Notes under the pieces: generated by a model
The model's database searches: none
What the model was told of the DNA's origin: nothing
Seen by the model: only the letters and a program-made list of their open reading frames with translations
Position numbers and translations under genes: made by a program
Source of the DNA: Patescibacteria group bacterium
Lineage (GTDB): Bacteria > Patescibacteriota > Minisyncoccia > UBA6257 > GWB1-50-10
Length of the DNA stretch: 64,000 bases
Assembly: GCA_030017555.1 (NCBI GenBank)
Contig: JASEIC010000001.1
Span: forward strand, 2,571-66,570
Reading direction: 5' to 3'
In this document: positions 1 to 64,000 of the stretch, one piece after another
How the letters are laid out: each line of letters starts with the position of its first letter
How positions within the stretch are numbered: position 1 is the stretch's first letter

Positions 1-406
1 AACCAATGGAAGTCTTGAACATTAAATTGAATTTTCGAACTTTACCTTCAAAAATTTCACCACACGAAGCGCAGATAAATTTCTTTTCTTTTTCTTGTTC
101 CAATTCTTCAATTTTGAACCGCTTACGGCATTTCGTACATTCTAAAAACGAATCAGAAAACCCGCTCACGTGCCCCGAGGCTTCCCAAACTTTCGGATTC
201 ATAATAATCGCGGCCGAGAGGCCCACCACATCATCGCGGAATTGCACAACATCCCGCCACCAGGCCTGTTTTATATTAAACTTAAGCTCTACCCCCAGCG
301 GACCAAAATCATAAAAACCGCCTAAACCGCCGTAAATTTCCGAACCGGGATAAACAAAACCTCGCCGTTTGGCTAAACTAGTTATTTTTTCAAAAATATC
401 GTTCAT
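1..406 (-). CDS. glyQS: Glycyl-tRNA synthetase (class II, GlyQS type), N-terminal part only; the gene continues beyond the window start
   Basis: Minus-strand translation from ATG (rc at 404-406) gives MNDIFEKITSLAKRRGFVYPGSEIYGGLGGFYDFGPLGVELKFNIKQAWW, a typical GlyQS N-terminus. It was not in the ORF track because no stop falls inside the window. ORF 6..314(+) is antisense to it. Confidence 0.8.
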   Translation of the reverse strand, partial: MNDIFEKITSLAKRRGFVYPGSEIYGGLGGFYDFGPLGVELKFNIKQAWWRDVVQFRDDVVGLSAAIIMNPKVWEASGHVSGFSDSFLECTKCRKRFKIEELEQEKEKKFICASCGEIFEGKVRKFNLMFKTSIG

Positions 407-416
407 AAAATTTTTA

Positions 417-2351
417 TTAAGGCAAAACTACGCCGCTACCTTGACCAAGCGTCCGATCATCGGGCAGAGTTGAATCAATCGCTGTGTCGCTCCGCGAAAT
501 TTCCAAACCCGTGAAATCATCAACGGCTTTAAAAACCGACTCGGCAAGCAAGAACATTGCCTGACCAACGTTTACAACAGACGGCGTAACTCGAATTTGA
601 AAAACCGCTTCAACCGGATCATTAATGACGCCGGTCGTGGCAGAAATTTTCTTTTCAATATTCCAAATAACTTCTCCGGTTCTATTATTATAAGTTGGCT
701 TAGAATCAATATTGCTTTTCACCACGCCAGTCCATTCGACGCCCGGTTTAAGCGCGGATTTAACCGAAACATTTTTAATATCGGTTGAATAATTTTTAAT
801 CACCCAATGAACAGTAATATCCGTTGATTTGTTCGCCTGAAAAGGTATTTTTCCGCTATTTACAATACCGGATGGCGCGTCTCGATAAAATGCTTGTGCA
901 TCAAAAAACACCAGTCCAGCCACTTTTGTCTCTAAGCTAACCGAAGACTTTGTTTTTGCAGCCGAAAGATAATAAGGCACTGATGGAGAATCTATTTCAA
1001 TATTAAGCCTGACATAAAAATTCTTGTCATTCATCCGTCGAATAGGAAATTGTTGCTTTAAACTAATATTAAAACTGACCTCCCCCGAAGCTCCGGGACT
1101 TAAAAGCTTAAACGCGTCAATTTGTGAAGCATTCCAAGTTATCGAACCAGCCGCGTAATCAATGGCGCCGTTTGTATTAATAGAAGAAAAATCAAAAAGT
1201 TCCCCAACTGGCGTCGCTTTTACAATAAGATCAGCCAAGGCAATACCGCTGTTATTTTGATATTGAATATTATAAGTAAGAGAATCGCCAATTCTTGCTA
1301 TATAGTCTTGTTGACGATTTACAAGAATTTGAAGATTTATCGGCGATGGCGCGACTTCAAGATTTATAACATCTTCAGCTAATTTATAATCTTGACCGGA
1401 AAAACGAGCATAAATAATAACCGGGATGCTTAATCGAATATCACTGCCGCCTTCAAAAGTCCCCTTAACTTGAAGTTTGCCGGTCGAACCGGATTCTAAC
1501 GCGCCAAGCCGCCAATAATTATTTAGTGAATCGGGCCGAAGACTTGCCGATATGAATTTAAATGAAGTCGGATAACGGGTTTCAAGCACGACCTCCGGAA
1601 AACTAAAATCTGAAGTGTTTTTATAACTGACTTCAAATTCAAAAGTCGATCCTTGAAGCAAAAATTCCGGTTTCTTAACTTCAAGTTTTATTCCCGAACC
1701 GCGAATCAAAACCGTTTTTGCCTCATTTGCTTCGAATCGCGCCCTGCCGCCGCTAGTATAAATGAACTTGGCATTAATCTTAAGAGAAGAATTTTCTTCG
1801 CCGACCGGTAAAAACTTAAAAGTTCTTTTAGCCAAAGATCCGGCGCCGATATCGCCAATTGTTTCCTCAACTGTCGGACTGGGACCGCCCAAAGCAGTTA
1901 AATGCGCTATGCCGGGCGGCAAATTAAAACTCAAAACCGCGCCAGTAATTAACGTATCAAACCGATTTACAACATCAACTGTTACCTCAAATGGTACGCC
2001 CCGATTTACTTCCGACGGAACTATTATTGAAAGATTAATATTGCTTCCGTTATTACGATTCCCGCCAGAAAAAAGAATAATAACCGCGCTAACAACAATA
2101 AGAATCGAAAGGGCTGCGACAATTATTACTGCTTTTTTAAATATTCCTTTTTTGGCTTTTTGGGATTCTGAAATCGGCTCCTCTTCTCTAAAACTGCTTT
2201 CGTTTTTCAACTCTTCCCAAACTTGAGCTACTTCCTCTTTTTGATCTGAAGAATCGTCGCTTTTTGACGCATTTTTTTTGGAAACGCTGCGCCGTTTCAC
2301 GATATCGGAATTTTTCCGATAAAGTTCTTTTTCTAAATTATCCAATGACAT
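417..2351 (-). CDS. Large membrane-anchored surface protein with repeated beta-rich extracellular domains (hypothetical). It has a Lys/Ser-rich cytoplasmic N-terminus and a single TM.
   Basis: 644 aa ORF. TM helix AVIIVAALSILIVVSAVIILF follows a charged N-terminal tail. The remainder is rich in T/S/G/N and beta-like repeats. No catalytic motifs recognised. Confidence 0.55.
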   Translation of the reverse strand: MSLDNLEKELYRKNSDIVKRRSVSKKNASKSDDSSDQKEEVAQVWEELKNESSFREEEPISESQKAKKGIFKKAVIIVAALSILIVVSAVIILFSGGNRNNGSNINLSIIVPSEVNRGVPFEVTVDVVNRFDTLITGAVLSFNLPPGIAHLTALGGPSPTVEETIGDIGAGSLAKRTFKFLPVGEENSSLKINAKFIYTSGGRARFEANEAKTVLIRGSGIKLEVKKPEFLLQGSTFEFEVSYKNTSDFSFPEVVLETRYPTSFKFISASLRPDSLNNYWRLGALESGSTGKLQVKGTFEGGSDIRLSIPVIIYARFSGQDYKLAEDVINLEVAPSPINLQILVNRQQDYIARIGDSLTYNIQYQNNSGIALADLIVKATPVGELFDFSSINTNGAIDYAAGSITWNASQIDAFKLLSPGASGEVSFNISLKQQFPIRRMNDKNFYVRLNIEIDSPSVPYYLSAAKTKSSVSLETKVAGLVFFDAQAFYRDAPSGIVNSGKIPFQANKSTDITVHWVIKNYSTDIKNVSVKSALKPGVEWTGVVKSNIDSKPTYNNRTGEVIWNIEKKISATTGVINDPVEAVFQIRVTPSVVNVGQAMFLLAESVFKAVDDFTGLEISRSDTAIDSTLPDDRTLGQGSGVVLP

Positions 2352-2356
2352 ATTCT

Positions 2357-2941
2357 CTATCTTACTAATAATAACTCACTTAAAGGAATTTTTGTACGGC
2401 AGTTTGCGCATAAATAAGAATGATCAATTAACGAAAAATAACTTATTTCCTTATCACCGCAGTTTTCGCATTTAGCTGCTTTCGGATCATAACCAAAGAT
2501 TTTAAGAAAAAAACCAAAATCAATAAATGCCTTTTTAAAAACCCTGATAAGCGAATGCCACAAATTGAGATCTGAAACATGAAAAGGCGCGAAAATCTTG
2601 ACAATAAAAGCTAATTCCAAAGCCCGCCTTAAACTGCCCCGATTTTGTCTAAGCAATGAAAACCGGTTTTCGGTCAAAGCGTCGGTTATGGTAAATCCCT
2701 CCTTTTTTACCAATCGTACAGTCACTAAATTCAAAACATCAAGATGGGGAGAAAATTTCGAGAGCGGCTTTCGCCCCGCAATAACCTTAGCCGTAATCCG
2801 GCCGAAATCTTTTGTATAAAGTTGAACCTCTCGATCTGTTTCCCGATATGGTTTAATACCCAAAACAATAGCTTCGGTTATATAATCTTTCACAAAATAA
2901 AAAAAATAACTAATAAATAAACAAGCTCCAGTAAGTATCAA
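2357..2941 (-). CDS. recO: DNA repair protein RecO. The true start is probably an internal GTG/TTG near 2893, because the annotated 5' end overlaps the upstream gene.
   Basis: RecO-like N-terminal OB region (GIKPYRETDREVQLYTKDFGRITAKVIAGRK...). C-terminal CxxC...CxxC zinc motif (CENCGDK...CANCRTK). Confidence 0.65.
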   Translation of the reverse strand: MILTGACLFISYFFYFVKDYITEAIVLGIKPYRETDREVQLYTKDFGRITAKVIAGRKPLSKFSPHLDVLNLVTVRLVKKEGFTITDALTENRFSLLRQNRGSLRRALELAFIVKIFAPFHVSDLNLWHSLIRVFKKAFIDFGFFLKIFGYDPKAAKCENCGDKEISYFSLIDHSYLCANCRTKIPLSELLLVR

Positions 2942-3314
2942 GATTATAAATACCGCCGCCGGTAGTCATGAGCAAAAGCGCCGCGCCAGCGATTAAAAGA
3001 TCAAGCTCATAACCATGAATAAAACCTTTTTTCCGGTTGACTTTTAAAATAGCGATTAAAAAACGCGCGAAAACAAGAAAAGCGAAAACTTGAGTCAAGA
3101 ACCCGATGATTAAAGCAACGCCGCCGACAAATTCAACGAGCCCGACAATTGTCCCCCAAAACATACCCGGTTTAAATCCTGTTGTCGCAAAATTTTGGGC
3201 GTTAGTTTTTAAATCTTTTATTTTGGGCCAGCCGTAGACAACTAAAATAACGCCCAAAACAACGCGCAAAATCAAAATCGCCCAATCATTAAAAATCAAT
3301 AAAGGCTGAATCAT
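2910..3314 (-). CDS. DoxX-family small integral membrane protein
   Basis: 134 aa with four hydrophobic helices and a DoxX-like pattern (WAILILRVVLGVILVVYGWPKI...GFKPGMFWGTIVGLVEFVGGVALIIGF). Confidence 0.55.
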   Translation of the reverse strand: MIQPLLIFNDWAILILRVVLGVILVVYGWPKIKDLKTNAQNFATTGFKPGMFWGTIVGLVEFVGGVALIIGFLTQVFAFLVFARFLIAILKVNRKKGFIHGYELDLLIAGAALLLMTTGGGIYNLDTYWSLFIY

Positions 3315-3429
3315 AAAATAAATGAAACAAACGACCTTTCGTTTAAACTATTATAAACTAATTAATTAAAATAAAAAACACCGATGTTATTAAATTAATC
3401 ATCGGCATTTTTAAATATTTTTTAACTTT

Positions 3430-3615
3430 TTACTTTTTTACCAATTCTAATATCCGCTTCAATGTTTCGTTTAAATCATCTAATCCCGCCACAATATTCT
3501 TTAAATATTGGCACGTCAATCCAAAAAAAACAGCAACAACCAACGCTATCCCAGGATCAATGCTTGCAGTTATTAAACTAATTAAAATTATTAAAAAAAC
3601 AAGCCATAAAACCAT
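3430..3615 (-). CDS. Small membrane protein (hypothetical)
   Basis: 61 aa with two hydrophobic helices. Weak support. Confidence 0.3.
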   Translation of the reverse strand: MVLWLVFLIILISLITASIDPGIALVVAVFFGLTCQYLKNIVAGLDDLNETLKRILELVKK

Positions 3616-3815
3616 ATAAACCTTTCCGATTTTTATTTTATAGATTAAGCTTTTACCATTATATAAAGAATCTAAGAATATGTCAAATCAAAATAAAAAA
3701 GGCGCCGATATTCATTGTATCGGTCGCCTTGAAGCCTGTCGCGGCTTTTTGTTAACATATCAAACGGCGTAACCGTTCTCAAATATTAACCCGCCGGCTT
3801 GCAACTCATCGAAAA

Positions 3816-4232
3816 CTATTCCGCGTCTAAAAAATCAAGATCAACAAGTTTACGCTCTAACTTTTCGCCGTCTCTTCTTGTTTCGTAAACTTCACGATAA
3901 GAAATCGTAACCTGTTGTCCTTTTTTAAATCGTTCCCATAATCTTTTGGTTTTTCTCTGGTTTTTTTCAATTATAAAAATTGTGCCGTGCTTTTCGCATC
4001 TAAAAATAACTACGTATTTCTCCGCAACGGAGATACTTGTAAGTTGCAGACCTAACTTACCATCCATATCGATACTAGGACTTAAGCCACTACCATGACG
4101 CGAGGGCACATAAATAAGATCAACAATTTCTCCTTTTTCACGAAGAACTGGTGAGTATTCTTTCTCGGTCGTTACACAACCAGTAAAAACAGATAATACA
4201 AGAACTGTAAATAGAATGCCTACTATTTTCAT
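3816..4232 (-). CDS. Lipoprotein (hypothetical)
   Basis: Signal peptide with lipobox LSVFTGC. 138 aa. Confidence 0.5.
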   Translation of the reverse strand: MKIVGILFTVLVLSVFTGCVTTEKEYSPVLREKGEIVDLIYVPSRHGSGLSPSIDMDGKLGLQLTSISVAEKYVVIFRCEKHGTIFIIEKNQRKTKRLWERFKKGQQVTISYREVYETRRDGEKLERKLVDLDFLDAE

Positions 4233-4356
4233 ACATATTTCTCCTTACATGTCTTTTGAATAGAATTGAATTGTTAATTAAACTCATATAAGTATAGCAT
4301 ACTATAATGCTCATGTCAAGTTTCCAAAAAACGAGGAAAAATCTACTATATTTAAT

Positions 4357-5559
4357 ATGAAAATACTGGCGATTGAAACATCCTGTGATGAAACTGCTTT
4401 GGCTTATATTGAAGCAAGGGACGGAATTACAAAACCGCGATTTAAGATTTTAGAAAATCTTGTTTCATCGCAAATTAATATCCATCGGCCTTGGGGCGGC
4501 GTAGTGCCGAACCTTGCCAAACGCGAACACATAAAAAATCTGCCTTTAATTTTTAAAAAATTCTTTAAAAAACATAAACCGAAACCAAATCTCATGGCTG
4601 TAACCGTCGGGCCTGGACTTGAACCAGCTCTTTGGGCAGGAATTAATTTTGCTCTAACCATTCACAAAGATTATTTCTCGTCCGCCAGCCGGCGAATCCC
4701 GCTTGTCGGCGCAAACCACTTAGAAGGGCATCTTCATAGTTTTTTACTGCCAAAAACAACTGGCGAAGAAATTTTAAAGAAAAGAGGGTTAAAATTTATT
4801 TTTCCGGCGGTGGCGCTTGTGGTAAGCGGCGGGCACACGATTTTACTTTTAATGAAATCGCTCACTGATTGGAAAAAATTAGGCGAAACCCGAGACGATG
4901 CTGTTGGCGAAGCATTTGATAAAGTGGCGAAAATGCTAAATCTTCCTTATCCCGGCGGACCGGAAATCTCCCGTCTCGCTTTAACCGGCGATTCCAAAGC
5001 CATTAAATTCCCCCGCCCAATGATTAATTCGGAAAGTTATGATTTTAGTTTTTCGGGACTCAAAACATCCGTACTTTATTTTCTCAAAAACAATGAAGCT
5101 AAAATTGTTTTTGATATGGGCATGTCCAAAACGCGTTCAAAAATCAACGAACGAATAGAAAATTTACCGGGCGCCCGCGCGCGAAGCAAACAGGGCGGTA
5201 AATTTTCGTCTATGAGCGAGTTAGATTTTAACGCGCGTGGACTTGCAAATAAAAAAATAATTTTAGCTGACATAGCCGCAAGCTTTCAACAAGCCGCTAT
5301 TGATGCTTTGGTCAAAAAAACAATGCGCGCTGCCAATGAATTCAGGATAAAATCAATTCTTCTTTCTGGCGGCGTGGCTGCCAACAAACTACTCCGTGAA
5401 ACTTTGATAAAAGAAACCAAAAACAATAACTTAAACTTTTTTGTGCCGCCGATAAATTTTAACACTGACAATGCCGTCATGATCGCCGTCGCGGCGTATA
5501 TTAACTTTTTAAAAAACAAAAAATATCCGCTTCGTGCCAATGGAATTTTAAATTTATAA
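4357..5559 (+). CDS. tsaD: tRNA N6-adenosine threonylcarbamoyltransferase TsaD (Kae1/YgjD family) with a lineage-specific insertion
   Basis: MKILAIETSCDETALAYIE N-terminus, GANHLEGHL metal-binding motif, and C-terminal SGGVAANKLLRE. Confidence 0.85.
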   Translation: MKILAIETSCDETALAYIEARDGITKPRFKILENLVSSQINIHRPWGGVVPNLAKREHIKNLPLIFKKFFKKHKPKPNLMAVTVGPGLEPALWAGINFALTIHKDYFSSASRRIPLVGANHLEGHLHSFLLPKTTGEEILKKRGLKFIFPAVALVVSGGHTILLLMKSLTDWKKLGETRDDAVGEAFDKVAKMLNLPYPGGPEISRLALTGDSKAIKFPRPMINSESYDFSFSGLKTSVLYFLKNNEAKIVFDMGMSKTRSKINERIENLPGARARSKQGGKFSSMSELDFNARGLANKKIILADIAASFQQAAIDALVKKTMRAANEFRIKSILLSGGVAANKLLRETLIKETKNNNLNFFVPPINFNTDNAVMIAVAAYINFLKNKKYPLRANGILNL

Positions 5560-5562
5560 ATA

Positions 5563-5588
5563 AAAACCCTTCGAAATTTCGAAGGGTT
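5563..5588. terminator. Bidirectional intrinsic terminator (perfect palindrome aaacccttcgaaatttcgaagggttt) after tsaD
   Basis: 13+13 nt perfect palindrome flanked by A/T runs, between convergent genes. Confidence 0.6.
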
Positions 5589-5612
5589 TGATTTACATCT
5601 ATTAAATAAGGT

Positions 5613-5744
5613 TCACTGTCCGGGTTTTCTTCCGCACGTGAACGCAACGTACGGCACAATTATAAAAAGTACAAACGCCAAAGCCACAGCGATTAGGAAG
5701 AAAAACAGACTTAAAAACACGTGAAGTGGTTGAATAGTTTCCAT
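5613..5744 (-). CDS. 43-aa hydrophobic micro-protein (candidate)
   Basis: Minus-strand ORF METIQPLHVFLSLFFFLIAVALAFVLFIIVPYVAFTCGRKPGQ, preceded by a perfect SD AAGGAGGAAAC-ATG. Below the ORF-track size cutoff. Competes with track ORF 5602..5808 in another frame. Confidence 0.3.
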   Translation of the reverse strand: METIQPLHVFLSLFFFLIAVALAFVLFIIVPYVAFTCGRKPGQ

Positions 5745-5753
5745 GTTTCCTCC

Positions 5754-5945
5754 TTAAAAAATTTGCGATATAGAAAGAAAAAAACAAACCGTCGCACTGA
5801 TTATACAAATAATTGCTGGGGTTTTATAAATTTTTCCTTTCATATTTTTGATTGCCGCCAGAAAGAAAAAGAACGTAAGAATTCCAAAGCTGATTGCATA
5901 CATACTTTTTTCAAAAAGCTTTGGTATTGTCATTAAAATATCCAT
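5754..5945 (-). CDS. 63-aa two-helix small membrane protein (hypothetical)
   Basis: SD TAAGGAGTC directly upstream of the ATG at 5945. Hydrophobic. Confidence 0.35.
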   Translation of the reverse strand: MDILMTIPKLFEKSMYAISFGILTFFFFLAAIKNMKGKIYKTPAIICIISATVCFFLSISQIF

Positions 5946-6067
5946 TTGACTCCTTATTTTTTTATAGTTTTTTAATATTCTGTATTAATTATAGCATAAT
6001 GGTAATATTTGTCAATATCCTCTGTTTCCCTTTATTTTCTCACATTTTTTGACATATAATATATATA

Positions 6068-8167
6068 ATGTTTGATTCTCCCTACGACCCAAAAAAACAC
6101 GAAGAAAAAATCTACAAACTTTGGGAAAACTCGGGTTATTTTAACCCGGACAACTTAATCGGTAAAAAAACTTTTATTATTTACATGCCCTTACCCAACA
6201 TAACGGGCACGCTTCATATGGGCCACGCCCTTGATAATACTCTTCCCGATATTTTAATCCGCTATTACCGAATGAAAGGAATAAAAACCTTATGGCTTCC
6301 AGGCACAGATCATGCTGGTATTGCCACCCAATATGTCGTGGAAAAGGAACTTAAGAAAAAAGGAATTTCTCGATTTGAGCTTGGTCGAGAAAAATTTATT
6401 GAAAAAGTTTGGGAATGGAAAAAAGAATACGGCAATCTTATTTTGGAACAATTGAAAAAACTCGGTATTTCAGCTGATTGGTCGCGTGTGCGATTTACGA
6501 TGGATGAGGCCTATGCGCGGGACGTAAAACGCGCATTTATTCATTACTACAAAAAAGGCTGGCTTTATCGAGGTTTACGCACTGTAAATTGGTGTCCGCG
6601 TTGCGGCACAAGCCTTTCCGAGCTTGAGCTTGAATACAAAGACGAAGAAACAAAACTTTGGCACATAAAATATCCCGGCCGAAATGGCGATGTTACCGTA
6701 GTCACCACTCGACCCGAAACAATGTTGGGCGACACCGCAGTCGCGGTAAATCCAAGAGATGCGCGTTACAAAAAATTAATCGGCAAAACCGTTACCCTCC
6801 CGATTATGAATCGCGAAATACCAATTATTGAGGATGAAATTATTGATCAAAGTTTTGGCACGGGCGCAGTTAAAGTTACGCCCGCCCATGATATTGCTGA
6901 TTTCGAAATCAGCGAACGCCACAAACTTCCAATCATTCAAGTAATTGATGAACGCGGAAAAATGACAAAAGATGCGGGAAAATACGAAGGATTAAAAGCA
7001 ATCGAAGCGCGCACAAAAATCGTGGAAGAACTTACCAGGCTTGGACTTCTTTTAAAAACCGAAAAATATTCCCACCGAGTAACTGTTTGCTACCGTTGTA
7101 ATTCAACAATTGAACCAATTCCCTCTAAGCAATGGTTTTTGAAAATGAGTGAGCTTGCAAAGATGGCGCTTGAAGCGGTAAAAAGCGGGACCGTAAAAAT
7201 CCATCCCGAAAATTTTAAAAAGCCCTATTACGCGTGGCTCGAAAATATCCGCGACTGGACCGTATCGCGGCAGATTTGGTGGGGGCATCAACTGCCGGTG
7301 TGGTTTTGTAAAAATGACCCTGAAAAATTTGAAGTAAGCGAAGAAAAATCAAAAAAATGTTTATTCTGTAATAAATGCGAAATGGAACAATCGCCGGATA
7401 TACTGGACACCTGGTTTTCATCCGCTCTTTGGCCTTTTGCCGGATTTAGAGAAAAAGATCTTAAAAATTATTATCCCGGCGATTTAGTAATGAATGCTCG
7501 AGAAATTTTAAATCTTTGGGATGCCAGAATGATTTTTTCGGGATTAGAATTTAAAGGCGAAGTTCCTTTTAAAAACGTTTTAATTCACGGCACCATTCTT
7601 ACAAAAGACGGGAAACGCATGTCAAAAAGCTTGGGTACGGGCATTGATCCATTAAAATATATTGATCAATATGGCGCGGACGCAACTCGCTTTGCTGTTA
7701 TTTGGCAAGCAAATGGCCAGGATATTCGATGGGACGAAACAGCGGTTTTAGCCGGTCGAAAATTCACAAATAAAATTTGGAACGCGGCTCGCTTCGTAAT
7801 AGAAAAAACAAAAAATGTTAAAATAAAAAATAATGCGCCGAAAGCAAAAACTGAAGCCGACAAAAAAATTCTTGAATCTCTTTCGAATATAAAAAATAGC
7901 GTCGAAAAAGATATTGAAGACCTTGAATTCAACAAAGCCCTTCACAATTTTTACGATTTTTTTTGGCATGAATTCTGTGACGTCTATCTCGAAATATCAA
8001 AAAAACAATTTGAAAGCGAAAATAAAGAGTCGACCGTACAAATTTTAAACCGTATTTTAAGCGAATCGCTTAAACTTCTTCACCCTTTTATGCCTTTTAT
8101 CACTGAACAAATTTACCAAACACTTGAAGTAAAAAATAAAAAATTGCTCTTAATCGAACCATGGTAA
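6068..8167 (+). CDS. valS: Valyl-tRNA synthetase, short form lacking the long C-terminal coiled coil
   Basis: PNITGTLHMGHALDNTLPDILIRYYRMKG...GTDHAGIATQ (HIGH region). KMSKS motif (KRMSKSLGTGIDPL). 699 aa. Confidence 0.85.
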   Translation: MFDSPYDPKKHEEKIYKLWENSGYFNPDNLIGKKTFIIYMPLPNITGTLHMGHALDNTLPDILIRYYRMKGIKTLWLPGTDHAGIATQYVVEKELKKKGISRFELGREKFIEKVWEWKKEYGNLILEQLKKLGISADWSRVRFTMDEAYARDVKRAFIHYYKKGWLYRGLRTVNWCPRCGTSLSELELEYKDEETKLWHIKYPGRNGDVTVVTTRPETMLGDTAVAVNPRDARYKKLIGKTVTLPIMNREIPIIEDEIIDQSFGTGAVKVTPAHDIADFEISERHKLPIIQVIDERGKMTKDAGKYEGLKAIEARTKIVEELTRLGLLLKTEKYSHRVTVCYRCNSTIEPIPSKQWFLKMSELAKMALEAVKSGTVKIHPENFKKPYYAWLENIRDWTVSRQIWWGHQLPVWFCKNDPEKFEVSEEKSKKCLFCNKCEMEQSPDILDTWFSSALWPFAGFREKDLKNYYPGDLVMNAREILNLWDARMIFSGLEFKGEVPFKNVLIHGTILTKDGKRMSKSLGTGIDPLKYIDQYGADATRFAVIWQANGQDIRWDETAVLAGRKFTNKIWNAARFVIEKTKNVKIKNNAPKAKTEADKKILESLSNIKNSVEKDIEDLEFNKALHNFYDFFWHEFCDVYLEISKKQFESENKESTVQILNRILSESLKLLHPFMPFITEQIYQTLEVKNKKLLLIEPW

Positions 8168-8883
8168 TCACTACGATTCCTATCATTATTGTCGCGATAG
8201 TTGCGGCGCTTGCGCCCGCGCTCATTTGGTTTATATTACTTTCTAAAAAAGATATTCACCCGGAGCCAAAACGACTTATTATTTACACTTTTAATTTCGG
8301 CATAATGATAAGTCTTGCCGTACTCGCATTTCAAATCCTTTTCCGAAGCATTGCAGGCATACCAACCAGCAACTTAATTAGTATTATTAGCTTGGCGTTT
8401 ATCGAAGAAACATTTAAATTCTTATCGGCTTTTTGGGCAGTTCATAAAGATCCGGAATTTGATGAACCAATTGATGCCATGATTTATACAATAGTTGCCG
8501 CGCTTGGTTTTGCCACGGTTGAAAACTTTTTTATCATTCTAAATATTCCCAACATAACTGACATAATTGCCTCTTCTCCGCTTATTTTAAAAACAATTTC
8601 TCTTAGATTTGCCGGCGCGACCCTGCTTCATGTTCTGGCATCGGCAATCGTGGGTTATTATTGGGCGCGTGGTCGGAAAAAGAACAAAATCATAAAACCA
8701 ATAATGCTAGGCCTCATTATTGCCACAATTGTTCACTCTGTTTTCAACTTATTAATATACAAATTCCAATCCATAAACTTGTGGTATTCAAGCTTATTTT
8801 TAGTTATCGTGGTTTTCTTTGTATTAATAGATTTTGATAAACTCAAGAACGAAAAACCTTTTAATAATAAACCTTGCGGGTAG
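8161..8883 (+). CDS. PrsW-like intramembrane protease (putative); start overlaps the valS stop
   Basis: Polytopic membrane protein with conserved acidic and His motifs in TM segments (FIEETFKF, TVENFF, LLHVLASAIVGYYWA). Confidence 0.45.
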   Translation: MVITTIPIIIVAIVAALAPALIWFILLSKKDIHPEPKRLIIYTFNFGIMISLAVLAFQILFRSIAGIPTSNLISIISLAFIEETFKFLSAFWAVHKDPEFDEPIDAMIYTIVAALGFATVENFFIILNIPNITDIIASSPLILKTISLRFAGATLLHVLASAIVGYYWARGRKKNKIIKPIMLGLIIATIVHSVFNLLIYKFQSINLWYSSLFLVIVVFFVLIDFDKLKNEKPFNNKPCG

Positions 8884-8919
8884 CCGATTAAAATCACTTA
8901 TGTTATACTTTTAATTAAT

Positions 8920-9360
8920 ATGAAAGAAGAAAATAAAAATGATATCTTTGTAGAACTTGCTAAAGTCAAAAACAAACCGATGCCTATTAAAGTTGAAAAT
9001 GACGAAGATAATGACATTACCGAAGAAGAAGGACAGCTTACTGTTGATGTTTATCAAGATCAGGACAATATCATTGTTCAATCAACAGTCGCGGGCATAA
9101 AACCGGATGATATCGACATCAGCATTACCAATGAATCGGTAATTATTCGCGGTAAAAGAGAAAAAGAAGAAGCAATCGAAGATAAAGATTATTTTTACCA
9201 AGAGTGTTTCTGGGGCGCTTTTTCCCGTTCAATAATCTTGCCGCAGGAAATTGACCCGGACAAATCCCAAGCTTCAATGAAAAACGGCGTTCTGACCGTT
9301 AAAATGCCGAAGTTAAATCGCGCTAAAACAAAAACATTAAAAGTAAAAACTGATTTATAA
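8920..9360 (+). CDS. Hsp20 / alpha-crystallin family small heat-shock protein
   Basis: LTVDVYQDQDNIIVQSTVAGIKPDDIDISITNESVIIRGKRE...NGVLTVKMPK alpha-crystallin domain. Confidence 0.8.
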   Translation: MKEENKNDIFVELAKVKNKPMPIKVENDEDNDITEEEGQLTVDVYQDQDNIIVQSTVAGIKPDDIDISITNESVIIRGKREKEEAIEDKDYFYQECFWGAFSRSIILPQEIDPDKSQASMKNGVLTVKMPKLNRAKTKTLKVKTDL

Positions 9361-9378
9361 ATACCGGCTATAAAATTA

Positions 9379-9409
9379 CCCCGCTTATCCATGGATAAGC
9401 GGGGTTTTT
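9379..9409 (+). terminator. Intrinsic terminator after hsp20 (ccccgcttatccatggataagcggggttttt)
   Basis: 12-bp perfect stem followed by a T-run. Confidence 0.65.
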
Positions 9410-9572
9410 CTGAAAGATTGCGCGATTTCTTCAACGGTTTTTAGGCTTGACTTAATAATTGATATATAGCAATATTAAGCTTGAACTATAATTTCGTGTT
9501 CTTTAAAATAATTCACTAAATAAAAGGAGTTCTTACGAAAAATATTTTATTAGACAATGAGATTTCGAAACT

Positions 9573-9872
9573 ATGAAAAATATTTCATTCTATGCGTTAT
9601 TTATTATTGCGCTCGCTGCTTTTGGCCTTATTAATGGCTGCGACAATCAAACTACCAGAAAATTAGCAATTGAAAATTCTAACAGCATTGAACCGCAAAA
9701 CTTCGGCAACGGGGTTTATTATTTCAATTGTTACGCGGAAACTTTCGGTGCAAGCATTTCAAAATTTATCGAACGAGAACATAAATATTTGAAAATTATT
9801 GCTGTTGCTCCGAACGGTTTAAGCGAAGAGGGCACAACTCTTGGTTACTGGGTGATTTGCGAAGAAAAATAA
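9573..9872 (+). CDS. Small secreted protein or lipoprotein (hypothetical)
   Basis: Signal peptide ending ...LINGC. 99 aa. Confidence 0.4.
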   Translation: MKNISFYALFIIALAAFGLINGCDNQTTRKLAIENSNSIEPQNFGNGVYYFNCYAETFGASISKFIEREHKYLKIIAVAPNGLSEEGTTLGYWVICEEK

Positions 9873-9923
9873 AGTTTATTAAATCCCGCCTACCTATAGA
9901 TAGGCGGGAATATTTTTATAAAA

Positions 9924-10412
9924 TTAATGATGCAGTAAATTTAAATTTTTAAATTGTTCCAAAAGTCTTGGATAAAACGAATTCATACTCCGGATTGCAA
10001 TCAATTCCGCTTCATACGGATCAATTTCTTTTAAAAGCTCGGCCACCGCCAGCATAATTGCTTCATCTTCTTCTTCTTTTTTAAAACCTGAAAATGAAAA
10101 TATATAGCGTCTACCGCGTATGGCGCCGCCATATTTTTGTTCGGCTTCGTTTTTACTTTCAAAACTGCTTTTATGTTCTTGATGCTCAAAAAGTCTTTGA
10201 GATTTTTCAATTGAAAGTTCGTGATATTTTCCTGCTTTTTCAGCCAAAACCTCACCAACCATTGAAACAAGAATAGGACGACCCAAATCAATATCAAAAA
10301 GGCAAAAATATCCGCCTTTCCGCTTTTCGCCCGCAAACTTACTTGATTCTTTAACAACTTTTATAACAAGCCCGAGCATTGTCCAAATATGTTCGTTTCT
10401 GCAATTTTCCAT
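9924..10412 (-). CDS. Hypothetical protein
   Basis: 162 aa ORF with host-like composition. No recognised motifs. Confidence 0.4.
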   Translation of the reverse strand: MENCRNEHIWTMLGLVIKVVKESSKFAGEKRKGGYFCLFDIDLGRPILVSMVGEVLAEKAGKYHELSIEKSQRLFEHQEHKSSFESKNEAEQKYGGAIRGRRYIFSFSGFKKEEEDEAIMLAVAELLKEIDPYEAELIAIRSMNSFYPRLLEQFKNLNLLHH

Positions 10413-10534
10413 ACAACTTCCTTTCTTTAACTTTAACTGAATGATTTATTAAAAACTACTGTATTTAAAATATACTTAAAATAAAAAAATGTCAATAGTT
10501 AAAAACCCTCATACAAACGAGGGGCTTGGAGGAT

Positions 10535-10954
10535 TTATACTTGCGTTGATCGCCGCCGTTTCCGCGGGAGAAACTTTTTCTCCCACTTGCCCCGCAAATC
10601 AAGCGATTCAATTTCCTGATCTCTAAACCAACGAGCGATTAACGCCGCGTTTCTCGGCCGCTTTCTGCTCACTTTCCCGAAAAATATGGTCAGGCGCACT
10701 TTTCCCCGAAGAAACGGATGCGCGCTCTTAAACTCTCGCGCCCCTACGGTTATGGATTTTACTTTTCTTAATATCCGAACATCATAGCCGGATTCTTCTT
10801 TTGCTTCCCGCTCTGCCGCACCTTTCAAGCTTTCTCCTTTTTCAACGAAACCCAAAGGGAGCGACCAAAGGTTTTTCGCCGCTTTATGTTTTTCCCGCAC
10901 AAGAAGTATTTTGCCGTTTTTTCGGACTAGTACGCCACTGAACTCAAATTTCAT
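10535..10954 (-). CDS. NUDIX hydrolase
   Basis: Nudix box LPLGFVEKGESLKGAAEREAKEESGY. 139 aa. Confidence 0.75.
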   Translation of the reverse strand: MKFEFSGVLVRKNGKILLVREKHKAAKNLWSLPLGFVEKGESLKGAAEREAKEESGYDVRILRKVKSITVGAREFKSAHPFLRGKVRLTIFFGKVSRKRPRNAALIARWFRDQEIESLDLRGKWEKKFLPRKRRRSTQV

Positions 10955-12266
10955 GTTTTTTCTCTTTTTTATTCTTCGCTTTTTTTAACCCGTCGCCCGC
11001 CGGCTCAAGAACGGATGATTTCTTTTTATTTCCTTCTCCATCCTCTTTCTCAACTTTTTTTTCAATTGATGCTTCCTTAATTTTTTCAATAATTTCTAGA
11101 GCTGGTTTTTCCTCAACTATATCGGCTACTGCCACACCGTCTTCCTGAACTTCTTCGGGCCGCGACTGCGATCGCACATCTATCTTCCAACCCGTAAGCT
11201 TTGCTGCTAATCTCACGTTTTGACCGCCTTTACCAATCGCAAGCGATAATTGATCCTCGGCAACAAGCACTCGCGCTTCACGCCGCGGCAAAACCTCAAC
11301 TAATTTTACTTTAGCGGGCGACAGAGAATTGCCAATAAATTTGGCCGGATCGTCAGACCATTCAATAATATCTATTTTTTCATTGCCAAGCTCATTAGTA
11401 ACCGCCATAACTCTTGTGCCGCGTTGACCAACCGCCGAACCCACCGGATCAATGCCTTCCATTTTGGATAACACCGCGATTTTGGAACGACTGCCCGGTT
11501 CACGAGCAATTTGTTTTATTTCAACAGCCCCATCGGCAATTTCCGGCACTTCCATAGCAAAAAGTTTTGATATAAATTTTGGATGCGACCTGGAAAGAAC
11601 AATGCCAGGCCTGCGCGCATCATCCTGTACCGCGAAAACATAAAAACGTAATCTTTCGCCAACCCGATAATGCTCACCGGGAATACTTTCATTATGAAAC
11701 ATAATGCCGATAGCCCGTCCTAAATCAATATAAACATTACCTCGATCAAAACGTTGAATCACACCGCTTACAACTTCGCCTTCTTTATCGGCATATTCTT
11801 CTTTTACTGACATTCTTTCTGCTTCTCTAAGATTCTGTAAAATAACCTGCTTAGCGGTTTGAGCGGCAATTCGGCCAAAATCTTCATGAGTTTCAAGCGG
11901 AAATTCAAGTTCTTCGCCAATTTGCGCATCGGGTTTTATAATTTTGGCTTCCTCAATAAAAATATGCCGATCCGGATTATACCGCGGCAAAACATCTTCT
12001 CCTTCTTTTGGGGCTTCTTTTGAAATTTCTTCATTAGGATCAATAATCCTGACTTCTTTTGGATCAACTACGGTTTTAACTTGCCAGAATTTTAAGAAAC
12101 CGGTTTTTAAATCAAACTTACATTTTATAATTTCCGAACGCTTTCGATATTCTCTTTTGTAAGCTGCGCCAATAGCCGCTTCAATTGCGCCCAACACTTG
12201 TTCGCCTTCTATGCCTTTTTCCGCGGCAATCTGCTCTATGGCAGATGATAATGCTTTTAAATCCAT
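10944..12266 (-). CDS. nusA: Transcription termination/antitermination factor NusA with a Lys/Glu-rich C-terminal tail
   Basis: N-terminal MDLKALSSAIEQIAAEKGIEGEQVLGAIEAAIGAAYKREY. S1 and KH regions (GDVVSGVIQRFDRGNVYIDLG; GPRVKAI-like KH). Confidence 0.85.
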   Translation of the reverse strand: MDLKALSSAIEQIAAEKGIEGEQVLGAIEAAIGAAYKREYRKRSEIIKCKFDLKTGFLKFWQVKTVVDPKEVRIIDPNEEISKEAPKEGEDVLPRYNPDRHIFIEEAKIIKPDAQIGEELEFPLETHEDFGRIAAQTAKQVILQNLREAERMSVKEEYADKEGEVVSGVIQRFDRGNVYIDLGRAIGIMFHNESIPGEHYRVGERLRFYVFAVQDDARRPGIVLSRSHPKFISKLFAMEVPEIADGAVEIKQIAREPGSRSKIAVLSKMEGIDPVGSAVGQRGTRVMAVTNELGNEKIDIIEWSDDPAKFIGNSLSPAKVKLVEVLPRREARVLVAEDQLSLAIGKGGQNVRLAAKLTGWKIDVRSQSRPEEVQEDGVAVADIVEEKPALEIIEKIKEASIEKKVEKEDGEGNKKKSSVLEPAGDGLKKAKNKKEKKHEI

Positions 12267-12439
12267 GCTAATTATTTATATTTAATTTTTGGCCTTTACC
12301 CCAAACCAAAATAAATTGGCGTATGGGGTTTTATTTAGAAATGAACCGCTCTTGAGCGGAGCGGCAATTCAGTGTTATTAGTATAGCAAATCATTTTTAA
12401 AAGTCAAATCTCTTATATACTAACACTTTTCGCCTGGTA

Positions 12440-12467
12440 TTGACAAATTATTTCAATCTGCTATAAT
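12440..12467 (+). promoter_or_regulatory. Consensus sigma70-type promoter TTGACA-N16-TATAAT, with the -10 embedded in the 18-bp palindrome ctgctataattatagcag (12458..12475)
   Basis: Exact TTGACA at 12440-12445 and TATAAT at 12462-12467, upstream of ORF 12525. The same module is duplicated at 27178-27214 on the other strand. Confidence 0.55.
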
Positions 12468-12524
12468 TATAGCAGTTTTTAAACAATTAATCCACTAACC
12501 AGCGGAAAAGAAAAGAGATTTAGA

Positions 12525-12827
12525 ATGATTAAAGAAAACAGCGACTTTATTTTAGCTTATTTTAAAGATGACCATGGCAGGATTTTAAGAGTGCGCATCC
12601 ATAAGCCTAATATGCTTATAAGTGTATCAGTTTTTAATGAAAAACCGCCGAGGAAAAAAGGTCCGCGAATTCGAGATATGGTTCATGTTTATTTCCCGAA
12701 AGCAACTTTTGAGGAAGTAAAAAAAGATCCTGGAATGGAACTTGGCACATTCGAAATTTTAGAAAAAGAAGCGAAAAAATGCTCAATTACCCGTAGGACA
12801 AAACGCGCCAGAAAATTTCCAGTATAA
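12525..12827 (+). CDS. Hypothetical 100-aa protein with its own consensus promoter and strong terminator
   Basis: ORF between the promoter above and hairpin terminator 12838..12885 (aaatccctcatcctttt...aaaaggatgagggattt + T-run). Confidence 0.45.
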   Translation: MIKENSDFILAYFKDDHGRILRVRIHKPNMLISVSVFNEKPPRKKGPRIRDMVHVYFPKATFEEVKKDPGMELGTFEILEKEAKKCSITRRTKRARKFPV

Positions 12828-12837
12828 ATTTTAATCA

Positions 12838-12885
12838 AATCCCTCATCCTTTTATACAAAAGGATGAGGGATTTATTTTTTCTTA
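12838..12885 (+). terminator. Intrinsic terminator (17-bp stem plus T-run)
   Basis: aaatccctcatcctttt atacaa aaaaggatgagggattt followed by attttttc. Confidence 0.7.
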
Positions 12886-12942
12886 AAATCGTGTTACAGT
12901 TTTTTTACTATATAAATATCTGAAGGTTTTTTGTTTTTGCAG

Positions 12943-13320
12943 TTATATGTTTTCATAGTGATTTACCGCAAAATCATCTTTATTTTTTATCAAAGCAAGC
13001 ACATCAAGCCGCCATCCCTTTTTGTCATCTACTAAATCTTTGCGATGGCCGGCGTAAAGCGATGCGGCTTTTTTGAATTTTCGTATTTTGGCCGCGGTCA
13101 TTTGATGTTCTGGTTTAAGCCCAAAATCACCTGACTCGTACATTGTTTTAACTTCCACAAAAACCAAGATGCCGTCTTTGTTTTTTGCCACAATATCAAG
13201 TTCACCCCAAGGCCGTTTAAAATTTCTCTCAATGATCCAAAATCCCTTTCCCGCAAGATACACACACGCAAAATCCTCACCGATTTTACCCAATGAAATT
13301 TTATCTGAATTATTTGACAC
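12943..13320 (-). CDS. yraN: YraN-family (UPF0102) endonuclease
   Basis: GEDFACVYLAGKGFWIIERNFKRPWGELDIVAKNKDGILVFVEVKT matches the YraN signature. Confidence 0.7.
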   Translation of the reverse strand: MSNNSDKISLGKIGEDFACVYLAGKGFWIIERNFKRPWGELDIVAKNKDGILVFVEVKTMYESGDFGLKPEHQMTAAKIRKFKKAASLYAGHRKDLVDDKKGWRLDVLALIKNKDDFAVNHYENI

Positions 13321-13904
13321 AATATAAAAATTATAGCAAACCCAGTACTACAACCTCAATATAAAAACGCATTATTGAAGTTGTAGTGCTGGGCTAAAGA
13401 AAAAAACCTTACAACACGCAAGGGTTTTTATATTGAGGGGGTTAATAAATTTCAGAAACTGGAAGATTTTTGCCGATTTTTTGATTTAGGTTTCAAATCT
13501 TAAAACTAGACACTATGATTCTCCAACCAACAACAAGCACCAAAAGAAATAACTCAAATTATAAACCGCTTGTAAAAGCGGTTTTGTTTTGCGAATACCC
13601 CCAAAAATTGGGTCAAAATGTTTAGCGTGAAACATTTTGATTTTACGAAAAACAAAAGCGTAGGTTTCATCGCATTATCAGGCGCGCACATTTTTTATGT
13701 GTTTTTCACGATTTTATTATAAATGTAGGTTTCATGCGGTTATCTGATTTTTCGGGTTTTTTCTGTTTTTTGAGTTTTTTGAGTTTTCCCGGTTTTCCCA
13801 ATTTTATCATATTTCCCAGTTTTTTCAATTTTATCATATTTTCAAATAAAATAGGCCGACCAATTAAAGATCGACCTACTTAAAGTGCTGTTTTGATTAA
13901 TTAA

Positions 13905-14447
13905 TCAAAATGTATATTGTATTCCAATTAGTTCTGTTGAAATTTCGTCTTTTTGAAGAGTAGTTGCCCAACCAACAAATTTTCCTATATTAAATTGAAT
14001 ACGCGGACCATTACCAAAATACCGTTGATCCATAACCCCTAAACCCAATTCCTTTAAAAAGTTGATATTGACAACGATACGATGCCAAGGTCCAGAACCG
14101 CCATTTTCGTAAATCGCAAGAAACGAACCCTCGTCAATTCCAAGCCATAATGATGTGGCATATCTTCCAGCTGGATTTGCGCTTTCAATTCCATAAAAAA
14201 CACCAACCCGCGACCAAATAGTCGGGGAAAAAGTCGGCCCAATATATGCTTCAGACCAGTATTGACCCGAAAGCGACCACGCAGACCATCCGAAGTTGCC
14301 AATAATAGAACCATTTAAGTACAAATCAATATTCGGAGTTACTTGAGATTCAACAAAAGTAAATTGATTTTCAACATATCCAGTAATTTGAGCAAAAACT
14401 GGACAAGAAATAACAACAAGAACAAGAACCAAAAAAAGATTTTTCAT
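13905..14447 (-). CDS. Secreted beta-rich protein with an outer-membrane beta-barrel-like signature (terminal ...IQYTF)
   Basis: Signal peptide (cleavage near VFA-QI). Alternating aromatic/Gly-rich beta-strand-like segments. C-terminal aromatic-X-Phe end typical of small 8-strand OMPs. Confidence 0.45.
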   Translation of the reverse strand: MKNLFLVLVLVVISCPVFAQITGYVENQFTFVESQVTPNIDLYLNGSIIGNFGWSAWSLSGQYWSEAYIGPTFSPTIWSRVGVFYGIESANPAGRYATSLWLGIDEGSFLAIYENGGSGPWHRIVVNINFLKELGLGVMDQRYFGNGPRIQFNIGKFVGWATTLQKDEISTELIGIQYTF

Positions 14448-14612
14448 TGAATACCTCTTTTAGAAATAATTAATAGATTGGTTATTTAGATTTAAAAATT
14501 CTGATATTAAGTATAGCATACACGACTTGAGATGTCAATACCGCGTTATTTATTGAAATAATCAAACTATCCGCTTGAAATAAGAACAAATTTAAACTTT
14601 AATAAATAAGCC

Positions 14613-16673
14613 ATGGGGAAATATAAAAAGGATTTTAAGAAAAGGGAAAAAGAAGACCGTTTTTCAAATGAAAAAATAAAAGAAGAAAAACTTCATCCGG
14701 ATATTAGAAAAAACGTTTTGGTTGTTATTGGTTTGGGGCTCGGCGTTTTATTAATTTTAGCCGGCGTCAGCCAAGCCGGACCATGGGGCACTGCTTTTTA
14801 CGATCTGTTTTATAAACTTTTTGGCTGGGGTTATTATCTTTTGCCGATCCTGGCGTTTCTTCTTGCATTTTCATTTTTGCGTTCAGACCGAAAAAGACTT
14901 TGGGGAATCACGCTTATAAGCAGCATAATTTTTGTTGTAGCTGGTTTGGGATTTATTGATATAATTGCCTCCGGCAGTGGCGGTTTAACAGGTAATTTCA
15001 TTGGTTCGCTTAAAAACCCATTTGGCAATATCGCCGCTCTGGTAATTACTTTTACAGCGCTTGTCGCTTCATTTTTAGTAACTGCTAATCGACCTATAAA
15101 AATCACATTTAAAAAGAAGGAAGGAATCCGCCAACTGGCGGAAAAAGAAAATTTAAAAATAAACTTACCCCTTGAAGCGCCGGGAGTTGAAATTAAAAAA
15201 GAAATAAAAGAAATCCCTCTCACAAGCCAGCGAACCAAAGACAAAGCGGAAGAAATATTAAAAGTTACTGCGCAGAAACCTATTAAAGATTACACGCCGC
15301 CGCCGCTTTCGCTTATCTCGTCTTCTCTTGAAAAACCAACAATCGGCGACTTACAAGCAAACGCTAACATCATCAAACGCACTCTTGAATCGTTTGGCAT
15401 CTCGGTTGAAATGGGTGAAATAAATGTCGGCCCGACCGTTACTCGTTATAGTTTAAAACCAGCTGAAGGCATGAAACTTTCGAAAATCACCGCTTTAAGC
15501 CAGGACTTAGCTTTAGCGCTAGCGGCTCATCCAATACGGATTGAAGCGCCAATTCCGGGCAAATCACTGGTTGGCATTGAAGTGCCAAATAAAGTTGCCG
15601 CGCTCGTAAGACTTGGCAATCTTTTCCTTTATCCGGAGTTTTCAAAATCAGATCCGCTAACTTTTGCTCTTGGCCGCAATGTTTCCGGCGAACCAATTTT
15701 ACCATCAATTGATAAAATGCCCCATCTCTTGATTGCGGGCGCAACCGGTTCCGGTAAATCAATTTGCATCCACTCACTTATTATTTCTTTGCTTTATAAA
15801 AACTCGCCGGAAATGCTTAAGCTTCTTCTTATTGACCCGAAACGAGTTGAACTTTCTGTTTATGATGGTTTGCCGCATTTAATCGCGCCGGTTGTTACTG
15901 ACAATAAAAAAGCAATGGGCGCCTTCCGTTGGGCCATCCAAGAAATGGATCGCCGCTATGAATTGCTCTTGGGCGCCGGCTCGCGAGACATAAAAAGCTA
16001 CAACAATAATAATAGCGATCCGCTTTCTTATGTTGTGGTAATCATTGATGAATTGGCCGATCTTATGGCAACTTATGGCCGCGAAGTGGAAAACTCTATT
16101 ATCCGTTTGGCGCAAATGTCGCGCGCCACCGGCATTCATCTTGTCGTCTCCACCCAAAGGCCGTCAGTTGAAGTTATTACCGGACTTATTAAAGCCAATA
16201 TCACTTCTCGAATCGCATTACAAGTCGCAAGTCAAGTTGATTCAAGAACAATCTTGGATACCGCCGGCGCTGAAAAACTTTTAGGTCGCGGCGATTCACT
16301 TTATGTTTCCGCTGAAAAATCAAAACCGCAAAGAATCCAAGGCGCTTATATTACTGAAGATGAAATTAAAAAAGTTGTTAACTTTATAAAGAAAAATAAT
16401 GAGGCAACAACCGAAACAATTTCAATTGAAGCAACAAACGGCAATGGCGATGCTTCGCTTTTTGATGATTATGCTCAAGGCGGAGATTCAGATGAAGAAC
16501 TTTTTGAAAAAGCCATAGAAATTGTTCGTGCCGCCAAAAAAGCTTCAGCCTCACTGCTTCAAAGACGTCTTAAAATAGGCTACGCCAGGGCGGCAAGACT
16601 CCTAGATATGATGGAAGAAGAAGATATTATAGGTCCGGGAGATGGCGCAAAACCACGAGAAGTTAAAATCTAA
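14613..16673 (+). CDS. ftsK: DNA translocase FtsK/SpoIIIE
   Basis: N-terminal TM segments. Walker A LLIAGATGSGKS, Walker B VVVIIDELADLM, and C-terminal gamma wHTH (LLQRRLKIGYARAARLLDMMEEEDIIGP). Confidence 0.85.
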   Translation: MGKYKKDFKKREKEDRFSNEKIKEEKLHPDIRKNVLVVIGLGLGVLLILAGVSQAGPWGTAFYDLFYKLFGWGYYLLPILAFLLAFSFLRSDRKRLWGITLISSIIFVVAGLGFIDIIASGSGGLTGNFIGSLKNPFGNIAALVITFTALVASFLVTANRPIKITFKKKEGIRQLAEKENLKINLPLEAPGVEIKKEIKEIPLTSQRTKDKAEEILKVTAQKPIKDYTPPPLSLISSSLEKPTIGDLQANANIIKRTLESFGISVEMGEINVGPTVTRYSLKPAEGMKLSKITALSQDLALALAAHPIRIEAPIPGKSLVGIEVPNKVAALVRLGNLFLYPEFSKSDPLTFALGRNVSGEPILPSIDKMPHLLIAGATGSGKSICIHSLIISLLYKNSPEMLKLLLIDPKRVELSVYDGLPHLIAPVVTDNKKAMGAFRWAIQEMDRRYELLLGAGSRDIKSYNNNNSDPLSYVVVIIDELADLMATYGREVENSIIRLAQMSRATGIHLVVSTQRPSVEVITGLIKANITSRIALQVASQVDSRTILDTAGAEKLLGRGDSLYVSAEKSKPQRIQGAYITEDEIKKVVNFIKKNNEATTETISIEATNGNGDASLFDDYAQGGDSDEELFEKAIEIVRAAKKASASLLQRRLKIGYARAARLLDMMEEEDIIGPGDGAKPREVKI

Positions 16674-16728
16674 TTTGCGTTAAGCAAAAAAAGTAGTAAA
16701 ATCTAAGTAAAGAATTTCGCAATTCACT

Positions 16729-17364
16729 ATGGAAGTTGAAATAAAAAACCTATCCGCCATTCTTGTTGAAGCGCTTAGAACAAAAAGCCTGACTATTGAA
16801 AAACTATCTTCGATGACCGGTATTTCCGAAAGATTTTTAAATCTTTTACTTGAAGAAAATTTTAAAAAACTGCCGGCCGCGCCTTATGTTCACGGCTATA
16901 TTATTAAAATCGCTGATGTTCTAAATATGAATGGCGAAAAATTGTGGCAAGAATATTTAAAAGATCACAATTCAATCAATCGTTCCGGCAAAAAAGATAA
17001 ATTGCCCCAAAATAGGTTTGTTAACAAAAGCTTTAATAAAAAAACCGTTATTGTTGTTCTAATAATTGTATTAATTTTGCTTTATGTAATTATTCGCTTA
17101 CCGTCAATTCTAGGCAAACCGCCTCTCACATTAGCTAATATCGCAAATAATGCAATTGTTACAAATCCGGAATATCAAATAACCGGAAAAATAAATCCCA
17201 GCGATAAACTGACTATAAATAACGGAATTGTTTTTGCTGATCCGGAAGGCAATTTTCAAAAAACCATAAAACTTGATCCGGGGTTTAACACTTTTGAATT
17301 TAAAGTTAAAAATATTTTAGGTCGAGAAACGGCTTTAACAAAACAAGTTTTTTATAAACTTTAG
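16729..17364 (+). CDS. RodZ-like HTH membrane protein (cytoskeletal protein RodZ family, putative)
   Basis: N-terminal HTH (LTIEKLSSMTGISERFLNLLLEENFKKLPAAPYVHGYIIKIADVL) followed by a single TM and an extracytoplasmic domain. Confidence 0.5.
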   Translation: MEVEIKNLSAILVEALRTKSLTIEKLSSMTGISERFLNLLLEENFKKLPAAPYVHGYIIKIADVLNMNGEKLWQEYLKDHNSINRSGKKDKLPQNRFVNKSFNKKTVIVVLIIVLILLYVIIRLPSILGKPPLTLANIANNAIVTNPEYQITGKINPSDKLTINNGIVFADPEGNFQKTIKLDPGFNTFEFKVKNILGRETALTKQVFYKL

Positions 17365-17382
17365 AAGCAAATATTTTAAACA

Positions 17383-18441
17383 ATGTCATTAATTAAAAAA
17401 CAAGAAAAAGAAGTCCGTAAGCCGGCGGATTCAAAAGAATTAGACTCTTTAATAGAGTCTCTTCAATCGCGATTTGGCGAAGGCGCGATTATGAAATTAG
17501 GTGAAACTCACCATATAAAAGTAGAAACTATTCCTTCCGGGTCATTTTCGCTGGATATAGCCTTAGGCGGTGGCTTGCCAAAAGGTAGAATTATTGAGAT
17601 TTTTGGACCAGAAAGCTCGGGTAAAACCACTCTTGCTCTTCACGCTGTGGCAGAAACTCAAAAACGAGGCGGCAAAGCGGCTTTTATCGACGCGGAACAC
17701 GCGCTGGACCCGGAATACGCCGCAAAAATTGGCGTTAAAGTAAAAGACTTAATTATTTCCCAACCCGACAACGGAGAAGAAGCCTTGAATATTTTAGAAA
17801 GTTTGGTTCGATCGGGAATTATAAATATTATTGTTGTTGATTCAGTAGCGGCTTTAACGCCTCGCGCGGAAATTGAAGGCGAAATGGGCGCGCATCAAGT
17901 TGGCGCCCAAGCGAGACTTATGTCCCAAGCGCTCCGAAAACTTACGGCCATAGCCGCGAAATCAGGCACTATTATTATTTTCATAAACCAAATGCGGCAG
18001 AAAATCGGCATTATGTTCGGCAATCCTGAAACAACGCCGGGCGGTTTGGCGCTTAAATTTTACACTTCGGTCAGAATTGACATCCGCCGCACGGCCCAAG
18101 TCAAAAAAGGAGAAGAAATTGTCGGCAACCGCACTAAAGCAAAAGTCGTAAAAAATAAAGTCGCGCCGCCGTTTAAAATCGCGGAATTTGATATCATGTA
18201 CGGGGAAGGTATTTCTTATGAAGCTGATATCCTGAATACCGCGATTAAATACGGTGTTGTTACAAAATCCGGCGCGAGCTACAGTTTTGGTCCGCCGCCC
18301 GGCGGAGAAAAATTGGGCGTTGGTTTTGACAATATCAGAGGAAAATTAAAAGAAGATAAAAAACTAACCGAAGAAATAAAAAAGAAAACAATTATCGCGG
18401 CAGAAACAAAAGGAATAGCAGGTAACGAAAGTGAAGAATAA
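17383..18441 (+). CDS. recA: Recombinase RecA
   Basis: [20 protein letters not shown] Walker A and the full RecA core. Confidence 0.95.
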
Positions 18442-18444
18442 TTA

Positions 18445-18475
18445 AAACCCTCGATATTCATCGAGGGTTTTTAAA
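18445..18475 (+). terminator. Intrinsic terminator after recA (aaaccctcgatattcatcgagggttttt)
   Basis: 9-bp stem plus T-run. Confidence 0.65.
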
Positions 18476-18567
18476 TACACTGCTTAAATTTATAATGTCA
18501 ATTAGCTTTCTTAATTAATTCAACGTATAAAAATTTTCAAATAATAAAAAATTTCTAAATAATTGTT

Positions 18568-18783
18568 TTATTTTTTAATTCCTTCCCAATCTTTAAATCC
18601 CCTAGATTCAAGTTGATGCCATGCCTCTTCTCTGGTCGGCTCTGTGATTATTTCTACAATAGTGTCGGAATCCTTCACTATAATTCTATACCATTTACCA
18701 CCAACAAGGGATTCTTCTTCTACATCAAAAAATTTAACCACTTTTCTTCTAATCATTTCATCTCCTTTTTTTATTACTAGCAT
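18568..18783 (-). CDS. Hypothetical 71-aa protein
   Basis: Small ORF. No motifs. Confidence 0.3.
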   Translation of the reverse strand: MLVIKKGDEMIRRKVVKFFDVEEESLVGGKWYRIIVKDSDTIVEIITEPTREEAWHQLESRGFKDWEGIKK

Positions 18784-18833
18784 TAAATTGTTAAAGTTTC
18801 AGCTAAAATTATATCACAGAACTATAATTTCCG

Positions 18834-19661
18834 TCAAATATCCGACAAATTGTTAATTTTAAAGAAGTTCTCGAAAAGCTTAGCCACTAGAATCGGGCCA
18901 GTGCCGCCCGGCATCGGAGTATAAAACGAAAGCCGTGAAATATCTCCAGAAACATCTAAATCGCCAGCTAATTTGTTGTTAATTTCGCTGTAACCGAAAT
19001 CAATAACTGCCGCGCCTTGTTTTAATACATCTGATTTAATTAAACCGGTTTTACCAACTCCAGAAATCACTAAATCAGCTTGTTTTAATCCGCCAGCTGG
19101 CGGACTTAAATCACTGCCAATATCAAGCAAATAAATTTCTTGCGCCTTGCCCATAAGCCAAGTTGCGATTGGTTTGCCAATCAAAAAACCCAAACCAACT
19201 ACCGCGATTCTTGATTCTTGAATCTTGAATCTTGTTTCTTTAATTATTTTTTCTACTACTCCGACTGCTGGCGGCAAAATTGGATTTCGACCATTGTAAA
19301 ACGCGCCCAGTACCCGCTCACCCAAAACATCAACATCTTTTTCCCGTGGAATCACATTTAAAACATAATACTTATTTATGTGTTCTGGTAATGGCAATTG
19401 CACGATTATGCCGCCGCAGGTTTTATGATTTGCGATTTTCAAAACTTCTTTCCGCAATTCATCTTGTGAAATTGTTTCCGGAAATTTATACAATCTGAAA
19501 TCAATTTTTAATTCTTGCGCTATTTTCTCCTTTTGCTTTAAAAAGCTGATTGACGCTGAATTTTCACCAATCAAAAATGCGCCTAAAAATTTTGTGGGCT
19601 TCGACAATTTTTTTAGCTCTTCAATAATTCCCTGCGCAATTTTTCTACCATCTATTACCAT
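18834..19661 (-). CDS. folD: Bifunctional methylenetetrahydrofolate dehydrogenase/cyclohydrolase FolD
   Basis: MVIDGRKIAQGIIEELK start, Rossmann GxGxxG-like VVGLGFLIGKP, and length consistent with FolD. Confidence 0.8.
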   Translation of the reverse strand: MVIDGRKIAQGIIEELKKLSKPTKFLGAFLIGENSASISFLKQKEKIAQELKIDFRLYKFPETISQDELRKEVLKIANHKTCGGIIVQLPLPEHINKYYVLNVIPREKDVDVLGERVLGAFYNGRNPILPPAVGVVEKIIKETRFKIQESRIAVVGLGFLIGKPIATWLMGKAQEIYLLDIGSDLSPPAGGLKQADLVISGVGKTGLIKSDVLKQGAAVIDFGYSEINNKLAGDLDVSGDISRLSFYTPMPGGTGPILVAKLFENFFKINNLSDI

Positions 19662-19672
19662 AATAATAAAAA

Positions 19673-20911
19673 TTATTCACCGATAGGAAATTGGGCGCAT
19701 AGTTTTTGAATTACCTCCTTAACTTCCTTTATTTGCTTTCTTAAAATTTTATCAATTATTTGGGCAATAAGCCTCATTTCCTTTTCTTTCATCCCTCTGG
19801 TAGTTAAAGCCGCGGCGCCCAAGCGAATGCCCGAGGGATCTTTTGGCGGCCTTAAATCATAAGGAATTGCCTCAATATTTACCACAATTCCGGCTTTTTC
19901 CAATAAATCCGCTGCCTCATTGCCGCTTATACTATTTTTAAAAGTATCTACATTAAATAAATGGGTATTGGTGCCGCCGGAAATAATTCTCCAACCGAGT
20001 TTTTTTAGTTCTTCGGCTAAAATATAAGTATTTTTTACAACTTGTTTCGCATATTTTTTAAAACTGGGAAGTGATGCCTCATAAAGCGCCACGCCAACTG
20101 CCGCAATAGCATTCATATGCGGTCCGCCTTGAATGCCCGGAAAAACCATCCGGTCAATATTTTTCGATAATTCTTTTTTGGAAAAAATTAATGCGGCTCT
20201 TGGACCACGCAAAGTTTTATGAGTCGTGGTCATTACTACGTGAGCATGGGGAAAAGGCGACGGATATGCACCACCTGTCACCAACCCGGCAAAATGCGAC
20301 ATATCAACCAAAAGTATTGCTTCTACAGCATCAGCAATTTCTCTAAATTTTTTAAAATCTATTACTTTAGAATACGCGCTTCCGCCGGCAATAATGAGTT
20401 TTGGTTTTTCTTTTTTGGCTAATTTTAAAATCTCATCATAATCCAAAAGCTCTGTTTTTGGATCTAAAACATAAGGAATTTGCCGCCACAATTTGCCCGT
20501 AACGCTTGCTTTATAACCATGAGTTAAGTGCCCGCCCATATCCAAGCGCATTCCCATGATTTTTCCCTGCCTACCGGCAGGCAGGTTGCCGCGCGGCACA
20601 AGCGCGAGCAGAATCGCCAAATTAGCCGGCGAACCAGAATATGGCTGAACATTCACATTCCATTTTTTTGACGACAACTGAAATAATCTAAGCGCTCGAG
20701 CTTGAACCAATTCTTCAAGCTCATCAGCAACTTCCGTGCCGCTGTAATAACGCGCGCCAGGATAACCCTCGGCGTATTTATTGACAAAAACCGAACCAAG
20801 CGCGTTCAAAATATCGCCTGATACAAAATTTTCCGAGGCAATTAAATTTAAAGTTTTATTTTGCCGTGTTTGCTCCCGTTTTATTAATTTTTTGATTTTC
20901 CTATCTCGCAT
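19673..20911 (-). CDS. glyA: Serine hydroxymethyltransferase GlyA
   Basis: LIASENFVS plus the PLP-lysine region TTTHKTLRGPR. Confidence 0.95.
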   Translation of the reverse strand: MRDRKIKKLIKREQTRQNKTLNLIASENFVSGDILNALGSVFVNKYAEGYPGARYYSGTEVADELEELVQARALRLFQLSSKKWNVNVQPYSGSPANLAILLALVPRGNLPAGRQGKIMGMRLDMGGHLTHGYKASVTGKLWRQIPYVLDPKTELLDYDEILKLAKKEKPKLIIAGGSAYSKVIDFKKFREIADAVEAILLVDMSHFAGLVTGGAYPSPFPHAHVVMTTTHKTLRGPRAALIFSKKELSKNIDRMVFPGIQGGPHMNAIAAVGVALYEASLPSFKKYAKQVVKNTYILAEELKKLGWRIISGGTNTHLFNVDTFKNSISGNEAADLLEKAGIVVNIEAIPYDLRPPKDPSGIRLGAAALTTRGMKEKEMRLIAQIIDKILRKQIKEVKEVIQKLCAQFPIGE

Positions 20912-20959
20912 AAATCTAAATGTAAACTAAATTCGCTTTTATTTCCAGAAAAAGCAAAA

Positions 20960-20994
20960 TCGCCATTCCTTTTTAAAATGGCGATTTTTTATTA
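20960..20994. terminator. Hairpin terminator (aaaatcgccat...atggcgatttt)
   Basis: 11-bp perfect stem flanked by T/A runs, between minus-strand genes. Confidence 0.55.
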
Positions 20995-21011
20995 CTTCTT
21001 ATTTTAATAAT

Positions 21012-21350
21012 TTACTGATTTAGAAGTTTATTTAACTCGTCCAAGGATTGTCCTTCTTCGGATAAACCCTTAAACCCTTGCGGCTCAAGTTTTACCGGAA
21101 CAGTCAAGCTTGTTGGCGTGGAAGTTACGGCTGAAGTTGAGTTTTCGAGAGGAATAACTGGCGTCACAACCATCTGCTCTCCTCCGGTTTGTTCATTTTG
21201 AGGAAAAGCATTATTTACTTGATTTGCGTCTTGAGGAATATTATTGCTTGGTAAAAAAATCAAAGGCACATACGCGCCAACCACGCCAATCGCAACAATA
21301 ATTACAACAATTTTAACAAATTTTTGCTTTTTCTTAGTATTTAAATTCAT
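21012..21350 (-). CDS. Small N-terminally anchored membrane/secreted protein (hypothetical); start trimmed to the internal Met
   Basis: The MNLNTKKKQKFVKIVVIIVAIGVVGAYV start avoids the overlap with the upstream gene. Confidence 0.4.
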   Translation of the reverse strand: MNLNTKKKQKFVKIVVIIVAIGVVGAYVPLIFLPSNNIPQDANQVNNAFPQNEQTGGEQMVVTPVIPLENSTSAVTSTPTSLTVPVKLEPQGFKGLSEEGQSLDELNKLLNQ

Positions 21351-21411
21351 ACCCCCTCTATTAAAGCTCCAGAAAATAAAGAAGTCAATCCCATCCCATA
21401 CGAGGCAAAAC

Positions 21412-21978
21412 TTAAATAAGCTGGGGATGAGAATTTTCTTCTTTTGGAACTTGCAATTCAACTTTAAGCATTTTAACGCTATTTCTGTCAGGAAACCATA
21501 AAAAGCCTTGTTTTTTTATAAGTTCGAAGATTTCCTTGGTAATTTTCACGTCCTGAAGACAATAATTCTTTAATTTCTCTATTTCACCATTGCGGTAAAA
21601 ATCAATTGCTTCCAAACCGTGGGCGCTTTTTTTCATGCCTAGATTTGCTTCCGCAAGCATGCCTAAACCGATGCGCCGACTCATTTTTTTTTCAATTTCC
21701 TCCAAAATATCAAAGTGGGGTATAGCCGCTAAATTAAAAGGAAAATATTTTTCCAAAACCGGCACATCAAAACGTTTACTCGAAAAACCAATCAGCATTT
21801 TTGCGTTTTGTAAAAGTTTGCCCGCTTTTTCCAATTCATGCTCATTAAAACAAATGTAACTATCGTCCGCGTAAGAATAAACACCAATGACCGAAACATC
21901 GAGTCTTTTTAAATTTTCCTGACCCCCCACATCAGCAAATGAATTTTTTGTTTCAATATCAAAAACTATTTTATCCAT
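21412..21978 (-). CDS. RNase H-like 3'-5' exonuclease, PolB-exo-like (YprB / RNase_H_2 family, putative)
   Basis: N-terminal FDIET Exo I motif (MDKIVFDIETKNSF...VIGVYSY). Confidence 0.5.
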   Translation of the reverse strand: MDKIVFDIETKNSFADVGGQENLKRLDVSVIGVYSYADDSYICFNEHELEKAGKLLQNAKMLIGFSSKRFDVPVLEKYFPFNLAAIPHFDILEEIEKKMSRRIGLGMLAEANLGMKKSAHGLEAIDFYRNGEIEKLKNYCLQDVKITKEIFELIKKQGFLWFPDRNSVKMLKVELQVPKEENSHPQLI

Positions 21979-21981
21979 ATC

Positions 21982-22464
21982 CTACACGTGCCTGTCCGCA
22001 ACTTTGGACGCGGCATAACTTTCTGGTTTTGTTTTTGCTTCAAAATTATTAGCTCGAATCATACCCACCACCTCCTGAATTAAAACCCTTGTTTCGCCAT
22101 TTTCACCAACATCAGCGTGAATTTCAAAATCCCATTCCATAAAACCTGCTTCTTTTTCAAGCGTTAAAAGCAATTCTTTGGCAATATCAATCGAAAGTAA
22201 TACTTCTTTAATTATCCGATCTCGAAGCGTATGAAACTTGCCTAAAGTAATTCGCCGCCAAAAATAACGCCCGCCATTACCGACTCGATGAACAACAATC
22301 GCGGTCACAAAATCGCCGTTTTTGTTTGAAAGCTGCTCTGAATCAGTGCCAATAATTACTTTATAAAACCGCTTAGTGTCGGCTTTCATGAAACGAATGA
22401 TTTCTTGAACCACATCTTTAATATTAAGTTGTAAGCCAAATGAACTATGAAAAAGTAACGGCAT
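21982..22464 (-). CDS. DUF458/YkuK-like RNase H-fold protein (putative)
   Basis: IIGTDSEQ motif and ~160 aa size resemble the YkuK family. Adjacent to the exonuclease-like gene. Confidence 0.4.
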   Translation of the reverse strand: MPLLFHSSFGLQLNIKDVVQEIIRFMKADTKRFYKVIIGTDSEQLSNKNGDFVTAIVVHRVGNGGRYFWRRITLGKFHTLRDRIIKEVLLSIDIAKELLLTLEKEAGFMEWDFEIHADVGENGETRVLIQEVVGMIRANNFEAKTKPESYAASKVADRHV

Positions 22465-22596
22465 TAATTTACATTATGCTTAAAATATTATCTCGTCAAT
22501 CTTTTGATAATTCGATAAACTCACCACAATGTTTTGATTAATAAAAAAGCCCCACCATCGGCAGAACAAATATTGTTTCCCATGCCGTTTTTTGTT

Positions 22597-23139
22597 TTAA
22601 ATTATTTTATTGCCGCGTTTTCCGAATCCTGTTGCGTACTCGCCAAAATTTGTTTTACCAGCCAAATAACCCCAGGAATCAGCAAAAATAATGCGGTTTT
22701 TTGTTTTTATTTCCAAATACTGGTGAATATTAAATTCATAAAAAGTAAGATGCTCTTTAACGTCATTTTCACTAAACCTTCCGCTCTTTATAAGCATTGT
22801 TTTTAGCGCGAAATTTAACACGTTACACGTTTGTTTTTCGCCAATTTGATTCCAAATTTTATCAATATTTTTACGAAACATAATTTGAGGATATAAATGA
22901 GTTTGCCCAATCTTTATAATGTATCGCTTTTTTAAAAAATCTAAAAGCAATTTAATAAATTTTTCATCAGAGTTTTTTGTTTTTTCAGAAATTTCATCAG
23001 CGGTTTTTTGCATTTCAGAATTAATTACTTCTGGTATGGAAATTTTTCGCAAATGCGGAATAACAAACGGCGCAACAACGAAAATAATGAAAAAATAAAC
23101 TAAAATAACAATAAGAATTATAAGAACAAAAAACGGCAT
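22597..23139 (-). CDS. N-terminally anchored membrane protein (hypothetical)
   Basis: Strong N-terminal TM (FFVLIILIVILVYFFIIFVVAPFVI). 180 aa. Confidence 0.45.
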   Translation of the reverse strand: MPFFVLIILIVILVYFFIIFVVAPFVIPHLRKISIPEVINSEMQKTADEISEKTKNSDEKFIKLLLDFLKKRYIIKIGQTHLYPQIMFRKNIDKIWNQIGEKQTCNVLNFALKTMLIKSGRFSENDVKEHLTFYEFNIHQYLEIKTKNRIIFADSWGYLAGKTNFGEYATGFGKRGNKII

Positions 23140-23154
23140 GAAAATTTTTGTAAG

Positions 23155-23226
23155 TGGGCACTGAGGGGATTGAACCCCCGACCTACTCGGTGTAAACGAG
23201 TCGCTCTACCACTGAGCTAAGTGCCC
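23155..23226 (-). tRNA. tRNA-Val (anticodon UAC); no CCA encoded
   Basis: Reverse complement gggcacttagctcagtggtagagcgactcgtttacaccgagtaggtcgggggttcaatcccctcagtgccca folds as a cloverleaf with anticodon loop ttTACac. Confidence 0.85.
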
Positions 23227-23237
23227 TCAAATCTAAC

Positions 23238-23280
23238 GGGGTGAATAAACTGAACGCTCTAATCACTGAGCTATGCGCCC
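23238..23280 (-). pseudogene. Orphan tRNA 5'-half fragment: acceptor 5' strand, D-arm and start of anticodon stem, with no 3' partner
   Basis: Reverse complement gggcgcatagctcagtgattagagcgttcag... has a perfect acceptor/D-arm but no complementary anticodon stem, T-arm or acceptor 3' strand before tRNA-Val begins. Confidence 0.5.
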
Positions 23281-23286
23281 AAGCTT

Positions 23287-23362
23287 TGGTGGGCGCGGAA
23301 GGGATCGAACCTTCGACTTCTGACTTATAAGGTCAGCGTTCTGCCACTGAACTACGCGCCCC
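23287..23362 (-). tRNA. tRNA-Ile with genomically encoded UAU anticodon; CCA encoded
   Basis: Reverse complement gggcgcgtagttcagtggcagaacgctgaccttataagtcagaagtcgaaggttcgatcccttccgcgcccacca. Anticodon stem ctgac/gtcag with loop ctTATaa. Confidence 0.8.
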
Positions 23363-23374
23363 CAAACATTCTAG

Positions 23375-25252
23375 TTATTTAATAACTATCGGTTTAAGAT
23401 TAAAACTTTTTATAATTTTGTAAAACTCTTCATGTTCTAAAGTTTCTTTTTCAATCAAGATTTTAGCAATTCTATCAAGTGTTTCTTTTCGAGTTTCAAT
23501 TATTTTCTTAGCCGTATTTAAAGCTTTATTTATAAGACTTTTTACTTCTTTATCTATTTCCGCGCCAATTTCTTCAGAATAATCCTTTTCAGTAGAAATC
23601 TCGCGGCCTAAGAAAATAAGCTCTTGGGTTTTACCAAAAGACCTTGGACCTAATTTTTCATTCATTCCGTATTGAGTAATTAATCGATGAGCTAATTCAG
23701 TCGCTTGCCGAATATCACTTGAAGAACCGGTGGTAATATCTTTAAAAATTAAAAGTTCCGCCGCGTAACCGCCAAACGAAACCGCAAGATCTGTTAAAAA
23801 TTGAGACTTGGTTCTTAACCGCCGCTCTTCAATTGGAAGTTTAATAGTATAACCGCCGGCAATACCGCGACTAACAATTGAGACTTTATGAATCGGATCG
23901 GCTTCTTTTAATGACGCCGCAACCAACGCATGGCCTGCTTCGTGATAAGCGGTAATTTCTTTTTCTTTTGGTGAAATAATTCTGCTTTTTCTAGCAGGAC
24001 CTAAAAGCACTTTTTCAATAGAAGTTAAAATATCATCTTGAGCAATGATTTTGCGATTATGCCTTGCCGCCATAATTGCGGCTTCATTCAGTAAATTAGC
24101 GAGATCAGCGCCGGCAAAACCCGGCGTTCTTACGGCGACAGTTTTTAAATCGGTATTTTTATCCAAATTTTTCCCGCGACTGTGAATTTTTAAAATTTCC
24201 TCCCGGTCATTTATATCCGGCATATCAAGAATAACTCTTCGATCAAATCGGCCGGGACGCAAAAGCGCTTGATCTAAAATATCAGCCCGATTTGTCGCAG
24301 CTACAACAATAACATTTGTATCCCGTTCAAAACCGTCCATTTCCACCAAAATTTGATTTAGGGTTTGCTCCCTTTCGTCATGCCCGCCACCCAAACCAGC
24401 GCCACGCTCACGCCCGACCGCATCAATCTCATCAATAAAAACAATGGAAGGCGCGGCCCGCTTTGCGGTTTGAAACAAATCTCTTACCCGGGATGCGCCA
24501 ACGCCAACAAACATTTCCACAAACTCTGACGCGGAAATATGGAAAAATGGAACATTTGATTCGCCAGCGACCGCTCGCGCAAGAAGAGTTTTGCCTGTAC
24601 CTGGTGGGCCCATTAAAAGCACGCCACGGGGAATTCGAGCGCCGATTTCCAAAAACTTTTTTGGATTTTTTAAAAAATCCACAACTTCTTCTAATTCTTC
24701 TTTTGATTCCCTAAGCCCGGCCACGTCTTTAAAAGTTACCTTATCGCGCGATTGAGCAAAAAGACGAAGATTAACTTTACCAAAAGAAAAAGCTTGATTA
24801 ACGCCGGTTTTTGCCTGACGGAAAATCCACCAAAAAAGAGCGACCAAAATAATAATTGGCAAAAGAGAAGGAATAAGAATGCCTAACCAATATTTAATAC
24901 CGCTTTCGTCTTCGATTTTGTAAGAAACTTTTTGGAGCGCTTTTTCGTCAACGCCATAGTTTTTCAAAGTTTCCGTAAGCGAACTTTCGGCTTCTTTCCG
25001 AGAAATAGCATTAGTGCCGTCTTGAAGCAAAACCTTAACATCAGAACCGCCAACTGTAATATTTTTTACTTCACCAGCGTTAATCTTTTCGGCAACCTGA
25101 TCTAAAGTAAGTATCTGCGCGTCCGGCGAGCTAGATTCAAAAAGAAACGAAAAAAGAAGAGTAATGGAAAAAAGGACAATAAACGCCCAAAAGAAATTTT
25201 TGCCTAAATTTTTCATCCTTAAAATATTACAGGAATTTAAAACGAAAATCAA
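23375..25252 (-). CDS. ftsH: ATP-dependent zinc metalloprotease FtsH
   Basis: Walker [17 protein letters not shown] region, and zinc motif HEAGHA. Confidence 0.95.
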
Positions 25253-25267
25253 TTTAAAATAAAAAAC

Positions 25268-25289
25268 CGCTCCGAGTCTGGACTCGGAG
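25268..25289 (-). terminator. Intrinsic terminator for the minus-strand gene 25306..25974 (gctccgagtc tg gactcggagc + T-run on the minus strand)
   Basis: Perfect 10-bp stem. The A-run on the plus strand gives a U-run on the minus strand. Confidence 0.6.
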
Positions 25290-25305
25290 CGAGATGATTA
25301 TAATT

Positions 25306-25974
25306 TTAAAATTGAAGAATTATTCCCCTGCAATACGCTTCAGCAATTCTGATTATCTTGTTTTTAATAGTAAATTCCGTATCTTTTTCATTTACAATTA
25401 ATGCGGGAATTTTATGGCCAAATTGACGCGCGTGCTCTTTTAATCCCTCGAATGAACTTTTTACCTGAATCGGTATTTCTTTTTGTTCTTCTTTGGAAAT
25501 AAATAAAATATTAAGATCAATACCATCATATCGGTCTTGATTTTTTGTGGACAGCCAAACATCCCTCACTGGTGAATTGCCAATCATATTTTTTGCTGTT
25601 GCAAAAACCATATCTTCATGCTGCCAACCTTTTTTACGAGCGTTAATTTCCCTTAAAATTGTCTCCGTCAAATCTTTAAAATCAGGAACTTCTTTTAAAA
25701 AAATTTGGCCGTGATAAGCCGATTCTCTGTGCCGCCAATCCTTTACTGGTTCAATGAATTCAATTTTTAAACGCGGTTTGTCTTTTCTTATTTTAAGAAT
25801 AAATTCAATTAGTCTTGCTTCTACTTTTCCTTCTTTGTAACCTTCAATTACATTATTGTCCCGTAAATCTTTTAAGACTTGTCGAATTAAACTTTTGCTC
25901 CAGCTAATTACTCTTGATCGCAGTTTGGTTTTTTTCATTTTCAGCACCGTCCTTTTCTTTAATTGACTGCTCAA
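25306..25974 (-). CDS. Hypothetical protein, possible PD-(D/E)xK-like nuclease fold (weak)
   Basis: 222 aa. Segment YDGIDLNILFISKEEQKEIPIQVKSS loosely resembles D...(E/Q)xK nuclease motifs. The overlap with the next gene makes the exact start uncertain. Confidence 0.4.
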   Translation of the reverse strand: MSSQLKKRTVLKMKKTKLRSRVISWSKSLIRQVLKDLRDNNVIEGYKEGKVEARLIEFILKIRKDKPRLKIEFIEPVKDWRHRESAYHGQIFLKEVPDFKDLTETILREINARKKGWQHEDMVFATAKNMIGNSPVRDVWLSTKNQDRYDGIDLNILFISKEEQKEIPIQVKSSFEGLKEHARQFGHKIPALIVNEKDTEFTIKNKIIRIAEAYCRGIILQF

Positions 25975-26215
25975 TCACGTGTTTTACGTTATCGAAATTA
26001 ATCGGGAAAAAAGAATCAAAATTAATAACAATCGGACTTTTATTATCAGCGCGAATTATTCGAGCTTTTATTTTAAAAATCTCTTTGGTTGATGACTGGA
26101 TTACTGAAAAACTTTCAATACCAAACATACCTCTTTTTTTTAAACTGCAAAGAGCTGATTTAATGGTAGAAATTCGAACGTTTAATTCATTAAAGCTAAT
26201 TAGTGGTTTTTTCAC
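25904..26215 (-). CDS. Hypothetical 103-aa protein; overlaps the downstream gene by 35-71 nt
   Basis: ORF only. No motifs. Confidence 0.35.
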   Translation of the reverse strand: MKKPLISFNELNVRISTIKSALCSLKKRGMFGIESFSVIQSSTKEIFKIKARIIRADNKSPIVINFDSFFPINFDNVKHVIEQSIKEKDGAENEKNQTAIKSN

Positions 26216-26351
26216 TCTGTTTCCTTATTTAGTTATCAAATTTAGCTAAAGTAAAACATAACACTAACTAGAAAATAATGCAAGGTGTTATAAAAATGAA
26301 AAGCCCCGCAAGATTTTTAGTTCTGGGGGCTTAAATATTACTTTAAATTAT

Positions 26352-27128
26352 TTAGACGGCTGTCGGCTGGGCAGAAATCCCTTTTCGAGTCGCATTCACC
26401 ATATCCCAATAAGCATTTTTTTCGGCTAAATCAGTGATCGCGTAGTGCGGCGGGCACTCTTCGTAAAAGCAGTTATGGCTTGCTTTAAACCATGCCTGTT
26501 CTGCGGCTAGCGTAAAATTCTTTTCTGCTATTTTACGCATAATGTGTTCGGGCGGAGAATTGCCATCAGCGATCCAAAAGAATGCTTCGTTCGTCCACTT
26601 AATAGTTGGCGTTTCTTCATGAAACTCAATCGCGGTTTTCGTAACTCGGAAGTCAACTGGCAGCTTCTTCGCAAGAAGGTAGAAACTATCGCTTTCCGGC
26701 ACAATGCTATATGCGATGATAGTCCCAAAATCGCGAAGCGCGCTCGCTTCCACGACATAAAGCACATCGTGGACAGTACGAAATCCAGCAATTGGACCGT
26801 TGGTCCACTCAACTGGCAACTTTTGACCAAGTCGGTTACAGATAATCTTCCCACAATTCGGTTCGCTAATTTCTACCGCTTGAAGTTGGAAGAAAAACTT
26901 CAAACCCTGAGGAATTTCAACTAACGGAACGATCTTATAAATCTCTTCACCCGTCTTTTCGGTAAAGTCATCTTCAAGACTACAGAGAATTTGTGTCCGA
27001 GGCACATTTTTTCCCCCTTGCCGAACAAACATCACTTGTTTATTTTTCTTGTTTAAGGCAAGTTCTCGAAATTGCCCGCGATGACCATTGATCATCGCAA
27101 AAACTTCAACGTTGTTTAATTTAGTCAT
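26352..27128 (-). CDS. Hypothetical 258-aa protein encoded by a GC-rich compositional outlier gene; monocistronic with its own consensus promoter and terminator
   Basis: Visibly higher G+C than its neighbours, with overlapping alternative-frame ORFs. SD AGGAG upstream of the ATG. Promoter at 27186-27214(-). Hairpin terminator at ~26295-26330. Confidence 0.55.
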   Translation of the reverse strand: MTKLNNVEVFAMINGHRGQFRELALNKKNKQVMFVRQGGKNVPRTQILCSLEDDFTEKTGEEIYKIVPLVEIPQGLKFFFQLQAVEISEPNCGKIICNRLGQKLPVEWTNGPIAGFRTVHDVLYVVEASALRDFGTIIAYSIVPESDSFYLLAKKLPVDFRVTKTAIEFHEETPTIKWTNEAFFWIADGNSPPEHIMRKIAEKNFTLAAEQAWFKASHNCFYEECPPHYAITDLAEKNAYWDMVNATRKGISAQPTAV

Positions 27129-27185
27129 TTTAAAATCTCCTATTAAATTGTTAAAAAATAATTATTGAATTATAAAAACTGCTAT

Positions 27186-27214
27186 AATTATAGCAGTCCT
27201 TGTTTCGTTTGTCA
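27186..27214 (-). promoter_or_regulatory. Minus-strand consensus promoter TTGACA-N17-TATAAT with the same 18-bp palindromic -10 module (27178..27195) as the promoter at 12440
   Basis: Reverse complement reads ggtattgacaaacgaaacaaggactgctataattatagcagttttta. Shares the identical blocks GGTATTGACAA and CTGCTATAATTATAGCAGTTTTTA with the 12.4 kb site. Confidence 0.55.
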
Positions 27215-27245
27215 ATACCGAATAAGCCTTTATTTTACTAAGTTT

Positions 27246-28334
27246 TTACCCTTTAAATTTCAAAATAATGCGTTTTTCCTCAGGTTTTATACCTTCAATT
27301 ACAAATTGATATTCTTTACCCTGAACAATCTGTTTTTTCATTTCTTCAACACTGCCAAATTCAGTAACGCTTAATTGTCCCTGAAGCTCATTGCCTAAAT
27401 CAATAATCGCGCCAAATGGATTAAAACTATAAACCTTTCCTTTTGCTTCTTGACCTTTTTTATAATGCTCGCCGAAAGTGAGCCACGGATCAGAAACGAG
27501 GACCTTAAGAGAAAGCGAAATTTTACCATCTTTAATTTCCGTAATTTTAACTTTTACCACATCATCAACTTTTACTATTTCTTTCGGATTTTCGATTATC
27601 CGGTGACTTAATTCCGAAATATGGATTAAGCCTTCAACCGCGGGATTATCCGTAAACCTTACAAAAACTCCAAAATCAGCAACGCTTGAAACAATACCTT
27701 CCACAATCTGACCTACTGAATAATTTTTGACTAATTCTTTTGTTGAAATTTCAGTTGCCTCTCTTTCAGAAACAATAAGTTTGTTGTTTCTGGGATTTGC
27801 TTCAATTATTTTTACGGTTAATTCCTGGCCAACCAGAAGCTCGAGAGCCTGAGAAAAACCCGTTTTATTATCAACTGCCGTTTTTGGATAATGTTCGGTT
27901 GATAATTGGGAAACCGGCAAAAACGCCTGAAGACCGCTAATAACTCCAGTAAGTCCGCCTTTGTTAAAAGCTAAAAATTTAACTTTAATTGGTTCGTCTT
28001 TTTCTTTTATTTCTTGAACTTCAGCCCAAGCTCTTTGTTTGCCGGCTTCAGAAAGAGAAAGCTCAACAAAACCTTCTTTATTATCAACGGTAATAACTTT
28101 AGCATGAACAATATCGCCGACTTTTAAATTTTTCACGGCTTCCTTGGCATTTTGAACTTCGGCTCGATAAACCGCGCCTGTGCCAAATCTACCCAAATCA
28201 ACCATAAGCATATTGGATCGATTCTCCAAAACTCGTCCTTCCACTAAATCTCCTGTTTTAAAAAGCGAAAAAAGTCCAGGCTCGAATTTAATAAGCTGGG
28301 AAATTAGCGCGTTGTTATTTTTATTACTATTCAT
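27246..28334 (-). CDS. rpsA: 30S ribosomal protein S1 (short form with four S1 domains)
   Basis: Repeated S1 OB-fold repeats (GDLVEGRVL..., GDIVHAKVI..., GQELTVKII..., GQIVEGIVS...). Confidence 0.75.
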   Translation of the reverse strand: MNSNKNNNALISQLIKFEPGLFSLFKTGDLVEGRVLENRSNMLMVDLGRFGTGAVYRAEVQNAKEAVKNLKVGDIVHAKVITVDNKEGFVELSLSEAGKQRAWAEVQEIKEKDEPIKVKFLAFNKGGLTGVISGLQAFLPVSQLSTEHYPKTAVDNKTGFSQALELLVGQELTVKIIEANPRNNKLIVSEREATEISTKELVKNYSVGQIVEGIVSSVADFGVFVRFTDNPAVEGLIHISELSHRIIENPKEIVKVDDVVKVKITEIKDGKISLSLKVLVSDPWLTFGEHYKKGQEAKGKVYSFNPFGAIIDLGNELQGQLSVTEFGSVEEMKKQIVQGKEYQFVIEGIKPEEKRIILKFKG

Positions 28335-28421
28335 ATACGAGCAAGGTTATCACACTAAGCCGTTGAAAATCAAGTAAAAAAATCTTATAATTAACAACAC
28401 CTCATTTCAAACACCCAAAAC

Positions 28422-29018
28422 ATGGTCATTACTTATCAAGGCGACAATTATTTTAAATTTCAATCAGGAGAAACCGCAATTTTAATAGACCCGACAAATC
28501 AACGTTCTTTTAAAGGAGCGGTTTTAGTTGTCAACACCGAAGAACCAAGCGCCGTTACGCCAGATAAAAAAAAAGAGGAAAGAGAACAGGGTTTACCTTT
28601 TTTTATAAATCATCAAGGCGAGTACGAAATTAAAGGCATTCAAGTAAAAGGCGTAAGTATTGGTTATGATGAAAAAGAAAAAAAAGAAAATACTCTTTAT
28701 CAAATAATTTTTGATGAAATAAAAATCGCTTGCTTAGGTCATTTAAAAAACGAACTGAATCCAAAACTTCTGGCTGATTTAGAGGACGCTGACATCATGA
28801 TTTTACCCGGCGGCGGCAAGCCGTTTATAAACGAAGCTCAAGCCGCAAAAATAGCAAGACAAATCGCGCCAAGCATAATAATTCCTTCGCTTTATAAAGA
28901 TGTCAAAAATTTCTTAAAAGAATTTGATAAAACAAAGCTTGAATCGCAAGATAAATTAGTAATCAAAAAGAAAGATTTGAAACCGGAAGCGCTTTCAATA
29001 ATTTGGTTAAAACCATAA
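28422..29018 (+). CDS. Metallo-beta-lactamase-fold-like protein lacking a canonical HxHxDH motif (hypothetical)
   Basis: N-terminal MVITYQGDNYFKFQSGETAILIDP pattern of the MBL-like UPF0173 type. Only weakly supported. Confidence 0.35.
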   Translation: MVITYQGDNYFKFQSGETAILIDPTNQRSFKGAVLVVNTEEPSAVTPDKKKEEREQGLPFFINHQGEYEIKGIQVKGVSIGYDEKEKKENTLYQIIFDEIKIACLGHLKNELNPKLLADLEDADIMILPGGGKPFINEAQAAKIARQIAPSIIIPSLYKDVKNFLKEFDKTKLESQDKLVIKKKDLKPEALSIIWLKP

Positions 29019-29025
29019 AATAGCA

Positions 29026-29430
29026 ATGGCGTTTTTATTTAATATAAAGAAATATTTGCGTGAATTACAGCGAGCTGATGATCAAAGAAAAAAACATTGG
29101 CTTGTGAGCGTTTCAATGGTATCAATGATTTTAATAATTTTTCTTTGGGCTGTCTTTTTCAATCTGGATCTCAAACCAACAAATCAAGACAAAGAAATAA
29201 CAGCTGCAAACAATCAAAAAGAAAGTTTTTGGCAAACAGTAAATAACGGAATCAAATCCATAAGCAGCGCTTTCAATGGGAAAATCAGTGATATAAGAAA
29301 CAGCATTAACAAAAGCCTTGAATCATTAAAAAAGAAAGCTGAAAAAACCAATGACTTTTCTGTAAATGAGAATGCAATAAATCCGCCAATATCAAATTTT
29401 ACGCCGTTACCATCGACGCCACTTCCCTAA
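29026..29430 (+). CDS. Single-pass membrane protein (hypothetical)
   Basis: TM VSVSMVSMILIIFLWAVFF. 134 aa. Confidence 0.4.
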   Translation: MAFLFNIKKYLRELQRADDQRKKHWLVSVSMVSMILIIFLWAVFFNLDLKPTNQDKEITAANNQKESFWQTVNNGIKSISSAFNGKISDIRNSINKSLESLKKKAEKTNDFSVNENAINPPISNFTPLPSTPLP

Positions 29431-29436
29431 AAAAAT

Positions 29437-31923
29437 ATGACTAAACCGGAAAAAACAACACAAAATTCAAATCACGGGAAAATCGAACAAAAAGAAATAA
29501 CCGACGAACTCCGCGAATCTTATCTTGATTATGCGATGTCAGTTATTATTTCACGCGCCTTACCCGATATTCGTGATGGCTTAAAACCGGTTCAACGCCG
29601 AATTTTATGGTCAATGTGGGATGATAACATAACTCATAGCGCGAGATTTAGAAAATCAGCCAACATTGTCGGTTCAGTTCTTGGCCGCTATCATCCCCAC
29701 GGCGATATTCCAGTCTACGACGCTATGGCCCGCTTAGCTCAAGAATTCTCTCTTCGCTATCCATTAATTGATGGCCAAGGCAACTGGGGATCAATTGACG
29801 GCGACCCGCCAGCCGCTATGCGTTATACCGAAGCTCGACTTTCAAAAATAGCCGAGGAGGTTTTAATTGATATAGAAAAGGAAACCGTTGATTGGCAACC
29901 AAACTACGACGGCACTCGCAATGAACCAAAATTTTTGCCAGCCAAATTACCCAGTCTCCTTTTAAACGGGACGGTTGGCATTGCCGTTGGTATGGCAACG
30001 TCCATTCCGCCGCATAATCTTGTTGAAGTTGTGAATGCATTAACATATTTAATTAAAAATCCCGATGCGACCACTGAAGATTTAATGAAATTTCTGCCCG
30101 GACCGGACTTCCCGACCGGCGGCATAATTTACGGCATAAAATCCTTGGAAGAAGCCTATACGACCGGACGCGGTTCAGTTACTATTCGCGGCGTAGCCGA
30201 AATAGAAGAAGGAAAACGAGGTTCCAATCAAATTATATTCACAGAAATTCCTTACCAAGTGAATAAAGCTAACTTGGTTTCAAAAATCGCCGAACTAGCG
30301 CAAGAAAAAAAAATTGAGGGTATTCGCGATTTGCGAGATGAATCCGATCGTACGGGCTTGCGTATTGTAATTGAATTGAAATCAGACTGCATTCCTCAAA
30401 AAGTATTAAATCAGCTTTATGAATACACCGAACTTCAAAAAAACTTTTATTTCAACGTATTAGCTTTAGTGGGCGGCATTCAACCTCAAGTTCTTTCATT
30501 AAAAGAAGTTCTTTCTCAATACCTTGACCACCGAACAAAAATTATCCGCCGTCGAACCGAATTTGATTTAAAACACGCGGAGGAACGAGCTCATATATTA
30601 GAAGGTTTGGCAAAAGCGCTTAGCGTTATTGATAAAATAATCTCCACTATCAAAAAGTCCCGTGATCGCGAGGAAGCGAAAAAGAATCTTATTAAAAATT
30701 TCAAATTCTCCGAAGCCCAAACAATTGCCATTTTAGAAATGAAACTTCAAACTCTCGCGGCGCTTGAACGAGAAAAAATCGAGGATGAATTAAAAGAAAA
30801 GAAAAAACTAATTACCGAGCTAACTCTTATTTTGAAAAATCCAAAGAAAATTTCCGGCATTATTTCTCAAGAAATAAATGGATTAAAATCCAATTTTCCC
30901 TCTCCTCGCAAAACTAAAATTATCGCGGCGGACTTAAAAGAATTCCGAGAAGAAGACCTTATCCCCGACGAAGAAGCAATAATTACTCTAACCGAAGACG
31001 GATATATCAAACGGATGCCGCCGACCGCTTTCAAAGCGCAACGTCGGGGCGGCAAAGGATTAATCGGTTTTGAGCTAAAAGAAGAAGATCAAATCCATCA
31101 ACTAATTGCGGTTGATACTCATGATAATATTCTATTTTTCACTGACCGCGGTCGGACATTCCAAACCAAAACTTATGAAATTCCCGCTGCCAGTCGGACA
31201 TCAAAAGGCAAATCAATTCACAATTTTTTAACTATCCCGCCTCAAGAAAAAATAAGCGCAATTGTAAGTTATTCAGAAAAAGAAGCTGAAAGTTCGGGTA
31301 AAGAACAGAAATTCCTTGTTATGGCCACAAAAAAAGGACTGGTTAAGAAAACGCCGCTTAAAGATTTTAGCAATGTGAGAAAAACAGGAATTATCGCGAT
31401 TAACCTAAAATCCGATGATCTTTTAAGATGGGTAAAGCTTTCTTCGGGTGACGACCAAATTATTATTGTTTCACGGTTTGGCCAATCAATTCGCTTTAAA
31501 GAAAAGGACGTTCGCGGAATGAGCCGAACCGCGGCCGGCACTAAAGGAATTCGCATAAAAAAAGATGATTGTGTTTCCGGACTTGATATAATAAAGAAAG
31601 AACAGGCTGAAAATCAAAAAGACCTGCGTTTGCTTGTAATCATGACGCGCGGTTTTGCCAAACAAACGCCCCTTAAAGAATATAAAATCCAGCATCGAGG
31701 CGGCGGCGGCATAAAAACCGCAAAGGTTACTGAAAAAACCGGACCAGTCATTGCCGCTCATGTTATCTCTAAAGAAAACGAAGAAGTTCTTGCTTTTTCA
31801 TTAAAAGGCCAAGCTCTCCGAACTAAGTTAAATAATATTCGCCTCGCGGGCAGAGCCACTCAAGGAGTAAAAATAATGAATTTGGAAAAAGATGACGCGT
31901 TAATCGGCGTTATTTGCTTTTAA
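29437..31923 (+). CDS. gyrA: DNA gyrase subunit A
   Basis: [26 protein letters not shown], catalytic Tyr region [10 protein letters not shown], and C-terminal beta-pinwheel repeats. Confidence 0.95.
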
Positions 31924-31926
31924 AAA

Positions 31927-33246
31927 ATGACATTTAATAAAAATCAAATCATAGTTATTGCCTCGGTTTTCGGCGCAGTTTTAATTCTTATTTTAATTTT
32001 CACCGGTATTATTCCCGGCCTTAAGCCTAAACCGGAAGTAGTCGAACAATATGAAGCGACTCTTGAGTTCTGGGGAGTTTTTGATACGCCCGAATCTTAT
32101 CGGGCCGGTTTTCAAAATTTTGGAACTATTTACCCTAAAGTCACCATAAATTATCGCGGTTTTTCTGATCCGGAAAATTATGAACGGAATATAATTGAAG
32201 CTCTTGCCGAAGGGCGAGGACCCGATATTTTTATGATCAGGAACACAAGTCTTTTAAATTATTTGGGCAAAACAACGCCGATTCCAAATCAAAAATTCAA
32301 TATTTTCCAATTACGCCGACTTTTCCCGGAAATTGTTGAACAAGATTTTTCAAACCAAGAAAATATTTTTGCTTTACCGGCTTCAATCGATACCTTGGCT
32401 TTAATTTATAATCGCGATCTTTTTAATCAAGCGGGTATTGTTTATCCGCCAGCGACTTGGGAAGCTTTTAAAGATTTGATTCCTAAACTTGTTAAACGCG
32501 AATCAGCCACAAAAATCGTTCGCGCGGCCGCGGCGATTGGAGGTTCCAATAAAACAATAAGCCGAGCAGCCGATTTATTGTCGCTTCTTATGCTTCAAAC
32601 AGGCACAAAAATGGTAAATGAAAATTTAAGCGGCTCCGAGATTGCTTCGCAACAAGCGATAAACGCCCTGGAGTTCTATACCCAATTTTCTGATGCCGCC
32701 AAAGAAAGCTATACCTGGAACGATACTATGCCTAAAGATTTGGATTTTTTTAGCGCGGAAAAAACAGCAATGATTTTTAATTATTCAAAATCCATTCCTG
32801 AAATCCAAAATAAAAACGCTTTTTTAAATCTTGCGGTCGCTCCATTACCTCAGCCAAAAGCCGCCCAAAAACCGATTACTTTTGCCAATTACTGGGGGTA
32901 TGTTGTTTCGCGTCAATCCCGTTTTAATAATGTCGCTTGGGATTTTATTCTTAAACTTACAACCGACGAAGGAAACGCGAAAAGTTACATTGATTCAGCG
33001 AAAAAACCGCCGGCTCTTCTTTCGCTTATTAACCAAGCTGTAAATGACGAGTCAAAACCAAATGAAGCGGTTTTTGCAAAACAAACTCTTATTGCCAAAT
33101 CCTGGCCGGAAACCGAACCGCTCACAATTCAAAAAATTTTTTCTAATGCGATTTCTTCAGTTATAACCGGACAAAAAAGCGTCAAAGGCGCTTTAGAAGA
33201 AGCTAATAATTTAGTATCGCAAATTTTATCAAGGCGAACGCAATAA
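31927..33246 (+). CDS. Extracellular solute-binding protein (ABC transporter substrate-binding, family 1-like), membrane-anchored
   Basis: N-terminal TM anchor followed by a type-2 periplasmic-binding-protein-like sequence. 439 aa. Confidence 0.55.
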   Translation: MTFNKNQIIVIASVFGAVLILILIFTGIIPGLKPKPEVVEQYEATLEFWGVFDTPESYRAGFQNFGTIYPKVTINYRGFSDPENYERNIIEALAEGRGPDIFMIRNTSLLNYLGKTTPIPNQKFNIFQLRRLFPEIVEQDFSNQENIFALPASIDTLALIYNRDLFNQAGIVYPPATWEAFKDLIPKLVKRESATKIVRAAAAIGGSNKTISRAADLLSLLMLQTGTKMVNENLSGSEIASQQAINALEFYTQFSDAAKESYTWNDTMPKDLDFFSAEKTAMIFNYSKSIPEIQNKNAFLNLAVAPLPQPKAAQKPITFANYWGYVVSRQSRFNNVAWDFILKLTTDEGNAKSYIDSAKKPPALLSLINQAVNDESKPNEAVFAKQTLIAKSWPETEPLTIQKIFSNAISSVITGQKSVKGALEEANNLVSQILSRRTQ

Positions 33247-33284
33247 AACTTGCAAGATATTTATTAAAATTTATAATTAAATCA

Positions 33285-33701
33285 ATGAAACCTTTTTTAG
33301 CAGCGCTTTTTATTATTCTTATTGCTTTCTCTTTTTTGCCCATAATTACTCATGGCGCAGAGGGCACGGGGATTTGGGCAAGCACCACCTGCGCTGCCAC
33401 TAGCAATACTGGCGGACCAAACAAGCCTTGTTCGTTTTGCGATGCTCTTATTGTTACAAAAAATATTATTGATTTTCTTTTTAAAGTCGCTATTCCGTTA
33501 GCGGTTGCTATTGCTGTTTATGGCGCGGTTATGATGATGCTTGCGGCGGGCTCAGAAGAAAGAGTAAGAAAATCAAAACAAATCATTACCAGAGCTTTTA
33601 TCGGGCTTGCAATCGCGCTATCGGCTTGGGTTATTATAAATACTTTTCTTCATATATTAACCGGCCAGCCAGATTTCCCGTGGGCAACCATAACGTGTTA
33701 A
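33285..33701 (+). CDS. Pilin-like small protein, paralog 1 (signal peptide plus two C-terminal hydrophobic helices split by a short charged loop; VirB2/TrbC-like topology)
   Basis: Signal peptide. ...VAIPLAVAIAVYGAVMMMLAAGSEERVRKSKQIITRAFIGLAIALSAWVI. Confidence 0.45.
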   Translation: MKPFLAALFIILIAFSFLPIITHGAEGTGIWASTTCAATSNTGGPNKPCSFCDALIVTKNIIDFLFKVAIPLAVAIAVYGAVMMMLAAGSEERVRKSKQIITRAFIGLAIALSAWVIINTFLHILTGQPDFPWATITC

Positions 33702-33716
33702 AATCAAAAAAATAAT

Positions 33717-34058
33717 ATGAAAAAAATAAACATTGCGCTTATTATATTAATTGGTTGGCTGATTAATTTGATTTCTTTTAAAAACGTTTCTGCGACAACC
33801 ACGATTGAGTTGCCAAATCCAATAAATGCCACAAGCACTATTGCGATTTTAAATTCTATTTTAGCCGTATTACAAACTTTTGCGCATCTAATTGTTGTTA
33901 TTATGGTTTTGATTGGCGCTTTTCAGATACTTTTCGCGGCCGGCGATCCGGAAAAATTCAGCAAAGGCAAAAAAACAATATTGTATTCTGTTATAGGATA
34001 TGCTATAGTATTAGTTGCTGGCGGAATAACCAGCTTCATCGCTGATTTTCTACAGTAA
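33717..34058 (+). CDS. Pilin-like small protein, paralog 2
   Basis: Same architecture: ...IVVIMVLIGAFQILFAAGDPEKFSKGKKTILYSVIGYAIVLVAGG. Confidence 0.45.
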   Translation: MKKINIALIILIGWLINLISFKNVSATTTIELPNPINATSTIAILNSILAVLQTFAHLIVVIMVLIGAFQILFAAGDPEKFSKGKKTILYSVIGYAIVLVAGGITSFIADFLQ

Positions 34059-34146
34059 TTTTGCTATAATTAAATCGGCGATCAAAAAGTCATAAAAAGG
34101 TCGAAATCTGGATTTATTTCCTAAACATGAAATTACTAAAAAAAAT

Positions 34147-34509
34147 ATGAAATCAATAATCAAATTCACGGCAATTGTCGGGATAGCAATAATTATGGCC
34201 TTACCACTTATCACCTCGGCCAGAGCAGCCGGACCATTAACACCACCTGTTACTTATGTCCCACCAATTACTAGCATCACGGAAGTAAAAGGCCTTTTAG
34301 ACCGGCTCATTAATTGGTTACAATACATATTCTTCGCTTTAACCGCTTTTTTCCTTATCGGAGCCGCATTCTTATACCTTACTGCTGCTGGCGATGAAGA
34401 TAAAGTAAAGAAAGCGAAACAAATGATTATTTACGCTGTTATTGCAATGGTGATTGCGCTTTTAGCAACAGCGGTTAACACGATTGTCATTACTTTATTA
34501 CAAAGATAG
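34147..34509 (+). CDS. Pilin-like small protein, paralog 3
   Basis: Same architecture: ...LTAFFLIGAAFLYLTAAGDEDKVKKAKQMIIYAVIAMVIALLATAV. Confidence 0.45.
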   Translation: MKSIIKFTAIVGIAIIMALPLITSARAAGPLTPPVTYVPPITSITEVKGLLDRLINWLQYIFFALTAFFLIGAAFLYLTAAGDEDKVKKAKQMIIYAVIAMVIALLATAVNTIVITLLQR

Positions 34510-34556
34510 CAGTAACGGCTGATAAAGGATTTCTCACGAAATTTCTAAAAACACAA

Positions 34557-34600
34557 CCCCCGTCTCTTTCAAAAGGATTTGACGGGGTTTGTTTTATTTT
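34557..34600 (+). terminator. Intrinsic terminator after the pilin-like triplet (acccccgtc...gacggggtttgttttatttt)
   Basis: 8-bp GC-rich stem plus T-run. Lies inside the 5' extension of track ORF 34579, whose real start is therefore 34654. Confidence 0.6.
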
Positions 34601-34653
34601 TAATTTGCCGTCTAAGCTGGAACCGATTTATAATAAATCAAACAAACCGAAAA

Positions 34654-36006
34654 ATGGAGAAAAAACTTCATCTTTTTCTTTTTCTGCTTATCCTTGCTTT
34701 TAACATTCTTTTTCACGTTTTTAATATCGCTTATCCGGCAAAACCAGTTTTTGATGAAGCCCATTTCGCGACTTATGCCGCCCGTTATGCTACTCATCAA
34801 CCGGTCTTTGACATTCATCCGCCTTTGGGCAAACTTTTTTACGCCCTTCCTTTAATTTTTAATCCGGAAAAAGCAAATATTTCTGATGCGAATTTTATTG
34901 AAATGAAAAAAAATCAAAAAACCGGTATTTTTGAAACAACAACTCCTAAAAAAGAATATAGCAACTTTCCTTATGTTCCCTTACGCTTGGTAAATGTTTT
35001 TTTTGGCATCTTGCTTTCAATTTCTGTATTTGCTTTTTTAAAAGCTCTTACGAAAAACAATTTAATTGCTTTATTGGGCATGTTTTTAACTGTTTTTGAC
35101 AACGCCCTGCTTCTTGAGGGCCGTTTAATTCTTTTAAATATAATGTATTTGTCTTTTGGCTTTTTCTCGCTTGCGCTTTTTTTCAAACAAAAATCCTCGC
35201 CGATTTTAGCCGGAATTATTTGGGGGTTTGCTTTAAGCGTGAAATTAATTTCAATAGTTTTTTTGGGCCCGGTTATTACTTTAATTATCCTTTCCAAAAA
35301 TCAGGAAAAATTTAACGCTATAAAAAAATTTGTTATTTTTCTTTTTATTGGGTTCTTTGTCCTTGCCATTGCTCTACTTTTTATAAATCCGATTATTTTC
35401 GGAGCAAACAACAGCCTAAACTTCTATAAAACTCTAATAAGCGATTTAAATCCCGATGCTCAAATAATAAAAAATCCGTTTTTCTCGTTTTTAAATCCTA
35501 TCGCCTCCAACATAAAAGTGGCGGCTATTGAGTTTTATGTAATGCTTTCGGGCTACACCACCGGCGCGTCGCCCCATCCATCTCAAAGCCATTGGTACGC
35601 GTGGCCTATTATGCAAAAAACCATTCCATATTTTATAGAATCGACAAATGAAACAACCAAAACAATCAGCCTTATTGGAAATCCTGTAATTTGGGCTTTG
35701 GGTTTGTTGTCAATATTATTTTTTATTTTCAGAAAACATAAAATTTTTGAAGGTCTTGAAAAAGAAACATGGATAATTTTCATCGGTTATCTCGCTTCAC
35801 TCTTGCCTTATATTTTCATATCCCGCCCGGCCTTTCTTTATCACTACTTCCCCGCTCTTATTTTTTCAATTTGTCTTGCTTCAATTTTTATTGCTAAAAA
35901 AAATAGAAAAGATGAATTAAAAATAAACAAGGTTTTGTTAATAAGTTTAATAACAATTATTATAACAGGATTTATAATAATCTTACCCCGTACGTACGGT
36001 TTCTAA
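34654..36006 (+). CDS. PMT-family (GT39-like, GT-C fold) protein O-mannosyltransferase or related polyprenyl-phosphate-sugar-dependent glycosyltransferase
   Basis: Loop-1 DE motif in PVFDEAHFATYAARY (compare VFDEVHFG of Pmt1) and a polytopic membrane topology. Start trimmed to MEKKLHLF with an SD. Confidence 0.65.
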   Translation: MEKKLHLFLFLLILAFNILFHVFNIAYPAKPVFDEAHFATYAARYATHQPVFDIHPPLGKLFYALPLIFNPEKANISDANFIEMKKNQKTGIFETTTPKKEYSNFPYVPLRLVNVFFGILLSISVFAFLKALTKNNLIALLGMFLTVFDNALLLEGRLILLNIMYLSFGFFSLALFFKQKSSPILAGIIWGFALSVKLISIVFLGPVITLIILSKNQEKFNAIKKFVIFLFIGFFVLAIALLFINPIIFGANNSLNFYKTLISDLNPDAQIIKNPFFSFLNPIASNIKVAAIEFYVMLSGYTTGASPHPSQSHWYAWPIMQKTIPYFIESTNETTKTISLIGNPVIWALGLLSILFFIFRKHKIFEGLEKETWIIFIGYLASLLPYIFISRPAFLYHYFPALIFSICLASIFIAKKNRKDELKINKVLLISLITIIITGFIIILPRTYGF

Positions 36007-36014
36007 TTTTTAAA

Positions 36015-37238
36015 ATGCATTTATTGTTCCAAAATTTAAAAAAATACATTGATCCTATAATTTTGATATCCTGTTTTTCTAACTTAGGAATCATTTTAAT
36101 AACCTTCAATATCATAACAAATACCGCTGAACATTTTTCTTACTTGGCTGAAAGTTTTATAAGTGGCGTTACTTATTTTCTTAAAATGCCGGCAATGAGC
36201 TGGGGTGATACAACGCTTTTCAATAATCACTATTATTGGCCTCTTGGTCCTTTTCCGGCCGTACTTCTCATTCCATTCGTATGGATATTTAAACAATTCA
36301 ACGTATTTTTCCACCAAGGTTATCTTCAATTGCCAATAGTAATAGGAATAGGATATCTTTTTTTTGCTGTTGCCAAACGATTAAAAATAAATAACCGCGA
36401 TTCGCTCTACGCAACTCTCGCATTCATTTCATCATCCTTCTTTATGTTGGCTATTCAGCCTTCCGGTTGGATATTTTCTCAAATAATAGTTATTTTCTTT
36501 ATATTTCTTGCCCTTCTTGAATATTTAACCCGCAAACGGTATCTAATTATCGGATTTTTAATGGGGTGTGTACTTGCCACTCGAATTACTGCCGGACTTG
36601 GCATTTTATTTTTTGTGCTTGATATTATATTTTCTCAAGAATCAAAAAAAATAAAATATCAAAATCTCATAAATCTTGCTGCACCGTTTATGATTATAAT
36701 TATATTACTTGGTTTTTATAATTACCTAAGATTCGAAAATTTTTTAGATTCCGGATATAAACATCAAATCCTTACAAATCCCGCTCTTATAAAAGCGCGG
36801 GATTACGGACTTTTTAGCATTCATCACCTTGCTTCAAATCTTTATTATTTTCTTTTAGCCGGCCCGATTCCGGTCTTTAAAGACAGCATTTCCCGCGTCC
36901 TTGCTTTTCCGTTTATAAAACCCGATCCATGGGGCATGAGTATATTTATAACATCACCATATCTACTTTATATGTTCTGCTTAAAATACAAAGACGGGCT
37001 TTCTAAAATTATTTTAATTACTGCCACGATTATTGCTTTACCAATATTTCTTTATTATGGCATCGGTTGGATACAATTTGGTTACCGTTACGCATTTGAT
37101 TTTTTGCCGTTTATATTTCTTCTCTTTATAAAAAATTACAATGATCGTTACCATAATTTCTCAAAACTTTTAAAAATTATCATAGTTTTCTCGCTCTTCT
37201 TCAACCTGTTTTTAATATTTACGGGCTTCTTAAAATAA
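36015..37238 (+). CDS. Polytopic membrane protein, possible GT-C glycosyltransferase (hypothetical)
   Basis: 407 aa with ~10 TM segments, in an operon with glycosyltransferases. Confidence 0.4.
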   Translation: MHLLFQNLKKYIDPIILISCFSNLGIILITFNIITNTAEHFSYLAESFISGVTYFLKMPAMSWGDTTLFNNHYYWPLGPFPAVLLIPFVWIFKQFNVFFHQGYLQLPIVIGIGYLFFAVAKRLKINNRDSLYATLAFISSSFFMLAIQPSGWIFSQIIVIFFIFLALLEYLTRKRYLIIGFLMGCVLATRITAGLGILFFVLDIIFSQESKKIKYQNLINLAAPFMIIIILLGFYNYLRFENFLDSGYKHQILTNPALIKARDYGLFSIHHLASNLYYFLLAGPIPVFKDSISRVLAFPFIKPDPWGMSIFITSPYLLYMFCLKYKDGLSKIILITATIIALPIFLYYGIGWIQFGYRYAFDFLPFIFLLFIKNYNDRYHNFSKLLKIIIVFSLFFNLFLIFTGFLK

Positions 37239-37256
37239 AAACCAATCAAATATCAT

Positions 37257-37964
37257 ATGGATAAAATTATTATTATCATGCCTGCCTATAATGCGGAACA
37301 AACGCTTAACAGAACTTATCAAGAATTGCCAAAAATATATTCCGAAATAATCCTATGCGACGATGGCAGTAAAGACAAAACCGTTGAAATAAGCCGTACT
37401 TTGAACATCACGACCCTCTTTCATAAAGAAAATAAGGGGTACGGCGCAAACCAAAAAACGCTTTATAACTCGACAATGCAAAAAAATCCAGAAATCATTG
37501 TTATGGTTCACCCAGACAATCAATATGATACAAACTCTATTCCTCTCATGGTGGAAATAATCCGAAGCGGAAAAGCAGATATGGTATTAGGATCAAGGAT
37601 AAAAACAGCTCTTCAAAACGGAATGCCGTATTGGAAATATATTAGTAATAGATTTTTATCTTTTATGCAAAACTTAATATTTAAAACTAATTTATCAGAA
37701 TTTCATTCTGGGCTACGAGCATATAAGGCTTCGATTTTTTTAAAAATGCCTTATCAAAAATTTAAGGACGATTTTACATTTGATAGTGAAATTATTGCTT
37801 GGCTTATTGCGCACAAAATGACGATTAAAGAGATTGATACACAATGTTTTTATACAAAGGAATCGATCTCAAAAACAAATCTTAGACAAAGCATCAATTA
37901 CGGCATCGGCACTCTAAAAACTCTTATAAAATATTTGTTTGGTTATTACAAAAATTTAAAATAA
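37257..37964 (+). CDS. GT2-family glycosyltransferase (polyprenol-phosphate mannose/glucose synthase-like)
   Basis: MDKIIIIMPAYNAEQTL and the DDGSKD DxD-type region typical of Dpm1/GtrB-like GT2 enzymes. Confidence 0.65.
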   Translation: MDKIIIIMPAYNAEQTLNRTYQELPKIYSEIILCDDGSKDKTVEISRTLNITTLFHKENKGYGANQKTLYNSTMQKNPEIIVMVHPDNQYDTNSIPLMVEIIRSGKADMVLGSRIKTALQNGMPYWKYISNRFLSFMQNLIFKTNLSEFHSGLRAYKASIFLKMPYQKFKDDFTFDSEIIAWLIAHKMTIKEIDTQCFYTKESISKTNLRQSINYGIGTLKTLIKYLFGYYKNLK

Positions 37965-37966
37965 CC

Positions 37967-40021
37967 GTGAAAACTCCTAATAAAAAATACGATTATGTAT
38001 TTATAGTGCCGGTTTTTAATGAGGCGTTCATTATTGATCGGTCTTTGAAACTGCTTCTTTCTTTTTTGGAAACCGAATGGATTCACAAAAACAGTGATTG
38101 GAAAATTATTGTGGCTGACAATGCTTCAGCCGATGATTCACGTCAAATTTTGGAAAAACTAAAAAAAGAAAACGAATCTCACGTTGATTACTTATTCGTA
38201 CCCATCAAAGGGCGTGGCAATGCCTTAAAAGAAGTTATAAAAACTTTTGATTCTCAATATTATCTTTATCTCGACGCCGACATACCAATCAATCTCAAGG
38301 AATTGCCCTCAATGTTCGGACCTCTTGAAAACAAAAGGGCTAATCTTACTGTTGGTAGTCGCCGCGGTAAAAGACCTTGGCAAAGAAAAATACTTACTTA
38401 CGGTCTAAAATTTATTGATTGGCTAATTTTTGATTTGAAAATTTCAGATTCTCAATGCGGTATCAAAGCCTTTGATCAAAAAACCGCTTCTTTATTATTA
38501 GAAAAATGCGAAGAAATTGGCTATTTTTTAGATACCGAACTTTTGATTCAAGCCCAAAACAATAATCTCAAAACCCAAGAAGTACCAATTAACTGGATTG
38601 AACAGCGTTACCCGGAAAGAAAAAGCAAAGTTAATTTAATATCCGACGCAATAAAAGCTTTAAATACTATTAAAAAATTAATTCTAAGAACTTGCCCAAA
38701 AATAATATCAAGCACAATCAGTATTGTTACAATCGGTATATTATTATTTGTTATTTTTATCTTTAACAAAATCTACCTTACACTTCCAAATTTTCTAGTT
38801 GCGCATCAATTCCAAGAATCTGCAAAAAAAGTGGTAATTTTTGCTTTTATTTTTTTTATATTTTCAATATTTATCTGGCATGTAACAAAGAAAATAAAAA
38901 ATCTCCCACAAAAATTTGCAACTTTTTTAATCGCTACTGTTTTTATTGCCATCTCCTTAATTGCTATTTTTACCAAACCAACCAGATCACAAGATATTTA
39001 CTGGAACTTACTTTTAACCAAAGGGTTTACTGAACAAGGTCTTAATCCTTACAAAACAACTCCAGAAATATTAAAAAACGATCCGTGGTCGCCGCCAGTT
39101 AAAGATTGGCGCAATCTTTCAATGACCCATGGACCTCTTTGGATTATATTTCTAAGCATTTTCACAACCTTAAAATTATCATTAAATACTTCTCTTATTT
39201 TTATAAAATTAATTTATTTTTTAATTTTGCTTTTTTCCGGTTTTTTAATTTTTAGATTAATGAATGAATTTAATTTTGATGCTGTGAAAAAAAATCAATT
39301 ACTTCTGGTTTTGGCTTGGAATCCAATTTTATTCCAAACAGCTTTAATTGATTTACATAATGATGTTTTTATTCTTTTTTCTATATTAATAAGTTTTTTC
39401 TTTTTTACCAGAAAAAAATACGAACTCAGCACATTGTCTTTGATAATCGGGGGGTTTATAAAATACGCCCCATGGCTTTTAATTCCCTTACCCCTTTTTT
39501 ATTTATTAAAAGGGGGTAACGTTAAAAAAAATATAATCAAAATTATCTTAGGAATCGGAGTTTTTTTGCTTCTAGCTTTCATATTTTATTTACCTTTTGG
39601 TTTTTCCGAGAAAAATTTTGTTGGTTTATCAGTCGAACTCTCTGAACGTAGCAACTATTTTTTTTCGCTTCCAAGTACAATAATTTTTCTGTTATTTCTA
39701 AACCCTTTACAAATAAAATTTTTAGGAATTATCCTGGGATTTTTTGCAATTTATTATTGTATTCAAAAAAATAAACCGTTTTTAGGCTACTTACTTCCTT
39801 TTTTATTAATTTTTCTTTTTGCCACGCCTTGGTTTCAACCATGGTACGTTTTATGGATTCTACCTCTTCTTGCTCTTTCCTGGTCAGTTGAAGCAATTCT
39901 ACTTTTTTCAACTATCCTTATTTTAATGCACGAAGCCATGCCATCTCTCATAATTTCTTTGTTAATCGGCCCTGCTATATTAATAATCTATCTAATAAAA
40001 AAATCGGGATTTTTAAAATAA
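37967..40021 (+). CDS. Fusion of a GT2 polyprenyl-phosphate sugar synthase domain with a large C-terminal polytopic (GT-C-like) membrane domain
   Basis: N-terminal YVFIVPVFNEA...LDADIP...SQCGIKAF GT2 motifs, then ~12 TM helices. Architecture resembles Ppm1/AglD-type fusions. Confidence 0.6.
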   Translation: MKTPNKKYDYVFIVPVFNEAFIIDRSLKLLLSFLETEWIHKNSDWKIIVADNASADDSRQILEKLKKENESHVDYLFVPIKGRGNALKEVIKTFDSQYYLYLDADIPINLKELPSMFGPLENKRANLTVGSRRGKRPWQRKILTYGLKFIDWLIFDLKISDSQCGIKAFDQKTASLLLEKCEEIGYFLDTELLIQAQNNNLKTQEVPINWIEQRYPERKSKVNLISDAIKALNTIKKLILRTCPKIISSTISIVTIGILLFVIFIFNKIYLTLPNFLVAHQFQESAKKVVIFAFIFFIFSIFIWHVTKKIKNLPQKFATFLIATVFIAISLIAIFTKPTRSQDIYWNLLLTKGFTEQGLNPYKTTPEILKNDPWSPPVKDWRNLSMTHGPLWIIFLSIFTTLKLSLNTSLIFIKLIYFLILLFSGFLIFRLMNEFNFDAVKKNQLLLVLAWNPILFQTALIDLHNDVFILFSILISFFFFTRKKYELSTLSLIIGGFIKYAPWLLIPLPLFYLLKGGNVKKNIIKIILGIGVFLLLAFIFYLPFGFSEKNFVGLSVELSERSNYFFSLPSTIIFLLFLNPLQIKFLGIILGFFAIYYCIQKNKPFLGYLLPFLLIFLFATPWFQPWYVLWILPLLALSWSVEAILLFSTILILMHEAMPSLIISLLIGPAILIIYLIKKSGFLK

Positions 40022-40075
40022 AACTCTTTTAGTAGATTTTTATTTGTTTGCGAGTTAGGATAATCTCGTATAACT

Positions 40076-40160
40076 GGGCAGGTGATGAAACTGGCAGACA
40101 TGCAAGGTTTAGGACCTTGTGCCGCAAGGCTTGAGGGTTCAAATCCCTCCCTGCCCACCA
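40076..40160 (+). tRNA. tRNA-Leu (anticodon UAG), class II with long variable arm; CCA encoded
   Basis: gggcaggtgatgaaactggcagacatgcaaggtttaggaccttgtgccgcaaggcttgagggttcaaatccctccctgcccacca. Anticodon loop ttTAGga. Confidence 0.85.
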
Positions 40161-40194
40161 AAACAGAACTGATTGGCTTTTTGAGAGTCAGATC

Positions 40195-40219
40195 GTGGGC
40201 GGCCGCAACGGCCGCCCAC
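40195..40219 (+). terminator. Very stable GC hairpin (gtgggcggccg caa cggccgcccac) followed by a U-rich tract; probable tRNA-Leu terminator
   Basis: 11-bp perfect GC stem with a 3-nt loop, then tgattttg. Confidence 0.55.
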
Positions 40220-40220
40220 T

Positions 40221-40297
40221 GATTTTGCGCACGACCAATTTCTTCTAAGAAGGAAAATAAAGTTTTTCTGCTCGGCTCCGCGCGAGTACGCGCGGGC
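40221..40297. repeat. Left copy of a ~77-bp GC-rich inverted repeat flanking gene 40365..42755
   Basis: gattttgcgcacgaccaatttcttctaagaaggaaaataaagtttttctgctcggctccgcgcgagtacgcgcgggc. Its reverse complement matches 42919..42995 with 1 mismatch and 1 indel. Confidence 0.85.
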
Positions 40298-40364
40298 TAA
40301 AAATAAAAATGGATGATAGTATTAAAATGTGGTATATTTGTACTATCGTATTTAACACAATCCC

Positions 40365-42755
40365 ATGCCTAAATCTATCAAGCACAATATACTTCCAGTT
40401 GTAGTTTTTATCACCGGAGCGTGCGTTTTGATTGTGGAAATAGTCGCAACTCGTGTGCTTTCTCCGTTTTATGGAAACACGATTTTTACAGTTTCCAGCG
40501 TAATTAGTGTCATCCTTGCAGCTTTGAGTGTTGGGTATTATGCAGGAGGTCGGCTTGCTGATCGTCACCCTTCTTTACGTTGGTTTTTCAGCATAATTCT
40601 TTTGAGCGGTCTTGCTTTACTCTTGTTTCATTTTATAGGCGCAATCGCTCTGCCGATTTTGGGGTATACGCTCTCAATTTCGGCTGGGCCGTTGATTTCT
40701 TCTTTACTTCTATTTTTCATCCCAGCATTTCTACTTGGCACATTATCTCCATACGCCGTTAAACTTCAAAGCGTAAATTTTCCTGAGCAAGGCATTGGAA
40801 GTGTTGCGGGAAAAATTTTCTTTTGGTCTACACTTGGAAGTATCGTCGGAAGTTTATTAGCCGGCTTTATACTCATTCCGTATTTCGGAGTAAATCAGAT
40901 TATCATTGCAAACGGAGTTGTATTATTTTTTCTCGGTTTGATACCGCTCTCAATATTAGGTGAGAAAAAATATCTAGGTAAATCTTTGTTGGCATTGATA
41001 ATTCTCGTTAGTATCTCGCTATATATTTTCCACACAACAAGAGAAAATGTTTTATATAGCAAAGACGGAATATACGAAAAAATCACTATTTATGATGGTC
41101 AGTTTGCCGGACGGCCAACAAGATTTTTCGAGCAAGATCGTAGCAGATCGGGCGCTATGTTTTTAGATTCCAATGACCCAAAAGATTTAGTGTATGACTA
41201 TACAAAATATTATTCACTCTACAAAGTATTCAATCCGGAAGTTAAAAATGCCCTCGTAATAGGCGGCGGCATGTATTCGATCCCAAAAGCATTGCTCGCA
41301 GATTTACCGAACGCAACTATTGATGTTTCAGAAATAGAGCCTTTATTATACGACCTCGCAAAAAAATACTTCGGCGTAAATGACAATCCGCGACTCCACA
41401 ATTACATCAATGACGGCCGCCGCCTACTTCACGATTCAAGCAAAAATTATGACCTGATATTTAGCGATGTGTGCTATTCGCTTTCAATACCAGCACACTT
41501 CACGACTGAAGATTTTTTTGAAATTGCTAAAGAGAAACTAAATAAAGATGGAATTTTCGTTACGAACATAATAGGCGATTTGTCACGCCAGCAACCCTCG
41601 CTAATCATGTCGGAAATCAAAACTTTTCAAGCTGTTTTTCCAAATAGTTATTTTTTTGCGGTTGAATCACCAAAAAAAACTCAATCGCAAAATATCATTT
41701 TTGTTGGGTACAATAGCGATAAACATATTGATCTGAACGCACCGTCAATCATTGCTAATTCCGACCCGATTATCCGTTCTCTACAAAATAAAGTTATAGA
41801 TACGAATAGATTTGATTTATCGCCCTATCCGATAATGACGGACAATTACTCGCCAGTAGAATATTTGACGGGCCAAGTGTTGCAAAGAACTTTCAATCAG
41901 AAGGATTTTTTTGATGGAAAAGAAATGTTAGCAATTATTGATCAACAATTACGCTATGGCCCGCGTTATCCAACCGCAACTGGGCATAAGCAAGTACAAG
42001 ATTTTCTCGTTGCGGAAATGAAGGAGCTAACGCAAGAAGTAAAGACGCAAACATGGCAACACACCGAATCAAACGGGAAATCGTATGAATTGACAAACAT
42101 TATTGCTCGACTATATCCAACACAGACAAAGCGCATAATACTTGCAACACACTATGACAGTCAAAAAAATTCTTTCAAAAATTCCTCCAATCAAGATCAA
42201 CCATCGCCAGGTGCCAACAATTCAGCTTCAGGCGTTGCGATATTAGTCGAGCTGGCTCGTCTTTTGGGTAATTCTCATGTGTTGCCGAGCGTTGGTGTTG
42301 ATATTGTATTTTTTGACGGCAAGGAAGGAGAGGAAAATCAAAGTGGAGATTTTACGAACTGGAAACCGCTCGGCTCCGCTTATTTTGCACAACATCTGAA
42401 CGAAATTTATGGGAATAATAAACCAGTGTCCGGTGTTGTGTTAGATATGGTCTGTGATAAGGATTTGAAAATTTCTAAAGAGGCTTCGTCTGTGAAAAAC
42501 GCTCCAACTCAAACAGAAGCATTTTGGAATATCGCGCGAAAAATCAACAGCAATGTATTTCAGAATAAGGTTGGGCAAGAAATTCGAGACGATCATACTT
42601 CACTCAACCAAGCTGGCATACCGAGCTTTCTTGTGATTGATTACGATTATCCTCAATACGCGACCACGAACGATACTATAGATAAATGCAGTTCTGAAAG
42701 TTTACAAACGGTTGCCGAGGCAGTTTGGAATTATGTCTACTACGGAGTTCAATAA
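40365..42755 (+). CDS. Three-part fusion: N-terminal MFS-like polytopic membrane domain, central spermidine-synthase-like (class I MTase fold) domain, and C-terminal M28-peptidase / glutaminyl-cyclase-like domain
   Basis: ~8 N-terminal TMs. Spermidine-synthase-like core VIGGGMYSIPKALL...DLIFSDV. C-terminal M28-like ATHYDSQKN...PGANNSASGVAILVELARLL...VVLDMV. Confidence 0.6.
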   Translation: MPKSIKHNILPVVVFITGACVLIVEIVATRVLSPFYGNTIFTVSSVISVILAALSVGYYAGGRLADRHPSLRWFFSIILLSGLALLLFHFIGAIALPILGYTLSISAGPLISSLLLFFIPAFLLGTLSPYAVKLQSVNFPEQGIGSVAGKIFFWSTLGSIVGSLLAGFILIPYFGVNQIIIANGVVLFFLGLIPLSILGEKKYLGKSLLALIILVSISLYIFHTTRENVLYSKDGIYEKITIYDGQFAGRPTRFFEQDRSRSGAMFLDSNDPKDLVYDYTKYYSLYKVFNPEVKNALVIGGGMYSIPKALLADLPNATIDVSEIEPLLYDLAKKYFGVNDNPRLHNYINDGRRLLHDSSKNYDLIFSDVCYSLSIPAHFTTEDFFEIAKEKLNKDGIFVTNIIGDLSRQQPSLIMSEIKTFQAVFPNSYFFAVESPKKTQSQNIIFVGYNSDKHIDLNAPSIIANSDPIIRSLQNKVIDTNRFDLSPYPIMTDNYSPVEYLTGQVLQRTFNQKDFFDGKEMLAIIDQQLRYGPRYPTATGHKQVQDFLVAEMKELTQEVKTQTWQHTESNGKSYELTNIIARLYPTQTKRIILATHYDSQKNSFKNSSNQDQPSPGANNSASGVAILVELARLLGNSHVLPSVGVDIVFFDGKEGEENQSGDFTNWKPLGSAYFAQHLNEIYGNNKPVSGVVLDMVCDKDLKISKEASSVKNAPTQTEAFWNIARKINSNVFQNKVGQEIRDDHTSLNQAGIPSFLVIDYDYPQYATTNDTIDKCSSESLQTVAEAVWNYVYYGVQ

Positions 42756-42918
42756 AAAGTAGCCCGCGCCCGCCGAAAATCCGCCGCGCATTCCTCCCGC
42801 ACCCTCCTGCGCGGCGGATACAAAATCTCGCAGTTTTGAAAAAAGAGCCGAGGCAAAGCAAATCCTTTTCCTCCCGCAAAAATAGTTTTGCTTTGCCTTG
42901 TCCGCTTTGTGTCCCGCC

Positions 42919-42995
42919 GCTCGCGCGTACTCGCGCGGAGCCGAGCAGAAAAACTTTATTTTCCTTCTTAGAAGAAATTGGTCGTGCGCAAATCC
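42919..42995. repeat. Right copy of the ~77-bp inverted repeat
   Basis: gctcgcgcgtactcgcgcggagccgagcagaaaaactttattttccttcttagaagaaattggtcgtgcgcaaatc is the reverse complement of 40221..40297. Confidence 0.85.
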
Positions 42996-43130
42996 GAAAA
43001 GCAAGGAACATTTTTCTTTGAGATTGCCGAGTGAAGCAAGGCGGTGGCGGGACGATTCATTCAGCGATTTTGGAAATAGGTGCGAGCTTGGTACAATAGA
43101 GACACCAAAATTTGAAGGTAACTACAAAAT

Positions 43131-44015
43131 TTATTTTCTTCTTCGGCCATGGAAAGCTTCGTGAACTTCGCGAAGTTCTTTATTGGTAATGTGCGTGTAA
43201 ATCTGAGTCGTTGAGATGTTGGCGTGCCCCAGAAGCTCCTGGACCGAGCGCAAATCCGCGCCGTTTATCAAAAGATCGGTCGCAAAACAATGTCTTAAGA
43301 GATGCGGATGAACTTTTTTAGAAATCCCGGCCTCACGAGACCTTAAATCAACTAATCGCTCAACTGCTCGAGGCGTAATTCGTCCAATAACTTCGTTGCT
43401 CTTTGTTAAACTCACAAAAAGAGCTTCTTCAATATCAGTTCGTTTATTTAAATATTTTTTAATGGTTTGTTTTGCCATATCAGCCAGAAAAACAACACGC
43501 AATTTATCGCCTTTGCCGCGGATAGATATTTCACCACGCTCCAAATCAATATTGCGATTTAACTTGCAAAGTTCAGATAACCGAAGACCCGTAGAAAACA
43601 GGATTTCTAAAATCGCGCGATCCCTCAAGCTCCGAAGATCGTTGCCGCCTGAAGCATTAAGCAAGCGTTCTAATTCTTTATAATCCAAAATTTCGATATC
43701 GCGACGCGAAACTTTTGGCAATTCAATTGTTTCGGGAGATAAAACTTCTATACCGCGTTTAATTAAATATTTTAAAAAATTTCTGATGGCAATGACATAA
43801 TAGCTTTGGGTTATTTTTTTCAGTTCTTGCCTTGAAAGGGAAACGCGAAAACTTCTTATCACTTCGGGCGTAATATCTTTTACTTTTTTAATGTTTGTTC
43901 CTTTTACGAATGCATTTAAATAACGCTCATAATTTTCCCGGGTTTTCAAAGACCGGTTTTTTTCAACTTCCAAATAATCCAGGTAGTCTTTTAAATAATT
44001 TTCTATTTCACTCAT
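43131..44015 (-). CDS. Tyrosine recombinase, XerC/XerD-like
   Basis: Catalytic R...HxxR...Y tetrad (LRDRAILEILFSTGLRLSEL; HLLRHCFATDLL; GHANISTTQIYTH). 294 aa. Confidence 0.8.
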   Translation of the reverse strand: MSEIENYLKDYLDYLEVEKNRSLKTRENYERYLNAFVKGTNIKKVKDITPEVIRSFRVSLSRQELKKITQSYYVIAIRNFLKYLIKRGIEVLSPETIELPKVSRRDIEILDYKELERLLNASGGNDLRSLRDRAILEILFSTGLRLSELCKLNRNIDLERGEISIRGKGDKLRVVFLADMAKQTIKKYLNKRTDIEEALFVSLTKSNEVIGRITPRAVERLVDLRSREAGISKKVHPHLLRHCFATDLLINGADLRSVQELLGHANISTTQIYTHITNKELREVHEAFHGRRRK

Positions 44016-44139
44016 GATATTATTTTAATACCAAAGTGTCGCAAAATAAAGACCATTCCAATAAAAATATCGAAAAACACACAAAGATTTTACGCGGTCT
44101 TTTGACATAAAAAGTATCTTATATTAAGATTAAATTGCT

Positions 44140-44406
44140 ATGCTATCAAAAAGACAAAAAACAGCTGCAATTAAAGATTTTTCAAGGCACGACACTGACA
44201 CTGGTTCAGCTGAAGTCCAAATCGGTCTTTTATCAAAGCAAATAAAAGAATTAGCCGAACATTTGAAAAAACACTCAAAAGATCATCATTCCCGAAGAGG
44301 ACTTTTAATGATGGTCGGAAAACGCCGAAAATTCCTTCAATACTTAAAACGAGAAAACGAAAAACACTACGAGAAACTTGTAAAAAAGTTAGAACTCAAA
44401 GTGTAG
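44140..44406 (+). CDS. rpsO: 30S ribosomal protein S15
   Basis: TGSAEVQIGLLSKQIKELAEHLKKHSKDHHSRRGLLMMVGKRRKFLQYL. Confidence 0.9.
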   Translation: MLSKRQKTAAIKDFSRHDTDTGSAEVQIGLLSKQIKELAEHLKKHSKDHHSRRGLLMMVGKRRKFLQYLKRENEKHYEKLVKKLELKV

Positions 44407-44427
44407 AAATTTTAAATTAATAATTAC

Positions 44428-44955
44428 ATGACAAACAATCATCCGGCCCAGCGAGTGGGAATTTTTATTGATGTTCAGAATATTTATCACTCGGCAAAAA
44501 ATCTTTATCATTCGCGCGTAAATTTTAACGAACTCATCAAAGCCCTTGTTGGCAACAGGTCTTTAATTCGATCCGTTGCTTATGTGGTAAAAAGTGAAAC
44601 GGCTTTTGGCGAAGAATCTTTTTTTGACGCCTTAAGAAAAACCGGCTTGGAACTCCGCGTAAAAGACTTGCAAATTTACCCGGGCGGCAGTAAAAAGGCT
44701 GACTGGGATGTCGGACTAGCAGTTGACGCCATCAGAATGGCTAATTCCTTAGACGTAATAATTTTAGTGACCGGTGACGGAGATTTTATTCCTCTTGTTG
44801 ATTATTTACGCTGGGGTATGGGCCGCCAAGTAGAAATTGCGTCGTTTAGCCGGACAGCTTCAAGCAAGCTTCGCGAAACTTCTGATATTTTTTATGAAAT
44901 TGAAAATATCCCAAAAATACTTTTAAAAATCAGAGGGGTTAAATCTAAAAAATAA
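44428..44955 (+). CDS. NYN-domain (LabA/YacP-like) putative RNase
   Basis: VGIFIDVQNIYHSAK...VTGDGDFIPLV acidic motifs of the NYN/PIN-like fold. Confidence 0.65.
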   Translation: MTNNHPAQRVGIFIDVQNIYHSAKNLYHSRVNFNELIKALVGNRSLIRSVAYVVKSETAFGEESFFDALRKTGLELRVKDLQIYPGGSKKADWDVGLAVDAIRMANSLDVIILVTGDGDFIPLVDYLRWGMGRQVEIASFSRTASSKLRETSDIFYEIENIPKILLKIRGVKSKK

Positions 44956-45208
44956 AGGCTTTGTCTCCGACCTTGCGTCGGAGCAATAAAACCTTACCCC
45001 GCCAAGAGTTTTATAAATACAGTAATTAGCAATAAAATGTTTAATAGCAATCAAAACAATTTTAAGTCGAATAAGCGTCCAGTTAAAAACTGGAGCGAGG
45101 TGCTCAATGTTGTAGTAAAATTGATTGCTCCGCAATCATCCCGCATACTGCGGGATGGAAGCGAGGCTTCCACTTCGCGTTGGGCTTGTAAATTTTAATA
45201 ACATTGGC

Positions 45209-47254
45209 ATGAGTTTAAGTAGAAAAATTTTTGAGACAGAATTAAATAACGAAAAAATAAGCTTTGAAATATCAGATCTCGCAAAACAAGCAAATGCCGC
45301 AGTAATTGGCCATTACGGCGACACAGCTGTTTTAGCAGTCGTTGTTATGAGTGACAAAGAAGTTGCCGGCGATTTTTTCCCTTTAACCGTTGATTATGAA
45401 GAACGGTTTTATGCGGCTGGAAAAATTTTGGGCAGCCGTTATGTTCGCCGGGAAGGCAAATCTTCAGACGAAGCAACACTATCCGGACGATTAGTAGATA
45501 GAACTATCCGCCCGCTTTTTGACAGCCGTCTTCGCCGAGAAATCCAAATCACCCTAACTGTGCTTGCTTATGATGAAGTGCATGATCCGGATGAAATCGG
45601 ACTTTTGGCAACTTCCATTGCTTTGAGCATTTCTGACATTCCGTGGAATGGGCCAATAGGCTGTATCCGAGTTAAAAATTTTGACTCGCAAGGCAATTTC
45701 CGTTATCAGGGATTTTTTGCCGGTCCGGAATCAAAAGTAAACATGATTGAGTTTGAAGGCGTTGAAATTGAAGAAAAAGAAGCTGAAACTATTTTCCCTT
45801 TGGTCCAAAAGGAAATCAACCGTTTTGTTTCTTTTCAAAAAGAAATTATAAAACAAATTGGCAAGAAAAAAGCAAACGTAATTATTCCCGAACCAGATCA
45901 AAATCTTCGAGAAAAAATAAAAGATTTTGTTTTAAAACAAATCGAAACAGCAATAAAAAATAAAACTTTAGGAGAATTAAAAAATTTATTATTCGAACAA
46001 TTAAAGCAAAATAACGAACCTCAAGAAAATCTATTTTTTGTCGAAGGAATCTTTGAAGAAGAAATAGACGCTTATGTCCACCGCCAAATTATCGAACATA
46101 ATAATCGTCCTGATGGAAGAAAATTAGATGAAATTAGACCGCTTTATAGCGAAGTTGGACTTTTTAATCGCACTCACGGTTCTGCTCTGTTTATGAGGGG
46201 AGATACCCAAGTTCTTGCTGTAACCACCTTAGGATCTCCATCTGCCGAACAAACATTTGAAACAATGGAAGGATCGGGCAGAAAACGCTTTATGCTCCAC
46301 TATAATTTCCCGAAATTCTCAACCGGAGAAGTTGGACGATCTCGCGGTCCGGGCAGACGAGAAATTGGTCATGGCGCGCTCGCCGCAAAAACAATTGCCA
46401 ATATGCTTCCGCCAAAAGAAGAATTTCCATACACAATCAGAGTGGTAGCGGAAACACTTTCTTCAAATGGTTCGTCTTCAATGGCTTCAACCTGCGCGGC
46501 TACCCTCTCTTTAATGGACGCGGGCGTACCGCTTAAAAAACCGGTAGCGGGCATTGCTATGGGACTTATGTCAAACAAAAAAGGGGAATATAAAATTTTA
46601 ACTGATATTCAAGGACTTGAAGATCATTATGGCGATATGGATTTTAAAGTCGCGGGCACTGACAAGGGCATAACCGCAATTCAAGTAGATGTGAAAATCG
46701 AAGGTATAACAGAATCTATGTTTAAAGACTCTTTAGAAGGAGCGAAAATAGCTCGAACAAAAGTTTTAAAAGTATTAACTGATACATTAAGAGCGCCACG
46801 CAAAGAACTTTCAAAATACGCGCCAAAAATCATAACCGTAAATATTAATCCTAACCGAATCGGTGAAGTGGTTGGCCCTGGCGGCAAAGTTATAAACGGA
46901 ATTATTGCGGCGACGGAAAATAAAATAACTATTGATATTGATCAAACCGGCCAAATATTTATCGCAGGCACAGAAATGCCGCTTGTTGAAAAAGCAAAAG
47001 CTATGATAGAAGCGATCGTAAAAGAATACTCAATCGGAGAAATCGTAGAAGGTAAAATTATAAAAATTCTTGATTTCGGGGCAATTGTCGATTTGGGCGG
47101 CAAGCAAGACGGCATGCTCCACGTTTCAGAACTAAAAGAAGGCTTTGTGAAAAGAGTCGAAGACATTGTTAAACTAGGCGATAAAGTGAAAGTAAAAGTA
47201 ATTCGCGTTGATCCTGATGGCCGTATTGGTTTATCGCTAAAAAACATAAAGTAA
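45209..47254 (+). CDS. pnp: Polynucleotide phosphorylase (PNPase)
   Basis: Two RNase PH domains, KH and S1 C-terminal domains. Start set at MSLSRK (45209) rather than track start 45125, which runs through leader hairpins. Confidence 0.9.
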   Translation: MSLSRKIFETELNNEKISFEISDLAKQANAAVIGHYGDTAVLAVVVMSDKEVAGDFFPLTVDYEERFYAAGKILGSRYVRREGKSSDEATLSGRLVDRTIRPLFDSRLRREIQITLTVLAYDEVHDPDEIGLLATSIALSISDIPWNGPIGCIRVKNFDSQGNFRYQGFFAGPESKVNMIEFEGVEIEEKEAETIFPLVQKEINRFVSFQKEIIKQIGKKKANVIIPEPDQNLREKIKDFVLKQIETAIKNKTLGELKNLLFEQLKQNNEPQENLFFVEGIFEEEIDAYVHRQIIEHNNRPDGRKLDEIRPLYSEVGLFNRTHGSALFMRGDTQVLAVTTLGSPSAEQTFETMEGSGRKRFMLHYNFPKFSTGEVGRSRGPGRREIGHGALAAKTIANMLPPKEEFPYTIRVVAETLSSNGSSSMASTCAATLSLMDAGVPLKKPVAGIAMGLMSNKKGEYKILTDIQGLEDHYGDMDFKVAGTDKGITAIQVDVKIEGITESMFKDSLEGAKIARTKVLKVLTDTLRAPRKELSKYAPKIITVNINPNRIGEVVGPGGKVINGIIAATENKITIDIDQTGQIFIAGTEMPLVEKAKAMIEAIVKEYSIGEIVEGKIIKILDFGAIVDLGGKQDGMLHVSELKEGFVKRVEDIVKLGDKVKVKVIRVDPDGRIGLSLKNIK

Positions 47255-47386
47255 ATCCCTCGCCTTTCCACAGAACATTAACTCCAAAAAATGACAGGGG
47301 AGTAAAAGATTATGAAAAATTCTAGAAAGGTAAGGAATAAAAGTTTATCCACAGCTCTCTTAAATTTTTTGATGTATAATTAAAAT

Positions 47387-48523
47387 ATGCCACAAGATCC
47401 TTTTTCTCAATCAAAATGGTCCGACCAAAATCAATCGTTAGGAACAGGCGAAGGCGAATCGCCTCTTATGACTCCGGGAACGCCTTCTCCTAAAATTGAT
47501 GTTCGGACTATGGCTTCGGACATAAAATCAACGCAAGAATCTGGCGGCGGCACACCTCATCCTTACACGCCGCCACCACCACCTGTTAAAACCGAGAATA
47601 TTAACGCCGAATCATCAAATTTAAGAATTGAACAAAAACCAGCAGATAAAAAACCCAATGATTCTATTTTTAGACCGCCCGAAGCACCGGTAACGCCCGC
47701 GCCAACAATAATTTCAAAAACATTTCCCGGCGGACAATTAAAATCAAAGAAAAAAACATTGCTTTGGATTATTATTGCGGTTGTTGTTATCGGTCTTGTT
47801 ACTCTTGGCTATTTTGTTTTGTATCCTGTTTTATATCCAATGTTCTTTCCAAAAAGCCCGATTGTGGTTGAAAATTCGATTCCGACACCAATAATACCTG
47901 CGCCAACACCAGAGCCAGAGCCTGCGCCAATTCCCATAGAAATACAACCAATTCCCGAACCGCTAATCACTCACACTTCTTTATTTAAAGAAACGGCTGA
48001 TCTTACAACTGAAATTTCTCTGCCTAGTCTTTCGCTTCAAGATTTGAAAGCTTCAATAGAATTTGCCACGGCTGACGTTCCAATACTAAAAGAAATCGTA
48101 CTAAAAGACAGTAATAATAACTTAGTTAACGCTGAAAAAATAATGGGGCTTTTTGATTCATCTACGTTTTCAAGCCCTGCCATGCAAAACTTCGATCAAG
48201 ATCCAACCATATTTTCTTATACAAACAATCAAGGAACATGGTTAGGCATTGTTTTAAAACTAAGCTCTAGCGCATCAATCAACGCGGTGAAAACAGATAT
48301 AAATAAAATAGAAACAAATAACAACGCAACCAATTTCTTCTTAACAGACCCGGGAAAATCATCAACCTGGAAAGACGGCAAGGTTAATAATTATCAAGCT
48401 CGTTATATTGGATTTTTAAAAACGGGAGCCGCTCTAAGCTACGCCTGGGTCAATGATCAGTTCCTCCTTATAAGCACAAATTATGCAGGAGCCCAAGAAG
48501 CTACAAAACTTTTAGGTTTTTAA
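47387..48523 (+). CDS. Pro-rich bitopic membrane protein (hypothetical)
   Basis: Cytoplasmic Pro/Thr-rich N-terminus, TM LLWIIIAVVVIGLVTLGYFVLYPVLYPMFF, and an extracytoplasmic domain. Confidence 0.45.
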   Translation: MPQDPFSQSKWSDQNQSLGTGEGESPLMTPGTPSPKIDVRTMASDIKSTQESGGGTPHPYTPPPPPVKTENINAESSNLRIEQKPADKKPNDSIFRPPEAPVTPAPTIISKTFPGGQLKSKKKTLLWIIIAVVVIGLVTLGYFVLYPVLYPMFFPKSPIVVENSIPTPIIPAPTPEPEPAPIPIEIQPIPEPLITHTSLFKETADLTTEISLPSLSLQDLKASIEFATADVPILKEIVLKDSNNNLVNAEKIMGLFDSSTFSSPAMQNFDQDPTIFSYTNNQGTWLGIVLKLSSSASINAVKTDINKIETNNNATNFFLTDPGKSSTWKDGKVNNYQARYIGFLKTGAALSYAWVNDQFLLISTNYAGAQEATKLLGF

Positions 48524-48524
48524 C

Positions 48525-49286
48525 TTGTCTCTTAATGAAATAAAATCCTGGGATAAAGCCGCAAAAGAATACAACGATTTTATTCAGAAAGGCGATGTGT
48601 TTCGCGCGCAACTTCTAGACGGGGTTGTTCTTAAACTTCTTGGCGATTTGAACGATAAAAAAATTCTCGATGCGGGTTGCGGTCAAGGATATTTCTCTAA
48701 AATGCTTTCCGACAAGAAAGTTAAAAAAGTGGTGGGCGTTGACGGATCAGAAAATCTTATCAAATTAGCAAAAAGTAATTATCCGGAAAATGAAAAATTG
48801 CAATTTTTCATACAAAATCTCAAAAACCCGCTACCCTTCAAAAATAATGAATTTGACATTATTGTCTCGAATTTAACGCTTATGGATTTTGATCCAATTG
48901 ATGCCGCGATAAGCGAATTTGCTCGCATACTCTCTCCTCAAGGTTGTTTAATTTTTTCAATTCTTCATCCTTTATTTGCAAATGGTTATTTGCACAAAAG
49001 CATAAAAGAGACAGTTTTTCACAAGCCGCCTCACTATGCAATATCAAATTACGCCACGCCTTTTCAAAAAAAATGGCGTATCCAAGGAATTACCCACGCC
49101 ACAACAATCTATCACCGTCCGATTGAATATTATTCCAATGCGCTTTCTTTGCACTCGTTTGTCATCTCACAAATCCAAGAGCCCACATTTTCAAAAAGCA
49201 TAATTCAAGGCAAAAATAATTTTATAAAACTGTCTGCTGAAATACCGCAATTTCTTGTTATAAAAGCTCTAAAAGCGCAAAATTAA
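48525..49286 (+). CDS. Class I SAM-dependent methyltransferase
   Basis: SAM motif ILDAGCGQGYFSKML plus motif II/III spacing. Confidence 0.6.
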   Translation: MSLNEIKSWDKAAKEYNDFIQKGDVFRAQLLDGVVLKLLGDLNDKKILDAGCGQGYFSKMLSDKKVKKVVGVDGSENLIKLAKSNYPENEKLQFFIQNLKNPLPFKNNEFDIIVSNLTLMDFDPIDAAISEFARILSPQGCLIFSILHPLFANGYLHKSIKETVFHKPPHYAISNYATPFQKKWRIQGITHATTIYHRPIEYYSNALSLHSFVISQIQEPTFSKSIIQGKNNFIKLSAEIPQFLVIKALKAQN

Positions 49287-49349
49287 AAGCTTAAAAATAA
49301 ATACTTATAAACATTGACAAGGCCTAGCGGCTCGGCTAATTTTATTCGT

Positions 49350-49691
49350 ATGATGATAAACGAAAAAGAATTGAATGAATTTGAAGAACAGTTGCGTAAA
49401 GAGGCTGAAAAAACAGAAACCCATCTTCAAAAGTTTGAACAAAATGTCGATTTCGGCAACGATGTCGACCATTTTGACGAAGAAGCTGATGAAGCGGAAG
49501 AATTTGCAAACCGCTTGGGCTTAAGGAAAGTTCTTCAAGAACGATTAAAAAGAATATACGAAGCGTTAGATCGAATTAAAAAAGGAATTTATGGCGTTTG
49601 TGAAAAATGTAATGGTGAAATATCATCAAAACTTTTAAATATAGATCCGGCGACAAATTATTGTCAGAAGTGCAAACAGCTGGTTTTATGA
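49350..49691 (+). CDS. DksA/TraR-family C4 zinc-finger protein; start trimmed to MMINEK
   Basis: Coiled-coil followed by CEKCNGEI...CQKC. Its stop overlaps the ATG of the next gene (ATGA). Confidence 0.6.
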   Translation: MMINEKELNEFEEQLRKEAEKTETHLQKFEQNVDFGNDVDHFDEEADEAEEFANRLGLRKVLQERLKRIYEALDRIKKGIYGVCEKCNGEISSKLLNIDPATNYCQKCKQLVL

Positions 49692-51223
49692 AATCCGTTC
49701 CAAAAATCTACTCGGCCGAACTAAACGGAATCCAAGCCGAGCTCGTAGAAGTGGAGGCCGATTTAAATGTCGGTCTCCATTCTTTTCAAATAGTTGGATT
49801 GGCCGATAAAGCTGTTTCTGAAGCAAAAGAAAGAGTAAATTCGGCTTTGAAAAATTGCGGCATTAAACCGCCCACCAAAGAGAATCGCCGAATTACTATT
49901 AATCTTGCTCCAGCTAATACCAAAAAGGTTGGTTCGCGTTTTGATCTTCCAATTGCCCTTGCGTATCTTTTGGCTAGCGATCAATTAAAGCCTTTTGAAA
50001 CTAAAGATAAAATTTTCGTCGGCGAATTATCGCTTGACGGTTCTCTCCGAGAAGTAAGCGGTTGTCTCTCAATTGCCATTGAAGCGAACCACAAACATAT
50101 AAAATATGTTTTTGTGCCCGAAGCAAACGCAAAAGAAGCGGCAATAATTGAAAATATTGAAGTTATTCCTGTTAAACATTTAAAAGATTTAATCGAGCAC
50201 TTGGAGAATTTTAAAAACATACCTCCCGAGCCAAAAACAAAAATTGAATTAAAATTTCCGCCAACCATTACAAGCATTAGCGAAGTAAAAGGTTTAGAAG
50301 TTGCAAAACGAGCTCTTCTTATTGCCGCAAGCGGCGGTCACAATATTATAATGTCGGGTCCGCCCGGCACCGGCAAAACCATGCTTGCCCAAGCCTTAAC
50401 TTCAATACTTCCTCCGCCAACAAAAGAAGAATGTATTGAAATCACGCAAATTTACAGCGCGGTAAGATTAAATACCGATACGCCATTTATTAGTTGGCGT
50501 CCTTTTCGCGCTCCTCACCATAGCGCTTCTTTAACCGCGGTTATGGGTGGCGGGTCAAATCCCCAACCCGGAGAAATCAGCTTAGCTCATCGCGGCGTTT
50601 TATATCTAGACGAGATTCCGGAATTTCACAGAGATGTTTTGGAAGGATTAAGACAACCCTTGGAAGAAGGGAAAATTCACGTGGCTCGCGCTAAAAAATC
50701 GCTAATTTTCCCGGCTCACTTTATGCTTGTCGCTTCCATGAATCCTTGTCCTTGCGGTTATTTTGAAGATCCGCAAAAAGAATGCCGCTGCACGGCTAAC
50801 GAAGTTCTTCGATACCAAAAAAAAATTTCCGGACCACTTCTTGATCGTATTGATATTCAAATTGACGTGCCTCGAATACCTATTGAGGAATTAAGAAAAG
50901 ACAGAAAACCGAGCGATGAAAATATTTTCCGCGAAAAAGTTTCCAGGGCGCGCGAAATTCAAAAACAAAGATTCAAGGAAATAAAACCGAAGATACACTC
51001 AAATACCGAGATGACTTCAAAACAAGTTGATAATTTTATAAAATTAGAGCCGCAAGCAGAAACGTTTTTGAAACGAACGTTGGAGAAAACTTTTATTTCC
51101 GCGCGCGGTTATTACCGAACATTAAAAGTCGCTCAAACAATCGCTGATCTTGAAAATTCCATAACAATAAAAACCGAACATTTGGCTGAAGCTTTTCAAT
51201 ATCGATTAAAAACCTACGAATAA
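49688..51223 (+). CDS. comM: YifB/ComM-family Mg-chelatase-like AAA+ ATPase; start trimmed to MKSVPK
   Basis: Lon-like N-domain. Walker [20 protein letters not shown]-terminal ChlI-type domain. Confidence 0.8.
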   Translation: MKSVPKIYSAELNGIQAELVEVEADLNVGLHSFQIVGLADKAVSEAKERVNSALKNCGIKPPTKENRRITINLAPANTKKVGSRFDLPIALAYLLASDQLKPFETKDKIFVGELSLDGSLREVSGCLSIAIEANHKHIKYVFVPEANAKEAAIIENIEVIPVKHLKDLIEHLENFKNIPPEPKTKIELKFPPTITSISEVKGLEVAKRALLIAASGGHNIIMSGPPGTGKTMLAQALTSILPPPTKEECIEITQIYSAVRLNTDTPFISWRPFRAPHHSASLTAVMGGGSNPQPGEISLAHRGVLYLDEIPEFHRDVLEGLRQPLEEGKIHVARAKKSLIFPAHFMLVASMNPCPCGYFEDPQKECRCTANEVLRYQKKISGPLLDRIDIQIDVPRIPIEELRKDRKPSDENIFREKVSRAREIQKQRFKEIKPKIHSNTEMTSKQVDNFIKLEPQAETFLKRTLEKTFISARGYYRTLKVAQTIADLENSITIKTEHLAEAFQYRLKTYE

Positions 51224-51256
51224 GAATCTCGCCCCGACTTTAGGTCTAAACAAAAT

Positions 51257-52330
51257 TTATTTCAAAGCAAATGGGTTTTTCGCGCCATAAACTTCAAAAT
51301 GAAGATGACAACCAGTTGGCCCGTGAGTGTTGCCGGTATTGCCAATAAGACCTACTTCTTCCCCTTGCGAAACATAATCACCAATCCTCACTGTTACTTT
51401 TCCTAAATGGGCATAACGAGATTTTGTGCCATTTGGATGCTCAATAAAAACAAACAAACCATACCCGTTATTCCATCCGCTTAAACCGTCCCCCAAAGAT
51501 TCGTCCGGCACCACAAGTCCTTCAGCCGCGGCATATACTGGCGCACCGCAACGATTAGCAATATCAACGGCATTAATCTCGTGAAGCACGCCCCAATTCC
51601 AACCTTGAACCGGTAAAACAAAATAGCTCTTTAAATCCGGCAACCTACTACCCAGACGATTTAAAGAACTAATCCGCTTTATATTTTTAACATAAGGAAG
51701 AACAACCAAACTGCCCGGTTCGTTAAAAAGTTTTTGATAATCGGCATTATATTGCTTGATTAAACCTTGATTAACCTCGTATCGACTAGCTACGGCTTCA
51801 AGAGAATCTCCTTCTTTTACCTCATAAAGCGCTCCGGAAACCGGCAAAATTACAAGCTCTTGCCCCGATCGAATACTTGACCCAAGACCGCCGTTGGCTT
51901 CCCGGAGAGTTTCAAGCGATATGCCAAATTGAGCCGCAATATTGGACAAATTGTCGCCGACACGAACACTGTAACGTTTAAGACCTCCTCTTACTTCCAC
52001 AATATTTGTGAGCGAATTAGAAACCCCCATAACCGTACCGCTATCTAACGCCGGTATTTGTCCTTTTCCTCGTTGAAATTCCCCGGTTATCCCGCTTGTT
52101 GTGACAAACGCGGCTTCTTTTTCTAAATTAACTACCGGACCGCCAATATTTAAATTTTCAAAATTTTCGCGCAATAAATTACGGTTATAAAAATCATTAA
52201 CGCTACCCGAAATCGCAATCAAAAAAACAATAAAAACAAGCGACCAGAAATTGGCCGATTGAAATATACGCTTTAAAAAAGCCTGAATTAAAGCTATCAT
52301 TCTCTTATAAACTTGATTATAGCATAACAA
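51257..52330 (-). CDS. M23-family peptidase with two LysM domains (peptidoglycan hydrolase)
   Basis: LysM repeats (VRVGDNLSNIAAQFGISLETLREAN; VKEGDSLEAVASRYEVNQGLIKQYN) and the M23 motif GCHLHFEV. Confidence 0.8.
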   Translation of the reverse strand: MLCYNQVYKRMIALIQAFLKRIFQSANFWSLVFIVFLIAISGSVNDFYNRNLLRENFENLNIGGPVVNLEKEAAFVTTSGITGEFQRGKGQIPALDSGTVMGVSNSLTNIVEVRGGLKRYSVRVGDNLSNIAAQFGISLETLREANGGLGSSIRSGQELVILPVSGALYEVKEGDSLEAVASRYEVNQGLIKQYNADYQKLFNEPGSLVVLPYVKNIKRISSLNRLGSRLPDLKSYFVLPVQGWNWGVLHEINAVDIANRCGAPVYAAAEGLVVPDESLGDGLSGWNNGYGLFVFIEHPNGTKSRYAHLGKVTVRIGDYVSQGEEVGLIGNTGNTHGPTGCHLHFEVYGAKNPFALK

Positions 52331-52357
52331 GTTAAATATTCAAACCATACTAACAAA

Positions 52358-53188
52358 ATGCGACAAAAATTCGGACAGCATTTTCTTAAAAATAAAATCC
52401 AATTAAAAAAAATCGCGGATGCGCTCGAGTTAAAAGAAAATGATGCGATTATTGAAATTGGTTCGGGCCACGGAGAATTGACCTTTGAAATTATCAGTAC
52501 ATTCAAATCTTTGAACATTAATAATTTTAAAATTTTTGCGATTGAAAAAGATCCGCTTTTGGCAAAAAGATTGAGAAAAAAGATTTTGAATTTAAAGTTC
52601 ACGAACGCGATTGAAATTATAGAGGGCGACGCATTTAAAAAAATTCCTATTATTCTTGAATCCAGAATTCCACTTCATGAAAACTATAAACTTGTCGGCA
52701 ATATTCCATATTATATTACCGGTTTTTTATTCAGGTTTTTGGGCGAATTGGAACCCAAACCAAATATTATTGTTTTTACCGTCCAAAAAGAAGTGGCGGA
52801 AAGGATTGCCGCTAAACCGCCGAAAATGAACATTTTATCAGCCAGTATTTGCTATTGGAGCTTACCCAAAATCATAGATTTCATACCAAAAAAAGCTTTT
52901 TTACCAATCCCAAAAGTTGATTCAGCGATTATTAAACTGGACTGCATAAAAAATAACGCTTCTTTTTTGCGAGAAAAAGAAAATTACTATAGATTCATCA
53001 AACTCTTGTTCAAGCAACCTCGTAAAACTATTTTAAATAACGTTTTAGGAAAAAATAGAAATCTTTCGTTAATCCAAAAAGAACAAATTATAAAAAAAAT
53101 AGACAGCATCAGCATTAATCCGTTAGCCAGACCGCATAATTTGAGTATAGAAAATATTAAAAATCTAAGTCAAATATTGTATAATTAA
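52358..53188 (+). CDS. rsmA: 16S rRNA (adenine1518/1519-N6)-dimethyltransferase RsmA/KsgA
   Basis: MRQKFGQHFL...IEIGSGHGELT...NIPYYIT. Confidence 0.85.
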   Translation: MRQKFGQHFLKNKIQLKKIADALELKENDAIIEIGSGHGELTFEIISTFKSLNINNFKIFAIEKDPLLAKRLRKKILNLKFTNAIEIIEGDAFKKIPIILESRIPLHENYKLVGNIPYYITGFLFRFLGELEPKPNIIVFTVQKEVAERIAAKPPKMNILSASICYWSLPKIIDFIPKKAFLPIPKVDSAIIKLDCIKNNASFLREKENYYRFIKLLFKQPRKTILNNVLGKNRNLSLIQKEQIIKKIDSISINPLARPHNLSIENIKNLSQILYN

Positions 53189-53192
53189 TGTA

Positions 53193-53630
53193 ATGAAAAT
53201 GAAACGGAAAAAAATAATTATTTTCTCGTTTATTCTAATATCGGTTATTTTTCTTATTGCTTTGGCTGTTTTTGCAATCCCGGAACAAACAACCGCCCAG
53301 CTTTCTTCTCTTTTTATAAAACCTTTCGGCGGGAGAGTAACGATTACCAATATACCGCCTTTGATACAATGCGGGCTCAGTACAGAAGTTTTTTTAATAC
53401 TGCCAGCCGGTATTTCATCGGCCGGCCCTTTCGTTGCTTTGCCGTCAACTAAACGCTATGGCATTTGGAGCCAATTCTTCGGCGTTGCCCCTTTGCCGCC
53501 ACGCGCCATAAAAGGACTTTATACCCCTTTCGCAATCCCTTGCTTCACCAACACCGCTCCGCCAGCGCCAGCTCCGCCTCCATTTACAACAGCTTTTCCA
53601 ATTATTCTGTTTGGCACCTCGCTTTTCTGA
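53193..53630 (+). CDS. Small N-anchored Pro-rich protein (hypothetical)
   Basis: TM IIIFSFILISVIFLIALAVFA followed by a Pro-rich C-terminus. Confidence 0.4.
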   Translation: MKMKRKKIIIFSFILISVIFLIALAVFAIPEQTTAQLSSLFIKPFGGRVTITNIPPLIQCGLSTEVFLILPAGISSAGPFVALPSTKRYGIWSQFFGVAPLPPRAIKGLYTPFAIPCFTNTAPPAPAPPPFTTAFPIILFGTSLF

Positions 53631-53777
53631 AAAATGAATCCCTCACCCTCCAAAGATTGTTTAACATAAAAACAAAAAATATTCCTATGAATTACAAGCA
53701 ATTAAAAACAACAAGTTTCAAAACGCTTCTCTGGTCGCGAAGCGACTTTATCTTTGAAAGGTGAGGGATGAAATTTT
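53631..53777. mobile_element. Miniature inverted-repeat element (copy A, no ORF) of the tccctcaccc/gggtgaggga family. The right repeat provides the stop, SD and ATG of the downstream gene.
   Basis: Left aaaatgaatccctcaccctccaaagat (53631-53657) and right atctttgaaaggtgagggatgaaatttt (53750-53777) are imperfect inverted repeats around a 92-bp core with an internal gtcgcgaagcgac hairpin. Confidence 0.45.
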
Positions 53778-54577
53778 CACCAACTAAAAAATCAGCGGCT
53801 GTTATCATAATTATCACAAGCATATTTGCTTCGGTTTTTATTATTTTTTCATCGCAAACGCCTCAAGAAAAAGGTTTTTTAAAAATCTCGGCAAACTTAA
53901 ATGACGCGAATCCTTATTTAAATTTTAAAGCTCTTACAAATAACGGATTAACTGAAGCTGCAAAAAAAACCGAAAATAAAGTTTTGACTGATAATTTAAC
54001 CGATCAGCTCATCAACAATTACGGCTATGAAATTCTAAAGCGGAATCCCAGTGGCCCCTTAAACCGGGGTGGCGGACAAAGTCTGACTATGCCTTCTCAA
54101 AATCTTCTTCAAAAATTGCTGGAGGACAAATTAACGCAAAATCTCAAAATAGATTTTTATGAAATCAAAGACTTAAAAATTGGCAACGACAATTCTCTTA
54201 AAGCTGTCCGCGCTTATCTTGAAGTTTTAAACAGCGTCAATAAAAAAAATCTTTTGGTCATAAAAAAATCTCCTTTTGCGATGTTTAATGATTTTTTCCG
54301 CAAAAAAAATCCGGATCAGCTTTATCAGTATCTCGGTTTTTTATCTAGTTATACAACCGACCTTTTGAAAATTTCAGTGCCGTCTTCTTGGCAGGCATTT
54401 CATTTGGAATTATTAAACTTAGAGCAGAAAAAAATTACTATTTATCAAACCCTTGTTAATGCGGAACAAGATCCAGTCAAAGCCCTGATTGCCGCCCAAG
54501 AAATAGAAAAAATTGACCAAGAAGAACTCGATTTAGCCACGGTTTTACAAGAAAAATTAAAGGACTTAAATATTTAA
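53768..54577 (+). CDS. N-anchored membrane protein, possible VirB8/TcpC-like T4SS component (hypothetical)
   Basis: Single N-terminal TM plus a ~240-aa extracytoplasmic domain. First gene of the T4SS-like cluster. The ATG sits inside the repeat. Confidence 0.35.
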   Translation: MKFSPTKKSAAVIIIITSIFASVFIIFSSQTPQEKGFLKISANLNDANPYLNFKALTNNGLTEAAKKTENKVLTDNLTDQLINNYGYEILKRNPSGPLNRGGGQSLTMPSQNLLQKLLEDKLTQNLKIDFYEIKDLKIGNDNSLKAVRAYLEVLNSVNKKNLLVIKKSPFAMFNDFFRKKNPDQLYQYLGFLSSYTTDLLKISVPSSWQAFHLELLNLEQKKITIYQTLVNAEQDPVKALIAAQEIEKIDQEELDLATVLQEKLKDLNI

Positions 54578-54580
54578 TTT

Positions 54581-56374
54581 ATGCTAAAAACGCAAAAAAT
54601 AATTACTATTTTCCTTGTTATTTCAGTTATAACCGCCGGCTTTTTCTTTCCTTTTCAAATAAAAGAGGCTAAAGCGGACATTGCCGGTGATTTTACGAAA
54701 CATTGTGTTGGCGACTTACTTTTTGATATAGGGTTGGAGTTAGGTCTTGGTAATGTCATTACTAAAATTGAAGAATTTCTTTCGCCAGGATCAGTGCCTT
54801 CAAGTGATGCAAATACTAAAGCGGAGCTAAGAAGATTTGAGCTTAAAGAATGTTTTAGGCGCTTAAAAGATCTGGCAATTGTTGCGGCCCACAATTATTT
54901 GAAAAAACGGCTTTTAGACCGGCTTGTTGACCAGACTGTTCAATGGATTCAAAACGGCGACGAACCAAGATTTGTCAGTGACTTTGACGAATTTCTTAAA
55001 GACGCGCACCAAGCGGCCGTTGGCGATACGCTTCGCGATATTGGTTTGGCAAAATTATGCGATGGGACTTTCGGAGCAAAATTAGAGCTTACTTTGGGAA
55101 AACGCGAACCGAGAAAGCTGACCCGAGACGTTACCTGCACATTAGATCAGGTTGTAGGCAATATTAATGCTTTTCGCAATGACTTTCAAAAAGGCGGCTG
55201 GCTTGGCATTCAAGAGGCCGCAAATCCAAGAAATAATATCTTTGGTTTAAAACTCATGGTTGTGGACAGAACAATCCGAGAAATTAGTATAAAACAAGAA
55301 ACAACTAAAGCTGAAGTCGCGGCAACCGGAATTAAGCCCCAAAAAAAATGTCTTGAATACACACTACTGGACAAAAAAACAGACGCTATTCTTAGACCAG
55401 GAGACTTTCATCCAATTGGCTCTGGCGGCTCTGATATGCTTGTGGGTCTAAATCCTACACCAGCTAATGCTGACGGCACGCCGCCAAGTCTATATGATGT
55501 AGCTATTAATTCCGGCCGCGCTTATTGGCGCTGTTCTAATGAACAAATAATAACTCCGGCTAACACCATAGCCGCAATAATAGCTAAAACCGGGGGCTTA
55601 GATTATGATTATATTTTAAACAGCGAAGATGTTTCTTCTTATTTTTCAGTTATATCTGACGCATTAATCAATCGGCTTACCACTGAAACCGGCAAGGGTT
55701 TGCGCGGTCTTTTTAAAGGCGGCGGCAGTCCTTCGCGAGGCGACGCAGGGTATCGCAACACTGATTATATAGACAGTAATACCGCTACTGCAATCCAAAA
55801 CTACGAAGGCACACTTACTGAAAATTATGAACTTAGCCCTGCCACAATAACCGCCAGTAAAGATGGTATGCTTGCCGCGATTGCTAAAGCCACTTCTTCT
55901 ATTGCAAATGCAGGAATAAATCTTAATACCGCAACACCAAAAAGATTAGAATTACTTCATTTGCTTTCTAACACGGCATTGAAGCCGGGTTGGGGCCTTA
56001 TTCAATGCATAAATCATATTGCAAATGTACACTCGCCCTTCACTTATGCAAGCGATCCGCCTATTGGACCAGACGTCCAAAGCACTTATGATTCTTACAA
56101 CACAGGCGGCGCTAACGCGCAAATTATTACGTCTTTAACAAATCAAATCGCGCCGCTTAATACTTCGGCAAACACCTTAAAAACCCAGGTAACAAACGCG
56201 GTTACTTCAGCAGATATTACGGCTTTAATACCTAAAGTAAATTCGCTTCTTACTGACGCTAAAAGTCTTGAAACAAATTCTCAATCAATCTTAAACGGGT
56301 TAGTAGAATTAGTAGCAACCGCCACAAATCAACGTCGGGACTGCAATGATTTTGATAGCGAATTTGATTCATAA
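54581..56374 (+). CDS. Secreted 597-aa protein (hypothetical; possible T4SS surface/adhesin component)
   Basis: Signal peptide MLKTQKIITIFLVISVITAGFFFPFQIKEAKA. No catalytic motifs recognised. Confidence 0.45.
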   Translation: MLKTQKIITIFLVISVITAGFFFPFQIKEAKADIAGDFTKHCVGDLLFDIGLELGLGNVITKIEEFLSPGSVPSSDANTKAELRRFELKECFRRLKDLAIVAAHNYLKKRLLDRLVDQTVQWIQNGDEPRFVSDFDEFLKDAHQAAVGDTLRDIGLAKLCDGTFGAKLELTLGKREPRKLTRDVTCTLDQVVGNINAFRNDFQKGGWLGIQEAANPRNNIFGLKLMVVDRTIREISIKQETTKAEVAATGIKPQKKCLEYTLLDKKTDAILRPGDFHPIGSGGSDMLVGLNPTPANADGTPPSLYDVAINSGRAYWRCSNEQIITPANTIAAIIAKTGGLDYDYILNSEDVSSYFSVISDALINRLTTETGKGLRGLFKGGGSPSRGDAGYRNTDYIDSNTATAIQNYEGTLTENYELSPATITASKDGMLAAIAKATSSIANAGINLNTATPKRLELLHLLSNTALKPGWGLIQCINHIANVHSPFTYASDPPIGPDVQSTYDSYNTGGANAQIITSLTNQIAPLNTSANTLKTQVTNAVTSADITALIPKVNSLLTDAKSLETNSQSILNGLVELVATATNQRRDCNDFDSEFDS

Positions 56375-56380
56375 AATTCT

Positions 56381-58801
56381 ATGCGGAAACATTTAAAGAA
56401 AATCGCGTTAATATCAATCCCGATAATCATCTTAATTTCTCTTGTGCCAATACTGGCTCATAGTCAGGGCTTTTGGGAAGTTTTAAATCCAATTAACTGG
56501 ATTAAGTGGGCAATAATGGCTGTTCTTTACCTTATTTCTTATATCGGCACATTATTTTTCAGTTTGGCGGGTTATTTGGTCGGTTTCTTTTTAAAATTCA
56601 ATTATGGAATTTTAAATTCAAATAATTTAATTGACCGCGGCTGGGCAATCACAAGAGATATTGCCAATCTCGGTTTTGTTCTGGTAATCGTGATTATTGC
56701 CCTCGCTACCATCTTACGATTTCAAGAATACGGCTACAAAAAACTCTTGCCGAAACTTATCGCGGCGGCAATTCTTGTAAATTTCAGCCTGGCCATTGCC
56801 GGCGTTTTTATTGATTTTTCCCATGTTTTAACCAAACAATTTTTCAGCGCGGTTGAAAGCCCGGGCACTGATATAGTCCAAGTGCTCTCCGGCGCCTTTG
56901 AGCCGCAAAAATTTTATACCGAACCTCTTGACCCGGCTCCAATTGACCCTGAAGAAGAAGCCGGCGGCTTTGAAGGATTTACGGTTTCCGTGCTCCTTGA
57001 TATTTCAAAACTTTTATTTACGGCAATTTTTATTTTTGCCGCGGCATTTGTTCTGTTTGCTTTTGCTTTTATGCTTCTTCTCCGATATATTTATTTATCG
57101 CTTCTTTTGGTTATCGCGCCTATTGCCTGGCTTTTTTGGGTTTTTCCGGCTTTGTCGGGCCAATTTAAAAAATGGTGGAGTAAATTCCTGGAATGGGTAT
57201 TTTTCGCGCCCGTTGTCGCTTTTTTCTTTTATTTAACGCTCACTTCCATAAAAAGCTTGAATCAAAACGCTCTTTTGCCGGACGGCACGTTCTTTAAAGG
57301 CACTCTTTCTGATTTAATGGCTCAAGGCGCGAAAATGGTTTTGCTCATCGGCCTTCTTTTTGGCGGCTTAATTATTGCCCAACAAATGGGTATTACCGGC
57401 GCGGCCGGCGCCATGAAAATGGCAAACACGGTCGGCAACAAAACCAAAAAATGGGCCGGAGAGAAAATGAAAGCTGGCGGTATTGCGGCTGGCAGACGAG
57501 CTCTTACGACCGGCGCTGGCAAAGATTTGGAAGGCAAATCCGCGCTTGAAAGAGCTGGAGAAGGAGTTGGCGGCAAGCTGGCGGAGTGGGGTTCCACAAA
57601 ATGGGGCAGGCGCTTTGGCATTGGAGTCTTAAGTAAACCATTCACCGGTATTGCCGGCGCGTCAGCTCAAGCTAAAGAAAAATTAAAAGCTGAAACCGAA
57701 GCCAGAGCAAAAAAGAGAATGCCGGAATCTTCGGAACTTGCTTTAGCGCGAATGCGTCTAGAATTAAGCAAACCTGAAGCGCTTGCTGATTCAGCATCAA
57801 CTGTCGCTAGTTTTACAAAAATCGCTCAAGATAAAAAAATGTGGGGTAGCCTAACCCCGCAAGAACAAGAAAAAATGCGGGATCGCGCTATTTCCGCCGG
57901 CCGGAAAACTAATTCTCTAGATAAGGTCATAGATGCCGACAAAGCATTGCTGGATCGACCGGAAATATTACCCGACGAAAAATTACTCAAGGCTTCTCTT
58001 GACGCGCAAAAATCTCCGGACTTTGAAAATCTGCCGGATGACATAAAACAAGCTATTTATGAAGGAATAGCGAGAACAGTTTTAAAACTGCCGGATAATC
58101 TAACGGATATCGCGCCTAATATTATAAAACTGCTTGAAAATAAAGACGCCCGCGAAATCATAAGACAACGCGGCTTAGAAGACGCGCTTTACAGCAAAAT
58201 AGAAGCTTCCAATGCTACCGGAGCCGTTAATAGAAACTTGCGTATTCAAGCTGCCGCGCTAGATCCTAGCAGGTTTTTTGAAAGTCTAGGTTTTGATGCG
58301 CCAAGCATATCAAATGACGAAAAAGATGAATCAATGAAAGAAATTCTTTCCAGAGTAAAAGATCCGGCAAATCTGATAATAAATGATCTAAGCGCTCTTT
58401 CCCAAAATCAGCGCGCTATTCAAACACGCCTTGTTCAAAATTTGAGCTTTAATCTGCACAGTAAAATTGGCAGTGAAGGTTCGCCAGAACTTAAAACCAA
58501 CACTATTCACACTCTTGCAAGAGGCATTGATCAACTTACTGGCACAAATACTTTTGCTGATCTTAAAAAGTTCTCTGGTGATATTAAGGAATTTGAAGAG
58601 CAATACGAAGCCTTAAGACGAGAGAAGGGCGCAAACGATAGCTCTACTCTGGCTAAAGCTGCTCAATTCAACCAAGCCAAAACCGATCTAAAAACAGCAG
58701 AAACAAATCTTAAAAACATCTCCAAAGACGCTCATCAACTTTGGCAAGTTTATCAAAAAGATCTTAAAGACACCAATTATCAAGACGCAACTTGGCCTTA
58801 A
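56381..58801 (+). CDS. VirB6/TrbL-like polytopic membrane protein with a long C-terminal hydrophilic domain (TcpH/PrgH-type)
   Basis: ~8 N-terminal TM helices over ~330 aa, then a ~470-aa charged domain. The architecture matches Gram-positive VirB6 homologues. Confidence 0.5.
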   Translation: MRKHLKKIALISIPIIILISLVPILAHSQGFWEVLNPINWIKWAIMAVLYLISYIGTLFFSLAGYLVGFFLKFNYGILNSNNLIDRGWAITRDIANLGFVLVIVIIALATILRFQEYGYKKLLPKLIAAAILVNFSLAIAGVFIDFSHVLTKQFFSAVESPGTDIVQVLSGAFEPQKFYTEPLDPAPIDPEEEAGGFEGFTVSVLLDISKLLFTAIFIFAAAFVLFAFAFMLLLRYIYLSLLLVIAPIAWLFWVFPALSGQFKKWWSKFLEWVFFAPVVAFFFYLTLTSIKSLNQNALLPDGTFFKGTLSDLMAQGAKMVLLIGLLFGGLIIAQQMGITGAAGAMKMANTVGNKTKKWAGEKMKAGGIAAGRRALTTGAGKDLEGKSALERAGEGVGGKLAEWGSTKWGRRFGIGVLSKPFTGIAGASAQAKEKLKAETEARAKKRMPESSELALARMRLELSKPEALADSASTVASFTKIAQDKKMWGSLTPQEQEKMRDRAISAGRKTNSLDKVIDADKALLDRPEILPDEKLLKASLDAQKSPDFENLPDDIKQAIYEGIARTVLKLPDNLTDIAPNIIKLLENKDAREIIRQRGLEDALYSKIEASNATGAVNRNLRIQAAALDPSRFFESLGFDAPSISNDEKDESMKEILSRVKDPANLIINDLSALSQNQRAIQTRLVQNLSFNLHSKIGSEGSPELKTNTIHTLARGIDQLTGTNTFADLKKFSGDIKEFEEQYEALRREKGANDSSTLAKAAQFNQAKTDLKTAETNLKNISKDAHQLWQVYQKDLKDTNYQDATWP

Positions 58802-58817
58802 TTTAATTATTTAAAAT

Positions 58818-59738
58818 ATGCCAACAACACTAAAAGAGGTTCCAATAAAAATTAAAACTCATCTTGGTTCAGATGAAATTATTGGCGTTATTGACCGGTT
58901 AAACAATAATGCTCGGATTTTTGAACCGCGAACCATACCACTCATTCTTTTTAAACTTATTACCAAAATACTTGCTCCAGAAAAAATTTATGAACAAATT
59001 TTAAAAGATTTAAATTTTTCTGAAGAAAAAACAAAAGCAATTACAAGAGAGATAAAAGAAAAAATTTTAGAACCGATCAAAGACGATTTAAAAAAACGGG
59101 GAATTGATATTGATGTAATTGACACAAAAAACTCTTTACTATTTCATGATTTTCTTAAAAAAGAAAAAGAGGAACTCCAAAAATTCGGCATTTCTTTTGA
59201 AATCATTGAAGAGCCCGAACCAATAAAAAGAATTTCGCTTGATAAAATAGGCGAGGCGCCGATGGCTAAAAAAATCCCGATTGAACAAACTGAAAACTTT
59301 TTTTCAAACAAACAAGATGGTTCGCCGCTCATTATTCATCAGGTAAAACCCTTAACCGAAACAAAACCAAAAACATCAACCCCGCTTTTTTCTCTTCCTT
59401 TTAAATTTCTAAAATCAAAATTGTCTCAAAGAAACCTGGAAAAACCGGTAATGGCTCGAATTGAAACGCCTGAAAAAACCATGCCCGAACCAGAAGAAAA
59501 TCAAGCATCAAAAAGAGTTGTTCATTACAGCGGCAATCGTACCCCTTTTTCTCCCGCTGAAACACCTGATTTTATTAATTTGGAAAAATTATCGCCGGAT
59601 ATTCCCGCGCCCCCTTCTCCGCCAACGCCGAAAAAAGAAAACGCGGAGCCAAAAACTCCTCCGCCAACGCCAAAAACAACAGAAATTGACGATAAAAACA
59701 AACCCAAACTAGACGGCAACATCGTTGATTTGAGCTAA
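58818..59738 (+). CDS. Hypothetical protein with a Pro-rich C-terminus
   Basis: 306 aa. C-terminal PAPPSPPTPKKENAEPKTPPPTPK. Confidence 0.4.
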   Translation: MPTTLKEVPIKIKTHLGSDEIIGVIDRLNNNARIFEPRTIPLILFKLITKILAPEKIYEQILKDLNFSEEKTKAITREIKEKILEPIKDDLKKRGIDIDVIDTKNSLLFHDFLKKEKEELQKFGISFEIIEEPEPIKRISLDKIGEAPMAKKIPIEQTENFFSNKQDGSPLIIHQVKPLTETKPKTSTPLFSLPFKFLKSKLSQRNLEKPVMARIETPEKTMPEPEENQASKRVVHYSGNRTPFSPAETPDFINLEKLSPDIPAPPSPPTPKKENAEPKTPPPTPKTTEIDDKNKPKLDGNIVDLS

Positions 59739-59823
59739 AACACGCCCATGAATCCCGTTAGAAGCAACTAAATCATGAAACCTATAAATACTAAGCATTT
59801 ATCTGAATCAATAAAAGGGATGA

Positions 59824-60121
59824 ATCCCTCACCCTTGAAAAACTAACTGATTATGTTTTACATTTATCTACTAAAATCAAGGCTTAATAATGGTTTTTGT
59901 GTTGGGTTTACGCCTGACTTGAAATCCAGACTGCTAAAACATAATCGGGGAGATGTTTTATCAACAAAACGTTATCTGCCTCGGGAATTAATGTACTATG
60001 AAGCGTATAAATCTAAAAAAGACGCTGTCTTGCGAGAAAAACAGCTTAAACGATTCGCCAAAAGCTTTTCGATGTTAAAACGTCGACTTAAATATTCCTT
60101 GGTTTTTCAAGGGTGAGGGAT
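59824..60121. mobile_element. Inverted-repeat-bounded GIY-YIG cassette (copy B of the tccctcaccc repeat family)
   Basis: 20-bp perfect inverted repeats atccctcacccttgaaaaac (59824-59843) and gtttttcaagggtgagggat (60102-60121) bracket ORF 59853..60116. Confidence 0.5.
59853..60116 (+). CDS. GIY-YIG nuclease-domain protein (YhbQ/UPF0213-like, 87 aa)
   Basis: FYIYLLKS...GFCVGFTPDLKSRLLKHNRG...STKRYLPRELMYYEAY...REKQLK matches GIY-YIG motifs. Its stop TGA lies inside the right repeat. Confidence 0.7.
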   Translation: MFYIYLLKSRLNNGFCVGFTPDLKSRLLKHNRGDVLSTKRYLPRELMYYEAYKSKKDAVLREKQLKRFAKSFSMLKRRLKYSLVFQG

Positions 60122-60617
60122 GAACTTCCAAGTACCGCAATTTATAGACGAACAAGCCAAAATTATCGGCTTTCTTACCTTAAAACAATTTGGTTTTATT
60201 GCCGTCGCCTTCATCACGGCGCTTATTTCTTTTCATTACTTTACTTTTTCTCTTGCTCTTATTATTACCGTAATTGTTGGCGCCTTAGCCATTGCTTTGG
60301 CATTTGGCAAAGTAAACAGCCAACCGTTGCCAAAAGTGATTTTAGCTGGTTTGGGATATTTGTGGAGTCCCAGAACTTATACATGGCAGCGCGCAATGAA
60401 AGAAACCGATCTTGATATTTCCGCTTTAGAAAAATTGGAGACGACAAGAAGAAATATGAGCATTCAAGAAAAAATAAAATCCATCGCCTTATCAATTACC
60501 ACCAGTAAATTCTTGTCGCCAAAACAAATGCGAGAAAATAATGAAAAGAAAAAATACCAAGTGGTTAGTTTTTCAACTGGAGAACGCAAATTTGCCAAAC
60601 GGGTTGACTATAAATAA
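60120..60617 (+). CDS. VirB3/PrgI-like two-TM protein (putative)
   Basis: Two adjacent TM helices (FGFIAVAFITALISFHYFTFSLALIITVIVGALAIALAF), placed upstream of the VirB4-like ATPase. ATG at 60120 lies inside the repeat. Confidence 0.4.
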   Translation: MNFQVPQFIDEQAKIIGFLTLKQFGFIAVAFITALISFHYFTFSLALIITVIVGALAIALAFGKVNSQPLPKVILAGLGYLWSPRTYTWQRAMKETDLDISALEKLETTRRNMSIQEKIKSIALSITTSKFLSPKQMRENNEKKKYQVVSFSTGERKFAKRVDYK

Positions 60618-60666
60618 TAACACAAAAAATATTTAGTTCGACTATAATAAATTTAATCACACTTTC

Positions 60667-61314
60667 ATGGAACCGGCATTGCCAACTCAAAAATTCGTTG
60701 ATATAAAAAACGTCAAAGACGGCGCGGTTTATCTCAAAAATAACGGCTTACGAAAAATACTGATTGTGAGCGGCGTAAATTTTGATTTAAAATCCGAAGC
60801 CGAACAATCTTTAATCTTAAATACCTTTCAAAACATGTTAAACTCTCTGGACTTTTCAATTCAATTCTTTGTTCATTCCCGCAAAATCAACGTCGACGAA
60901 TACCTCGCAAATATGAGCACGAAAAAAGAAAAAGAACCGAACGAACTTCTCAAAATTCAAATCGAGGAATATGTCGAATTTATTCGTTCGTTTGTTCAAG
61001 AAAATTCTATTATTTCTAAAGCTTTTTTTGCTATCGTTCCTTATGACCCCCAACCGATTACTTCTCAAACACGAGGTTTTTTGAACACTTTTAAAACACT
61101 TGTTAAAAAACCAAGCACAAATAAAGTAGAAGAAGAAAATACTCAAAAAAATCTGGAACAGCTTGACCACCGAGTAAATCAAGTTATTGACGGCTTAGAA
61201 CAAATTGGACTCCGGGCAGTTCCTCTTGAAGATGATGAAATTACCGAACTTTTCTATAATCTTTATAATCCTCAACTTGTTGAAAAAAAAGGTTTAAATA
61301 TCGCAGAAAAATGA
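60667..61314 (+). CDS. Hypothetical protein; possibly the detached N-terminal domain of VirB4
   Basis: 215 aa. 4-nt ATGA overlap with the downstream 585-aa VirB4-like ORF. The combined length of ~800 aa equals a canonical VirB4. Confidence 0.35.
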   Translation: MEPALPTQKFVDIKNVKDGAVYLKNNGLRKILIVSGVNFDLKSEAEQSLILNTFQNMLNSLDFSIQFFVHSRKINVDEYLANMSTKKEKEPNELLKIQIEEYVEFIRSFVQENSIISKAFFAIVPYDPQPITSQTRGFLNTFKTLVKKPSTNKVEEENTQKNLEQLDHRVNQVIDGLEQIGLRAVPLEDDEITELFYNLYNPQLVEKKGLNIAEK

Positions 61315-63068
61315 CAAAAATTAAAATTCCACAACCTTATAAACCGAGCTCTGAAGACGTAGCAAATATTATTGCTCCGGCCGGTCTTGAAGCAAGTCCA
61401 AATTACATGAAATTGGGGGACTATTTTGTTAAAACTCTTTTTATTTTCACTTACCCGAGATATATTTCAAGCGGTTGGTTTTCTCCAATAATTAATCTCG
61501 CGGAAATGATGGATATTTCTATTTTTGTCCACCCAATGGATACGGCTTTAGCGCTTAGAAATTTAAGGAAAAAAGTCGCTCAAATTCAAGCTGAAGCAAG
61601 CGAAAGAGAAGAAAAGGGCCTTGTCCGCGATCCGATTTTAGAAACCGCTCACCAAGACATTGAAAATCTCCGCGACGCTCTCCAGCAAGCCCGGGAAAAA
61701 CTTTATAGGATCGGGGTTTACATAACAATTTACGGCAAAGGCTTGGAAGAATTAAATAAATTGGAAAATAAAATAGAAAACATGCTTGAAGCGAAACTTG
61801 TTTATATAAAACCCGCGCTCTTCCGACAACTTGAAGGTTTTGCCTCAACCCTGCCTCTTTGCCAAGATAAATTATTGATTCATACGGCTTTAAATTCCGG
61901 CCCTTCTTCTTCGCTTTTTCCTTTTGTTTCACCGGACTTAACCTCGGATAAAGGCATCCTTTACGGCGTTAATATGCACAATGCCAGTCTTATAATTTTT
62001 GACCGATTTTCTCTTGAAAACGCCAACACTGTTGTCTTTGCTAAATCCGGCGCGGGCAAATCTTATGCCACTAAACTTCAAATCCTTCGTTCTCTTATGA
62101 TCGGGACAAACGTCATTGTTATTGATCCGGAAAATGAATATCAAAACTTAGCTAACGCGATTGGCGGCAGTTATTTTAAAATTTCTCTAACCTCGCCAAA
62201 CCATGTTAATCCTTTCGACATTCCAATCAGTCCGGAGGGCGAGAAACCGGCTGATGTTTTTAAATCTCATGTTTTGAACTTAACCGGACTAGTAAAATTA
62301 ATGCTCGGCTCTATTACGCCCGAAGAAGACAGCCTTTTAGATCGGGCTATTACTGAAACTTATGCTTCTCGCGATATTACCGCTGAAACATTCGGCGCCA
62401 TAAAAGAATTAAATCCGCCCCTCTTAGAAGATCTGCAGGTTGTTCTTAAAAACACTGAAGGCGGCGCTGGCATTGCTCAACGGCTTGAGAAATTCACTCG
62501 CGGTTCTTACGCTGGTTTTACAAACGCGCCCACCAACGTTGATATAAAAAACCGGTTCATTGTTTTTTCAATAAGAGATTTGGAAGAAGAATTAAGACCC
62601 GTGGCAATGTACATAGTCTTAAATTTTGTCTGGAACTTGGTTCGGTCAGAATTAAAACAACGGCTTATGATTATTGATGAAGCTTGGTGGATGATGAAAT
62701 ACAAAGATTCGGCGGCTTTTCTTTTTGGCCTCGTGAAACGCGCCCGCAAATACTATTTGGGCATTACCACCATCACTCAAGACGTTGAAGATTTCTTGAA
62801 ATCCGATTATGGCCGGCCGATTGTCACTAATTCCTCAATCCAATTTTTGATGAAACAATCAACAACCTCCATTGGTTCGGTTGCTCAAGCTTTTGATCTT
62901 ACCGAGAGCGAAAAAACTTTTTTAGTCGAAGCCGGCGTCGGCGAAGGATTATTTTTTGCCGGCTTAAAACACGTCGCCATAAAAATTATCGCCTCCTTTA
63001 CCGAAGATCAAATTATTACCACCAATCCCGAACAAATGATTGAACTTAAAGGGCTAACTAAAAAATAA
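61311..63068 (+). CDS. VirB4/TrbE/CagE-family type IV secretion ATPase (C-terminal ATPase part)
   Basis: Walker A VVFAKSGAGKSYATKL. NPFD motif. Walker B LMIIDEAWW. RKYYLGITTITQ conserved C-terminal block. Confidence 0.7.
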   Translation: MTKIKIPQPYKPSSEDVANIIAPAGLEASPNYMKLGDYFVKTLFIFTYPRYISSGWFSPIINLAEMMDISIFVHPMDTALALRNLRKKVAQIQAEASEREEKGLVRDPILETAHQDIENLRDALQQAREKLYRIGVYITIYGKGLEELNKLENKIENMLEAKLVYIKPALFRQLEGFASTLPLCQDKLLIHTALNSGPSSSLFPFVSPDLTSDKGILYGVNMHNASLIIFDRFSLENANTVVFAKSGAGKSYATKLQILRSLMIGTNVIVIDPENEYQNLANAIGGSYFKISLTSPNHVNPFDIPISPEGEKPADVFKSHVLNLTGLVKLMLGSITPEEDSLLDRAITETYASRDITAETFGAIKELNPPLLEDLQVVLKNTEGGAGIAQRLEKFTRGSYAGFTNAPTNVDIKNRFIVFSIRDLEEELRPVAMYIVLNFVWNLVRSELKQRLMIIDEAWWMMKYKDSAAFLFGLVKRARKYYLGITTITQDVEDFLKSDYGRPIVTNSSIQFLMKQSTTSIGSVAQAFDLTESEKTFLVEAGVGEGLFFAGLKHVAIKIIASFTEDQIITTNPEQMIELKGLTKK

Positions 63069-63434
63069 ATGGATCAAGAACACAATAAATACAAAGAAGT
63101 AGAATTAATCCTTGGCAGTATGGTAACAATTAGCATTGATGGTGTTTGTTTTATTCTTGATTTTACTGGAATCGGCGACATTATCACTCCTTTCATACAA
63201 AGCGCCGGTACGGCGTGCCTTTCTTTGTGGGCCTGGCGAAAAGGCGACAAAGCCTCGCTTAAACTCGGAAGGCAAGCAACAAAATACGCTTCAAACGCAC
63301 TACCATGGCTCCCCACGCTCACGGCCATGTTCTTAATAGAAGCTTATATGCATAATCATCCGGAAAAATTCGCTTTAGCCCAAAAAGCCATGAGCGCCGG
63401 TTCGGGCAAACCCGCTGTTACTGCAGTCAAATAA
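63069..63434 (+). CDS. Small hydrophobic protein (hypothetical T4SS accessory)
   Basis: 121 aa, immediately after the VirB4-like gene. Confidence 0.35.
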   Translation: MDQEHNKYKEVELILGSMVTISIDGVCFILDFTGIGDIITPFIQSAGTACLSLWAWRKGDKASLKLGRQATKYASNALPWLPTLTAMFLIEAYMHNHPEKFALAQKAMSAGSGKPAVTAVK

Positions 63435-63464
63435 CAAATTTCGCGCTATAATTAAATAATAACA

Positions 63465-64000
63465 ATGAAATTTCTGTCTATAATTACAATACTTGTTTTA
63501 GCTGGATTTTTTGGATTATCTAGCTCTGTTTCTTCTCAAACCGAATCTCAAGGAGAAATAATTTTCACCTGGCAAACCAAGAATTTTTACCCGGCTGATT
63601 TCAAAGGCAAATCTCTTCCGGTTCAAAATTCATTTGTTGATATTTCTTTGGAGCTTTTAAAAAACAGCAAACTTCAAGATTTATCTCTAGCCGATATTAC
63701 CTGGTTTTTAGATGAAAAAGTGATAAATCGCGGAACGGGAAATAACGAAACTTCTTTTATCGTAAAAAAGGCTGATAGCGATTCTCATTTTATCCGGGTT
63801 GCCGTAAAGCTGGGCAATGACCTGCACGAAAGTTCAATGCGTCTTTATGTGTCAAAACCGAAAATCGCCATAACCACAAATCCTTTTCCAAACTCCTTTG
63901 TCCCGCCGGGCGCGGAACTGACTCTTCAAGCCATTCCTTATTTTTTTAATATAAACAACATTCAAGACCTTTTGTTTTTTTGGCAAATAAACAGCGAAAA
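63465..64000 (+). CDS. Secreted protein, 5' part only (continues past the window end)
   Basis: ATG at 63465. Signal peptide MKFLSIITILVLAGFFGLSSSVSSQ. Open to the window edge. Confidence 0.45.
   Translation, partial: MKFLSIITILVLAGFFGLSSSVSSQTESQGEIIFTWQTKNFYPADFKGKSLPVQNSFVDISLELLKNSKLQDLSLADITWFLDEKVINRGTGNNETSFIVKKADSDSHFIRVAVKLGNDLHESSMRLYVSKPKIAITTNPFPNSFVPPGAELTLQAIPYFFNINNIQDLLFFWQINSE

Follow-up and report, generated by a model that had tools for sequence, protein, structure and literature searches.

Why should two unrelated genes on opposite strands of a Patescibacteria (CPR) chromosome be preceded by the same promoter, identical down to bases that sigma does not read? An earlier note on this DNA had described an identical 35-nt module at two places in the window, as the whole analysed stretch of 64 kb is called here, and had suggested that it holds the operator of a dimeric repressor. 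Direct reading of the sequence confirmed the module as GGTATTGACAA, an unrelated spacer of 11 or 12 nt and CTGCTATAATTATAGCAGTTTTTA, at positions 12436-12481 of the plus strand (site 1) and 27219-27173 of the minus strand (site 2). The 11-nt and the 24-nt blocks are indeed shared, the latter with 100% identity in a repeat search of the window, but there is no contiguous 35-mer, and neither the flanks nor the spacers could be aligned. The coordinates of all features are listed in Table 1.

Table 1. Features of the two promoter sites, their surroundings and related sequences (positions refer to the window unless a locus is named)
Feature	Position	Strand	Remarks
Degenerate module relative	4291-4319	-	TTGACA, 17 nt, then (A)TGCTATACTTATATGAGTTTAA; ahead of 138-aa orphan; 6 mismatches to 23-nt core
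Degenerate module relative	5969-6017	-	GATATTGACAA, 11-nt spacer, ATGCTATAATTAATACAG; ahead of two small membrane-protein ORFs
Site 1, -35 block GGTATTGACAA	12436-12446	+	Perfect TTGACA hexamer at 12440-12445
Site 1, spacer attatttcaat	12447-12457	+	Read directly
Site 1, 18-bp perfect palindrome CTGCTATAATTATAGCAG	12458-12475	.	TATAAT at 12462-12467; extended -10 TGCTATAAT at 12459-12467 (+)
Site 1, T-run TTTTTA	12476-12481	+	Directly 3' of palindrome; predicted mRNA +3 to +8
100-aa orphan ORF QMD65_00085	12525-12827	+	Behind site 1; ATG at 12525; basic C-terminus
Strong intrinsic terminator closing 100-aa unit	12837-12874	+	-25.1 kcal/mol, z = -7.9; 17-bp stem then ATTTTTT
222-aa ORF, third in probable operon	25306-25974	-	Just 5' of ftsH; likely start 25938, giving 210 aa
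103-aa gene 3' of X, probably co-operonic	25904-26215	-	Orthologs behind X in L016, L045, L141
Gene X, 258 aa, QMD65_00175	26352-27128	-	Behind site 2; ATG at 27128; tiny fast-evolving family
Site 2, T-run TTTTTA	27178-27173	-	TTTTTT instead in L016, L141, L045
Site 2, 18-bp palindrome	27196-27179	.	-10 TATAAT at 27192-27187 on - strand
Site 2, spacer acgaaacaagga	27208-27197	-	Read directly
Site 2, -35 block GGTATTGACAA	27219-27209	-	Hexamer at 27215-27210
rpsA (ribosomal protein S1)	27246-28334	-	3' end 49 nt before site 2 palindrome, same strand
Orthologous palindromes	L016 1623-1640; L045 1786-1803; L141 2934-2951		In L141 T11 is changed to C

Promoter module and the genes behind it

Direct reading bore out the claimed exact -35 and -10 hexamers and their spacing, site 1 having 16 nt between them and site 2 having 17 nt. 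Both sites are sigma-70 promoters with a hexamer score of 12/12 and a TGn extension, and no other promoter with both properties was present between 9.5 and 29.4 kb of the window. The palindrome carries the perfect extended -10 TGCTATAAT on both strands, once on the plus strand and as a mirror copy on the minus strand, a feature absent from the earlier note. An SD sequence and an ATG follow 50-52 nt 3' at each site. Transcription starts are predicted at the A at 12474 (site 1) and the A at 27180 (site 2), positions inferred from the usual distance of 7 nt 3' of the -10. On these sequence features both sites were shown to be real, near-perfect sigma-70-type extended -10 promoters (TTGACA, 16 or 17 nt, TGcTATAAT).

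The two downstream genes are unrelated, as had been stated: their proteins share no significant similarity (BLASTP E=2.5) and neither belongs to a Pfam family. The possibility that paralogous genes carried the promoter along was rejected on these grounds. Their description as orphans holds for the 100-aa protein, which matched only itself among 5.8 billion sequences and had no tblastn match in any fetched related locus; the syntenic relatives L129, L131, L133 and L134 have no such gene between UPF0102 and NusA. It does not strictly hold for gene X, which has a tiny family of nine cluster representatives among 1.84 billion proteins, with a conserved HNC..C..PHY motif. The X protein is 49% identical to P0123 of L141, 31% to its counterpart in L016 and 26% to that in L045. 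That gene X is a GC outlier is roughly correct, with a GC content of 0.44, corresponding to the 94th percentile of 777-nt windows, and a GC3 of 0.44 compared with 0.25-0.38 in its neighbours.

The surroundings of the two sites differ. No gene lies upstream of site 1 on the same strand; nusA is divergent from it and has its own promoter at 12407, and this promoter and the leader are conserved. Site 2 lies behind rpsA, and an rpsA read-through transcript would meet the hairpin and U-run of the module. Gene X probably heads an operon of three genes. Orthologs of the 103-aa gene also occur without X between S1 and FtsH in L131, L133, L135, L139 and L134, and homologs of the 222-aa protein were found in L016 (61%), L045 (34%) and L058 (26%).

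Rarity and conservation of the core

The 18-mer palindrome occurred twice in the window even when up to three mismatches were allowed, with 0.01 occurrences expected, and none of 100 shuffled sequences contained two or more. The earlier note had named occurrence before dozens of genes as the result that would reduce the palindrome to the strong -10 context of the lineage; two copies were found in 64 kb. The species-representative assemblies of L016 and L045 contain one exact copy each, so that a regulon is visible only in the genome of this window. Across 863 kb of related loci no near-match to the palindrome was found in promoter context, 59 generic promoters from related loci showed no conservation 3' of the -10, and other promoter-like sites in L016, L141, L045 and L132 did not have the layout of the module. 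A generic promoter context of the lineage was ruled out by this rarity in the window, in the related loci and among the generic promoters. Degenerate relatives of the module were also found in the window, two of which are listed in Table 1; the one at 5969-6017 is 71% identical to site 1 over 49 nt.

New here is the conservation, seen in the sequence, of the site 2 module in three further species (L016, L141 and L045), always ahead of a member of the gene X family and in all four species within the order S1-X-small gene-222 aa-FtsH. The -35 TTGACA is exact in these species and at both window sites, the 11-mer GGTATTGACAA is common to both window sites and L016, and the TGn-extended TATAAT is exact in the module copies. 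Only site 1 has a gap of 16 nt between -35 and -10, the other four copies having 17 nt. L016 and L045 keep the 23-nt core without a change, and L141 has a single central substitution in it. All five copies have at least five Ts in the T-run, which is T5A in both window copies and T6 in the relatives.

Conservation beyond the needs of sigma was thus borne out, as spacer, 5'UTR and protein all diverged around a core that was kept. Four-fold sites of the S1 gene are 60% and 40% identical across these species, compared with about 29% by chance, the 40% value being near saturation. Taking 40% per site, the 15 core positions that are not read by sigma give 0.4^15, or about 1e-6. Since the core is essentially invariant at near-saturated divergence of four-fold sites, the positions unread by sigma must be under purifying selection. 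No covariation was found in the hairpin, seven of seven pairs being invariant in the alignment, so that the alignment does not separate protein binding from a hairpin as the cause.

The exact 18-mer was also found with a perfect -35 at 16 or 17 nt, although without the T-run, in the Patescibacteria loci L010/L019, L029/L040 and L034. The rough chance expectation for such recurrences is at most about 0.3, assuming at most five perfect extended -10 promoters per Mb. Two Eubacterium loci, L003 and L015, have this 18-mer between divergent genes, flanked on each side by a TTGACA at a distance of 17 nt. Patescibacteria contributed 8 of the 48 exact matches in the collection searched, of whose bases they presumably make up only a few percent. 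Among Parcubacteria-type and Saccharibacteria genomes, at least four independent promoter contexts combine an exact copy with a -35 at the right distance.

A scan of metagenomes for the palindrome followed by TTTT gave no match, and Rfam contained nothing corresponding to the module, either at the gathering threshold over the window or at a relaxed E-value around both sites. IMG/VR yielded eight exact 18-mer matches, none of them with a -35 or T-run context, and no mobile-element genes flank either site. A phage or mobile origin has no support from these results.

Possible roles of the palindrome and the T-run

Judged by this conservation, the core appears to do more than recruit RNA polymerase, and its added role can be offered as a proposal only. 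The reading we prefer, tentatively and with less than even confidence, is that the palindrome is the operator of a symmetric repressor covering the -10 and +1. A dimeric DNA-binding protein would bind the palindrome, cover the -10 and the start site and shut down two promoters whose activity would be maximal in its absence. The 100-aa gene and the X operon would then form a small on/off regulon, to which the degenerate module relatives at 4319, 6015 and 14538 may belong as weaker members. With its predicted start at the A within the right arm, the mRNA would have AGUUUUU as its first bases and be free of the hairpin. A second, asymmetric signal would be the T-run, which at site 2 might also let the palindrome act as a weak terminator hairpin for rpsA read-through.

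Promoters with perfect consensus are typically under repressor control, and dimeric binders usually make no base contacts at the centre of a palindrome. The substitution in L141 lies at exactly this centre, which counts for an operator. The recurrence of the 18-mer in other Patescibacteria promoters that do not have the T-run would, on its sequence, also favour this reading. On the other side, the left arm is mostly dictated by sigma (TG, TATAAT), and the part TA..CAG of the right arm corresponds to a preference seen also at the remaining strong promoters of the window. The T-run is asymmetric and is therefore left unexplained by a symmetric operator, and no auxiliary half-sites were found within 300 nt of any module copy.

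The operator proposed in the earlier note is therefore plausible insofar as the palindrome is conserved past the sigma contacts, but the co-occurring HTH regulator that was to be looked for did not appear, as no sequence-specific one is encoded within the 64-kb window. The sole HTH exception is a RodZ-like HTH_25 protein, which is present also in relatives without the module. Profile and fold searches gave no convincing DNA-binding signal for the co-encoded 103-aa and 222-aa proteins. The 103-aa family matched the profile of Lrp/AsnC HTH regulators weakly, with E=7e-4 overall and a per-domain E of about 1; its AF2 model (pLDDT 80) has an alpha-beta-beta-beta-alpha order, and a Foldseek search with this model returned nothing significant (best E=8e-3, TM <0.5). 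The 222-aa protein gave only sub-threshold Pfam hints (DUF7343, DUF4365), and its structure model was unusable (pLDDT 35). Neither protein is supported as the regulator by profile or structure evidence. A DksA/TraR-like protein encoded at 49314-49691 is a further candidate for binding the 23-mer.

A less likely explanation is a dual-use element in which the intrinsic rpsA terminator, formed by palindrome and U-run, has been fused to the X promoter; site 1 would be a secondary copy of the 24-nt block. The right arm would then be fixed by its pairing with the left arm, which is itself fixed by sigma, and X transcripts would escape termination by starting inside the right arm. Terminators are typically recognised by a hairpin with a run of at least five Ts immediately behind it, and five of five module copies have this signature. 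In each of the four species rpsA ends 25-75 nt 5' of the module and is encoded on its strand, and the module is the only terminator-like structure behind S1 in the window, L016 and L045; in relatives without the module its place is taken by a canonical terminator and then a separate promoter. Purine-rich bases 5' of the palindrome lengthen the stem to 11-12 bp, with -12.6 and -15 kcal/mol in the window and L016, respectively. The single L141 substitution is at a loop position, and T5A in both window copies, as opposed to T6 in the relatives, hints at copying within the genome.

Nevertheless, the core stem has only 7-8 bp with three G-C pairs, and the folding energy of the module hairpin is -8 to -15 kcal/mol, varying with the flanks. 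This is much weaker than the clear terminators of the genome, with 9-17 bp and -15 to -25 kcal/mol. L141 has a separate hairpin behind S1 and has nonetheless kept the module, and the same palindrome stands without the T-run in other Patescibacteria promoters. As the spacers of 11 and 12 nt are unrelated, copying of the 24-nt block alone would be mechanistically awkward. Site 1, with no same-strand gene upstream, has nothing to terminate, so that termination alone cannot explain the identical right arm there.

It is unlikely that the module is simply the strongest promoter for this polymerase, optimised in its -35, TGn, -10, AT-rich discriminator, C-A-G start region and U-rich initial transcript. 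In that case the conservation would reflect selection for very high expression, and the palindrome would be a by-product of the symmetry of the elements, with TG mirroring the CA at the start and TATAAT mirroring the AT-rich discriminator. The pattern TGC-TATAAT-TAwA-nn-AG is common to other strong promoters of the window (4319, 6015, 14538 and 18837), and near-consensus promoters precede all genes of the X family, including the distant ones that do not have the palindrome. RNA polymerases in general prefer a pyrimidine at -1, a purine at +1 and G at +2, which agrees with such an optimisation, as does the documented symmetry of promoters (Warman et al., bioRxiv 10.1101/2020.01.31.928960). However, the 13 bases 3' of the -10 are exact at near-saturated divergence, far above the usual demands of a discriminator and initial transcript, and generic Patescibacteria promoters show no such downstream preference. 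The genome of L045 (46% GC) has other promoter-like sites that do not follow the module layout, and even the housekeeping genes rpsA and nusA of the window have weaker promoters.

A wider role of the palindrome must likewise be considered improbable, namely that of a cis-regulatory site used throughout the Patescibacteria. Its reader would be a conserved DNA-binding factor, or else some peculiarity of the CPR RNA polymerase, and this reader would gate maximal-strength promoters of lineage-specific orphan genes. The genes gated by such a site would probably be highly expressed. Hints in this direction are the four or more independent promoter contexts with exact copies and the share of Patescibacteria among the 48 exact matches. 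To our knowledge, almost nothing is known experimentally about promoters and regulators in Patescibacteria/CPR, most of whose accessory genes are orphans. If this phylum-wide role were true, the palindrome would give this large group of uncultured bacteria a first regulatory motif that is conserved, and would be a first handle on the transcriptional control of accessory, possibly host-interaction, CPR genes; if it were false, a well-documented and unusually constrained promoter core would still be left. The element has a short and precise definition and is very strongly selected, and it singles out a few orphan genes as jointly controlled and probably expressed at a high level. The 23-nt core can be used as a probe together with a clear set of point mutants, and it raises the questions of whether a repressor exists, whether terminators and promoters are fused in compact genomes, and whether initiation senses UTP.

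UTP-sensitive initiation was given still less credit. At high UTP the polymerase would slip on the T-run and initiation would be non-productive, and at low UTP productive transcripts would be made; this would tie both genes to the pyrimidine supply of a salvage-dependent organism and could be combined with the other models. For initiation to become reiterative, the start region must hold a homopolymer of 3 nt or more, and such initiation is documented for T/A tracts at E. coli upp, codBA and pyrBI (PMC8812562). All module copies have T5 or T6 from the predicted +3 onward, and in five of five the run of at least five Ts occupies the predicted +3 to +7, right behind two alternative purine starts, although its position relative to the start depends on the start being predicted correctly. 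The downstream genes have no recognisable link with pyrimidine metabolism, the palindrome is left unexplained, and the T-run is missing from the other palindrome-bearing promoters of Patescibacteria.

A symmetric bidirectional promoter, firing in reverse towards nusA at site 1 and antisense to the 3' end of rpsA at site 2, is very improbable. Extended -10 promoters can work without a -35, and the palindrome offers an extended -10 on each strand; in the Eubacterium loci the same 18-mer does lie between divergent genes with a -35 on both sides. Bidirectional promoters built on -10 symmetry are common, with preferred start distances of 18, 29, 23, 12, 10 and 7 bp, 18 bp being the commonest (Warman et al., bioRxiv 10.1101/2020.01.31.928960; NAR 2026 PMC12825309). 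The predicted distance between divergent starts of the module, about 15 bp, is outside these classes. Moreover, the -35 is present on one side only in five of five copies, nusA is already served by its own conserved promoter and leader, and there is no gene on the reverse side of site 2 or of its orthologs, where rpsA ends. The L141 substitution degrades the reverse -10 alone, to TATGAT. Finally, chance resemblance of two strong promoters, conceivable in an AT-rich genome for a module that is largely consensus promoter sequence, deserves practically no credence given the 0.01 expected occurrences, the 0/100 shuffles, the exact 24-nt block and the core kept in three other species.

Comparison with known systems

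The module resembles LexA SOS boxes and the CIRCE/HrcA repeat of heat-shock operons in being a perfect inverted repeat on a core promoter, identical at more than one transcription unit and conserved in distant relatives far past the needs of sigma. It differs from them in that no cognate regulator was found in the window, the half-site is itself an extended -10 consensus, the targets are lineage-specific orphan genes and not a functional regulon that is conserved, and an asymmetric T-run belongs to the conserved unit. The E. coli-type LexA box, CTGT-N8-ACAG, is found upstream of DNA-repair genes (PMC8565304); it was rejected, as the module has CTGC-N10-GCAG and its targets are not repair genes. 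The window, which includes recA, has no palindrome copy besides the two. Work on LexA of Patescibacteria (Sanchez-Osuna et al. 2017) is grouped with reports of direct-repeat LexA motifs in a passage of a citing paper. The NrdR box comprises 16 bp with conserved C4, A6, A8, T9, T11 and G13 (PMC13584703). In the module the C/G partners are 11 nt apart instead of 9, and even in the best register T9 and the critical G13 are not matched. The NrdR arrangement of two boxes 15-16 bp apart before RNR genes was rejected also, as a single palindrome is present here and the downstream genes are not RNR genes.

With symmetric bidirectional promoters, which are over-represented among young or horizontally acquired genes (Warman et al., bioRxiv 10.1101/2020.01.31.928960; NAR 2026 PMC12825309), the module has in common that -10 elements of opposite strands overlap through the symmetry of TATAAT. 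Unlike in these promoters, the -35 is one-sided, the hexamers overlap by 2 bp, which places the predicted starts about 15 and not 18 bp apart, and the full 18-bp perfection and the T-run are conserved, neither being required by simple symmetry. The upp, codBA and pyrBI promoters likewise have a T-run of at least 3 nt, one or two bases past alternative purine starts and below a strong -10, but the genes of the module are not pyrimidine genes and its palindrome has no counterpart there. As in intrinsic terminators, a hairpin is followed by at least five Us, just behind the highly expressed rpsA in four species; unlike in these, the stem is short and AT-rich and holds a complete -10, and one window copy has no upstream gene.

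The earlier note had offered a mobile promoter module as its alternative. Nijveen, Matus-Garcia and van Passel are said to have used the term 'putative mobile promoters' for identical regulatory DNA upstream of non-homologous genes. The identical blocks ahead of two unrelated genes on opposite strands, with T5A in both window copies, agree with this description, but the spacers, which are unrelated and differ in length, contradict a copying of the whole module in one piece. In further contrast to mobile promoters there are no flanking repeats or mobile-element genes, and the copy at site 2 is ancient, syntenic and vertically conserved.

The module and the genes behind it

The description of both sites in the earlier note, that of one module shared by two orphan genes, was borne out by direct sequence reading, by shuffles and by the 24-nt block (palindrome plus TTTTTA), which is 100% identical between site 1 and site 2. 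Alignment of the two sites gave no match beyond this block and the -35 block. With up to 3 mismatches permitted, exactly two copies of the palindromic 18-mer were present in the 64-kb window; 0.01 were expected, and two were reached by none of 100 shuffles. The -35 and -10 hexamers are separated by 16 nt at site 1 and by 17 nt at site 2. In both copies the sigma-70 hexamers score 12/12 and the TGn extension is present, and no other such site was present in 9.5-29.4 kb. All testable features of an extended -10 promoter were found in the module, and because the 18-mer is palindromic, a perfect TGCTATAAT occurs on both strands.

Positions of features in the window
Feature	Position	Strand	Remark
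nusA leader hairpin CCGCTC..GAGCGG	12345-12365	-	
Site 1, -35 block GGTATTGACAA	12436-12446	+	direct reading
Site 1, spacer attatttcaat			11 nt
Site 1, palindrome CTGCTATAATTATAGCAG	12458-12475	+	
Site 1, T-run TTTTTA	12476-12481	+	
100-aa ORF	12525-12827	+	downstream of site 1
Terminator of 100-aa ORF	12837-12874		very strong, -25 kcal/mol
tRNA-Ile, anticodon UAU	23287-23361	-	
rpsA-ftsH slot	23375-28334		
Gene X	26352-27128	-	258 aa
Site 2, T-run TTTTTA	27178-27173	-	
Site 2, palindrome CTGCTATAATTATAGCAG	27196-27179	-	
Site 2, spacer acgaaacaagga			12 nt
Site 2, -35 block GGTATTGACAA	27219-27209	-	direct reading
T4SS-pilin genes	33285-34509		three in tandem
tRNA-Leu	40076-40160		
Inverted repeats, 74 nt	40224-40297, 42919-42992		99% complementary
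Tyrosine recombinase gene	43131-44015		phage-integrase family
125-aa protein gene	49314-49691	+	
PrgI-, TraC-, TraG-like (P-loop) cluster	60120-63068		

The window is bacterial chromosome of low GC content (37.6%), with genes including NusA, FtsK, RecA, SHMT, FtsH, S1, GyrA, LeuRS and PNPase. The 100-aa protein matched only itself among 5.8 billion sequences, belongs to no Pfam family and is unrelated to the X protein. Site 2 lies 49 nt past the rpsA (S1) stop codon and is followed by X, a 103-aa gene, a 222-aa gene and ftsH. The X family is tiny, an exhaustive HMMER search of 1.84 billion proteins having returned 9 cluster representatives. Its members (the window protein and P0123-P0130) conserve a cysteine/histidine motif, HNC(F/Y)..C(C).PHY, and most have Lys/Arg-rich low-complexity tails. 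The GC3 of X is 0.44, compared with 0.25-0.38 in the adjoining genes.

Conservation of site 2 and its chromosomal slot

A scan for the exact 18-mer in one genome per species gave 48 loci, at most one per genome, and two of these were orthologs of site 2. In the first (L016, a Patescibacteria MAG), S1 is followed by GGTATTGACAA-N12-palindrome-TTTTTT, a 313-aa protein with 31% identity to X, homologs of the 103-aa and 222-aa proteins, and FtsH. In the second (L045, a Jorgensenbacteria MAG, 46% GC), the order is S1, cTTGACAg-N12-palindrome-TTTTTT, a 338-aa protein (26% identical to X, E=3e-16; 40% to the L016 protein) and homologs of both downstream genes. A third ortholog (L141) was obtained by looking up X-family proteins from the HMMER search; it has the same synteny, an X protein of 49% identity and the module GGATTGACAA-N12-CTGCTATAATcATAGCAG-TTTTTT. 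The one substitution in its palindrome is central and leaves the forward -10 unaffected.

The S1 protein of the window is 86% identical to that of L016 and 67% to that of L045, and at four-fold degenerate positions of the gene identity is 60% and 40%, respectively, against about 29% expected from composition. Across the same species the spacer, the 5'UTR and the X protein have diverged. The 23-nt core (palindrome plus TTTTT) was retained despite this divergence and is therefore under strong purifying selection. At 40% per site, the probability that 23 neutral positions would all be identical is about 7e-10, and for the 15 positions not read by sigma it is about 1e-6. The earlier claim that conservation exceeds the needs of the sigma factor is correct, as the core is held in all three orthologs. 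What is shown is that the module is a strong promoter and that selection maintains further information in its core. Distant X-family genes (L142-L145) have near-consensus TTGACA/TATAAT promoters with neither palindrome nor T-run, and the module is therefore confined to one X subclade.

Syntenic relatives gathered via SHMT homologs (L129, L131, L133, L134/L135 and L139) share the order GyrA - Lactamase_B_3 - S1 - FtsH ... SHMT - FolD - RecA - FtsK ... UPF0102 - NusA. Both X and the 100-aa gene were absent from all of them; both driven genes sit in variable slots of a conserved backbone. The S1-FtsH gap is empty in L129, holds the 103-aa gene homolog alone in L131, L133, L134, L135 and L139 and the 222-aa gene homolog alone in L058, and contains X with both genes in the window, L016, L141 and L045. 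Where it is occupied, the slot holds a gene of 81-103 aa, one of 210-234 aa, or X together with both. Relatives lacking X have a canonical G+C-rich terminator after S1, then a separate ordinary promoter.

The small gene after S1 in L131 (3700-3790), L133, L135 and L139 is preceded by a conserved promoter of its own, cTTGCAwTATTT..TTTTATTATAataaCAGCTGTTTAACTG. A 12-bp palindrome, TTATTATAATAA, spans the -10 in L133 and L135, where CAGCTG lies at the predicted start; this is another symmetric -10, of different geometry. The nusA leader hairpin is also present in L129 (~18700), L131 (~19340), L133 and L134; conserved in sequence among these syntenic relatives, distant as they are, it may act in autoregulation or attenuation.

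Comparison with generic promoters

The palindrome did not precede dozens of genes, as the lineage's ordinary -10 context would: beside the two window copies, no 18-mer in promoter context was found at up to 3 mismatches in 863 kb of related Patescibacteria loci around SHMT orthologs. When later-fetched loci (L049-L145) were included, a search for the 23-nt core allowing 5 mismatches gave only the L141 ortholog in promoter context. Fifty-nine strong generic promoters from related loci showed no conservation past the -10 except an A-rich start position, and other promoter-like sites in L016, L141 and the Jorgensenbacteria MAG (L045 and L132) have differing discriminators. A generic promoter context was ruled out on these grounds.

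Three other window promoters (4319, 6015 and 14538, all on the - strand) have a common extended layout, GGTA/GATA-TTGACA ... TGC-TATAaT-TAwA-nn-AG, and, like both perfect copies, each precedes a small orphan ORF. The module is therefore the perfect member of a small family specific to the orphan genes of this genome. Of the housekeeping genes, rpsA and nusA were checked, and their promoters are weaker. Perfect or near-perfect consensus promoters in the window lie at 3686(-), 4319(-), 6015(-), 12440(+), 14538(-) and 27215(-), all before small hypothetical genes (61, 138, 63, 100, 180 or 258 aa).

Lineage-specific genes in other Patescibacteria are also preceded by the exact 18-mer, with a perfect -35 at 16 or 17 nt but lacking the T-run: a 211-aa orphan (L010/L019), a 92-aa orphan (L029/L040) and an XRE-type HTH gene (L034). 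Perfect extended -10 promoters numbered at most 5 per Mb in the sampled DNA. From position frequencies in the generic-promoter set, at most about 0.3 chance 18-mer promoters were expected in the phylum, given a rough figure for the Patescibacteria share of the collection, against 4 independent contexts observed. The same 18-mer occurs in Eubacterium (L003, 4567-4584; L015, 1053-1070) with TTGACA exactly 17 nt off on both sides, between divergent genes read by eye from their translations as a HAD-type hydrolase and a DeoR-like regulator; this arrangement is that of a textbook symmetric bidirectional promoter.

The T-run is T5A in both window copies and T6 in the three orthologs. The shared T5A is a hint that the 24-nt block was homogenised or copied inside this genome. 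The earlier idea of a mobile promoter module holds only in a weak form.

Candidate mechanisms and further features of the window

The leading reading, held tentatively, is an operator for a symmetric repressor, which would bind the palindrome over the -10 and +1. The module would then work like promoters that a palindromic operator overlaps (SOS boxes, CIRCE). Features of intrinsic terminators, of symmetric bidirectional promoters and of upp/codBA-type T-run initiation are also present in it. The operator proposed in the earlier note is favoured by the perfect palindrome, in which the single tolerated change is central, but is unproven. The co-occurring HTH regulator sought on this account was not found: no sequence-specific one is encoded in the 64-kb window, and the RodZ-like HTH_25 protein is also conserved in relatives without the module. 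As these 64 kb are a fraction of the genome, the absence weighs little. The T-run, conserved in all five copies, is asymmetric and is therefore left unexplained by a symmetric operator. With all seven stem pairs invariant, there is no covariation; the symmetry would be consistent both with a protein that binds the DNA as a dimer and with a hairpin in which sigma has already fixed the left arm.

In a profile search the 103-aa family matched Lrp/AsnC-type regulators weakly; its single-sequence AF2 model (alpha-beta-beta-beta-alpha, pLDDT 80, pTM 0.70) had no significant Foldseek match. The 222-aa protein gave only sub-threshold Pfam hints. The 125-aa protein matched the DksA/TraR C4 zinc finger below the Pfam cut-off (E=7.7e-4); if real, this would be an RNA-polymerase-binding factor tuning promoters via discriminator and initial-NTP properties.

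Fusion of the rpsA terminator with the promoter of X, site 1 being a secondary copy, is a rather unlikely explanation. In its favour, the end of rpsA lies shortly before the module at site 2 and in the orthologs, in 3 of 4 species no terminator-like structure other than the palindrome was present there, and the T-run would serve as the U-tract of such an intrinsic terminator. However, its 7-8-bp stem is much weaker than the real terminators of the genome, L141 retains the module although a separate hairpin follows S1, and upstream of site 1 there is no gene on the same strand, nusA being divergent with its own promoter and conserved leader hairpin. An optimised promoter needing no extra factor is unlikely. 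UTP-sensitive reiterative initiation on an AGUUUUU start, with the T-run as the initially transcribed U-run as in upp/codBA-type initiation, is improbable. A bidirectional promoter is very improbable. These readings are not mutually exclusive.

No Rfam family matched the module. In NrdR boxes nine bp separate C4 from G13, and two boxes lie 15-16 bp from each other (PMC13584703); the module, a single palindrome in which 11 nt separate the C/G partners and near which no second half-site lies, fails in geometry and context. The module does not fit an E. coli-type LexA box (CTGT-N8-ACAG; PMC8565304) either, and a viral origin gained no support, the IMG/VR 18-mer matches being unrelated. As a regulatory sequence the module is sharply defined and under strong selection, and it comes from a phylum whose regulation is essentially uncharted.

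Elsewhere in the window, the inverted repeats bracket a 2.6-kb segment with a 796-aa gene (M28 peptidase and spermine-synthase-like domains); tRNA-Leu lies just beyond the left repeat and the tyrosine recombinase gene just beyond the right. The segment may be invertible or an integrated element. Taken together, the T4SS-pilin genes and the separate PrgI/TraC/TraG-like cluster resemble an apparatus of the type-IV-secretion or conjugation-like kind. The tRNA-Ile adjoins tRNA-Val(UAC) downstream of ftsH; its UAU anticodon is unusual in bacteria, where AUA is normally decoded by a lysidine-modified CAU tRNA.

Follow-up and report, generated by a model that had tools for sequence, protein, structure and literature searches.

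The minus strand of the window (the whole 64-kb stretch of DNA analysed here) carries a complete gene for a protein of 180 residues, which is 100% identical to the NCBI entry 'MAG: hypothetical protein QMD65_00095 [Patescibacteria group bacterium]' on a contig of 66,776 bp. The gene and the features belonging to it are:

13905..14447, minus strand: complete gene for the 180-aa barrel precursor, ATG start, TAA stop codon included (ORF list and sequence)
14391..14447, minus strand: Sec signal peptide, residues 1–19, predicted SPase I cleavage between VFA and Q (sequence regions, family conservation and model)
13908..14390, minus strand: mature protein, residues 20–180, 161 aa, with 12 predicted antiparallel β-strands (strand boundaries from the AF2 model)
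14454..14459, minus strand: ribosome-binding site AAGAGG, 6 nt 5' of the ATG (read from the sequence)
14510..14538, minus strand: candidate sigma-70-like promoter, TTGACA, 17-nt spacer and TG-extended TATACT (scan; 11 of 12 consensus matches)
13841..13881, minus strand: intrinsic-terminator-like hairpin, 13-bp stem and 7-nt loop, then a U-rich tract, 24 nt past the stop codon

The terminator-like hairpin folds at −17.7 kcal/mol (z = −4.6), and none of 200 shuffled sequences folds as well. With its own candidate promoter, ribosome-binding site and terminator-like hairpin, the gene therefore appears to form a self-contained monocistronic unit; it is transcribed divergently from ftsK.

A preliminary description of this DNA had placed a secreted 180-aa ORF here, and this is confirmed, with a signal peptide that is kept in the family described below. 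The precursor begins with MKNLFLVLVLVVISCPVFA, followed after the predicted cut by QITGYVENQ, and ends in ELIGIQYTF. The signal peptide consists of MKN, with its Lys in the n-region, a hydrophobic core of 15 residues, and V-F-A at −3/−1. In the family alignment the −1 column is Ala in 93 members and the +1 column is Gln in 78, so that an A-x-A pattern followed by Gln is kept across the family. This is consistent with the SPase I-cleaved Sec signal of an OMP and, as judged from the sequence, the predicted cleavage site is a canonical SPase I site. A lipoprotein reading was considered, as the stretch V-I-S-C with Cys15 is lipobox-like, but it was rejected: column 15 is S, A or V in the family, and one relative (P0003) is without the Cys.

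The mature 161 residues carry a net charge of −5 and contain 13.0% Gly, 4.3% Trp, 5.6% Tyr and 6.8% Phe (Trp, Tyr and Phe together 16.8%; Gly plus aromatic residues 29.8%). The 180° (β) hydrophobic moment is higher than that of shuffled sequences (z = 2.5), with 56 of 5000 shuffles equally high. Both measures bear out the alternating strands with many Gly, Trp and Tyr residues that had been remarked upon earlier. On the single sequence the alternating-strand signal appears real, though modest; it is family conservation, not the single sequence, that takes the OMP-like signature beyond chance.

The family, its conserved positions and its range

Searched alone, the protein had no match in Pfam, NCBIfam, PHROGs or the PDB sequences. 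A word-indexed homolog search recovered three relatives from the single sequence and 17 from a 132-sequence profile. When the alignment of the three relatives was used as the query of an exhaustive HMMER profile search, 576 cluster representatives (clustered at 50% identity) were obtained at E ≤ 1e-3 and 334 at E ≤ 1e-10, nearly all of them 170–200 aa long and matched end to end. By these sequence comparisons the barrel protein is one member of a large family and no isolated oddity. Its gene scores 219 bits against the family profile, and there is no second match in the window. The profile had no match among all PDB sequences, and none of 132 members had a significant Pfam match. Among the same 132, a few sub-threshold, non-significant matches fell on OMP_b-brl, DUF2490 and Phenol_MetA_deg, which are OM-barrel families.

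Conservation was counted in the 132-sequence family alignment. Conservation reaches 90% or more at ten mature positions (G70, G86, E88, R95, E114, G116, W121, G137, G145 and G147), and the mature N-terminus follows the pattern G-[FWY]-[VI]-E-x-Q. Three motifs stand out:

14223..14258, minus strand: most conserved motif, W-S-E-A-Y-I-G-P-T-F-S-P, residues 64–75, strand 4 (family column counts)
14085..14108, minus strand: conserved E-N-G-G-S-G-P-W, residues 114–121, predicted tight turn between strands 7 and 8 (E114, G116 and W121 at least 90% conserved)
13908..13925, minus strand: C-terminal β-signal-like motif G-I-Q-Y-T-F, residues 175–180 (family counts)

The last of these had been singled out in the preliminary description as an OMP-like signature, and its terminal Phe proved to be conserved across the family. 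Phe is the exact C-terminal residue in 94 of the 132 members (71%) and occupies the last aligned column in 104 (79%). At position −5 the 132 members most often have Gly (67), Ala (24) or Ser (17), and at position −2 an aromatic or aliphatic residue, chiefly Phe (28), Tyr (27) or Leu (23). A G-x-x-aromatic-x-Phe ending is typical of enterobacterial porins. The C-terminus therefore has the form of an OMP β-signal, but position −7 is hydrophobic here, where a polar residue is expected.

All family members that carry an organism name are CPR (Paceibacterota, Berkelbacteria, Magasanikbacteria, Minisyncoccia and unclassified Patescibacteria), in a taxonomic sample of ∼10 named organisms among the 576 representatives. 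The named relatives from the homolog search are two entries of 'Patescibacteria group bacterium', one 'bacterium' and one 'Minisyncoccia bacterium'. A scan of a species-representative genome collection, made with a 6-sequence alignment and one narrow peptide pattern (the motif at residues 64–75), gave six confirmed loci, all six of them CPR: Patescibacteria group bacterium (twice), 'bacterium nzgw438', Candidatus Paceibacterota, Candidatus Berkelbacteria and Candidatus Magasanikbacteria. Further members on long contigs have CPR-like surroundings, in which RNase J, TrmB paralogs, DUF2207 and T4SS pilins occur beside numerous small genes of unknown function. The identity of the database protein and of the named homologs upholds the premise of a CPR-like lineage from which the preliminary description had started. 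In the current picture, which is drawn from about ten named members and one narrow pattern, the family appears to be limited to CPR. Identity across CPR classes is 25–40%.

The predicted fold and the two faces of its strands

With an alignment of three sequences, AF2 gave an uninformative model (pLDDT 41). With the 132-sequence alignment it gave a pLDDT of 95.5 and a pTM of 0.84, and all five models lay at 95.0–95.5. The model comprises a helix at residues 2–13 that corresponds to the signal peptide and stands apart from the barrel, followed by 12 consecutive β-strands of 8–15 residues joined by turns of 2–5 residues. The predicted strands span residues:

22–32, 35–49, 52–61, 65–76, 79–88, 94–104
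107–116, 119–129, 134–141, 145–154, 157–166, 169–179

In the model these strands form a closed antiparallel barrel with an even strand number and both termini on the same side. The preliminary description had set a soluble β-sandwich against its own reading in advance; the structure prediction instead returned a closed barrel with high confidence. The model superposes on closed 12-stranded OM barrels over 152–161 residues. The scores of the structural matches are:

KdgM: 16.7 (152 residues aligned, 2.6 Å)
NanC: 16.2
VhGalP: 16.0
Intimin β-domain: 15.1
PcoB: 15.1
Autotransporter barrels: 13–15
LpxR: 13.1
Designed 12-stranded TM barrel: 11.6
8-stranded OMPs: 8–10 (just ∼90 residues aligned)
Soluble barrels (LolA, nitrobindin): 7.9–8.2

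The best structural matches are exclusively outer-membrane barrels. Foldseek concurs (KdgM, E 7e-6, TM 0.61–0.64), and a viral structure library yielded only weaker OMP-type barrels. On the strength of the model the barrel fold is highly probable. The earlier assignment to the OmpW/OmpX size class stands for chain length, which is comparable, and falls for strand number, which is 12 in the model and not 8. At 161 residues, the modelled barrel is shorter than every natural 12-stranded barrel among the structural matches.

The residues of each strand were assigned to two faces from the strand boundaries of the model and the family profile, and the faces were then placed inside or outside from composition, conservation and analogy. 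Face 1 is 67% hydrophobic and 5.6% charged, and is poorly conserved (column entropy 2.84). Face 2 is 30% hydrophobic and 22% charged, carries 13 Gly in the query and is better conserved (column entropy 2.21); indeed, all ten mature positions of at least 90% conservation sit on this polar face. A hydrophobic face that varies, set against a polar face that is conserved and rich in Gly, is the signature of a transmembrane barrel; soluble barrels show the opposite. By analogy, face 1 would be the lipid-facing hydrophobic belt and face 2 would line a polar lumen, as in OMPs. In the last strand I174, I176, Y178 and F180 lie on the hydrophobic face, as in porin β-signals. That the protein is embedded in a membrane is considered likely.

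The strand order would place the conserved polar residues mostly in the terminus-distal half of strands 4–10. This set comprises E66, E88, R95, E114, the GGSG turn, W121, R/K123, Q141, G145, G147 and R149, and the conserved cluster formed by ENGGSGPW with E66, E88, R95 and R/K123 would lie near one mouth of the barrel. The arrangement suggests a ring of acidic and basic residues near that mouth that might serve for selectivity or gating. The lumen face also carries four Trp, three Tyr and several aliphatic residues; the pore could therefore be narrow or occluded rather than an open channel, and the prospects of a channel function are evenly balanced.

Genomic setting and the CPR envelope

The content of the window fits a CPR epibiont, with scattered housekeeping genes, a protein-O-mannosyltransferase/GT2 cluster, LysM-M23 and PrsW envelope proteins and three tandem pilin-like genes. 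A T4SS of monoderm type (PrgI, a split TraC/VirB4 and a VirB6-like protein) lies ∼40 kb from the barrel gene. In profile searches the barrel gene is single-copy in the window and at each related locus. Its surroundings at the loci examined are housekeeping genes (NusA, UPF0102, FtsK, RecA, PNPase, RecG, EF-P and FtsH), which vary between lineages, and the GC content around it is unremarkable. In a second Patescibacteria MAG (GCA_030018585.1), a homolog of 76% identity has the same neighbours, FtsK, an HTH_25 protein and RecA, which argues against a binning or chimera artefact. A 180-aa ORF beside FtsH (22597–23139) was considered as a paralog and rejected, as it has no family-profile match and looks like a membrane-anchored α protein; its position is roughly that of the barrel gene in one related locus (L012).

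A divergent regulator of the TrmB family (PF01978), ∼250 aa long, lies 190–1000 bp upstream of the barrel gene in six of ten independent loci (L003, L004, L006, L007, L008/9 and L010/11). There is no TrmB-type regulator inside the 64-kb window, where the strong consensus promoter noted above is present. Whether these neighbours are orthologs that serve as a dedicated partner was also examined. They are homologous over their full length, yet no closer to one another than to other TrmB paralogs on the same contig, and the idea was dropped. The TrmB link is thus recurrent and non-obligatory, and may reflect frequent transcriptional control by a ligand-responsive regulator.

The preliminary description had pointed to Bam machinery and the LPS and Lol pathways as a check, and this was followed in part: no gene for Bam/Omp85, LPS, Lol or chaperones was found in the 64-kb window and ∼140 kb of related CPR loci, a sample made up of portions of genomes. 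Among the ORFs of at least 150 aa in the window, none matches an outer-membrane biogenesis family. A heuristic screen of ∼200 kb of CPR DNA for a signal peptide combined with an aromatic C-terminus returned essentially family members alone; its other outputs were two multi-pass or anchored proteins and one small Pro-rich ORF.

CPR have been grouped with Chloroflexi and Dormibacteraeota in a clade of monoderms from which OmpM/SLH and further markers of the OM have been lost (10.1101/2021.05.31.446380; PMC10160955); in the wording of the latter, 'Chloroflexi and CPR lost theirs'. They are classed as lacking an OM, and their T4SS is of the monoderm type (PMC12102498). Direct envelope data cover few CPR lineages (PMC8871954), and cryo-ET of Mycosynbacter amalyticus showed an uncharacterised 'outer layer' beyond the cytoplasmic membrane (PMC11880426). 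CPR cannot synthesise membrane lipids themselves, and lysolipids are enriched in them (PMC7242380). β-Barrels, smaller ones especially, can fold into liposomes without BAM (PMC13018214), and in Thermotoga they can build an outer sheath that is mostly protein (PMC10160955). CPR were left untreated in a large transmembrane-barrel survey (PMC10629564), and no description of the present family was found in the literature on CPR/Patescibacteria envelopes and transmembrane β-barrels.

Interpretation and likeness to known systems

The ORF with its signal peptide, the family, the predicted fold and its surface pattern, the C-terminal motif and the gene context are all computational observations. From them we infer, with about an even chance, that the barrel belongs to the core of the CPR cell's own envelope, acting as a small-solute channel in a lipid layer and inserted without canonical BAM. 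This reading is drawn from the single-copy gene among housekeeping genes, the conserved lumen with its variable exterior, and the frequent pairing with a regulator. That the barrel resides in the cell's own envelope rather than in the host is given even to slightly better than even chances.

In such a scheme the precursor would leave through Sec, signal peptidase I would cleave it behind Ala19, and the 161-residue mature chain would form a closed monomeric 12-stranded transmembrane barrel, essentially without extramembrane loops. The exterior would be a variable hydrophobic belt and the lumen polar and Gly-rich, with the near-invariant lumen residues E26, E66, G70, G86, E88, R95, E114, G116, W121, G137, G145 and G147 probably clustering towards the mouth opposite the termini. 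The last strand would end in G-x-x-Y-x-F, resembling the β-signal of proteobacterial porins. Insertion without canonical BAM would proceed through spontaneous or otherwise-assisted folding, which would be favoured by short strands without loops and by CPR membranes that are scavenged and rich in lysolipids, and the adjacent TrmB-type regulator would control expression in many lineages. The layer receiving the barrel may be either an unrecognised outer lipid layer or the sole (cytoplasmic) membrane; we know of no β-barrel integral protein of a cytoplasmic membrane. Rather more tentatively, and at clearly less than an even chance, the protein may be a self-inserting minimal porin that folds unaided in whichever bilayer is at hand and serves as a passive conduit for host-derived metabolites. 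The bilayer in question could be the cell's own lysolipid-rich cytoplasmic membrane, an outer lipid layer so far overlooked, or the membrane of the host where the two cells touch.

It is unlikely that the protein is instead a host-directed pore, that is, a monomeric 'delivered porin' exported by the epibiont and inserted into the host membrane at the contact site for metabolite theft. Its gene is single-copy and set among housekeeping genes, with the T4SS ∼40 kb off and not adjacent, and a lumen that stays conserved under a variable exterior at 25–40% identity speaks for a core function rather than for an arms-race effector. Moreover, a Sec signal would carry the protein no further than the epibiont's own surface, no delivery route into the host periplasm is evident, and insertion into an LPS leaflet from outside is unfavourable. 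An ordinary BAM-dependent OM porin would call for a carrier CPR that is diderm or has a remnant OM, with a divergent or overlooked Omp85. The protein has all the sequence and structure hallmarks of a BAM substrate, the conserved terminal Phe included, and the conserved recognition-like motif at its C-terminus suggests a partner that reads it; the 'outer layer' of a cultured CPR (PMC11880426) and the very few CPR lineages for which envelope data exist (PMC8871954) would also leave room for such a porin. However, comparative genomics puts CPR in a monoderm clade without OM markers (10.1101/2021.05.31.446380; PMC10160955), CPR have a monoderm-type T4SS (PMC12102498), the window and ∼140 kb of related loci yielded no OM-biogenesis gene, and the heuristic screen met no other OMP-like protein in ∼200 kb of CPR DNA, where true diderms encode many. 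An assembly route of this kind is accordingly considered improbable.

We regard it as quite improbable that the protein lies outside any bilayer, either with its hydrophobic exterior buried in a homo-oligomeric or S-layer-like lattice, as in the Thermotoga toga, or as a carrier of scavenged lipids or hydrophobic molecules. The several Trp, Tyr and aliphatic residues on the lumen face are in keeping with this idea, and Luef and colleagues reportedly described periodic surface layers on groundwater CPR in 2015. The need of CPR to obtain lipids from their hosts (PMC7242380) and the mostly proteinaceous sheath that Thermotoga barrels build (PMC10160955) point the same way. An artefact is very improbable, be it a diderm gene that reached a mis-binned contig by contamination or recent transfer, or a structure that the predictor hallucinated because the sequence is amphipathic and β-rich. 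MAGs can be chimeric, and the three-sequence alignment did give a pLDDT of 41; against this, the 66.8-kb contig is CPR-type throughout (monoderm-type T4SS, pilins, PMT and small housekeeping genes), the homolog in the second MAG shares its neighbours, all the genome-scan loci are CPR, the GC content is unremarkable, and the deep-alignment model is uniformly confident in five of five. The artefact reading is thus largely refuted.

OM-type β-barrels are treated as a diderm hallmark, and their absence is among the arguments that CPR, which make up perhaps 15–50% of bacterial diversity, have lost the OM and become monoderms. A conserved family that is spread across CPR and bears all the OMP hallmarks that can be computed opens two possibilities: some CPR may have a lipid-containing outer layer missed by genomics and limited imaging or, alternatively, β-barrel membrane proteins may be able to work without BAM, whether in a cell with one membrane or in the membrane of a host. 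A self-inserting porin, if true, would be the first natural BAM-independent β-barrel membrane protein family of a monoderm lineage; otherwise the family would be evidence that part of CPR keeps a lipidic outer layer. Either outcome would alter the picture of the CPR envelope and of OM loss in Terrabacteria. The family also offers a marker for phylogenetic profiling of CPR envelope types, and the barrel is a candidate route of metabolite uptake in organisms with very few recognisable transporters. As a loop-less protein of 161 aa should express and refold easily, the outer-layer and the BAM-free possibility are both directly testable. The barrel fold class is already known. What is new is the family itself, without a relative in Pfam, NCBIfam or the PDB, its minimal 12-strand design as modelled, and its apparent restriction to a superphylum believed to lack the membrane that defines such proteins.

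The closest structural counterparts are the small substrate-specific porins KdgM and NanC (PF06178; 4pr7, 4fqe, 2wjr, 8xua), with which the model shares a 12-stranded monomeric barrel. PF06178 gave no match at E ≤ 1 to any of the 132 members, and hhalign returned a probability of 2% against NanC and 6.5% against a 12-sequence KdgM/NanC alignment. There is thus no detectable sequence homology, and the CPR protein is therefore a fold-alike and not a member of PF06178. Its mature chain of 161 aa, as against ∼215 aa in KdgM/NanC, is ∼55 residues shorter and has no long extracellular loops, and its host lineage, unlike theirs, is thought to lack an outer membrane. In NanC and KdgM, basic tracks select acidic sugars; the conserved lumen residues of the CPR protein, in contrast, are mainly acidic (E26, E66, E88 and E114). 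No link to the acidic-sugar catabolism of the KdgM/NanC systems was found among the neighbours, which are housekeeping genes with TrmB as the sole recurrent partner.

The 8-stranded barrels OmpX, OmpW and OmpA have in common with the CPR protein the precursor length (∼170–210 aa), the signal peptide, the alternating strands and the C-terminal Phe; membership was rejected, as there are neither eight strands nor a match to PF03922 or PF13505. Other classes were set aside in the same manner. A β-pore-forming toxin does not agree with a model in which the monomer alone is a complete 12-stranded barrel with no soluble domain, and no such toxin is among the structural matches. Soluble or periplasmic barrels (lipocalin, LolA, nitrobindin) have a hydrophobic interior, a polar exterior and 8–11 strands, which does not agree with the modelled 12-stranded barrel and its probable hydrophobic exterior. 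For an enzyme of the OMPLA, PagL or LpxR kind there is no invariant Ser-His-type set, His122 being present in 44 of 132 members.

Transmembrane or sheath barrels also occur outside classical Gram-negatives, in atypical Terrabacteria envelopes; examples are OmpM of diderm Firmicutes, the toga barrels of Thermotoga and the mycomembrane protein MspA, and they bear on the question of OM loss or rebuilding (PMC10160955, PMC10628300). In the organisms concerned a second layer has been demonstrated, and all but the mycobacteria have BamA. OmpM has an SLH tether and MspA is oligomeric, whereas the CPR protein is modelled as a bare monomeric barrel without a tethering domain. It would be the natural counterpart of the recently designed minimal transmembrane barrels, the 12-stranded TMB12 (9fdg) and TMB10 (8uzl); it differs from them in being natural and conserved, and in having a signal peptide, a β-signal-like C-terminus and a conserved charged cluster in its predicted lumen.

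Position and neighbourhood of the barrel gene

The contig of P0004, a homolog 42% identical to the barrel protein of the window, shares an extended gene order with the window. FtsH, an unknown protein, an S1 protein, an MBL-fold protein, a second unknown, GyrA, SBP and the pilins follow one another both in window 23375-33246 and in this contig (L012:3226-12050). The barrel gene itself adjoins FtsH in L012, whereas in the window it lies beside FtsK, about 9 kb away. Thus, the barrel gene has changed place within an otherwise syntenic region.

In six of the ten independent CPR loci the barrel gene is adjoined by a divergently transcribed gene for a TrmB-family winged helix-turn-helix (wHTH) regulator.

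TrmB-family regulators upstream of the barrel gene (locus, coordinates, strand)
L003, 6966-7727, minus
L004, 241-978, minus
L006, 1388-2134, minus
L007, 4494-6494, minus
L008, 8966-9748, minus
L010, 8988-9761, minus

These barrel-adjacent regulators are about 250 aa in length; the copy in L007 reaches 666 aa, its C-terminal domain being repeated. The window, L001, L012 and L013 lack this neighbour. Such regulators are multi-copy in CPR contigs, with three members in L008 alone.

One barrel-family member (4992-5546, 33% identity) is carried by a 12.7 kb contig classed as viral, IMGVR_UViG_3300010379_000109 (L015), where its neighbours encode a UvrD-type helicase (phrog_1967), a GIY-YIG/NUMOD3 homing endonuclease and a DUF3310/phrog_5839 protein. 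The 10.5 kb of L015 that were analysed contain no structural phage genes. L015 may represent a phage or mobile element of CPR that bears the barrel gene, or else a misclassified genome fragment.

Signal-peptide cysteine and 3' non-coding stretch

The signal peptide of the barrel protein contains a V-I-S-C motif that formally fits a lipobox (Cys15, codon at window 14403-14405), and the close homolog P0002 has I-F-S-C. Cys15 is not conserved across the wider barrel family, however, and lipidation is therefore unlikely, though it may still occur in this sub-lineage.

On the 3' side of the gene, between its terminator and the UPF0102 gene, lies a 584-bp non-coding stretch (window 13321-13904) that is strongly T-rich on the + strand. 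Within it, short direct repeats GTAGGTTTCAT... occur at 13660 and 13725, and TTTTATCATATTT motifs recur around 13800-13850. Two 15-nt inverted-repeat pairs are also present, at 13354-13368/13424-13438 (complementarity 100%) and 13579-13593/13646-13660. An Rfam search of window 13321-13904 gave no match at the gathering threshold.

Other genes of the window

A 644-aa protein (window 417-2351, -) has a DUF11 repeat, a type that occurs in surface or cell-wall proteins, and matches DUF7619 weakly. This protein is probably exposed on the CPR cell surface. A glycosylation cluster occupies a low-GC segment (window 34579-40021, +; 30-34% GC versus about 38% elsewhere), and is followed by a tRNA and then a 796-aa protein in which MFS-like, spermine-synthase and M28-peptidase domains are fused.

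The window also encodes a monoderm-type type IV secretion cluster (53768-63068, +), with which 33285-34509 (+) is grouped.

Genes of the glycosylation and type IV secretion clusters (coordinates, strand, product)
Within 34579-40021, +, protein-O-mannosyltransferase (PMT + PMT_4TMC)
Within 34579-40021, +, 407-aa multi-pass protein without Pfam match
Within 34579-40021, +, two GT2 glycosyltransferases
33285-34509, +, tandem array of three small pilin-like genes (signal peptide plus two TM segments), adjoining an SBP gene
Within 53768-63068, +, two proteins of 269 and 597 aa, secreted or anchored, without annotation
Within 53768-63068, +, 806-aa multi-pass VirB6-like protein
60120-60617, +, PrgI-family protein
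60667-61314 and 61311-63068, +, TraC/VirB4 ATPase

The TraC/VirB4 ATPase appears to be split over its two overlapping ORFs. Directly upstream of the secretion-associated genes is a 143-aa ORF (53199-53630, +) with an N-terminal signal or anchor, a Pro-rich C-terminal half and the C-terminus ...GTSLF. Besides the barrel gene it was the sole small ORF combining a signal peptide with a terminal Phe that a heuristic screen recovered in the window, and it gave no match to the barrel family. The tandem pilin-like genes lie 20 kb from the secretion cluster; those of L012 are arranged likewise, and there match PF18895 (T4SS_pilin).

Follow-up and report, generated by a model that had tools for sequence, protein, structure and literature searches.

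The window, a 64-kb stretch of patescibacterial DNA that was analysed as a whole, raises the question of how a bacterium reads the codon AUA when its tRNA-Ile carries the anticodon UAU. In bacteria, lysidine and TilS are regarded as near-universal and essential (according to one paper, PMC12514573, about 98% of the bacterial genomes that have been annotated contain tilS), and UAU decoding is described as a rarity: tRNA-Ile(UAU) was reported in 9 bacterial species belonging to three clades (Taniguchi 2013, PMC3575796), and in 17 bacterial genomes (Bifidobacterium, Mycoplasma and Neorickettsia) in a tRNAscan-SE 2.0 survey of 2021 (PMC8450103). A sequence-only reading of the window had proposed such a gene, had named Mycoplasma mobile as a known example, which agrees with the literature (PMC3575796), and had called tRNA-Ile(UAU) rare. 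The rarity holds for the two surveys, but not for the lineage studied here, where this tRNA is the rule (58 of 80 loci). In the searchable literature we found no relevant paper linking tilS or lysidine with the CPR, Patescibacteria or Parcubacteria; a Parcubacteria genome paper deals with truA loss and with positions 38-40 of the tRNA, but with neither tRNA-Ile nor tilS (PMC4508563).

The tRNA-Ile(UAU) gene and its surroundings

The window is a piece of Patescibacteria chromosome (CPR, Paceibacteria/Parcubacteria type) with a GC content of about 38%, in which ARAGORN found three tRNA genes in all, Val(tac), Ile(tat) and Leu(tag). These genes and those next to the tRNA-Ile gene are:

23287..23361, minus strand: tRNA-Ile(UAU) (ARAGORN, Rfam, orthologue alignment and covariation)
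23154..23226, minus strand: tRNA-Val(UAC), the conserved neighbour downstream of the tRNA-Ile slot (ARAGORN, Rfam, synteny)
23240..23280, minus strand: apparent decayed 5' half of a tRNA-Val gene (best local matches with tRNA-Val(tac/gac) of related loci)
23375..25252, minus strand: ftsH (AAA + M41 protease), the locus anchor (Pfam; synteny in 58 loci)
40076..40160, plus strand: tRNA-Leu(UAG) (ARAGORN)

The tRNA-Ile(tat) called by ARAGORN is 75 nt long, with CCA encoded at 23287-23289, and Rfam RF00005 matches 23290-23361 (-) over its full length (model positions 1-71) with 74.4 bits and E = 1.9e-14. On the minus strand the gene reads GGGCGCG-TA-GTTC-AGTGGCA-GAAC-G-CTGAC-CTTATAA-GTCAG-AAGTC-GAAGG-TTCGATC-CCTTC-CGCGCCC-A-CCA, with the anticodon TAT (U34 A35 U36) at 23327-23329 (-). 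The sequence-only reading had placed a tRNA-Ile(UAU) at 23287-23362 and left its strand unstated: both programs find the gene, the strand is minus, and position 23362 is an extra G lying 5' of position 1. The stems it had listed (7-bp acceptor, gttc/gaac, ctgac/gtcag and gaagg/ccttc) are all found in the sequence, and the loop cTTATAa and the encoded CCA are both seen on the minus strand.

The Ile identity set of E. coli includes A73, C4-G69, U12-A23, C29-G41, A37 and A38. The window tRNA has A73, C4-G69, U12-A23, A37 and A38, whereas its 29-41 pair is G-C. The proposed Ile identity holds up: the tRNA has most of the set, and AUA is read as Ile in an FtsH alignment (see below).

The ftsH stop codon is 13 nt upstream of tRNA-Ile(UAU). 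When the surroundings of the tRNAs were scanned for promoters and terminators, no site rose above shuffle expectation, and none at all lay in the 13-nt gap; a promoter of its own is therefore unsupported for this tRNA, and co-transcription with ftsH is the simplest reading and probably the right one. On the other side, a 41-nt sequence (GGGCGCATAGCTCAGTGATTAGAGCGTTCAGTTTATTCACC) sits between tRNA-Ile(UAU) and tRNA-Val(UAC). It corresponds to the acceptor, the D arm and part of the anticodon arm of a tRNA-Val and was called neither by ARAGORN nor by Rfam; since relatives often have both a gac and a tac tRNA-Val behind tRNA-Ile, it looks like a decayed second copy.

Among the other products of the window are ValRS, NusA, FtsK, RecA, FolD, SHMT, GyrA, PNPase, KsgA and RecO, together with glycosyltransferases and a VirB4/TraG-like ATPase. 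ValRS is the only aminoacyl-tRNA synthetase of this set in the window, with no IleRS (NCBIfam), and neither an rRNA nor an S12 gene lies within the 64 kb. Three further regions may be mentioned. Large ORFs without family match (597, 806 and 306 aa), then a TraC-like ORF and the VirB4/TraG-type ATPase (61311-63068), lie in 54581-63434 (+), a combination similar to the type IV secretion-like cluster known from Patescibacteria. The GC content falls to 31% over 36001-40000 (about 38% elsewhere), in a block of glycosyltransferase and PMT-family genes that extends up to tRNA-Leu(UAG). A tyrosine recombinase gene is found at 43131-44015 (-).

Conservation of the UAU tRNA in related species

A search with FtsH over 185,579 species genomes, in which the best relatives of the window protein were 76% identical, provided 80 ftsH-anchored loci from related species. 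Their labels are Paceibacterota, Minisyncoccia, Wolfe-, Jorgensen-, Harrison-, Colwell-, Azam-, Nealson- and Yanofskybacteria, and similar ones. Minisyncoccia, the label of L020 and L055, is a class with a cultured representative, Minisyncoccus archaeiphilus (PMC12281837). A tRNA-Ile(tat) gene is present in 58 of the 80 loci; it is mostly separated from ftsH, on the downstream side, by less than 250 nt, and the next gene is usually a tRNA-Val (tac or gac). The figure has to be read knowing that 7 of the 22 loci without the gene end at most 250 nt from ftsH and so cannot show it.

The 58 tRNAs were aligned with that of the window. Identity to the window tRNA ranges from 57 to 82%; C32, U33, U34, A35, U36, A37 and A73 are invariant in 59/59 sequences, U12-A23 is found in 57/59 and C4-G69 in 48/59, and position 38 is variable (A 30, C 24, U 5). 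In the cloverleaf, 99.2% of the cells are paired and 18 of the 21 pairs show compensatory double changes, the covariation score being 0.758 versus 0.17 in shuffles and at most 0.11 in slid registers. With a match far beyond chance, and 58 orthologues paired with compensatory changes, the window gene is confirmed as a genuine tRNA-Ile with a UAU anticodon. The alignment indicates in addition that this tRNA is functional, under selection and fixed for the UAU anticodon. It is not an artefact of sequencing, nor is it a pseudogene or a gene acquired recently.

One oddity was revealed. With the UAU tRNAs of its closest FtsH relatives (L001-L003, with C38), that of the window shares only about 60% identity, and identity reaches 82% with those of Yanofskybacteria-like genomes that are more distant (L054 and L069, with A38). 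This mismatch with FtsH kinship suggests either fast compensatory evolution or occasional replacement of the tRNA gene within the clade.

The slot of tRNA-Ile2(CAU) and the local loss of tilS

TilS was sought by a scan for its PP-loop motif, and then with an HMM built from four CPR TilS sequences (E <= 10). It was found in four of the 80 ftsH-anchored loci (L039, L049, L052 and L068), where it adjoins ftsH on the upstream side; three of the four proteins are recognized by NCBIfam TIGR02432 (186-197 bits), and the TilS of L052 is 80% identical to that of L049. None of these four loci has the UAU tRNA, and L049 and L052 have a tRNA(cat) in its place. With the same HMM and threshold, no TilS-like ORF was detected in the 64-kb window, and the 10 kb around ftsH are free of TilS in all the UAU loci (0/58). 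A CAU tRNA was found neither in the window nor in any UAU locus. About 11 ftsH loci with enough flanking DNA have neither tilS nor the UAU tRNA, so that the linkage of tilS to ftsH is not universal.

A second, independent sample consisted of 80 tilS-anchored metagenome loci. The UAU tRNA is absent from all of them (0/80), and hence from all the tilS-bearing loci of both samples (0/84). In about 45 of the 80 loci tilS adjoins ftsH and, where the sequence extends far enough downstream (L082, L088, L095, L096, L105 and L115), ftsH is followed, after about 1 kb, by tRNA(cat) and tRNA-Val(gac). On the other side, a gene for an S1-domain protein precedes tilS by 0.5-2.1 kb in 28 tilS loci, and by less than 1.1 kb in 26; the UAU loci where the S1 gene adjoins ftsH with no gene in between number at least 14, among them L006-L008, which are close relatives of the window (L008 is on the 680-kb contig JAYRXE010000037.1). 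The gene order is thus S1 - tilS - ftsH - x - tRNA-Ile2(CAU) - tRNA-Val in the TilS lineages, and S1 - ftsH - tRNA-Ile(UAU) - tRNA-Val in the UAU lineages. The window has the latter arrangement, with about 2 kb of orphan ORFs added between the S1 gene and ftsH:

25306..27128, minus strand: three orphan ORFs of 222, 103 and 258 aa (no Pfam or NCBIfam match)
27246..28334, minus strand: S1-domain protein gene (rpsA-like), upstream border of the ancestral S1 - tilS - ftsH group (Pfam, synteny)

The orphan ORFs fill the position that tilS occupies in tilS-bearing relatives. The 222- and 258-aa ORFs have no homologue in the 160 related loci, the 103-aa ORF being outside that query; all three may be a lineage-specific insertion.

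As to the nature of the tRNA(CAU) of the CPR, over 95% of its length it shares 86-87% identity with the CAT-anticodon gene located beside mug in E. coli, ileX, which is a tRNA-Ile in the RefSeq annotation. The nearest relatives of the CPR tRNA(CAU) among 265 tRNAs are the UAU tRNAs, and the window tRNA has no blastn match in E. coli genomes. The comparison with E. coli indicates that the CAU tRNA of tilS-bearing Patescibacteria is tRNA-Ile2. Taken with the gene orders, it places the UAU tRNA in the slot of tRNA-Ile2(CAU), with tilS locally lost. The loss of tilS and tRNA-Ile(CAU) that the sequence-only reading had suggested for the lineage is therefore supported at the local level, since tilS is missing from the 64-kb window and from its slot between S1 and ftsH, and the UAU tRNA sits where tilS-bearing relatives keep tRNA-Ile2(CAU). 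As a source of the UAU tRNA, synteny favours this slot over tRNA-Ile1(GAU), of which there is one gene in the data.

The distribution of the two states was then compared with a neighbour-joining tree of 105 near-full-length FtsH proteins, i.e. a weak phylogeny based on one protein. The window falls inside a clade of 67 leaves, of which 57 have the UAU tRNA, none has TilS and 10 have neither (several of these on truncated contigs); all 27 leaves of the sister clade have TilS and none has the UAU tRNA. Two UAU loci, L071 and L075, do not join the main UAU clade but a third group, of mixed composition, and this could reflect a second origin or an artefact of the tree. That group also includes Falkowbacteria-like loci with neither tilS nor the UAU tRNA near ftsH. 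Because of these two loci, and of the use of a one-protein neighbour-joining tree, a single origin of the UAU state is likely but not proven. For the complete scenario, in which one ancient event, at the root of a major Paceibacteria/Parcubacteria clade, removed tilS and turned tRNA-Ile2(CAU) into tRNA-Ile(UAU), we only lean towards acceptance.

Use and meaning of the AUA codon

In 43 long ORFs of the window, AUA occurs 398 times in 16,814 codons, which corresponds to 23.7 per 1000 and to 24% of the Ile codons; AUG, with 13.3 per 1000, is rarer. Such a heavy use of AUA means that the cell needs an efficient AUA reader. The AUA frequency was a point on which the sequence-only reading had wanted information, and the answer is that the codon is in common use.

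The meaning of AUA was assessed by comparing the ftsH codons of the UAU lineages with the residues found in the corresponding columns of the FtsH proteins of the TilS lineages. AUA columns contain 52% I, 17% V, 13% L and 3.6% M. The values for AUU and AUC are 55% I in both cases, while AUG columns contain 34% M. Columns with 90% Ile or more contain 140 ATA codons of the UAU lineages; columns with 90% Met or more contain 6, versus 198 ATG. Since AUA aligns like AUU and AUC, and unlike AUG, these columns indicate that AUA is Ile in the UAU lineages, with no reassignment.

A probable replacement of the TilS/CAU pair, and its alternatives

The explanation that we hold to be probable is that the window tRNA is a functional AUA-reading tRNA-Ile, the positional successor of tRNA-Ile2(CAU), which replaced the pair formed by TilS and the CAU tRNA, as in Mycoplasma mobile, and did so across a large CPR clade. 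In the ancestor of this clade, position 34 of the minor Ile tRNA encoded downstream of ftsH would have changed from C to U or, instead of a point change, the minor tRNA gene would have been replaced by a copy with U34; tilS, located directly upstream of ftsH, would have been deleted after the change in the tRNA. In present-day cells, the tRNA would be transcribed, probably with ftsH, and processed, and A37 would probably be converted to t6A37 by the TsaD pathway, for which the window has a gene:

4357..5559, plus strand: tsaD, t6A37 synthesis (NCBIfam TIGR03723, 335.6 bits)

A t6A37 next to U36 would fit both the presence of this gene and the modification found in M. mobile tRNAIle2(UAU), which has t6A37 and an unmodified U34 (PMC3575796). 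Charging would be ensured by IleRS through A73, C4-G69, U12-A23 and A35-U36-A37-A38, with an anticodon-binding site that presumably tolerates U34, and U34 would pair with the A of AUA. By analogy with the known cases, such an IleRS would have Arg or Lys at the position of W905 in E. coli (W890 in S. aureus), or else be of the eukaryote type. Misreading of AUG would be limited by the ribosome, by the competition of tRNA-Met, or by some modification of U34. While the gene, its conservation, the Ile meaning of AUA and the local loss of tilS come from the present data, the adaptation of IleRS, the state of U34 and the avoidance of AUG are what we infer from M. mobile. With the ValRS of the window as a probe, the 80 related loci yielded only ValRS genes and one unrelated locus; none of them encodes IleRS.

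The tRNA could be the same decoder with another chemistry, namely with a U34 modified to pseudouridine, or to an xm5U or s2U derivative, so that its reading is restricted to AUA. Pseudouridine is found at U34 in eukaryotic tRNA-Ile. A related Wolfebacteria locus encodes MnmA, the U34 2-thiolase (L015:20203-21291, plus strand, 368 bits), which points to at least some U34 modification capacity in the UAU clade, and the variation of position 38 next to invariant positions 32-37 fits a loop recognised by an enzyme. Such a modification was also raised as a possibility for M. suis by Taniguchi et al. (PMC3575796). Against it, the locus has no linked gene for a candidate modifying enzyme, and U34 is unmodified in M. 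mobile, the sole bacterium of this group to have been analysed chemically. We regard a modified U34 as possible, though on the unlikely side.

The only serious rival to a replacement is redundancy: the UAU tRNA would work beside a tilS and a tRNA-Ile2(CAU) located elsewhere in the genome, tilS having merely moved away from ftsH. The 64 kb examined leave room for both genes outside them, the related ftsH loci with neither tilS nor UAU tRNA nearby (about 11) show that tilS is not always beside ftsH, and the two systems do coexist in Lactobacillus casei, L. plantarum and Cyanothece (PMC3575796). What makes redundancy doubtful is that tilS and the UAU tRNA are mutually exclusive in 142 loci (0/58 and 0/84), that the UAU gene is in the slot of the CAU gene instead of being added beside it, that the two states split into sister clades of 67 and 27 leaves, and that CAU tRNAs are absent from the window and from every UAU locus.

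Phages often carry tRNAs for rare codons, and an accessory tRNA brought by a phage or mobile element could supplement AUA decoding in an AT-rich genome. Apart from the three orphan ORFs just upstream of ftsH, which would suit such an origin, the evidence goes the other way: the post-ftsH position is kept in 58 species-level relatives, the flanking genes are core housekeeping genes, 2.9 million viral contigs contain no exact match, and the matches in GenBank phages are at most 83% identical and of mixed isotypes, i.e. a generic tRNA resemblance. Synteny and the viral searches thus lead us to reject a phage or island origin as very improbable. Finally, AUA is read as Met in several mitochondrial codes, yet a change of code, with the UAU tRNA charged with Met or another amino acid, is the least probable of all and was rejected since AUA is found in Ile, Val and Leu columns as AUU and AUC are, is nearly excluded from conserved Met columns, and is matched by a tRNA with conserved Ile identity elements A73, C4-G69 and U12-A23.

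Comparison with known systems

The replacement that we propose has its closest counterpart in M. mobile (PMC3575796), with which the window shares a genomic UAU tRNA-Ile, a small AT-rich genome, a tilS missing from its expected place, an A37 after U36 where t6A is expected, and the reading of AUA as Ile. Two differences should be noted. The loss in M. mobile is a tip event in the Mollicutes, while here it is common to a clade of at least 57 sampled species; and in M. mobile the acceptance of U34 by IleRS through Arg865, the counterpart of W905 in the E. coli enzyme (PMC3575796), the unmodified U34 and the discrimination by the ribosome have been demonstrated, while the Patescibacteria are known here from the sequence of the tRNA and its locus. 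Bifidobacterium and Neorickettsia have tRNA-Ile(TAT), no tilS and a eukaryote-type IleRS (PMC3575796; PMC8450103). They resemble the window in that tRNA-Ile(UAU) replaces tRNA-Ile2(CAU) and tilS is absent (here, at the locus); they are thought to manage by means of their horizontally acquired eukaryote-type IleRS, and the likeness here concerns the tRNA and the locus. A parallel also exists with the tRNA-Ile3(UAU) of Nanoarchaeum equitans and Korarchaeum cryptofilum (PMC8450103), which are likewise ultra-small or deep-branching prokaryotes where a modified-cytidine system gave way to a UAU tRNA, but these are archaea, in which it was the agmatidine/TiaS system that was replaced instead of lysidine/TilS.

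With the canonical pair of tilS and tRNA-Ile2(CAU), which both E. coli (ileX) and the sister Patescibacteria (L049, L082-L122) have, the window has in common the reading of AUA as Ile and, for the sister Patescibacteria, the neighbourhood S1 - [tilS] - ftsH - tRNA - tRNA-Val. It differs by its anticodon, TAT instead of CAT, by the absence of tilS from the slot, and by a tRNA without blastn match in E. coli; the CAU tRNA of the CPR, in contrast, shares 86-87% identity with ileX. In B. subtilis, a suppressor of a tilS deletion is reported in which the anticodon of tRNA-Ile1 went from GAU to UAU (Fabret 2011; Koehrer 2013, PMC3919564). The evolutionary logic is the same, as one anticodon change can make tilS dispensable; the suppressor, however, arose in the laboratory and comes from the major tRNA-Ile1, while synteny points here to the tRNA-Ile2 slot.

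What the UAU state would mean for the Patescibacteria

AUA decoding by a UAU anticodon without TilS is already known, and the window tRNA is a further case of it. What appears unreported in the searchable literature is the scale, i.e. that the UAU state is the norm in a large clade of Patescibacteria, with a clean syntenic before and after when it is set against the tilS-bearing sister clade. If this is true, it would be by far the largest bacterial clade to decode AUA without lysidine, with AUA as a common codon (about 24 per 1000), and it would imply clade-wide adaptations of IleRS and/or the ribosome that keep U34 off AUG. On the practical side, tilS would be unsuitable for these genomes wherever a universal single-copy or essential marker is wanted, and tRNA-Ile(UAU) is what annotation pipelines should be prepared to find in them. 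The work on M. mobile left the question of how an unprotected U34 reads AUA without misreading AUG, and sister clades with and without TilS would allow a comparative search for changes in IleRS, 16S rRNA and S12. To conclude, if a class-level clade of the CPR does use UAU decoding together with heavy use of AUA, what was an exception would become a major natural experiment.

Follow-up and report, generated by a model that had tools for sequence, protein, structure and literature searches.

An orphan gene of a very small Patescibacteria family, with its own expression signals and a fast-changing coding sequence, lies upstream of ftsH

Introduction

The described partners and substrates of FtsH, the protease encoded by the essential gene ftsH, include HflK/HflC, YccA, the lambda proteins CII and CIII, and LpxC-type substrates with non-polar C-terminal tails. 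Adjacency to ftsH can also be conserved in the absence of a functional link, as in the tilS-hprT-ftsH arrangement of Bacillus. Hypervariable allelic cassettes at conserved loci are known from pilin, antigen and specificity genes, which are recombined between conserved flanks, and short Cys/His zinc-binding motifs are known from zinc knuckles and from the ZAS motif (Hx3Cx2C) of anti-sigma factors. Roughly half of all CPR/Patescibacteria genes lack a known function, and there are few leads on which of them matter.

Here we describe a gene, termed X, that touches on each of these systems. It lies near ftsH in a 64,000-nt stretch of DNA from a Patescibacteria group bacterium (hereafter, the window), together with two small downstream genes, A and B. 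An initial annotation had singled out X as a GC-rich outlier with private expression signals and had read the three genes as an accessory patch beside a tRNA cluster, in a typical position for acquired defence or toxin-type cargo. Our analysis supports the description of the gene and leads to a different account of its origin.

Results

X (26352..27128, minus strand) is an orphan gene with an ATG start that encodes a protein of 258 amino acids. Its GC content is 0.440, compared with 0.376 for the whole window, and the immediate neighbours all lie below it (A, 0.304; B, 0.327; the gene for an S1-domain protein, 0.362; ftsH, 0.394). The values for the three codon positions are 0.521, 0.363 and 0.436. 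When GC3 was calculated properly, X was not uniform with the window but lay 2.7 s.d. above the 41 other credible genes, and its excess over the expectation from amino-acid content and window codon usage (+0.098) likewise amounted to 2.7 s.d.; X is therefore a true compositional and codon-usage outlier, although the effect is moderate. Only a NUDIX gene (10535-10954) ranks above it in the window, and A and B share the AT richness of the host. The codon shares of X differ accordingly from the background (AAG, 53% versus 11%; GGG, 38% versus 9%; AGC, 56% versus 17%; AGA/AGG, 0% versus 29%), and NNY codons are shifted towards NNC (ATC, AAC, TAC and TTC). The long alternative-frame open reading frames on both strands, which had been cited as evidence of this composition, are present (26528-26854 on the minus strand and 26544-26924 on the plus strand) and are by-products of the GC richness of X.

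The private consensus promoter is borne out. At 27187..27215 on the minus strand, a TTGACA box, a 17-nt spacer and a TGn-extended TATAAT box match the sigma-70 consensus at 12/12 positions; the site is not unique, as the window contains four such perfect promoters, with 0.03 expected by chance. The element is conserved in the genomes L001, L010 and L002, and 12/12 promoters also precede the distant homologues of X in L011, L013 and L015. A perfect 20-bp palindrome, ACTGCTATAATTATAGCAGT (27178..27197), overlaps the -10 box and is followed by T5. L001 and L002 carry it unchanged and L010 with a single mismatch, and a second copy occurs at 12457-12476; the palindrome by the X promoter could be either the terminator of the S1 gene, overlapping the X promoter, or an operator. 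A Shine–Dalgarno AGGAG (27137..27141, minus strand) is positioned 8 nt before the ATG, as annotated, and AAGGAG is invariant across five aligned upstream regions. The annotated downstream hairpin belongs to an intrinsic terminator (26289..26332, minus strand; -13.4 kcal/mol), in which an AAGCCCC...GGGGCUU hairpin (26301-26332) precedes a U tract; its stem is kept in four genomes, with one compensatory pair. Throughout the family the ribosome-binding site is strong, and a terminator of its own is present where examined. In an Rfam search of the window and eight loci, tRNAs were the only matches; the region ahead of X matched no leader or riboswitch, and no alignment could be made of the long 5′ UTRs of subgroup 2. 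The description of an autonomous module is apt in that promoter, ribosome-binding site and terminator make X its own transcription unit.

The surroundings of X are conserved. The S1 gene (27246..28334, minus strand) is the upstream neighbour in subgroup 1, and ftsH (23375..25216, minus strand) is the downstream anchor of the whole family. The order S1-X-A-B-ftsH is the same in L001, L010 and L002, which are all the close relatives found, and the DNA flanking X is 80-90% identical between the window and L001, the one pair aligned at the DNA level. These orthologues at the same locus, in identical gene order, contradict the view that X was recently acquired. In L011, L013 and L015, ftsH directly follows X and the upstream neighbours differ. 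Taking the family together, ftsH lies downstream of X on the same strand in 7/7 contexts with downstream sequence, either directly or with A-B between, and FtsH identity across these contexts spans 57-92%; the neighbourhood with ftsH is thus conserved across divergent genomes. A terminator follows X and a separate promoter precedes ftsH, and A-B can lie between the two genes, so co-transcription of X and ftsH is not required. In more distant lineages the interval between S1 and ftsH varies: L004 has rpsO and comM there, L006 has no gene, and L008 has an orphan of 539 aa. A check of presence and absence thus finds variation at this depth, but X in every close relative. The notion that this slot is invariably occupied by a GC-rich orphan across the clade is ruled out by the empty interval of L006, by rpsO and comM in L004, and by L003 and L008, whose slot genes have the composition of their GC-rich hosts.

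The two small overlapping genes annotated at 25306..26215 do exist. A (25904..26215, minus strand) encodes a 103-aa orphan with a GTG start and has homologues only in L001, L010 and L002; B (25306..25938, minus strand) encodes a 210-aa orphan of a four-member family and shares 35 nt with the end of A. The two genes overlap or abut in all four genomes and form a two-gene orphan module inserted between X and ftsH in the sub-lineage of the window. Upstream of A, at 26241..26283 on the minus strand, TTGCAT, a 17-nt spacer and TGn-TATGTT are followed by the palindrome TTTAGCTAAA (26241-26250), downstream of the putative -10 box. This element is conserved, palindrome included, in the four genomes, and its sequence suggests that it acts as the A-B promoter. 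A strong intrinsic terminator follows B (25267..25292, minus strand; 11-bp stem with 7 GC pairs, then T6). The A-B architecture fits a type II toxin–antitoxin pair, although its features are not specific to such modules, and neither protein had a significant toxin, antitoxin or other match in Pfam, NCBIfam, PHROGs, PADLOC or PDB. B conserves the motifs KGWxHE and GxD-x12-ExPxxVKSS. The arrangement GxD-x12-E-x-P-x-[QN]-V-K on predicted consecutive strands is like that of the PD-(D/E)xK superfamily, which includes DUF4365, except that the canonical acidic residue of (D/E)xK is Q or N in B. The match of B to DUF4365 is weak (E=0.087, far short of the Pfam threshold) and its profile had no match in PDB; the resemblance to a PD-(D/E)xK nuclease is a weak lead only.

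The proximity of tRNA genes had been taken as the mark of an acquisition site. Genes for tRNA-Ile(UAU) and tRNA-Val(UAC) do lie 3′ of ftsH (23154..23361, minus strand), with a 17-nt tRNA 5′ fragment (23264-23280) between them, about 2 kb from the X-A-B patch. However, the same pair follows ftsH in L001, and a tRNA (Ile where typed) comes directly after ftsH across the clade, with Val nearby in three loci; the tRNA is therefore no mark of an integration site. No integrase or recombinase open reading frame was found between 21 and 29.5 kb and no repeats bounding 25253-27245, and the phage, plasmid and IMG/VR collections searched contained no relatives. Defence-type cargo was equally unsupported in PADLOC-DB v2: X, A and B of the window had no match at E up to 1, the four B members had none, and nine X members gave a single marginal match, TmtA, that is not significant (E=0.014).

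We therefore weighed whether X, together with A-B, is horizontally acquired defence, toxin or immunity cargo that integrated next to the tRNA cluster. The atypical GC3 and codon usage of X, the orphan status of all three genes, the variable S1-ftsH slot of more distant lineages and the translational coupling of A-B, with the weak PD-(D/E)xK-like motif and DUF4365 match of B, would all fit such cargo, as would the very fast evolution of X described below, in which deeper synonymous divergence suggests allele import. We nevertheless consider this origin improbable in view of the synteny and similar flanks of the locus, the persistence of X-ftsH linkage down to 57% FtsH identity, the conserved ftsH-tRNA junction, the lack of an integrase, bounding repeats, significant PADLOC matches and phage, plasmid or IMG/VR relatives, and the raised GC that homologues share in hosts of 35-49% GC. 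The three-gene accessory patch accordingly stands as a set of orphans but not as recent cargo, X-A-B being syntenic in L001, L010 and L002.

That raised GC recurs throughout the family: X homologues are GC-richer than their surroundings in 9/9 loci, and in 6/9 their GC3 is higher by at least 0.09. It is therefore a family property rather than a scar of import, is not specific to transfer into this genome, and can be grouped with the perfect promoter and strong ribosome-binding site as a family-wide trait. An exception is L001, in which X keeps the perfect promoter yet shows no GC3 excess (0.312, versus 0.332 for L001 FtsH), so no single cause accounts for the pattern. Translational codon bias as the sole cause is ruled out by this counter-example and by the enrichment of GGG and AAG.

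The family itself is tiny. A phmmer search of 1.84 billion cluster representatives recovered eight relatives of X (31-49% identity), a metagenome scan added one, and a word-seeded homology search found X itself alone, or at least three members when run with a family profile; the family thus has about ten members among about 15 billion proteins, in Patescibacteria only. All ten have uninterrupted frames, with P0008 and P0009 cut at the 5′ end by gene call or masking. The earlier observation that X has no recognisable motifs agrees with its lack of a match in Pfam, NCBIfam, PHROGs, PADLOC and PDB sequences. When every member of the X, A and B families was compared with Pfam, no Pfam family was matched by more than one member, and sequence and profile searches of PDB for X and B gave nothing below E=0.18. 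An exact-sequence look-up of X, S1 and FtsH of the window found none on record, and a literature search found nothing relevant.

AlphaFold2 modelled X from a nine-sequence alignment with a pLDDT of 80.8 and a pTM of 0.79, whereas the single-sequence model was unusable (pLDDT 33). The predicted fold, an antiparallel beta domain of about 12 strands packed against C-terminal helices, matched nothing in PDB or BFVD, and after the sensitive profile and structure searches X is still an orphan. No signal peptide is predicted, nor is a transmembrane segment, given a peak 19-residue hydropathy of 1.19, and the protein is predicted to be soluble. Its most conserved element is a Cys/His cluster comprising C49 and [H/C]218-x-C220-x4-C225-x2-H228 (H218 in the window copy): every full-length member conserves positions 218, 220, 225 and 228, with no variation at C49, C220 or H228. 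Like known zinc motifs, the family conserves four close ligands, [H/C]xCx4Cx2H, plus an invariant distal Cys; unlike them, the cluster agrees with no Pfam zinc-finger model in its spacing and surroundings, and the motif is placed by the predicted model between helices of a larger alpha+beta domain. We infer from these residues that the cluster binds metal, probably zinc.

The C termini of the family vary. In several members of subgroup 1 the last residues are small and non-polar (PTAV, IAAA and VAAG). In most members, though not in X of the window, the C terminus comprises an acidic/proline linker and a lysine-rich, histone-H1-like tail (for example, KKPAKGGKAKKAKAK). Such tails, the perfect promoters and strong ribosome-binding sites of all scanned members, the adjoining S1 gene and the shift from NNY to NNC would suit an abundant nucleic-acid-binding or nucleoid- or ribosome-associated protein whose GC3 excess reflects selection linked to high expression. 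We give this idea little credence: the basic tail is absent from P0002 and from X of the window (pI 6.3), the enrichment of G-ending and rare codons such as GGG and AAG is atypical of translational selection, L001 X has the same promoter without the GC3 excess, and ribosomal and nucleoid proteins normally evolve slowly.

X evolves very fast. Between the window and L001 it is 31% identical, compared with 92% for FtsH, 88% for GyrA, 86% for S1, 62% for B and 58% for A. DNA identity for this pair is 0.37-0.58 exactly over the X coding sequence, with sharp borders and flanks at about 0.8, and identity among family members is 24-45% regardless of host relatedness. Four-fold synonymous sites match at 11/38 positions in X and at 408/749 in its neighbours (window and L001; Fisher p=0.0024); the corresponding excess for the window and L010 is not significant (p=0.22), and the counts are small. 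In the comparison with L001, the synonymous sites of X are saturated and those of the neighbours are not, so dN/dS of X is not estimable. With two or three close genomes compared, these data show an extremely rapid turnover of the X coding sequence alone when it is set against the conserved regulatory flanks.

Very low identity to a positional orthologue, in a family so small, might also be expected of a decaying or spurious open reading frame under relaxed constraint. This reading is effectively refuted by the uninterrupted frames of all ten members, the invariant Cys and His residues, the confident AlphaFold model and the conserved promoter, ribosome-binding site and terminator; moreover, X has diverged further than the synonymous sites of its neighbours, and neutral decay cannot bring this about.

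The pattern is closer to that of hypervariable allelic cassettes, in that identity falls exactly at the borders of the coding sequence and synonymous sites have diverged more deeply than those of the neighbours. It differs from them in that X is predicted to be cytoplasmic rather than surface-exposed and that no silent copies, invertase, retroelement or repeats were found nearby. X could accordingly be a resident conflict gene, for example a target or decoy in an arms race between phage and host or symbiont and host, under diversifying or frequency-dependent selection and next to ftsH only incidentally. Divergence confined to the coding sequence between conserved regulatory flanks, low identity irrespective of host relatedness and strong, constitutive-looking expression signals argue for this role. 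Having no signal peptide or transmembrane segment for surface exposure, no match to a known defence or anti-defence domain and synonymous sites too saturated for dN/dS, X is unlikely to be such a gene.

Discussion

We consider it likely that X is a resident gene of a tiny family restricted to Patescibacteria. Much more tentatively, we suggest that X could be an abundant cytoplasmic metal-binding protein that acts alongside FtsH or under its control, whether as modulator, adaptor or substrate. The overall reading blends these parts, a resident gene with private signals beside ftsH and a function linked to FtsH, and taken as a whole we regard it as evenly poised.

We infer the link to FtsH, with low confidence, from adjacency alone, in perhaps four independent lineages. 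As might be expected of a partner or substrate, X is encoded next to ftsH, directly or across A-B, in every context with downstream sequence, and the PTAV, IAAA and VAAG ends of subgroup 1 resemble known C-terminal degrons. On the other hand, X resembles neither SPFH-domain proteins nor any of the partners listed above in sequence or fold and, unlike modulators of the SPFH/HflKC type, has no SPFH (Band 7) Pfam match and no membrane segment. It also has its own promoter and terminator, and its interaction with FtsH is putative.

In the mechanism that we favour, X is probably a vertically placed, resident gene of a very small family, and its fast turnover would come from divergent alleles that replace one another or recombine within the conserved frame of promoter and terminator, to which diversifying selection possibly adds. 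Under such allele exchange, the recurrent GC excess would be owed to GC-biased gene conversion or expression-linked selection rather than to a foreign source. Our working model is thus of an abundant metal-binding protein that may be either linked to FtsH or engaged in genetic conflict, with the coding cassette turning over between conserved regulatory flanks. In its boldest form, the proposal is that X founds an undescribed Patescibacteria-specific family with a fold that is new relative to PDB and BFVD (structural relatives may exist in the AlphaFold database), and that the protein is abundant, binds metal through its Cys/His cluster and is tied genetically to FtsH. The cassette would be swapped or diversified between promoter and terminator 'handles', making X a hypervariable cytoplasmic gene at a fixed locus and possibly an FtsH-directed regulator or decoy in phage or host conflict. 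That all of this holds together seems unlikely.

The locus illustrates that a GC-rich outlier with a private promoter beside tRNAs need not be a horizontal acquisition, as the compositional signal travels with the X family. Its rarity, expression signals, place before ftsH, confident predicted fold with no PDB match and coding-sequence turnover make this family a well-defined target. Should X prove to be a conflict gene, it would offer a rare case of a cytoplasmic cassette that is hypervariable yet kept at a housekeeping locus; if it modulates FtsH or is controlled by it, it would add a lineage-specific layer to the control of proteostasis in ultra-small bacteria.

A lineage-restricted gene tied to ftsH

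A word-seeded homology search with the 258-aa protein encoded by ORF X (26352-27128, minus strand; 'hypothetical protein QMD65_00175' in the source annotation) returned X itself as the only match. Searching 1.84 billion cluster representatives exhaustively with phmmer yielded eight relatives with 31–49% identity, and a metagenome scan added one more; X is neither an ORFan nor a recent insertion. Related genomes were retrieved via the neighbouring S1-domain protein gene (S1; 27246..28334, minus strand). The closest relatives share with the window the exact order S1-X-A-B-ftsH, in which A (25904-26215) and B (25306-25938) are small overlapping orphan genes and ftsH lies at 23375..25216, all on the minus strand. 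These are locus L001, where tRNA-Ile, tRNA-Val, orf180 and an RNase H-like gene follow, L010, and L002 from Jorgensenbacteria (FtsH 78% identical); L012 carries S1-X up to its contig end. Distant members lack S1 and A-B, yet ftsH is still the next gene downstream, in the same orientation as X. X is followed directly by ftsH in L011, after an opposite-strand PolX gene, and in L015, and by ftsH, a tRNA and lon in L013; L017 has the opposite-strand PolX and X, with the contig ending just after X. Thus, ftsH lies downstream of X in 7/7 contexts with downstream sequence, at FtsH identities of 57–92%. X is absent from more distant lineages with the S1-ftsH arrangement, in which the slot holds rpsO and comM (L004), a 539-aa orphan (L008) or nothing (L006). 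X is shown to be a genuine gene, resident and lineage-restricted, with a position tied to ftsH.

The initial annotation had grouped X, A and B as an accessory patch beside a tRNA cluster, a position typical of acquired cargo. No integrase was found near the patch and no repeats bounding it, and searches of phage, plasmid and IMG/VR collections found no relatives. PADLOC gave no significant match for any X or B family member, with one X member matching TmtA marginally (E=0.014). An acquired island at the tRNA is not supported by these results or by the conserved S1-X-A-B-ftsH order, with X in place in L001, L010 and L002. The accompanying 'tRNA fragment' comprises 17 nt of a tRNA 5′ part (GGGCGCATAGCTCAGTG; 23264-23280, minus strand). 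It sits some 2 kb away from the patch, in the 60 nt that separate tRNA-Val from tRNA-Ile, and probably represents what is left of a tRNA that was lost or rearranged. In L001 the two tRNAs are merely 8 nt apart. Acquired cargo is quite improbable as a description of X, and survives mainly for A-B. The distant members carry X without A-B, which favours the view that A-B is a module of its own that entered the X-ftsH interval in one sub-lineage.

A and B are orphan families; four members are known for each, none of them outside this locus, and the two genes overlap or abut in all of the genomes. Their conserved putative promoter is followed by a palindrome, TTTAGCTAAA (26241-26250), kept in four genomes and a candidate autoregulatory operator. 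B, whose conserved motifs are KGWxHE and GxD-x12-ExPxxVKSS, also matches DUF4365 below threshold (E=0.087); it may plausibly be a PD-(D/E)xK-type nuclease paired with a small partner.

Two further features concern ftsH. In L013 (1147-10806), ftsH and lon are followed by a prkA-DUF444-spoVR (yeaG/yeaH/ycgB-like) stress cluster, so that X there heads a proteostasis and stress neighbourhood. In three divergent genomes, a putative ftsH promoter (TTGATT, 17-nt spacer, TAATAT/TATTAT/TAAAAT) ends 7–12 nt before the start codon (window 25216-25250, minus strand; L013 1106-1147; L015 1228-1266), which points to an ftsH mRNA with no leader, or almost none, in these Patescibacteria.

Conserved expression signals of X

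The expression signals agree with the initial annotation: X is preceded by a perfect TTGACA-17-TATAAT promoter with a TGn extension (27215..27187, minus strand) and by AGGAG 8 nt ahead of its ATG, and is followed by a hairpin (26301-26332) and a U tract. The window and the distant L011, L013 and L015 all have a 12/12 consensus promoter ahead of X, and TTGACA-N17-CTGCTATAAT-TATAGCAGTTTTT is nearly invariant across the window, L001, L010 and L002. In aligned upstream regions the AAGGAG ribosome-binding site is invariant, and the stem of the terminator is likewise conserved, one of its pairs being compensatory. The expression signals are of high strength and conserved, and X may be an abundant protein. 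With these signals shared, the 'autonomous module' of the initial annotation exists as an arrangement and is ancestral to the family.

Perfect consensus promoters are nothing unusual in this genome: the window has four, against 0.03 expected by chance. Two others, at 3658-3686 and 5988-6015 (both minus strand), precede tiny predicted membrane-protein ORFs of 61 aa (3430-3615) and 63 aa (5754-5945), and such promoters seem reserved for small orphan genes. A cassette, GGTATTGACAAA-N13/14-CTGCTATAAT.TATAGCAGTTTTTA, in which a 20-bp palindrome overlaps the −10 box, is present twice: at 27173-27215 (minus strand), ahead of X, and at 12437-12481 (plus strand), ahead of an unrelated basic 100-aa orphan ORF (12525-12827) that has its own hairpin terminator. 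The window contains two copies of the 16-mer core of the cassette, where chance would give 0.01. The 12.4-kb copy has no co-directional upstream gene needing termination. The duplicated cassette may mark an operator or regulon that the two genes share, or it may combine a terminator with a promoter.

GC enrichment and hyper-divergence of the coding sequence

The initial annotation described X accurately as a compositional outlier, and the shift is moderate. Its GC is 0.440 (GC3 0.436), compared with 0.304 for A, 0.327 for B, 0.362 for S1 and 0.394 for ftsH, in a window of 37.6% GC from a Patescibacteria (CPR) metagenome-assembled genome. GC3 lies 2.7 SD above the 41 other credible window genes, as does observed-minus-expected GC3 (+2.7 SD), the expectation being computed from the gene's amino acids and the codon usage of the window. 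The sole gene ranking above X encodes a NUDIX hydrolase (10535-10954, minus strand; GC3 0.471, observed minus expected +0.143), the strongest GC3 outlier of the window, which shares 11 nt with the end of nusA. Several codon preferences of X reverse those of the window: AAG (53% versus 11%), GGG (38% versus 9%), AGC (56% versus 17%), AGA/AGG (0% versus 29%) and ATA (5% versus 25%). X homologues exceed their surroundings in GC at 9/9 loci and the adjacent housekeeping gene in GC3 by at least 0.09 at six of the nine, in hosts of 35% to 49% GC; the enrichment is a family-wide trait.

The coding sequence is also hyper-divergent. Between the window and L001, amino-acid identity is 92% for FtsH, 88% for GyrA, 86% for S1, 77% for orf180, 62% for B, 58% for A and 31% for X, and over all family pairs X identity is 24–45%, irrespective of host relatedness. 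Sliding DNA identity is about 0.8 in S1 and the intergenic promoter, 0.37–0.58 exactly from start to stop codon of X, 0.73–0.83 in the terminator and A promoter, and 0.8–0.93 in ftsH. At four-fold degenerate sites, 11/38 match in X (0.29, roughly chance level) against 408/749 (0.54) in the pooled neighbours (Fisher's exact test, p=0.0024); the same comparison with L010 gave no significance. Relaxed constraint cannot push divergence beyond neighbouring synonymous sites, and we therefore infer one of three causes: older alleles may have been replaced or recombined within the 'handles' that the conserved promoter and terminator provide, the mutation rate may be raised locally, or either may be combined with diversifying selection. 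Cassette-like allele turnover would fit this sequence pattern, and GC-biased gene conversion at a recombining cassette would also explain the GC3 excess. A resident conflict gene is another, rather unlikely, reading of X.

Predicted structure and possible roles of X

AlphaFold2 on the nine-sequence alignment (pLDDT 80.8, pTM 0.79) predicted about 12 β strands across residues 7-178 and, after them, helices at 194-218, 220-223 and 233-249, and the protein has no transmembrane segment. Family-invariant residues are C49, C220, H228, A230, E86, N91, L104, F116, L123, E145 and L151. Position 218 is H or C in every member, and C225 is present throughout, displaced by an insertion in family member P0005. 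The resulting pattern, [H/C]xCx4Cx2H plus a distal Cys, is a probable zinc site, and X would thus bind metal. Within the gene, a direct repeat (26653-26680 and 26809-26836, 52 codons apart), each copy encoding KLPV(D/E)(F/W), hints at internal duplication of a β-hairpin unit.

In most members the protein continues as an acidic linker rich in proline and then a lysine-rich tail; both are missing from the window protein (pI 6.3) and P0002, and an abundant nucleic-acid-binding protein is a doubtful reading of X. The weakly preferred reading is that X may be a modulator, adaptor or substrate of FtsH, its sole invariant neighbour, although this too is on the unlikely side. The non-polar C-termini of X proteins from the S1-X-A-B-ftsH lineage (PTAV, IAAA, VAAG) hint at a degron. 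With no known family or fold match among the databases searched, X appears to represent a protein family not described before, one whose evolutionary signature is unusual.
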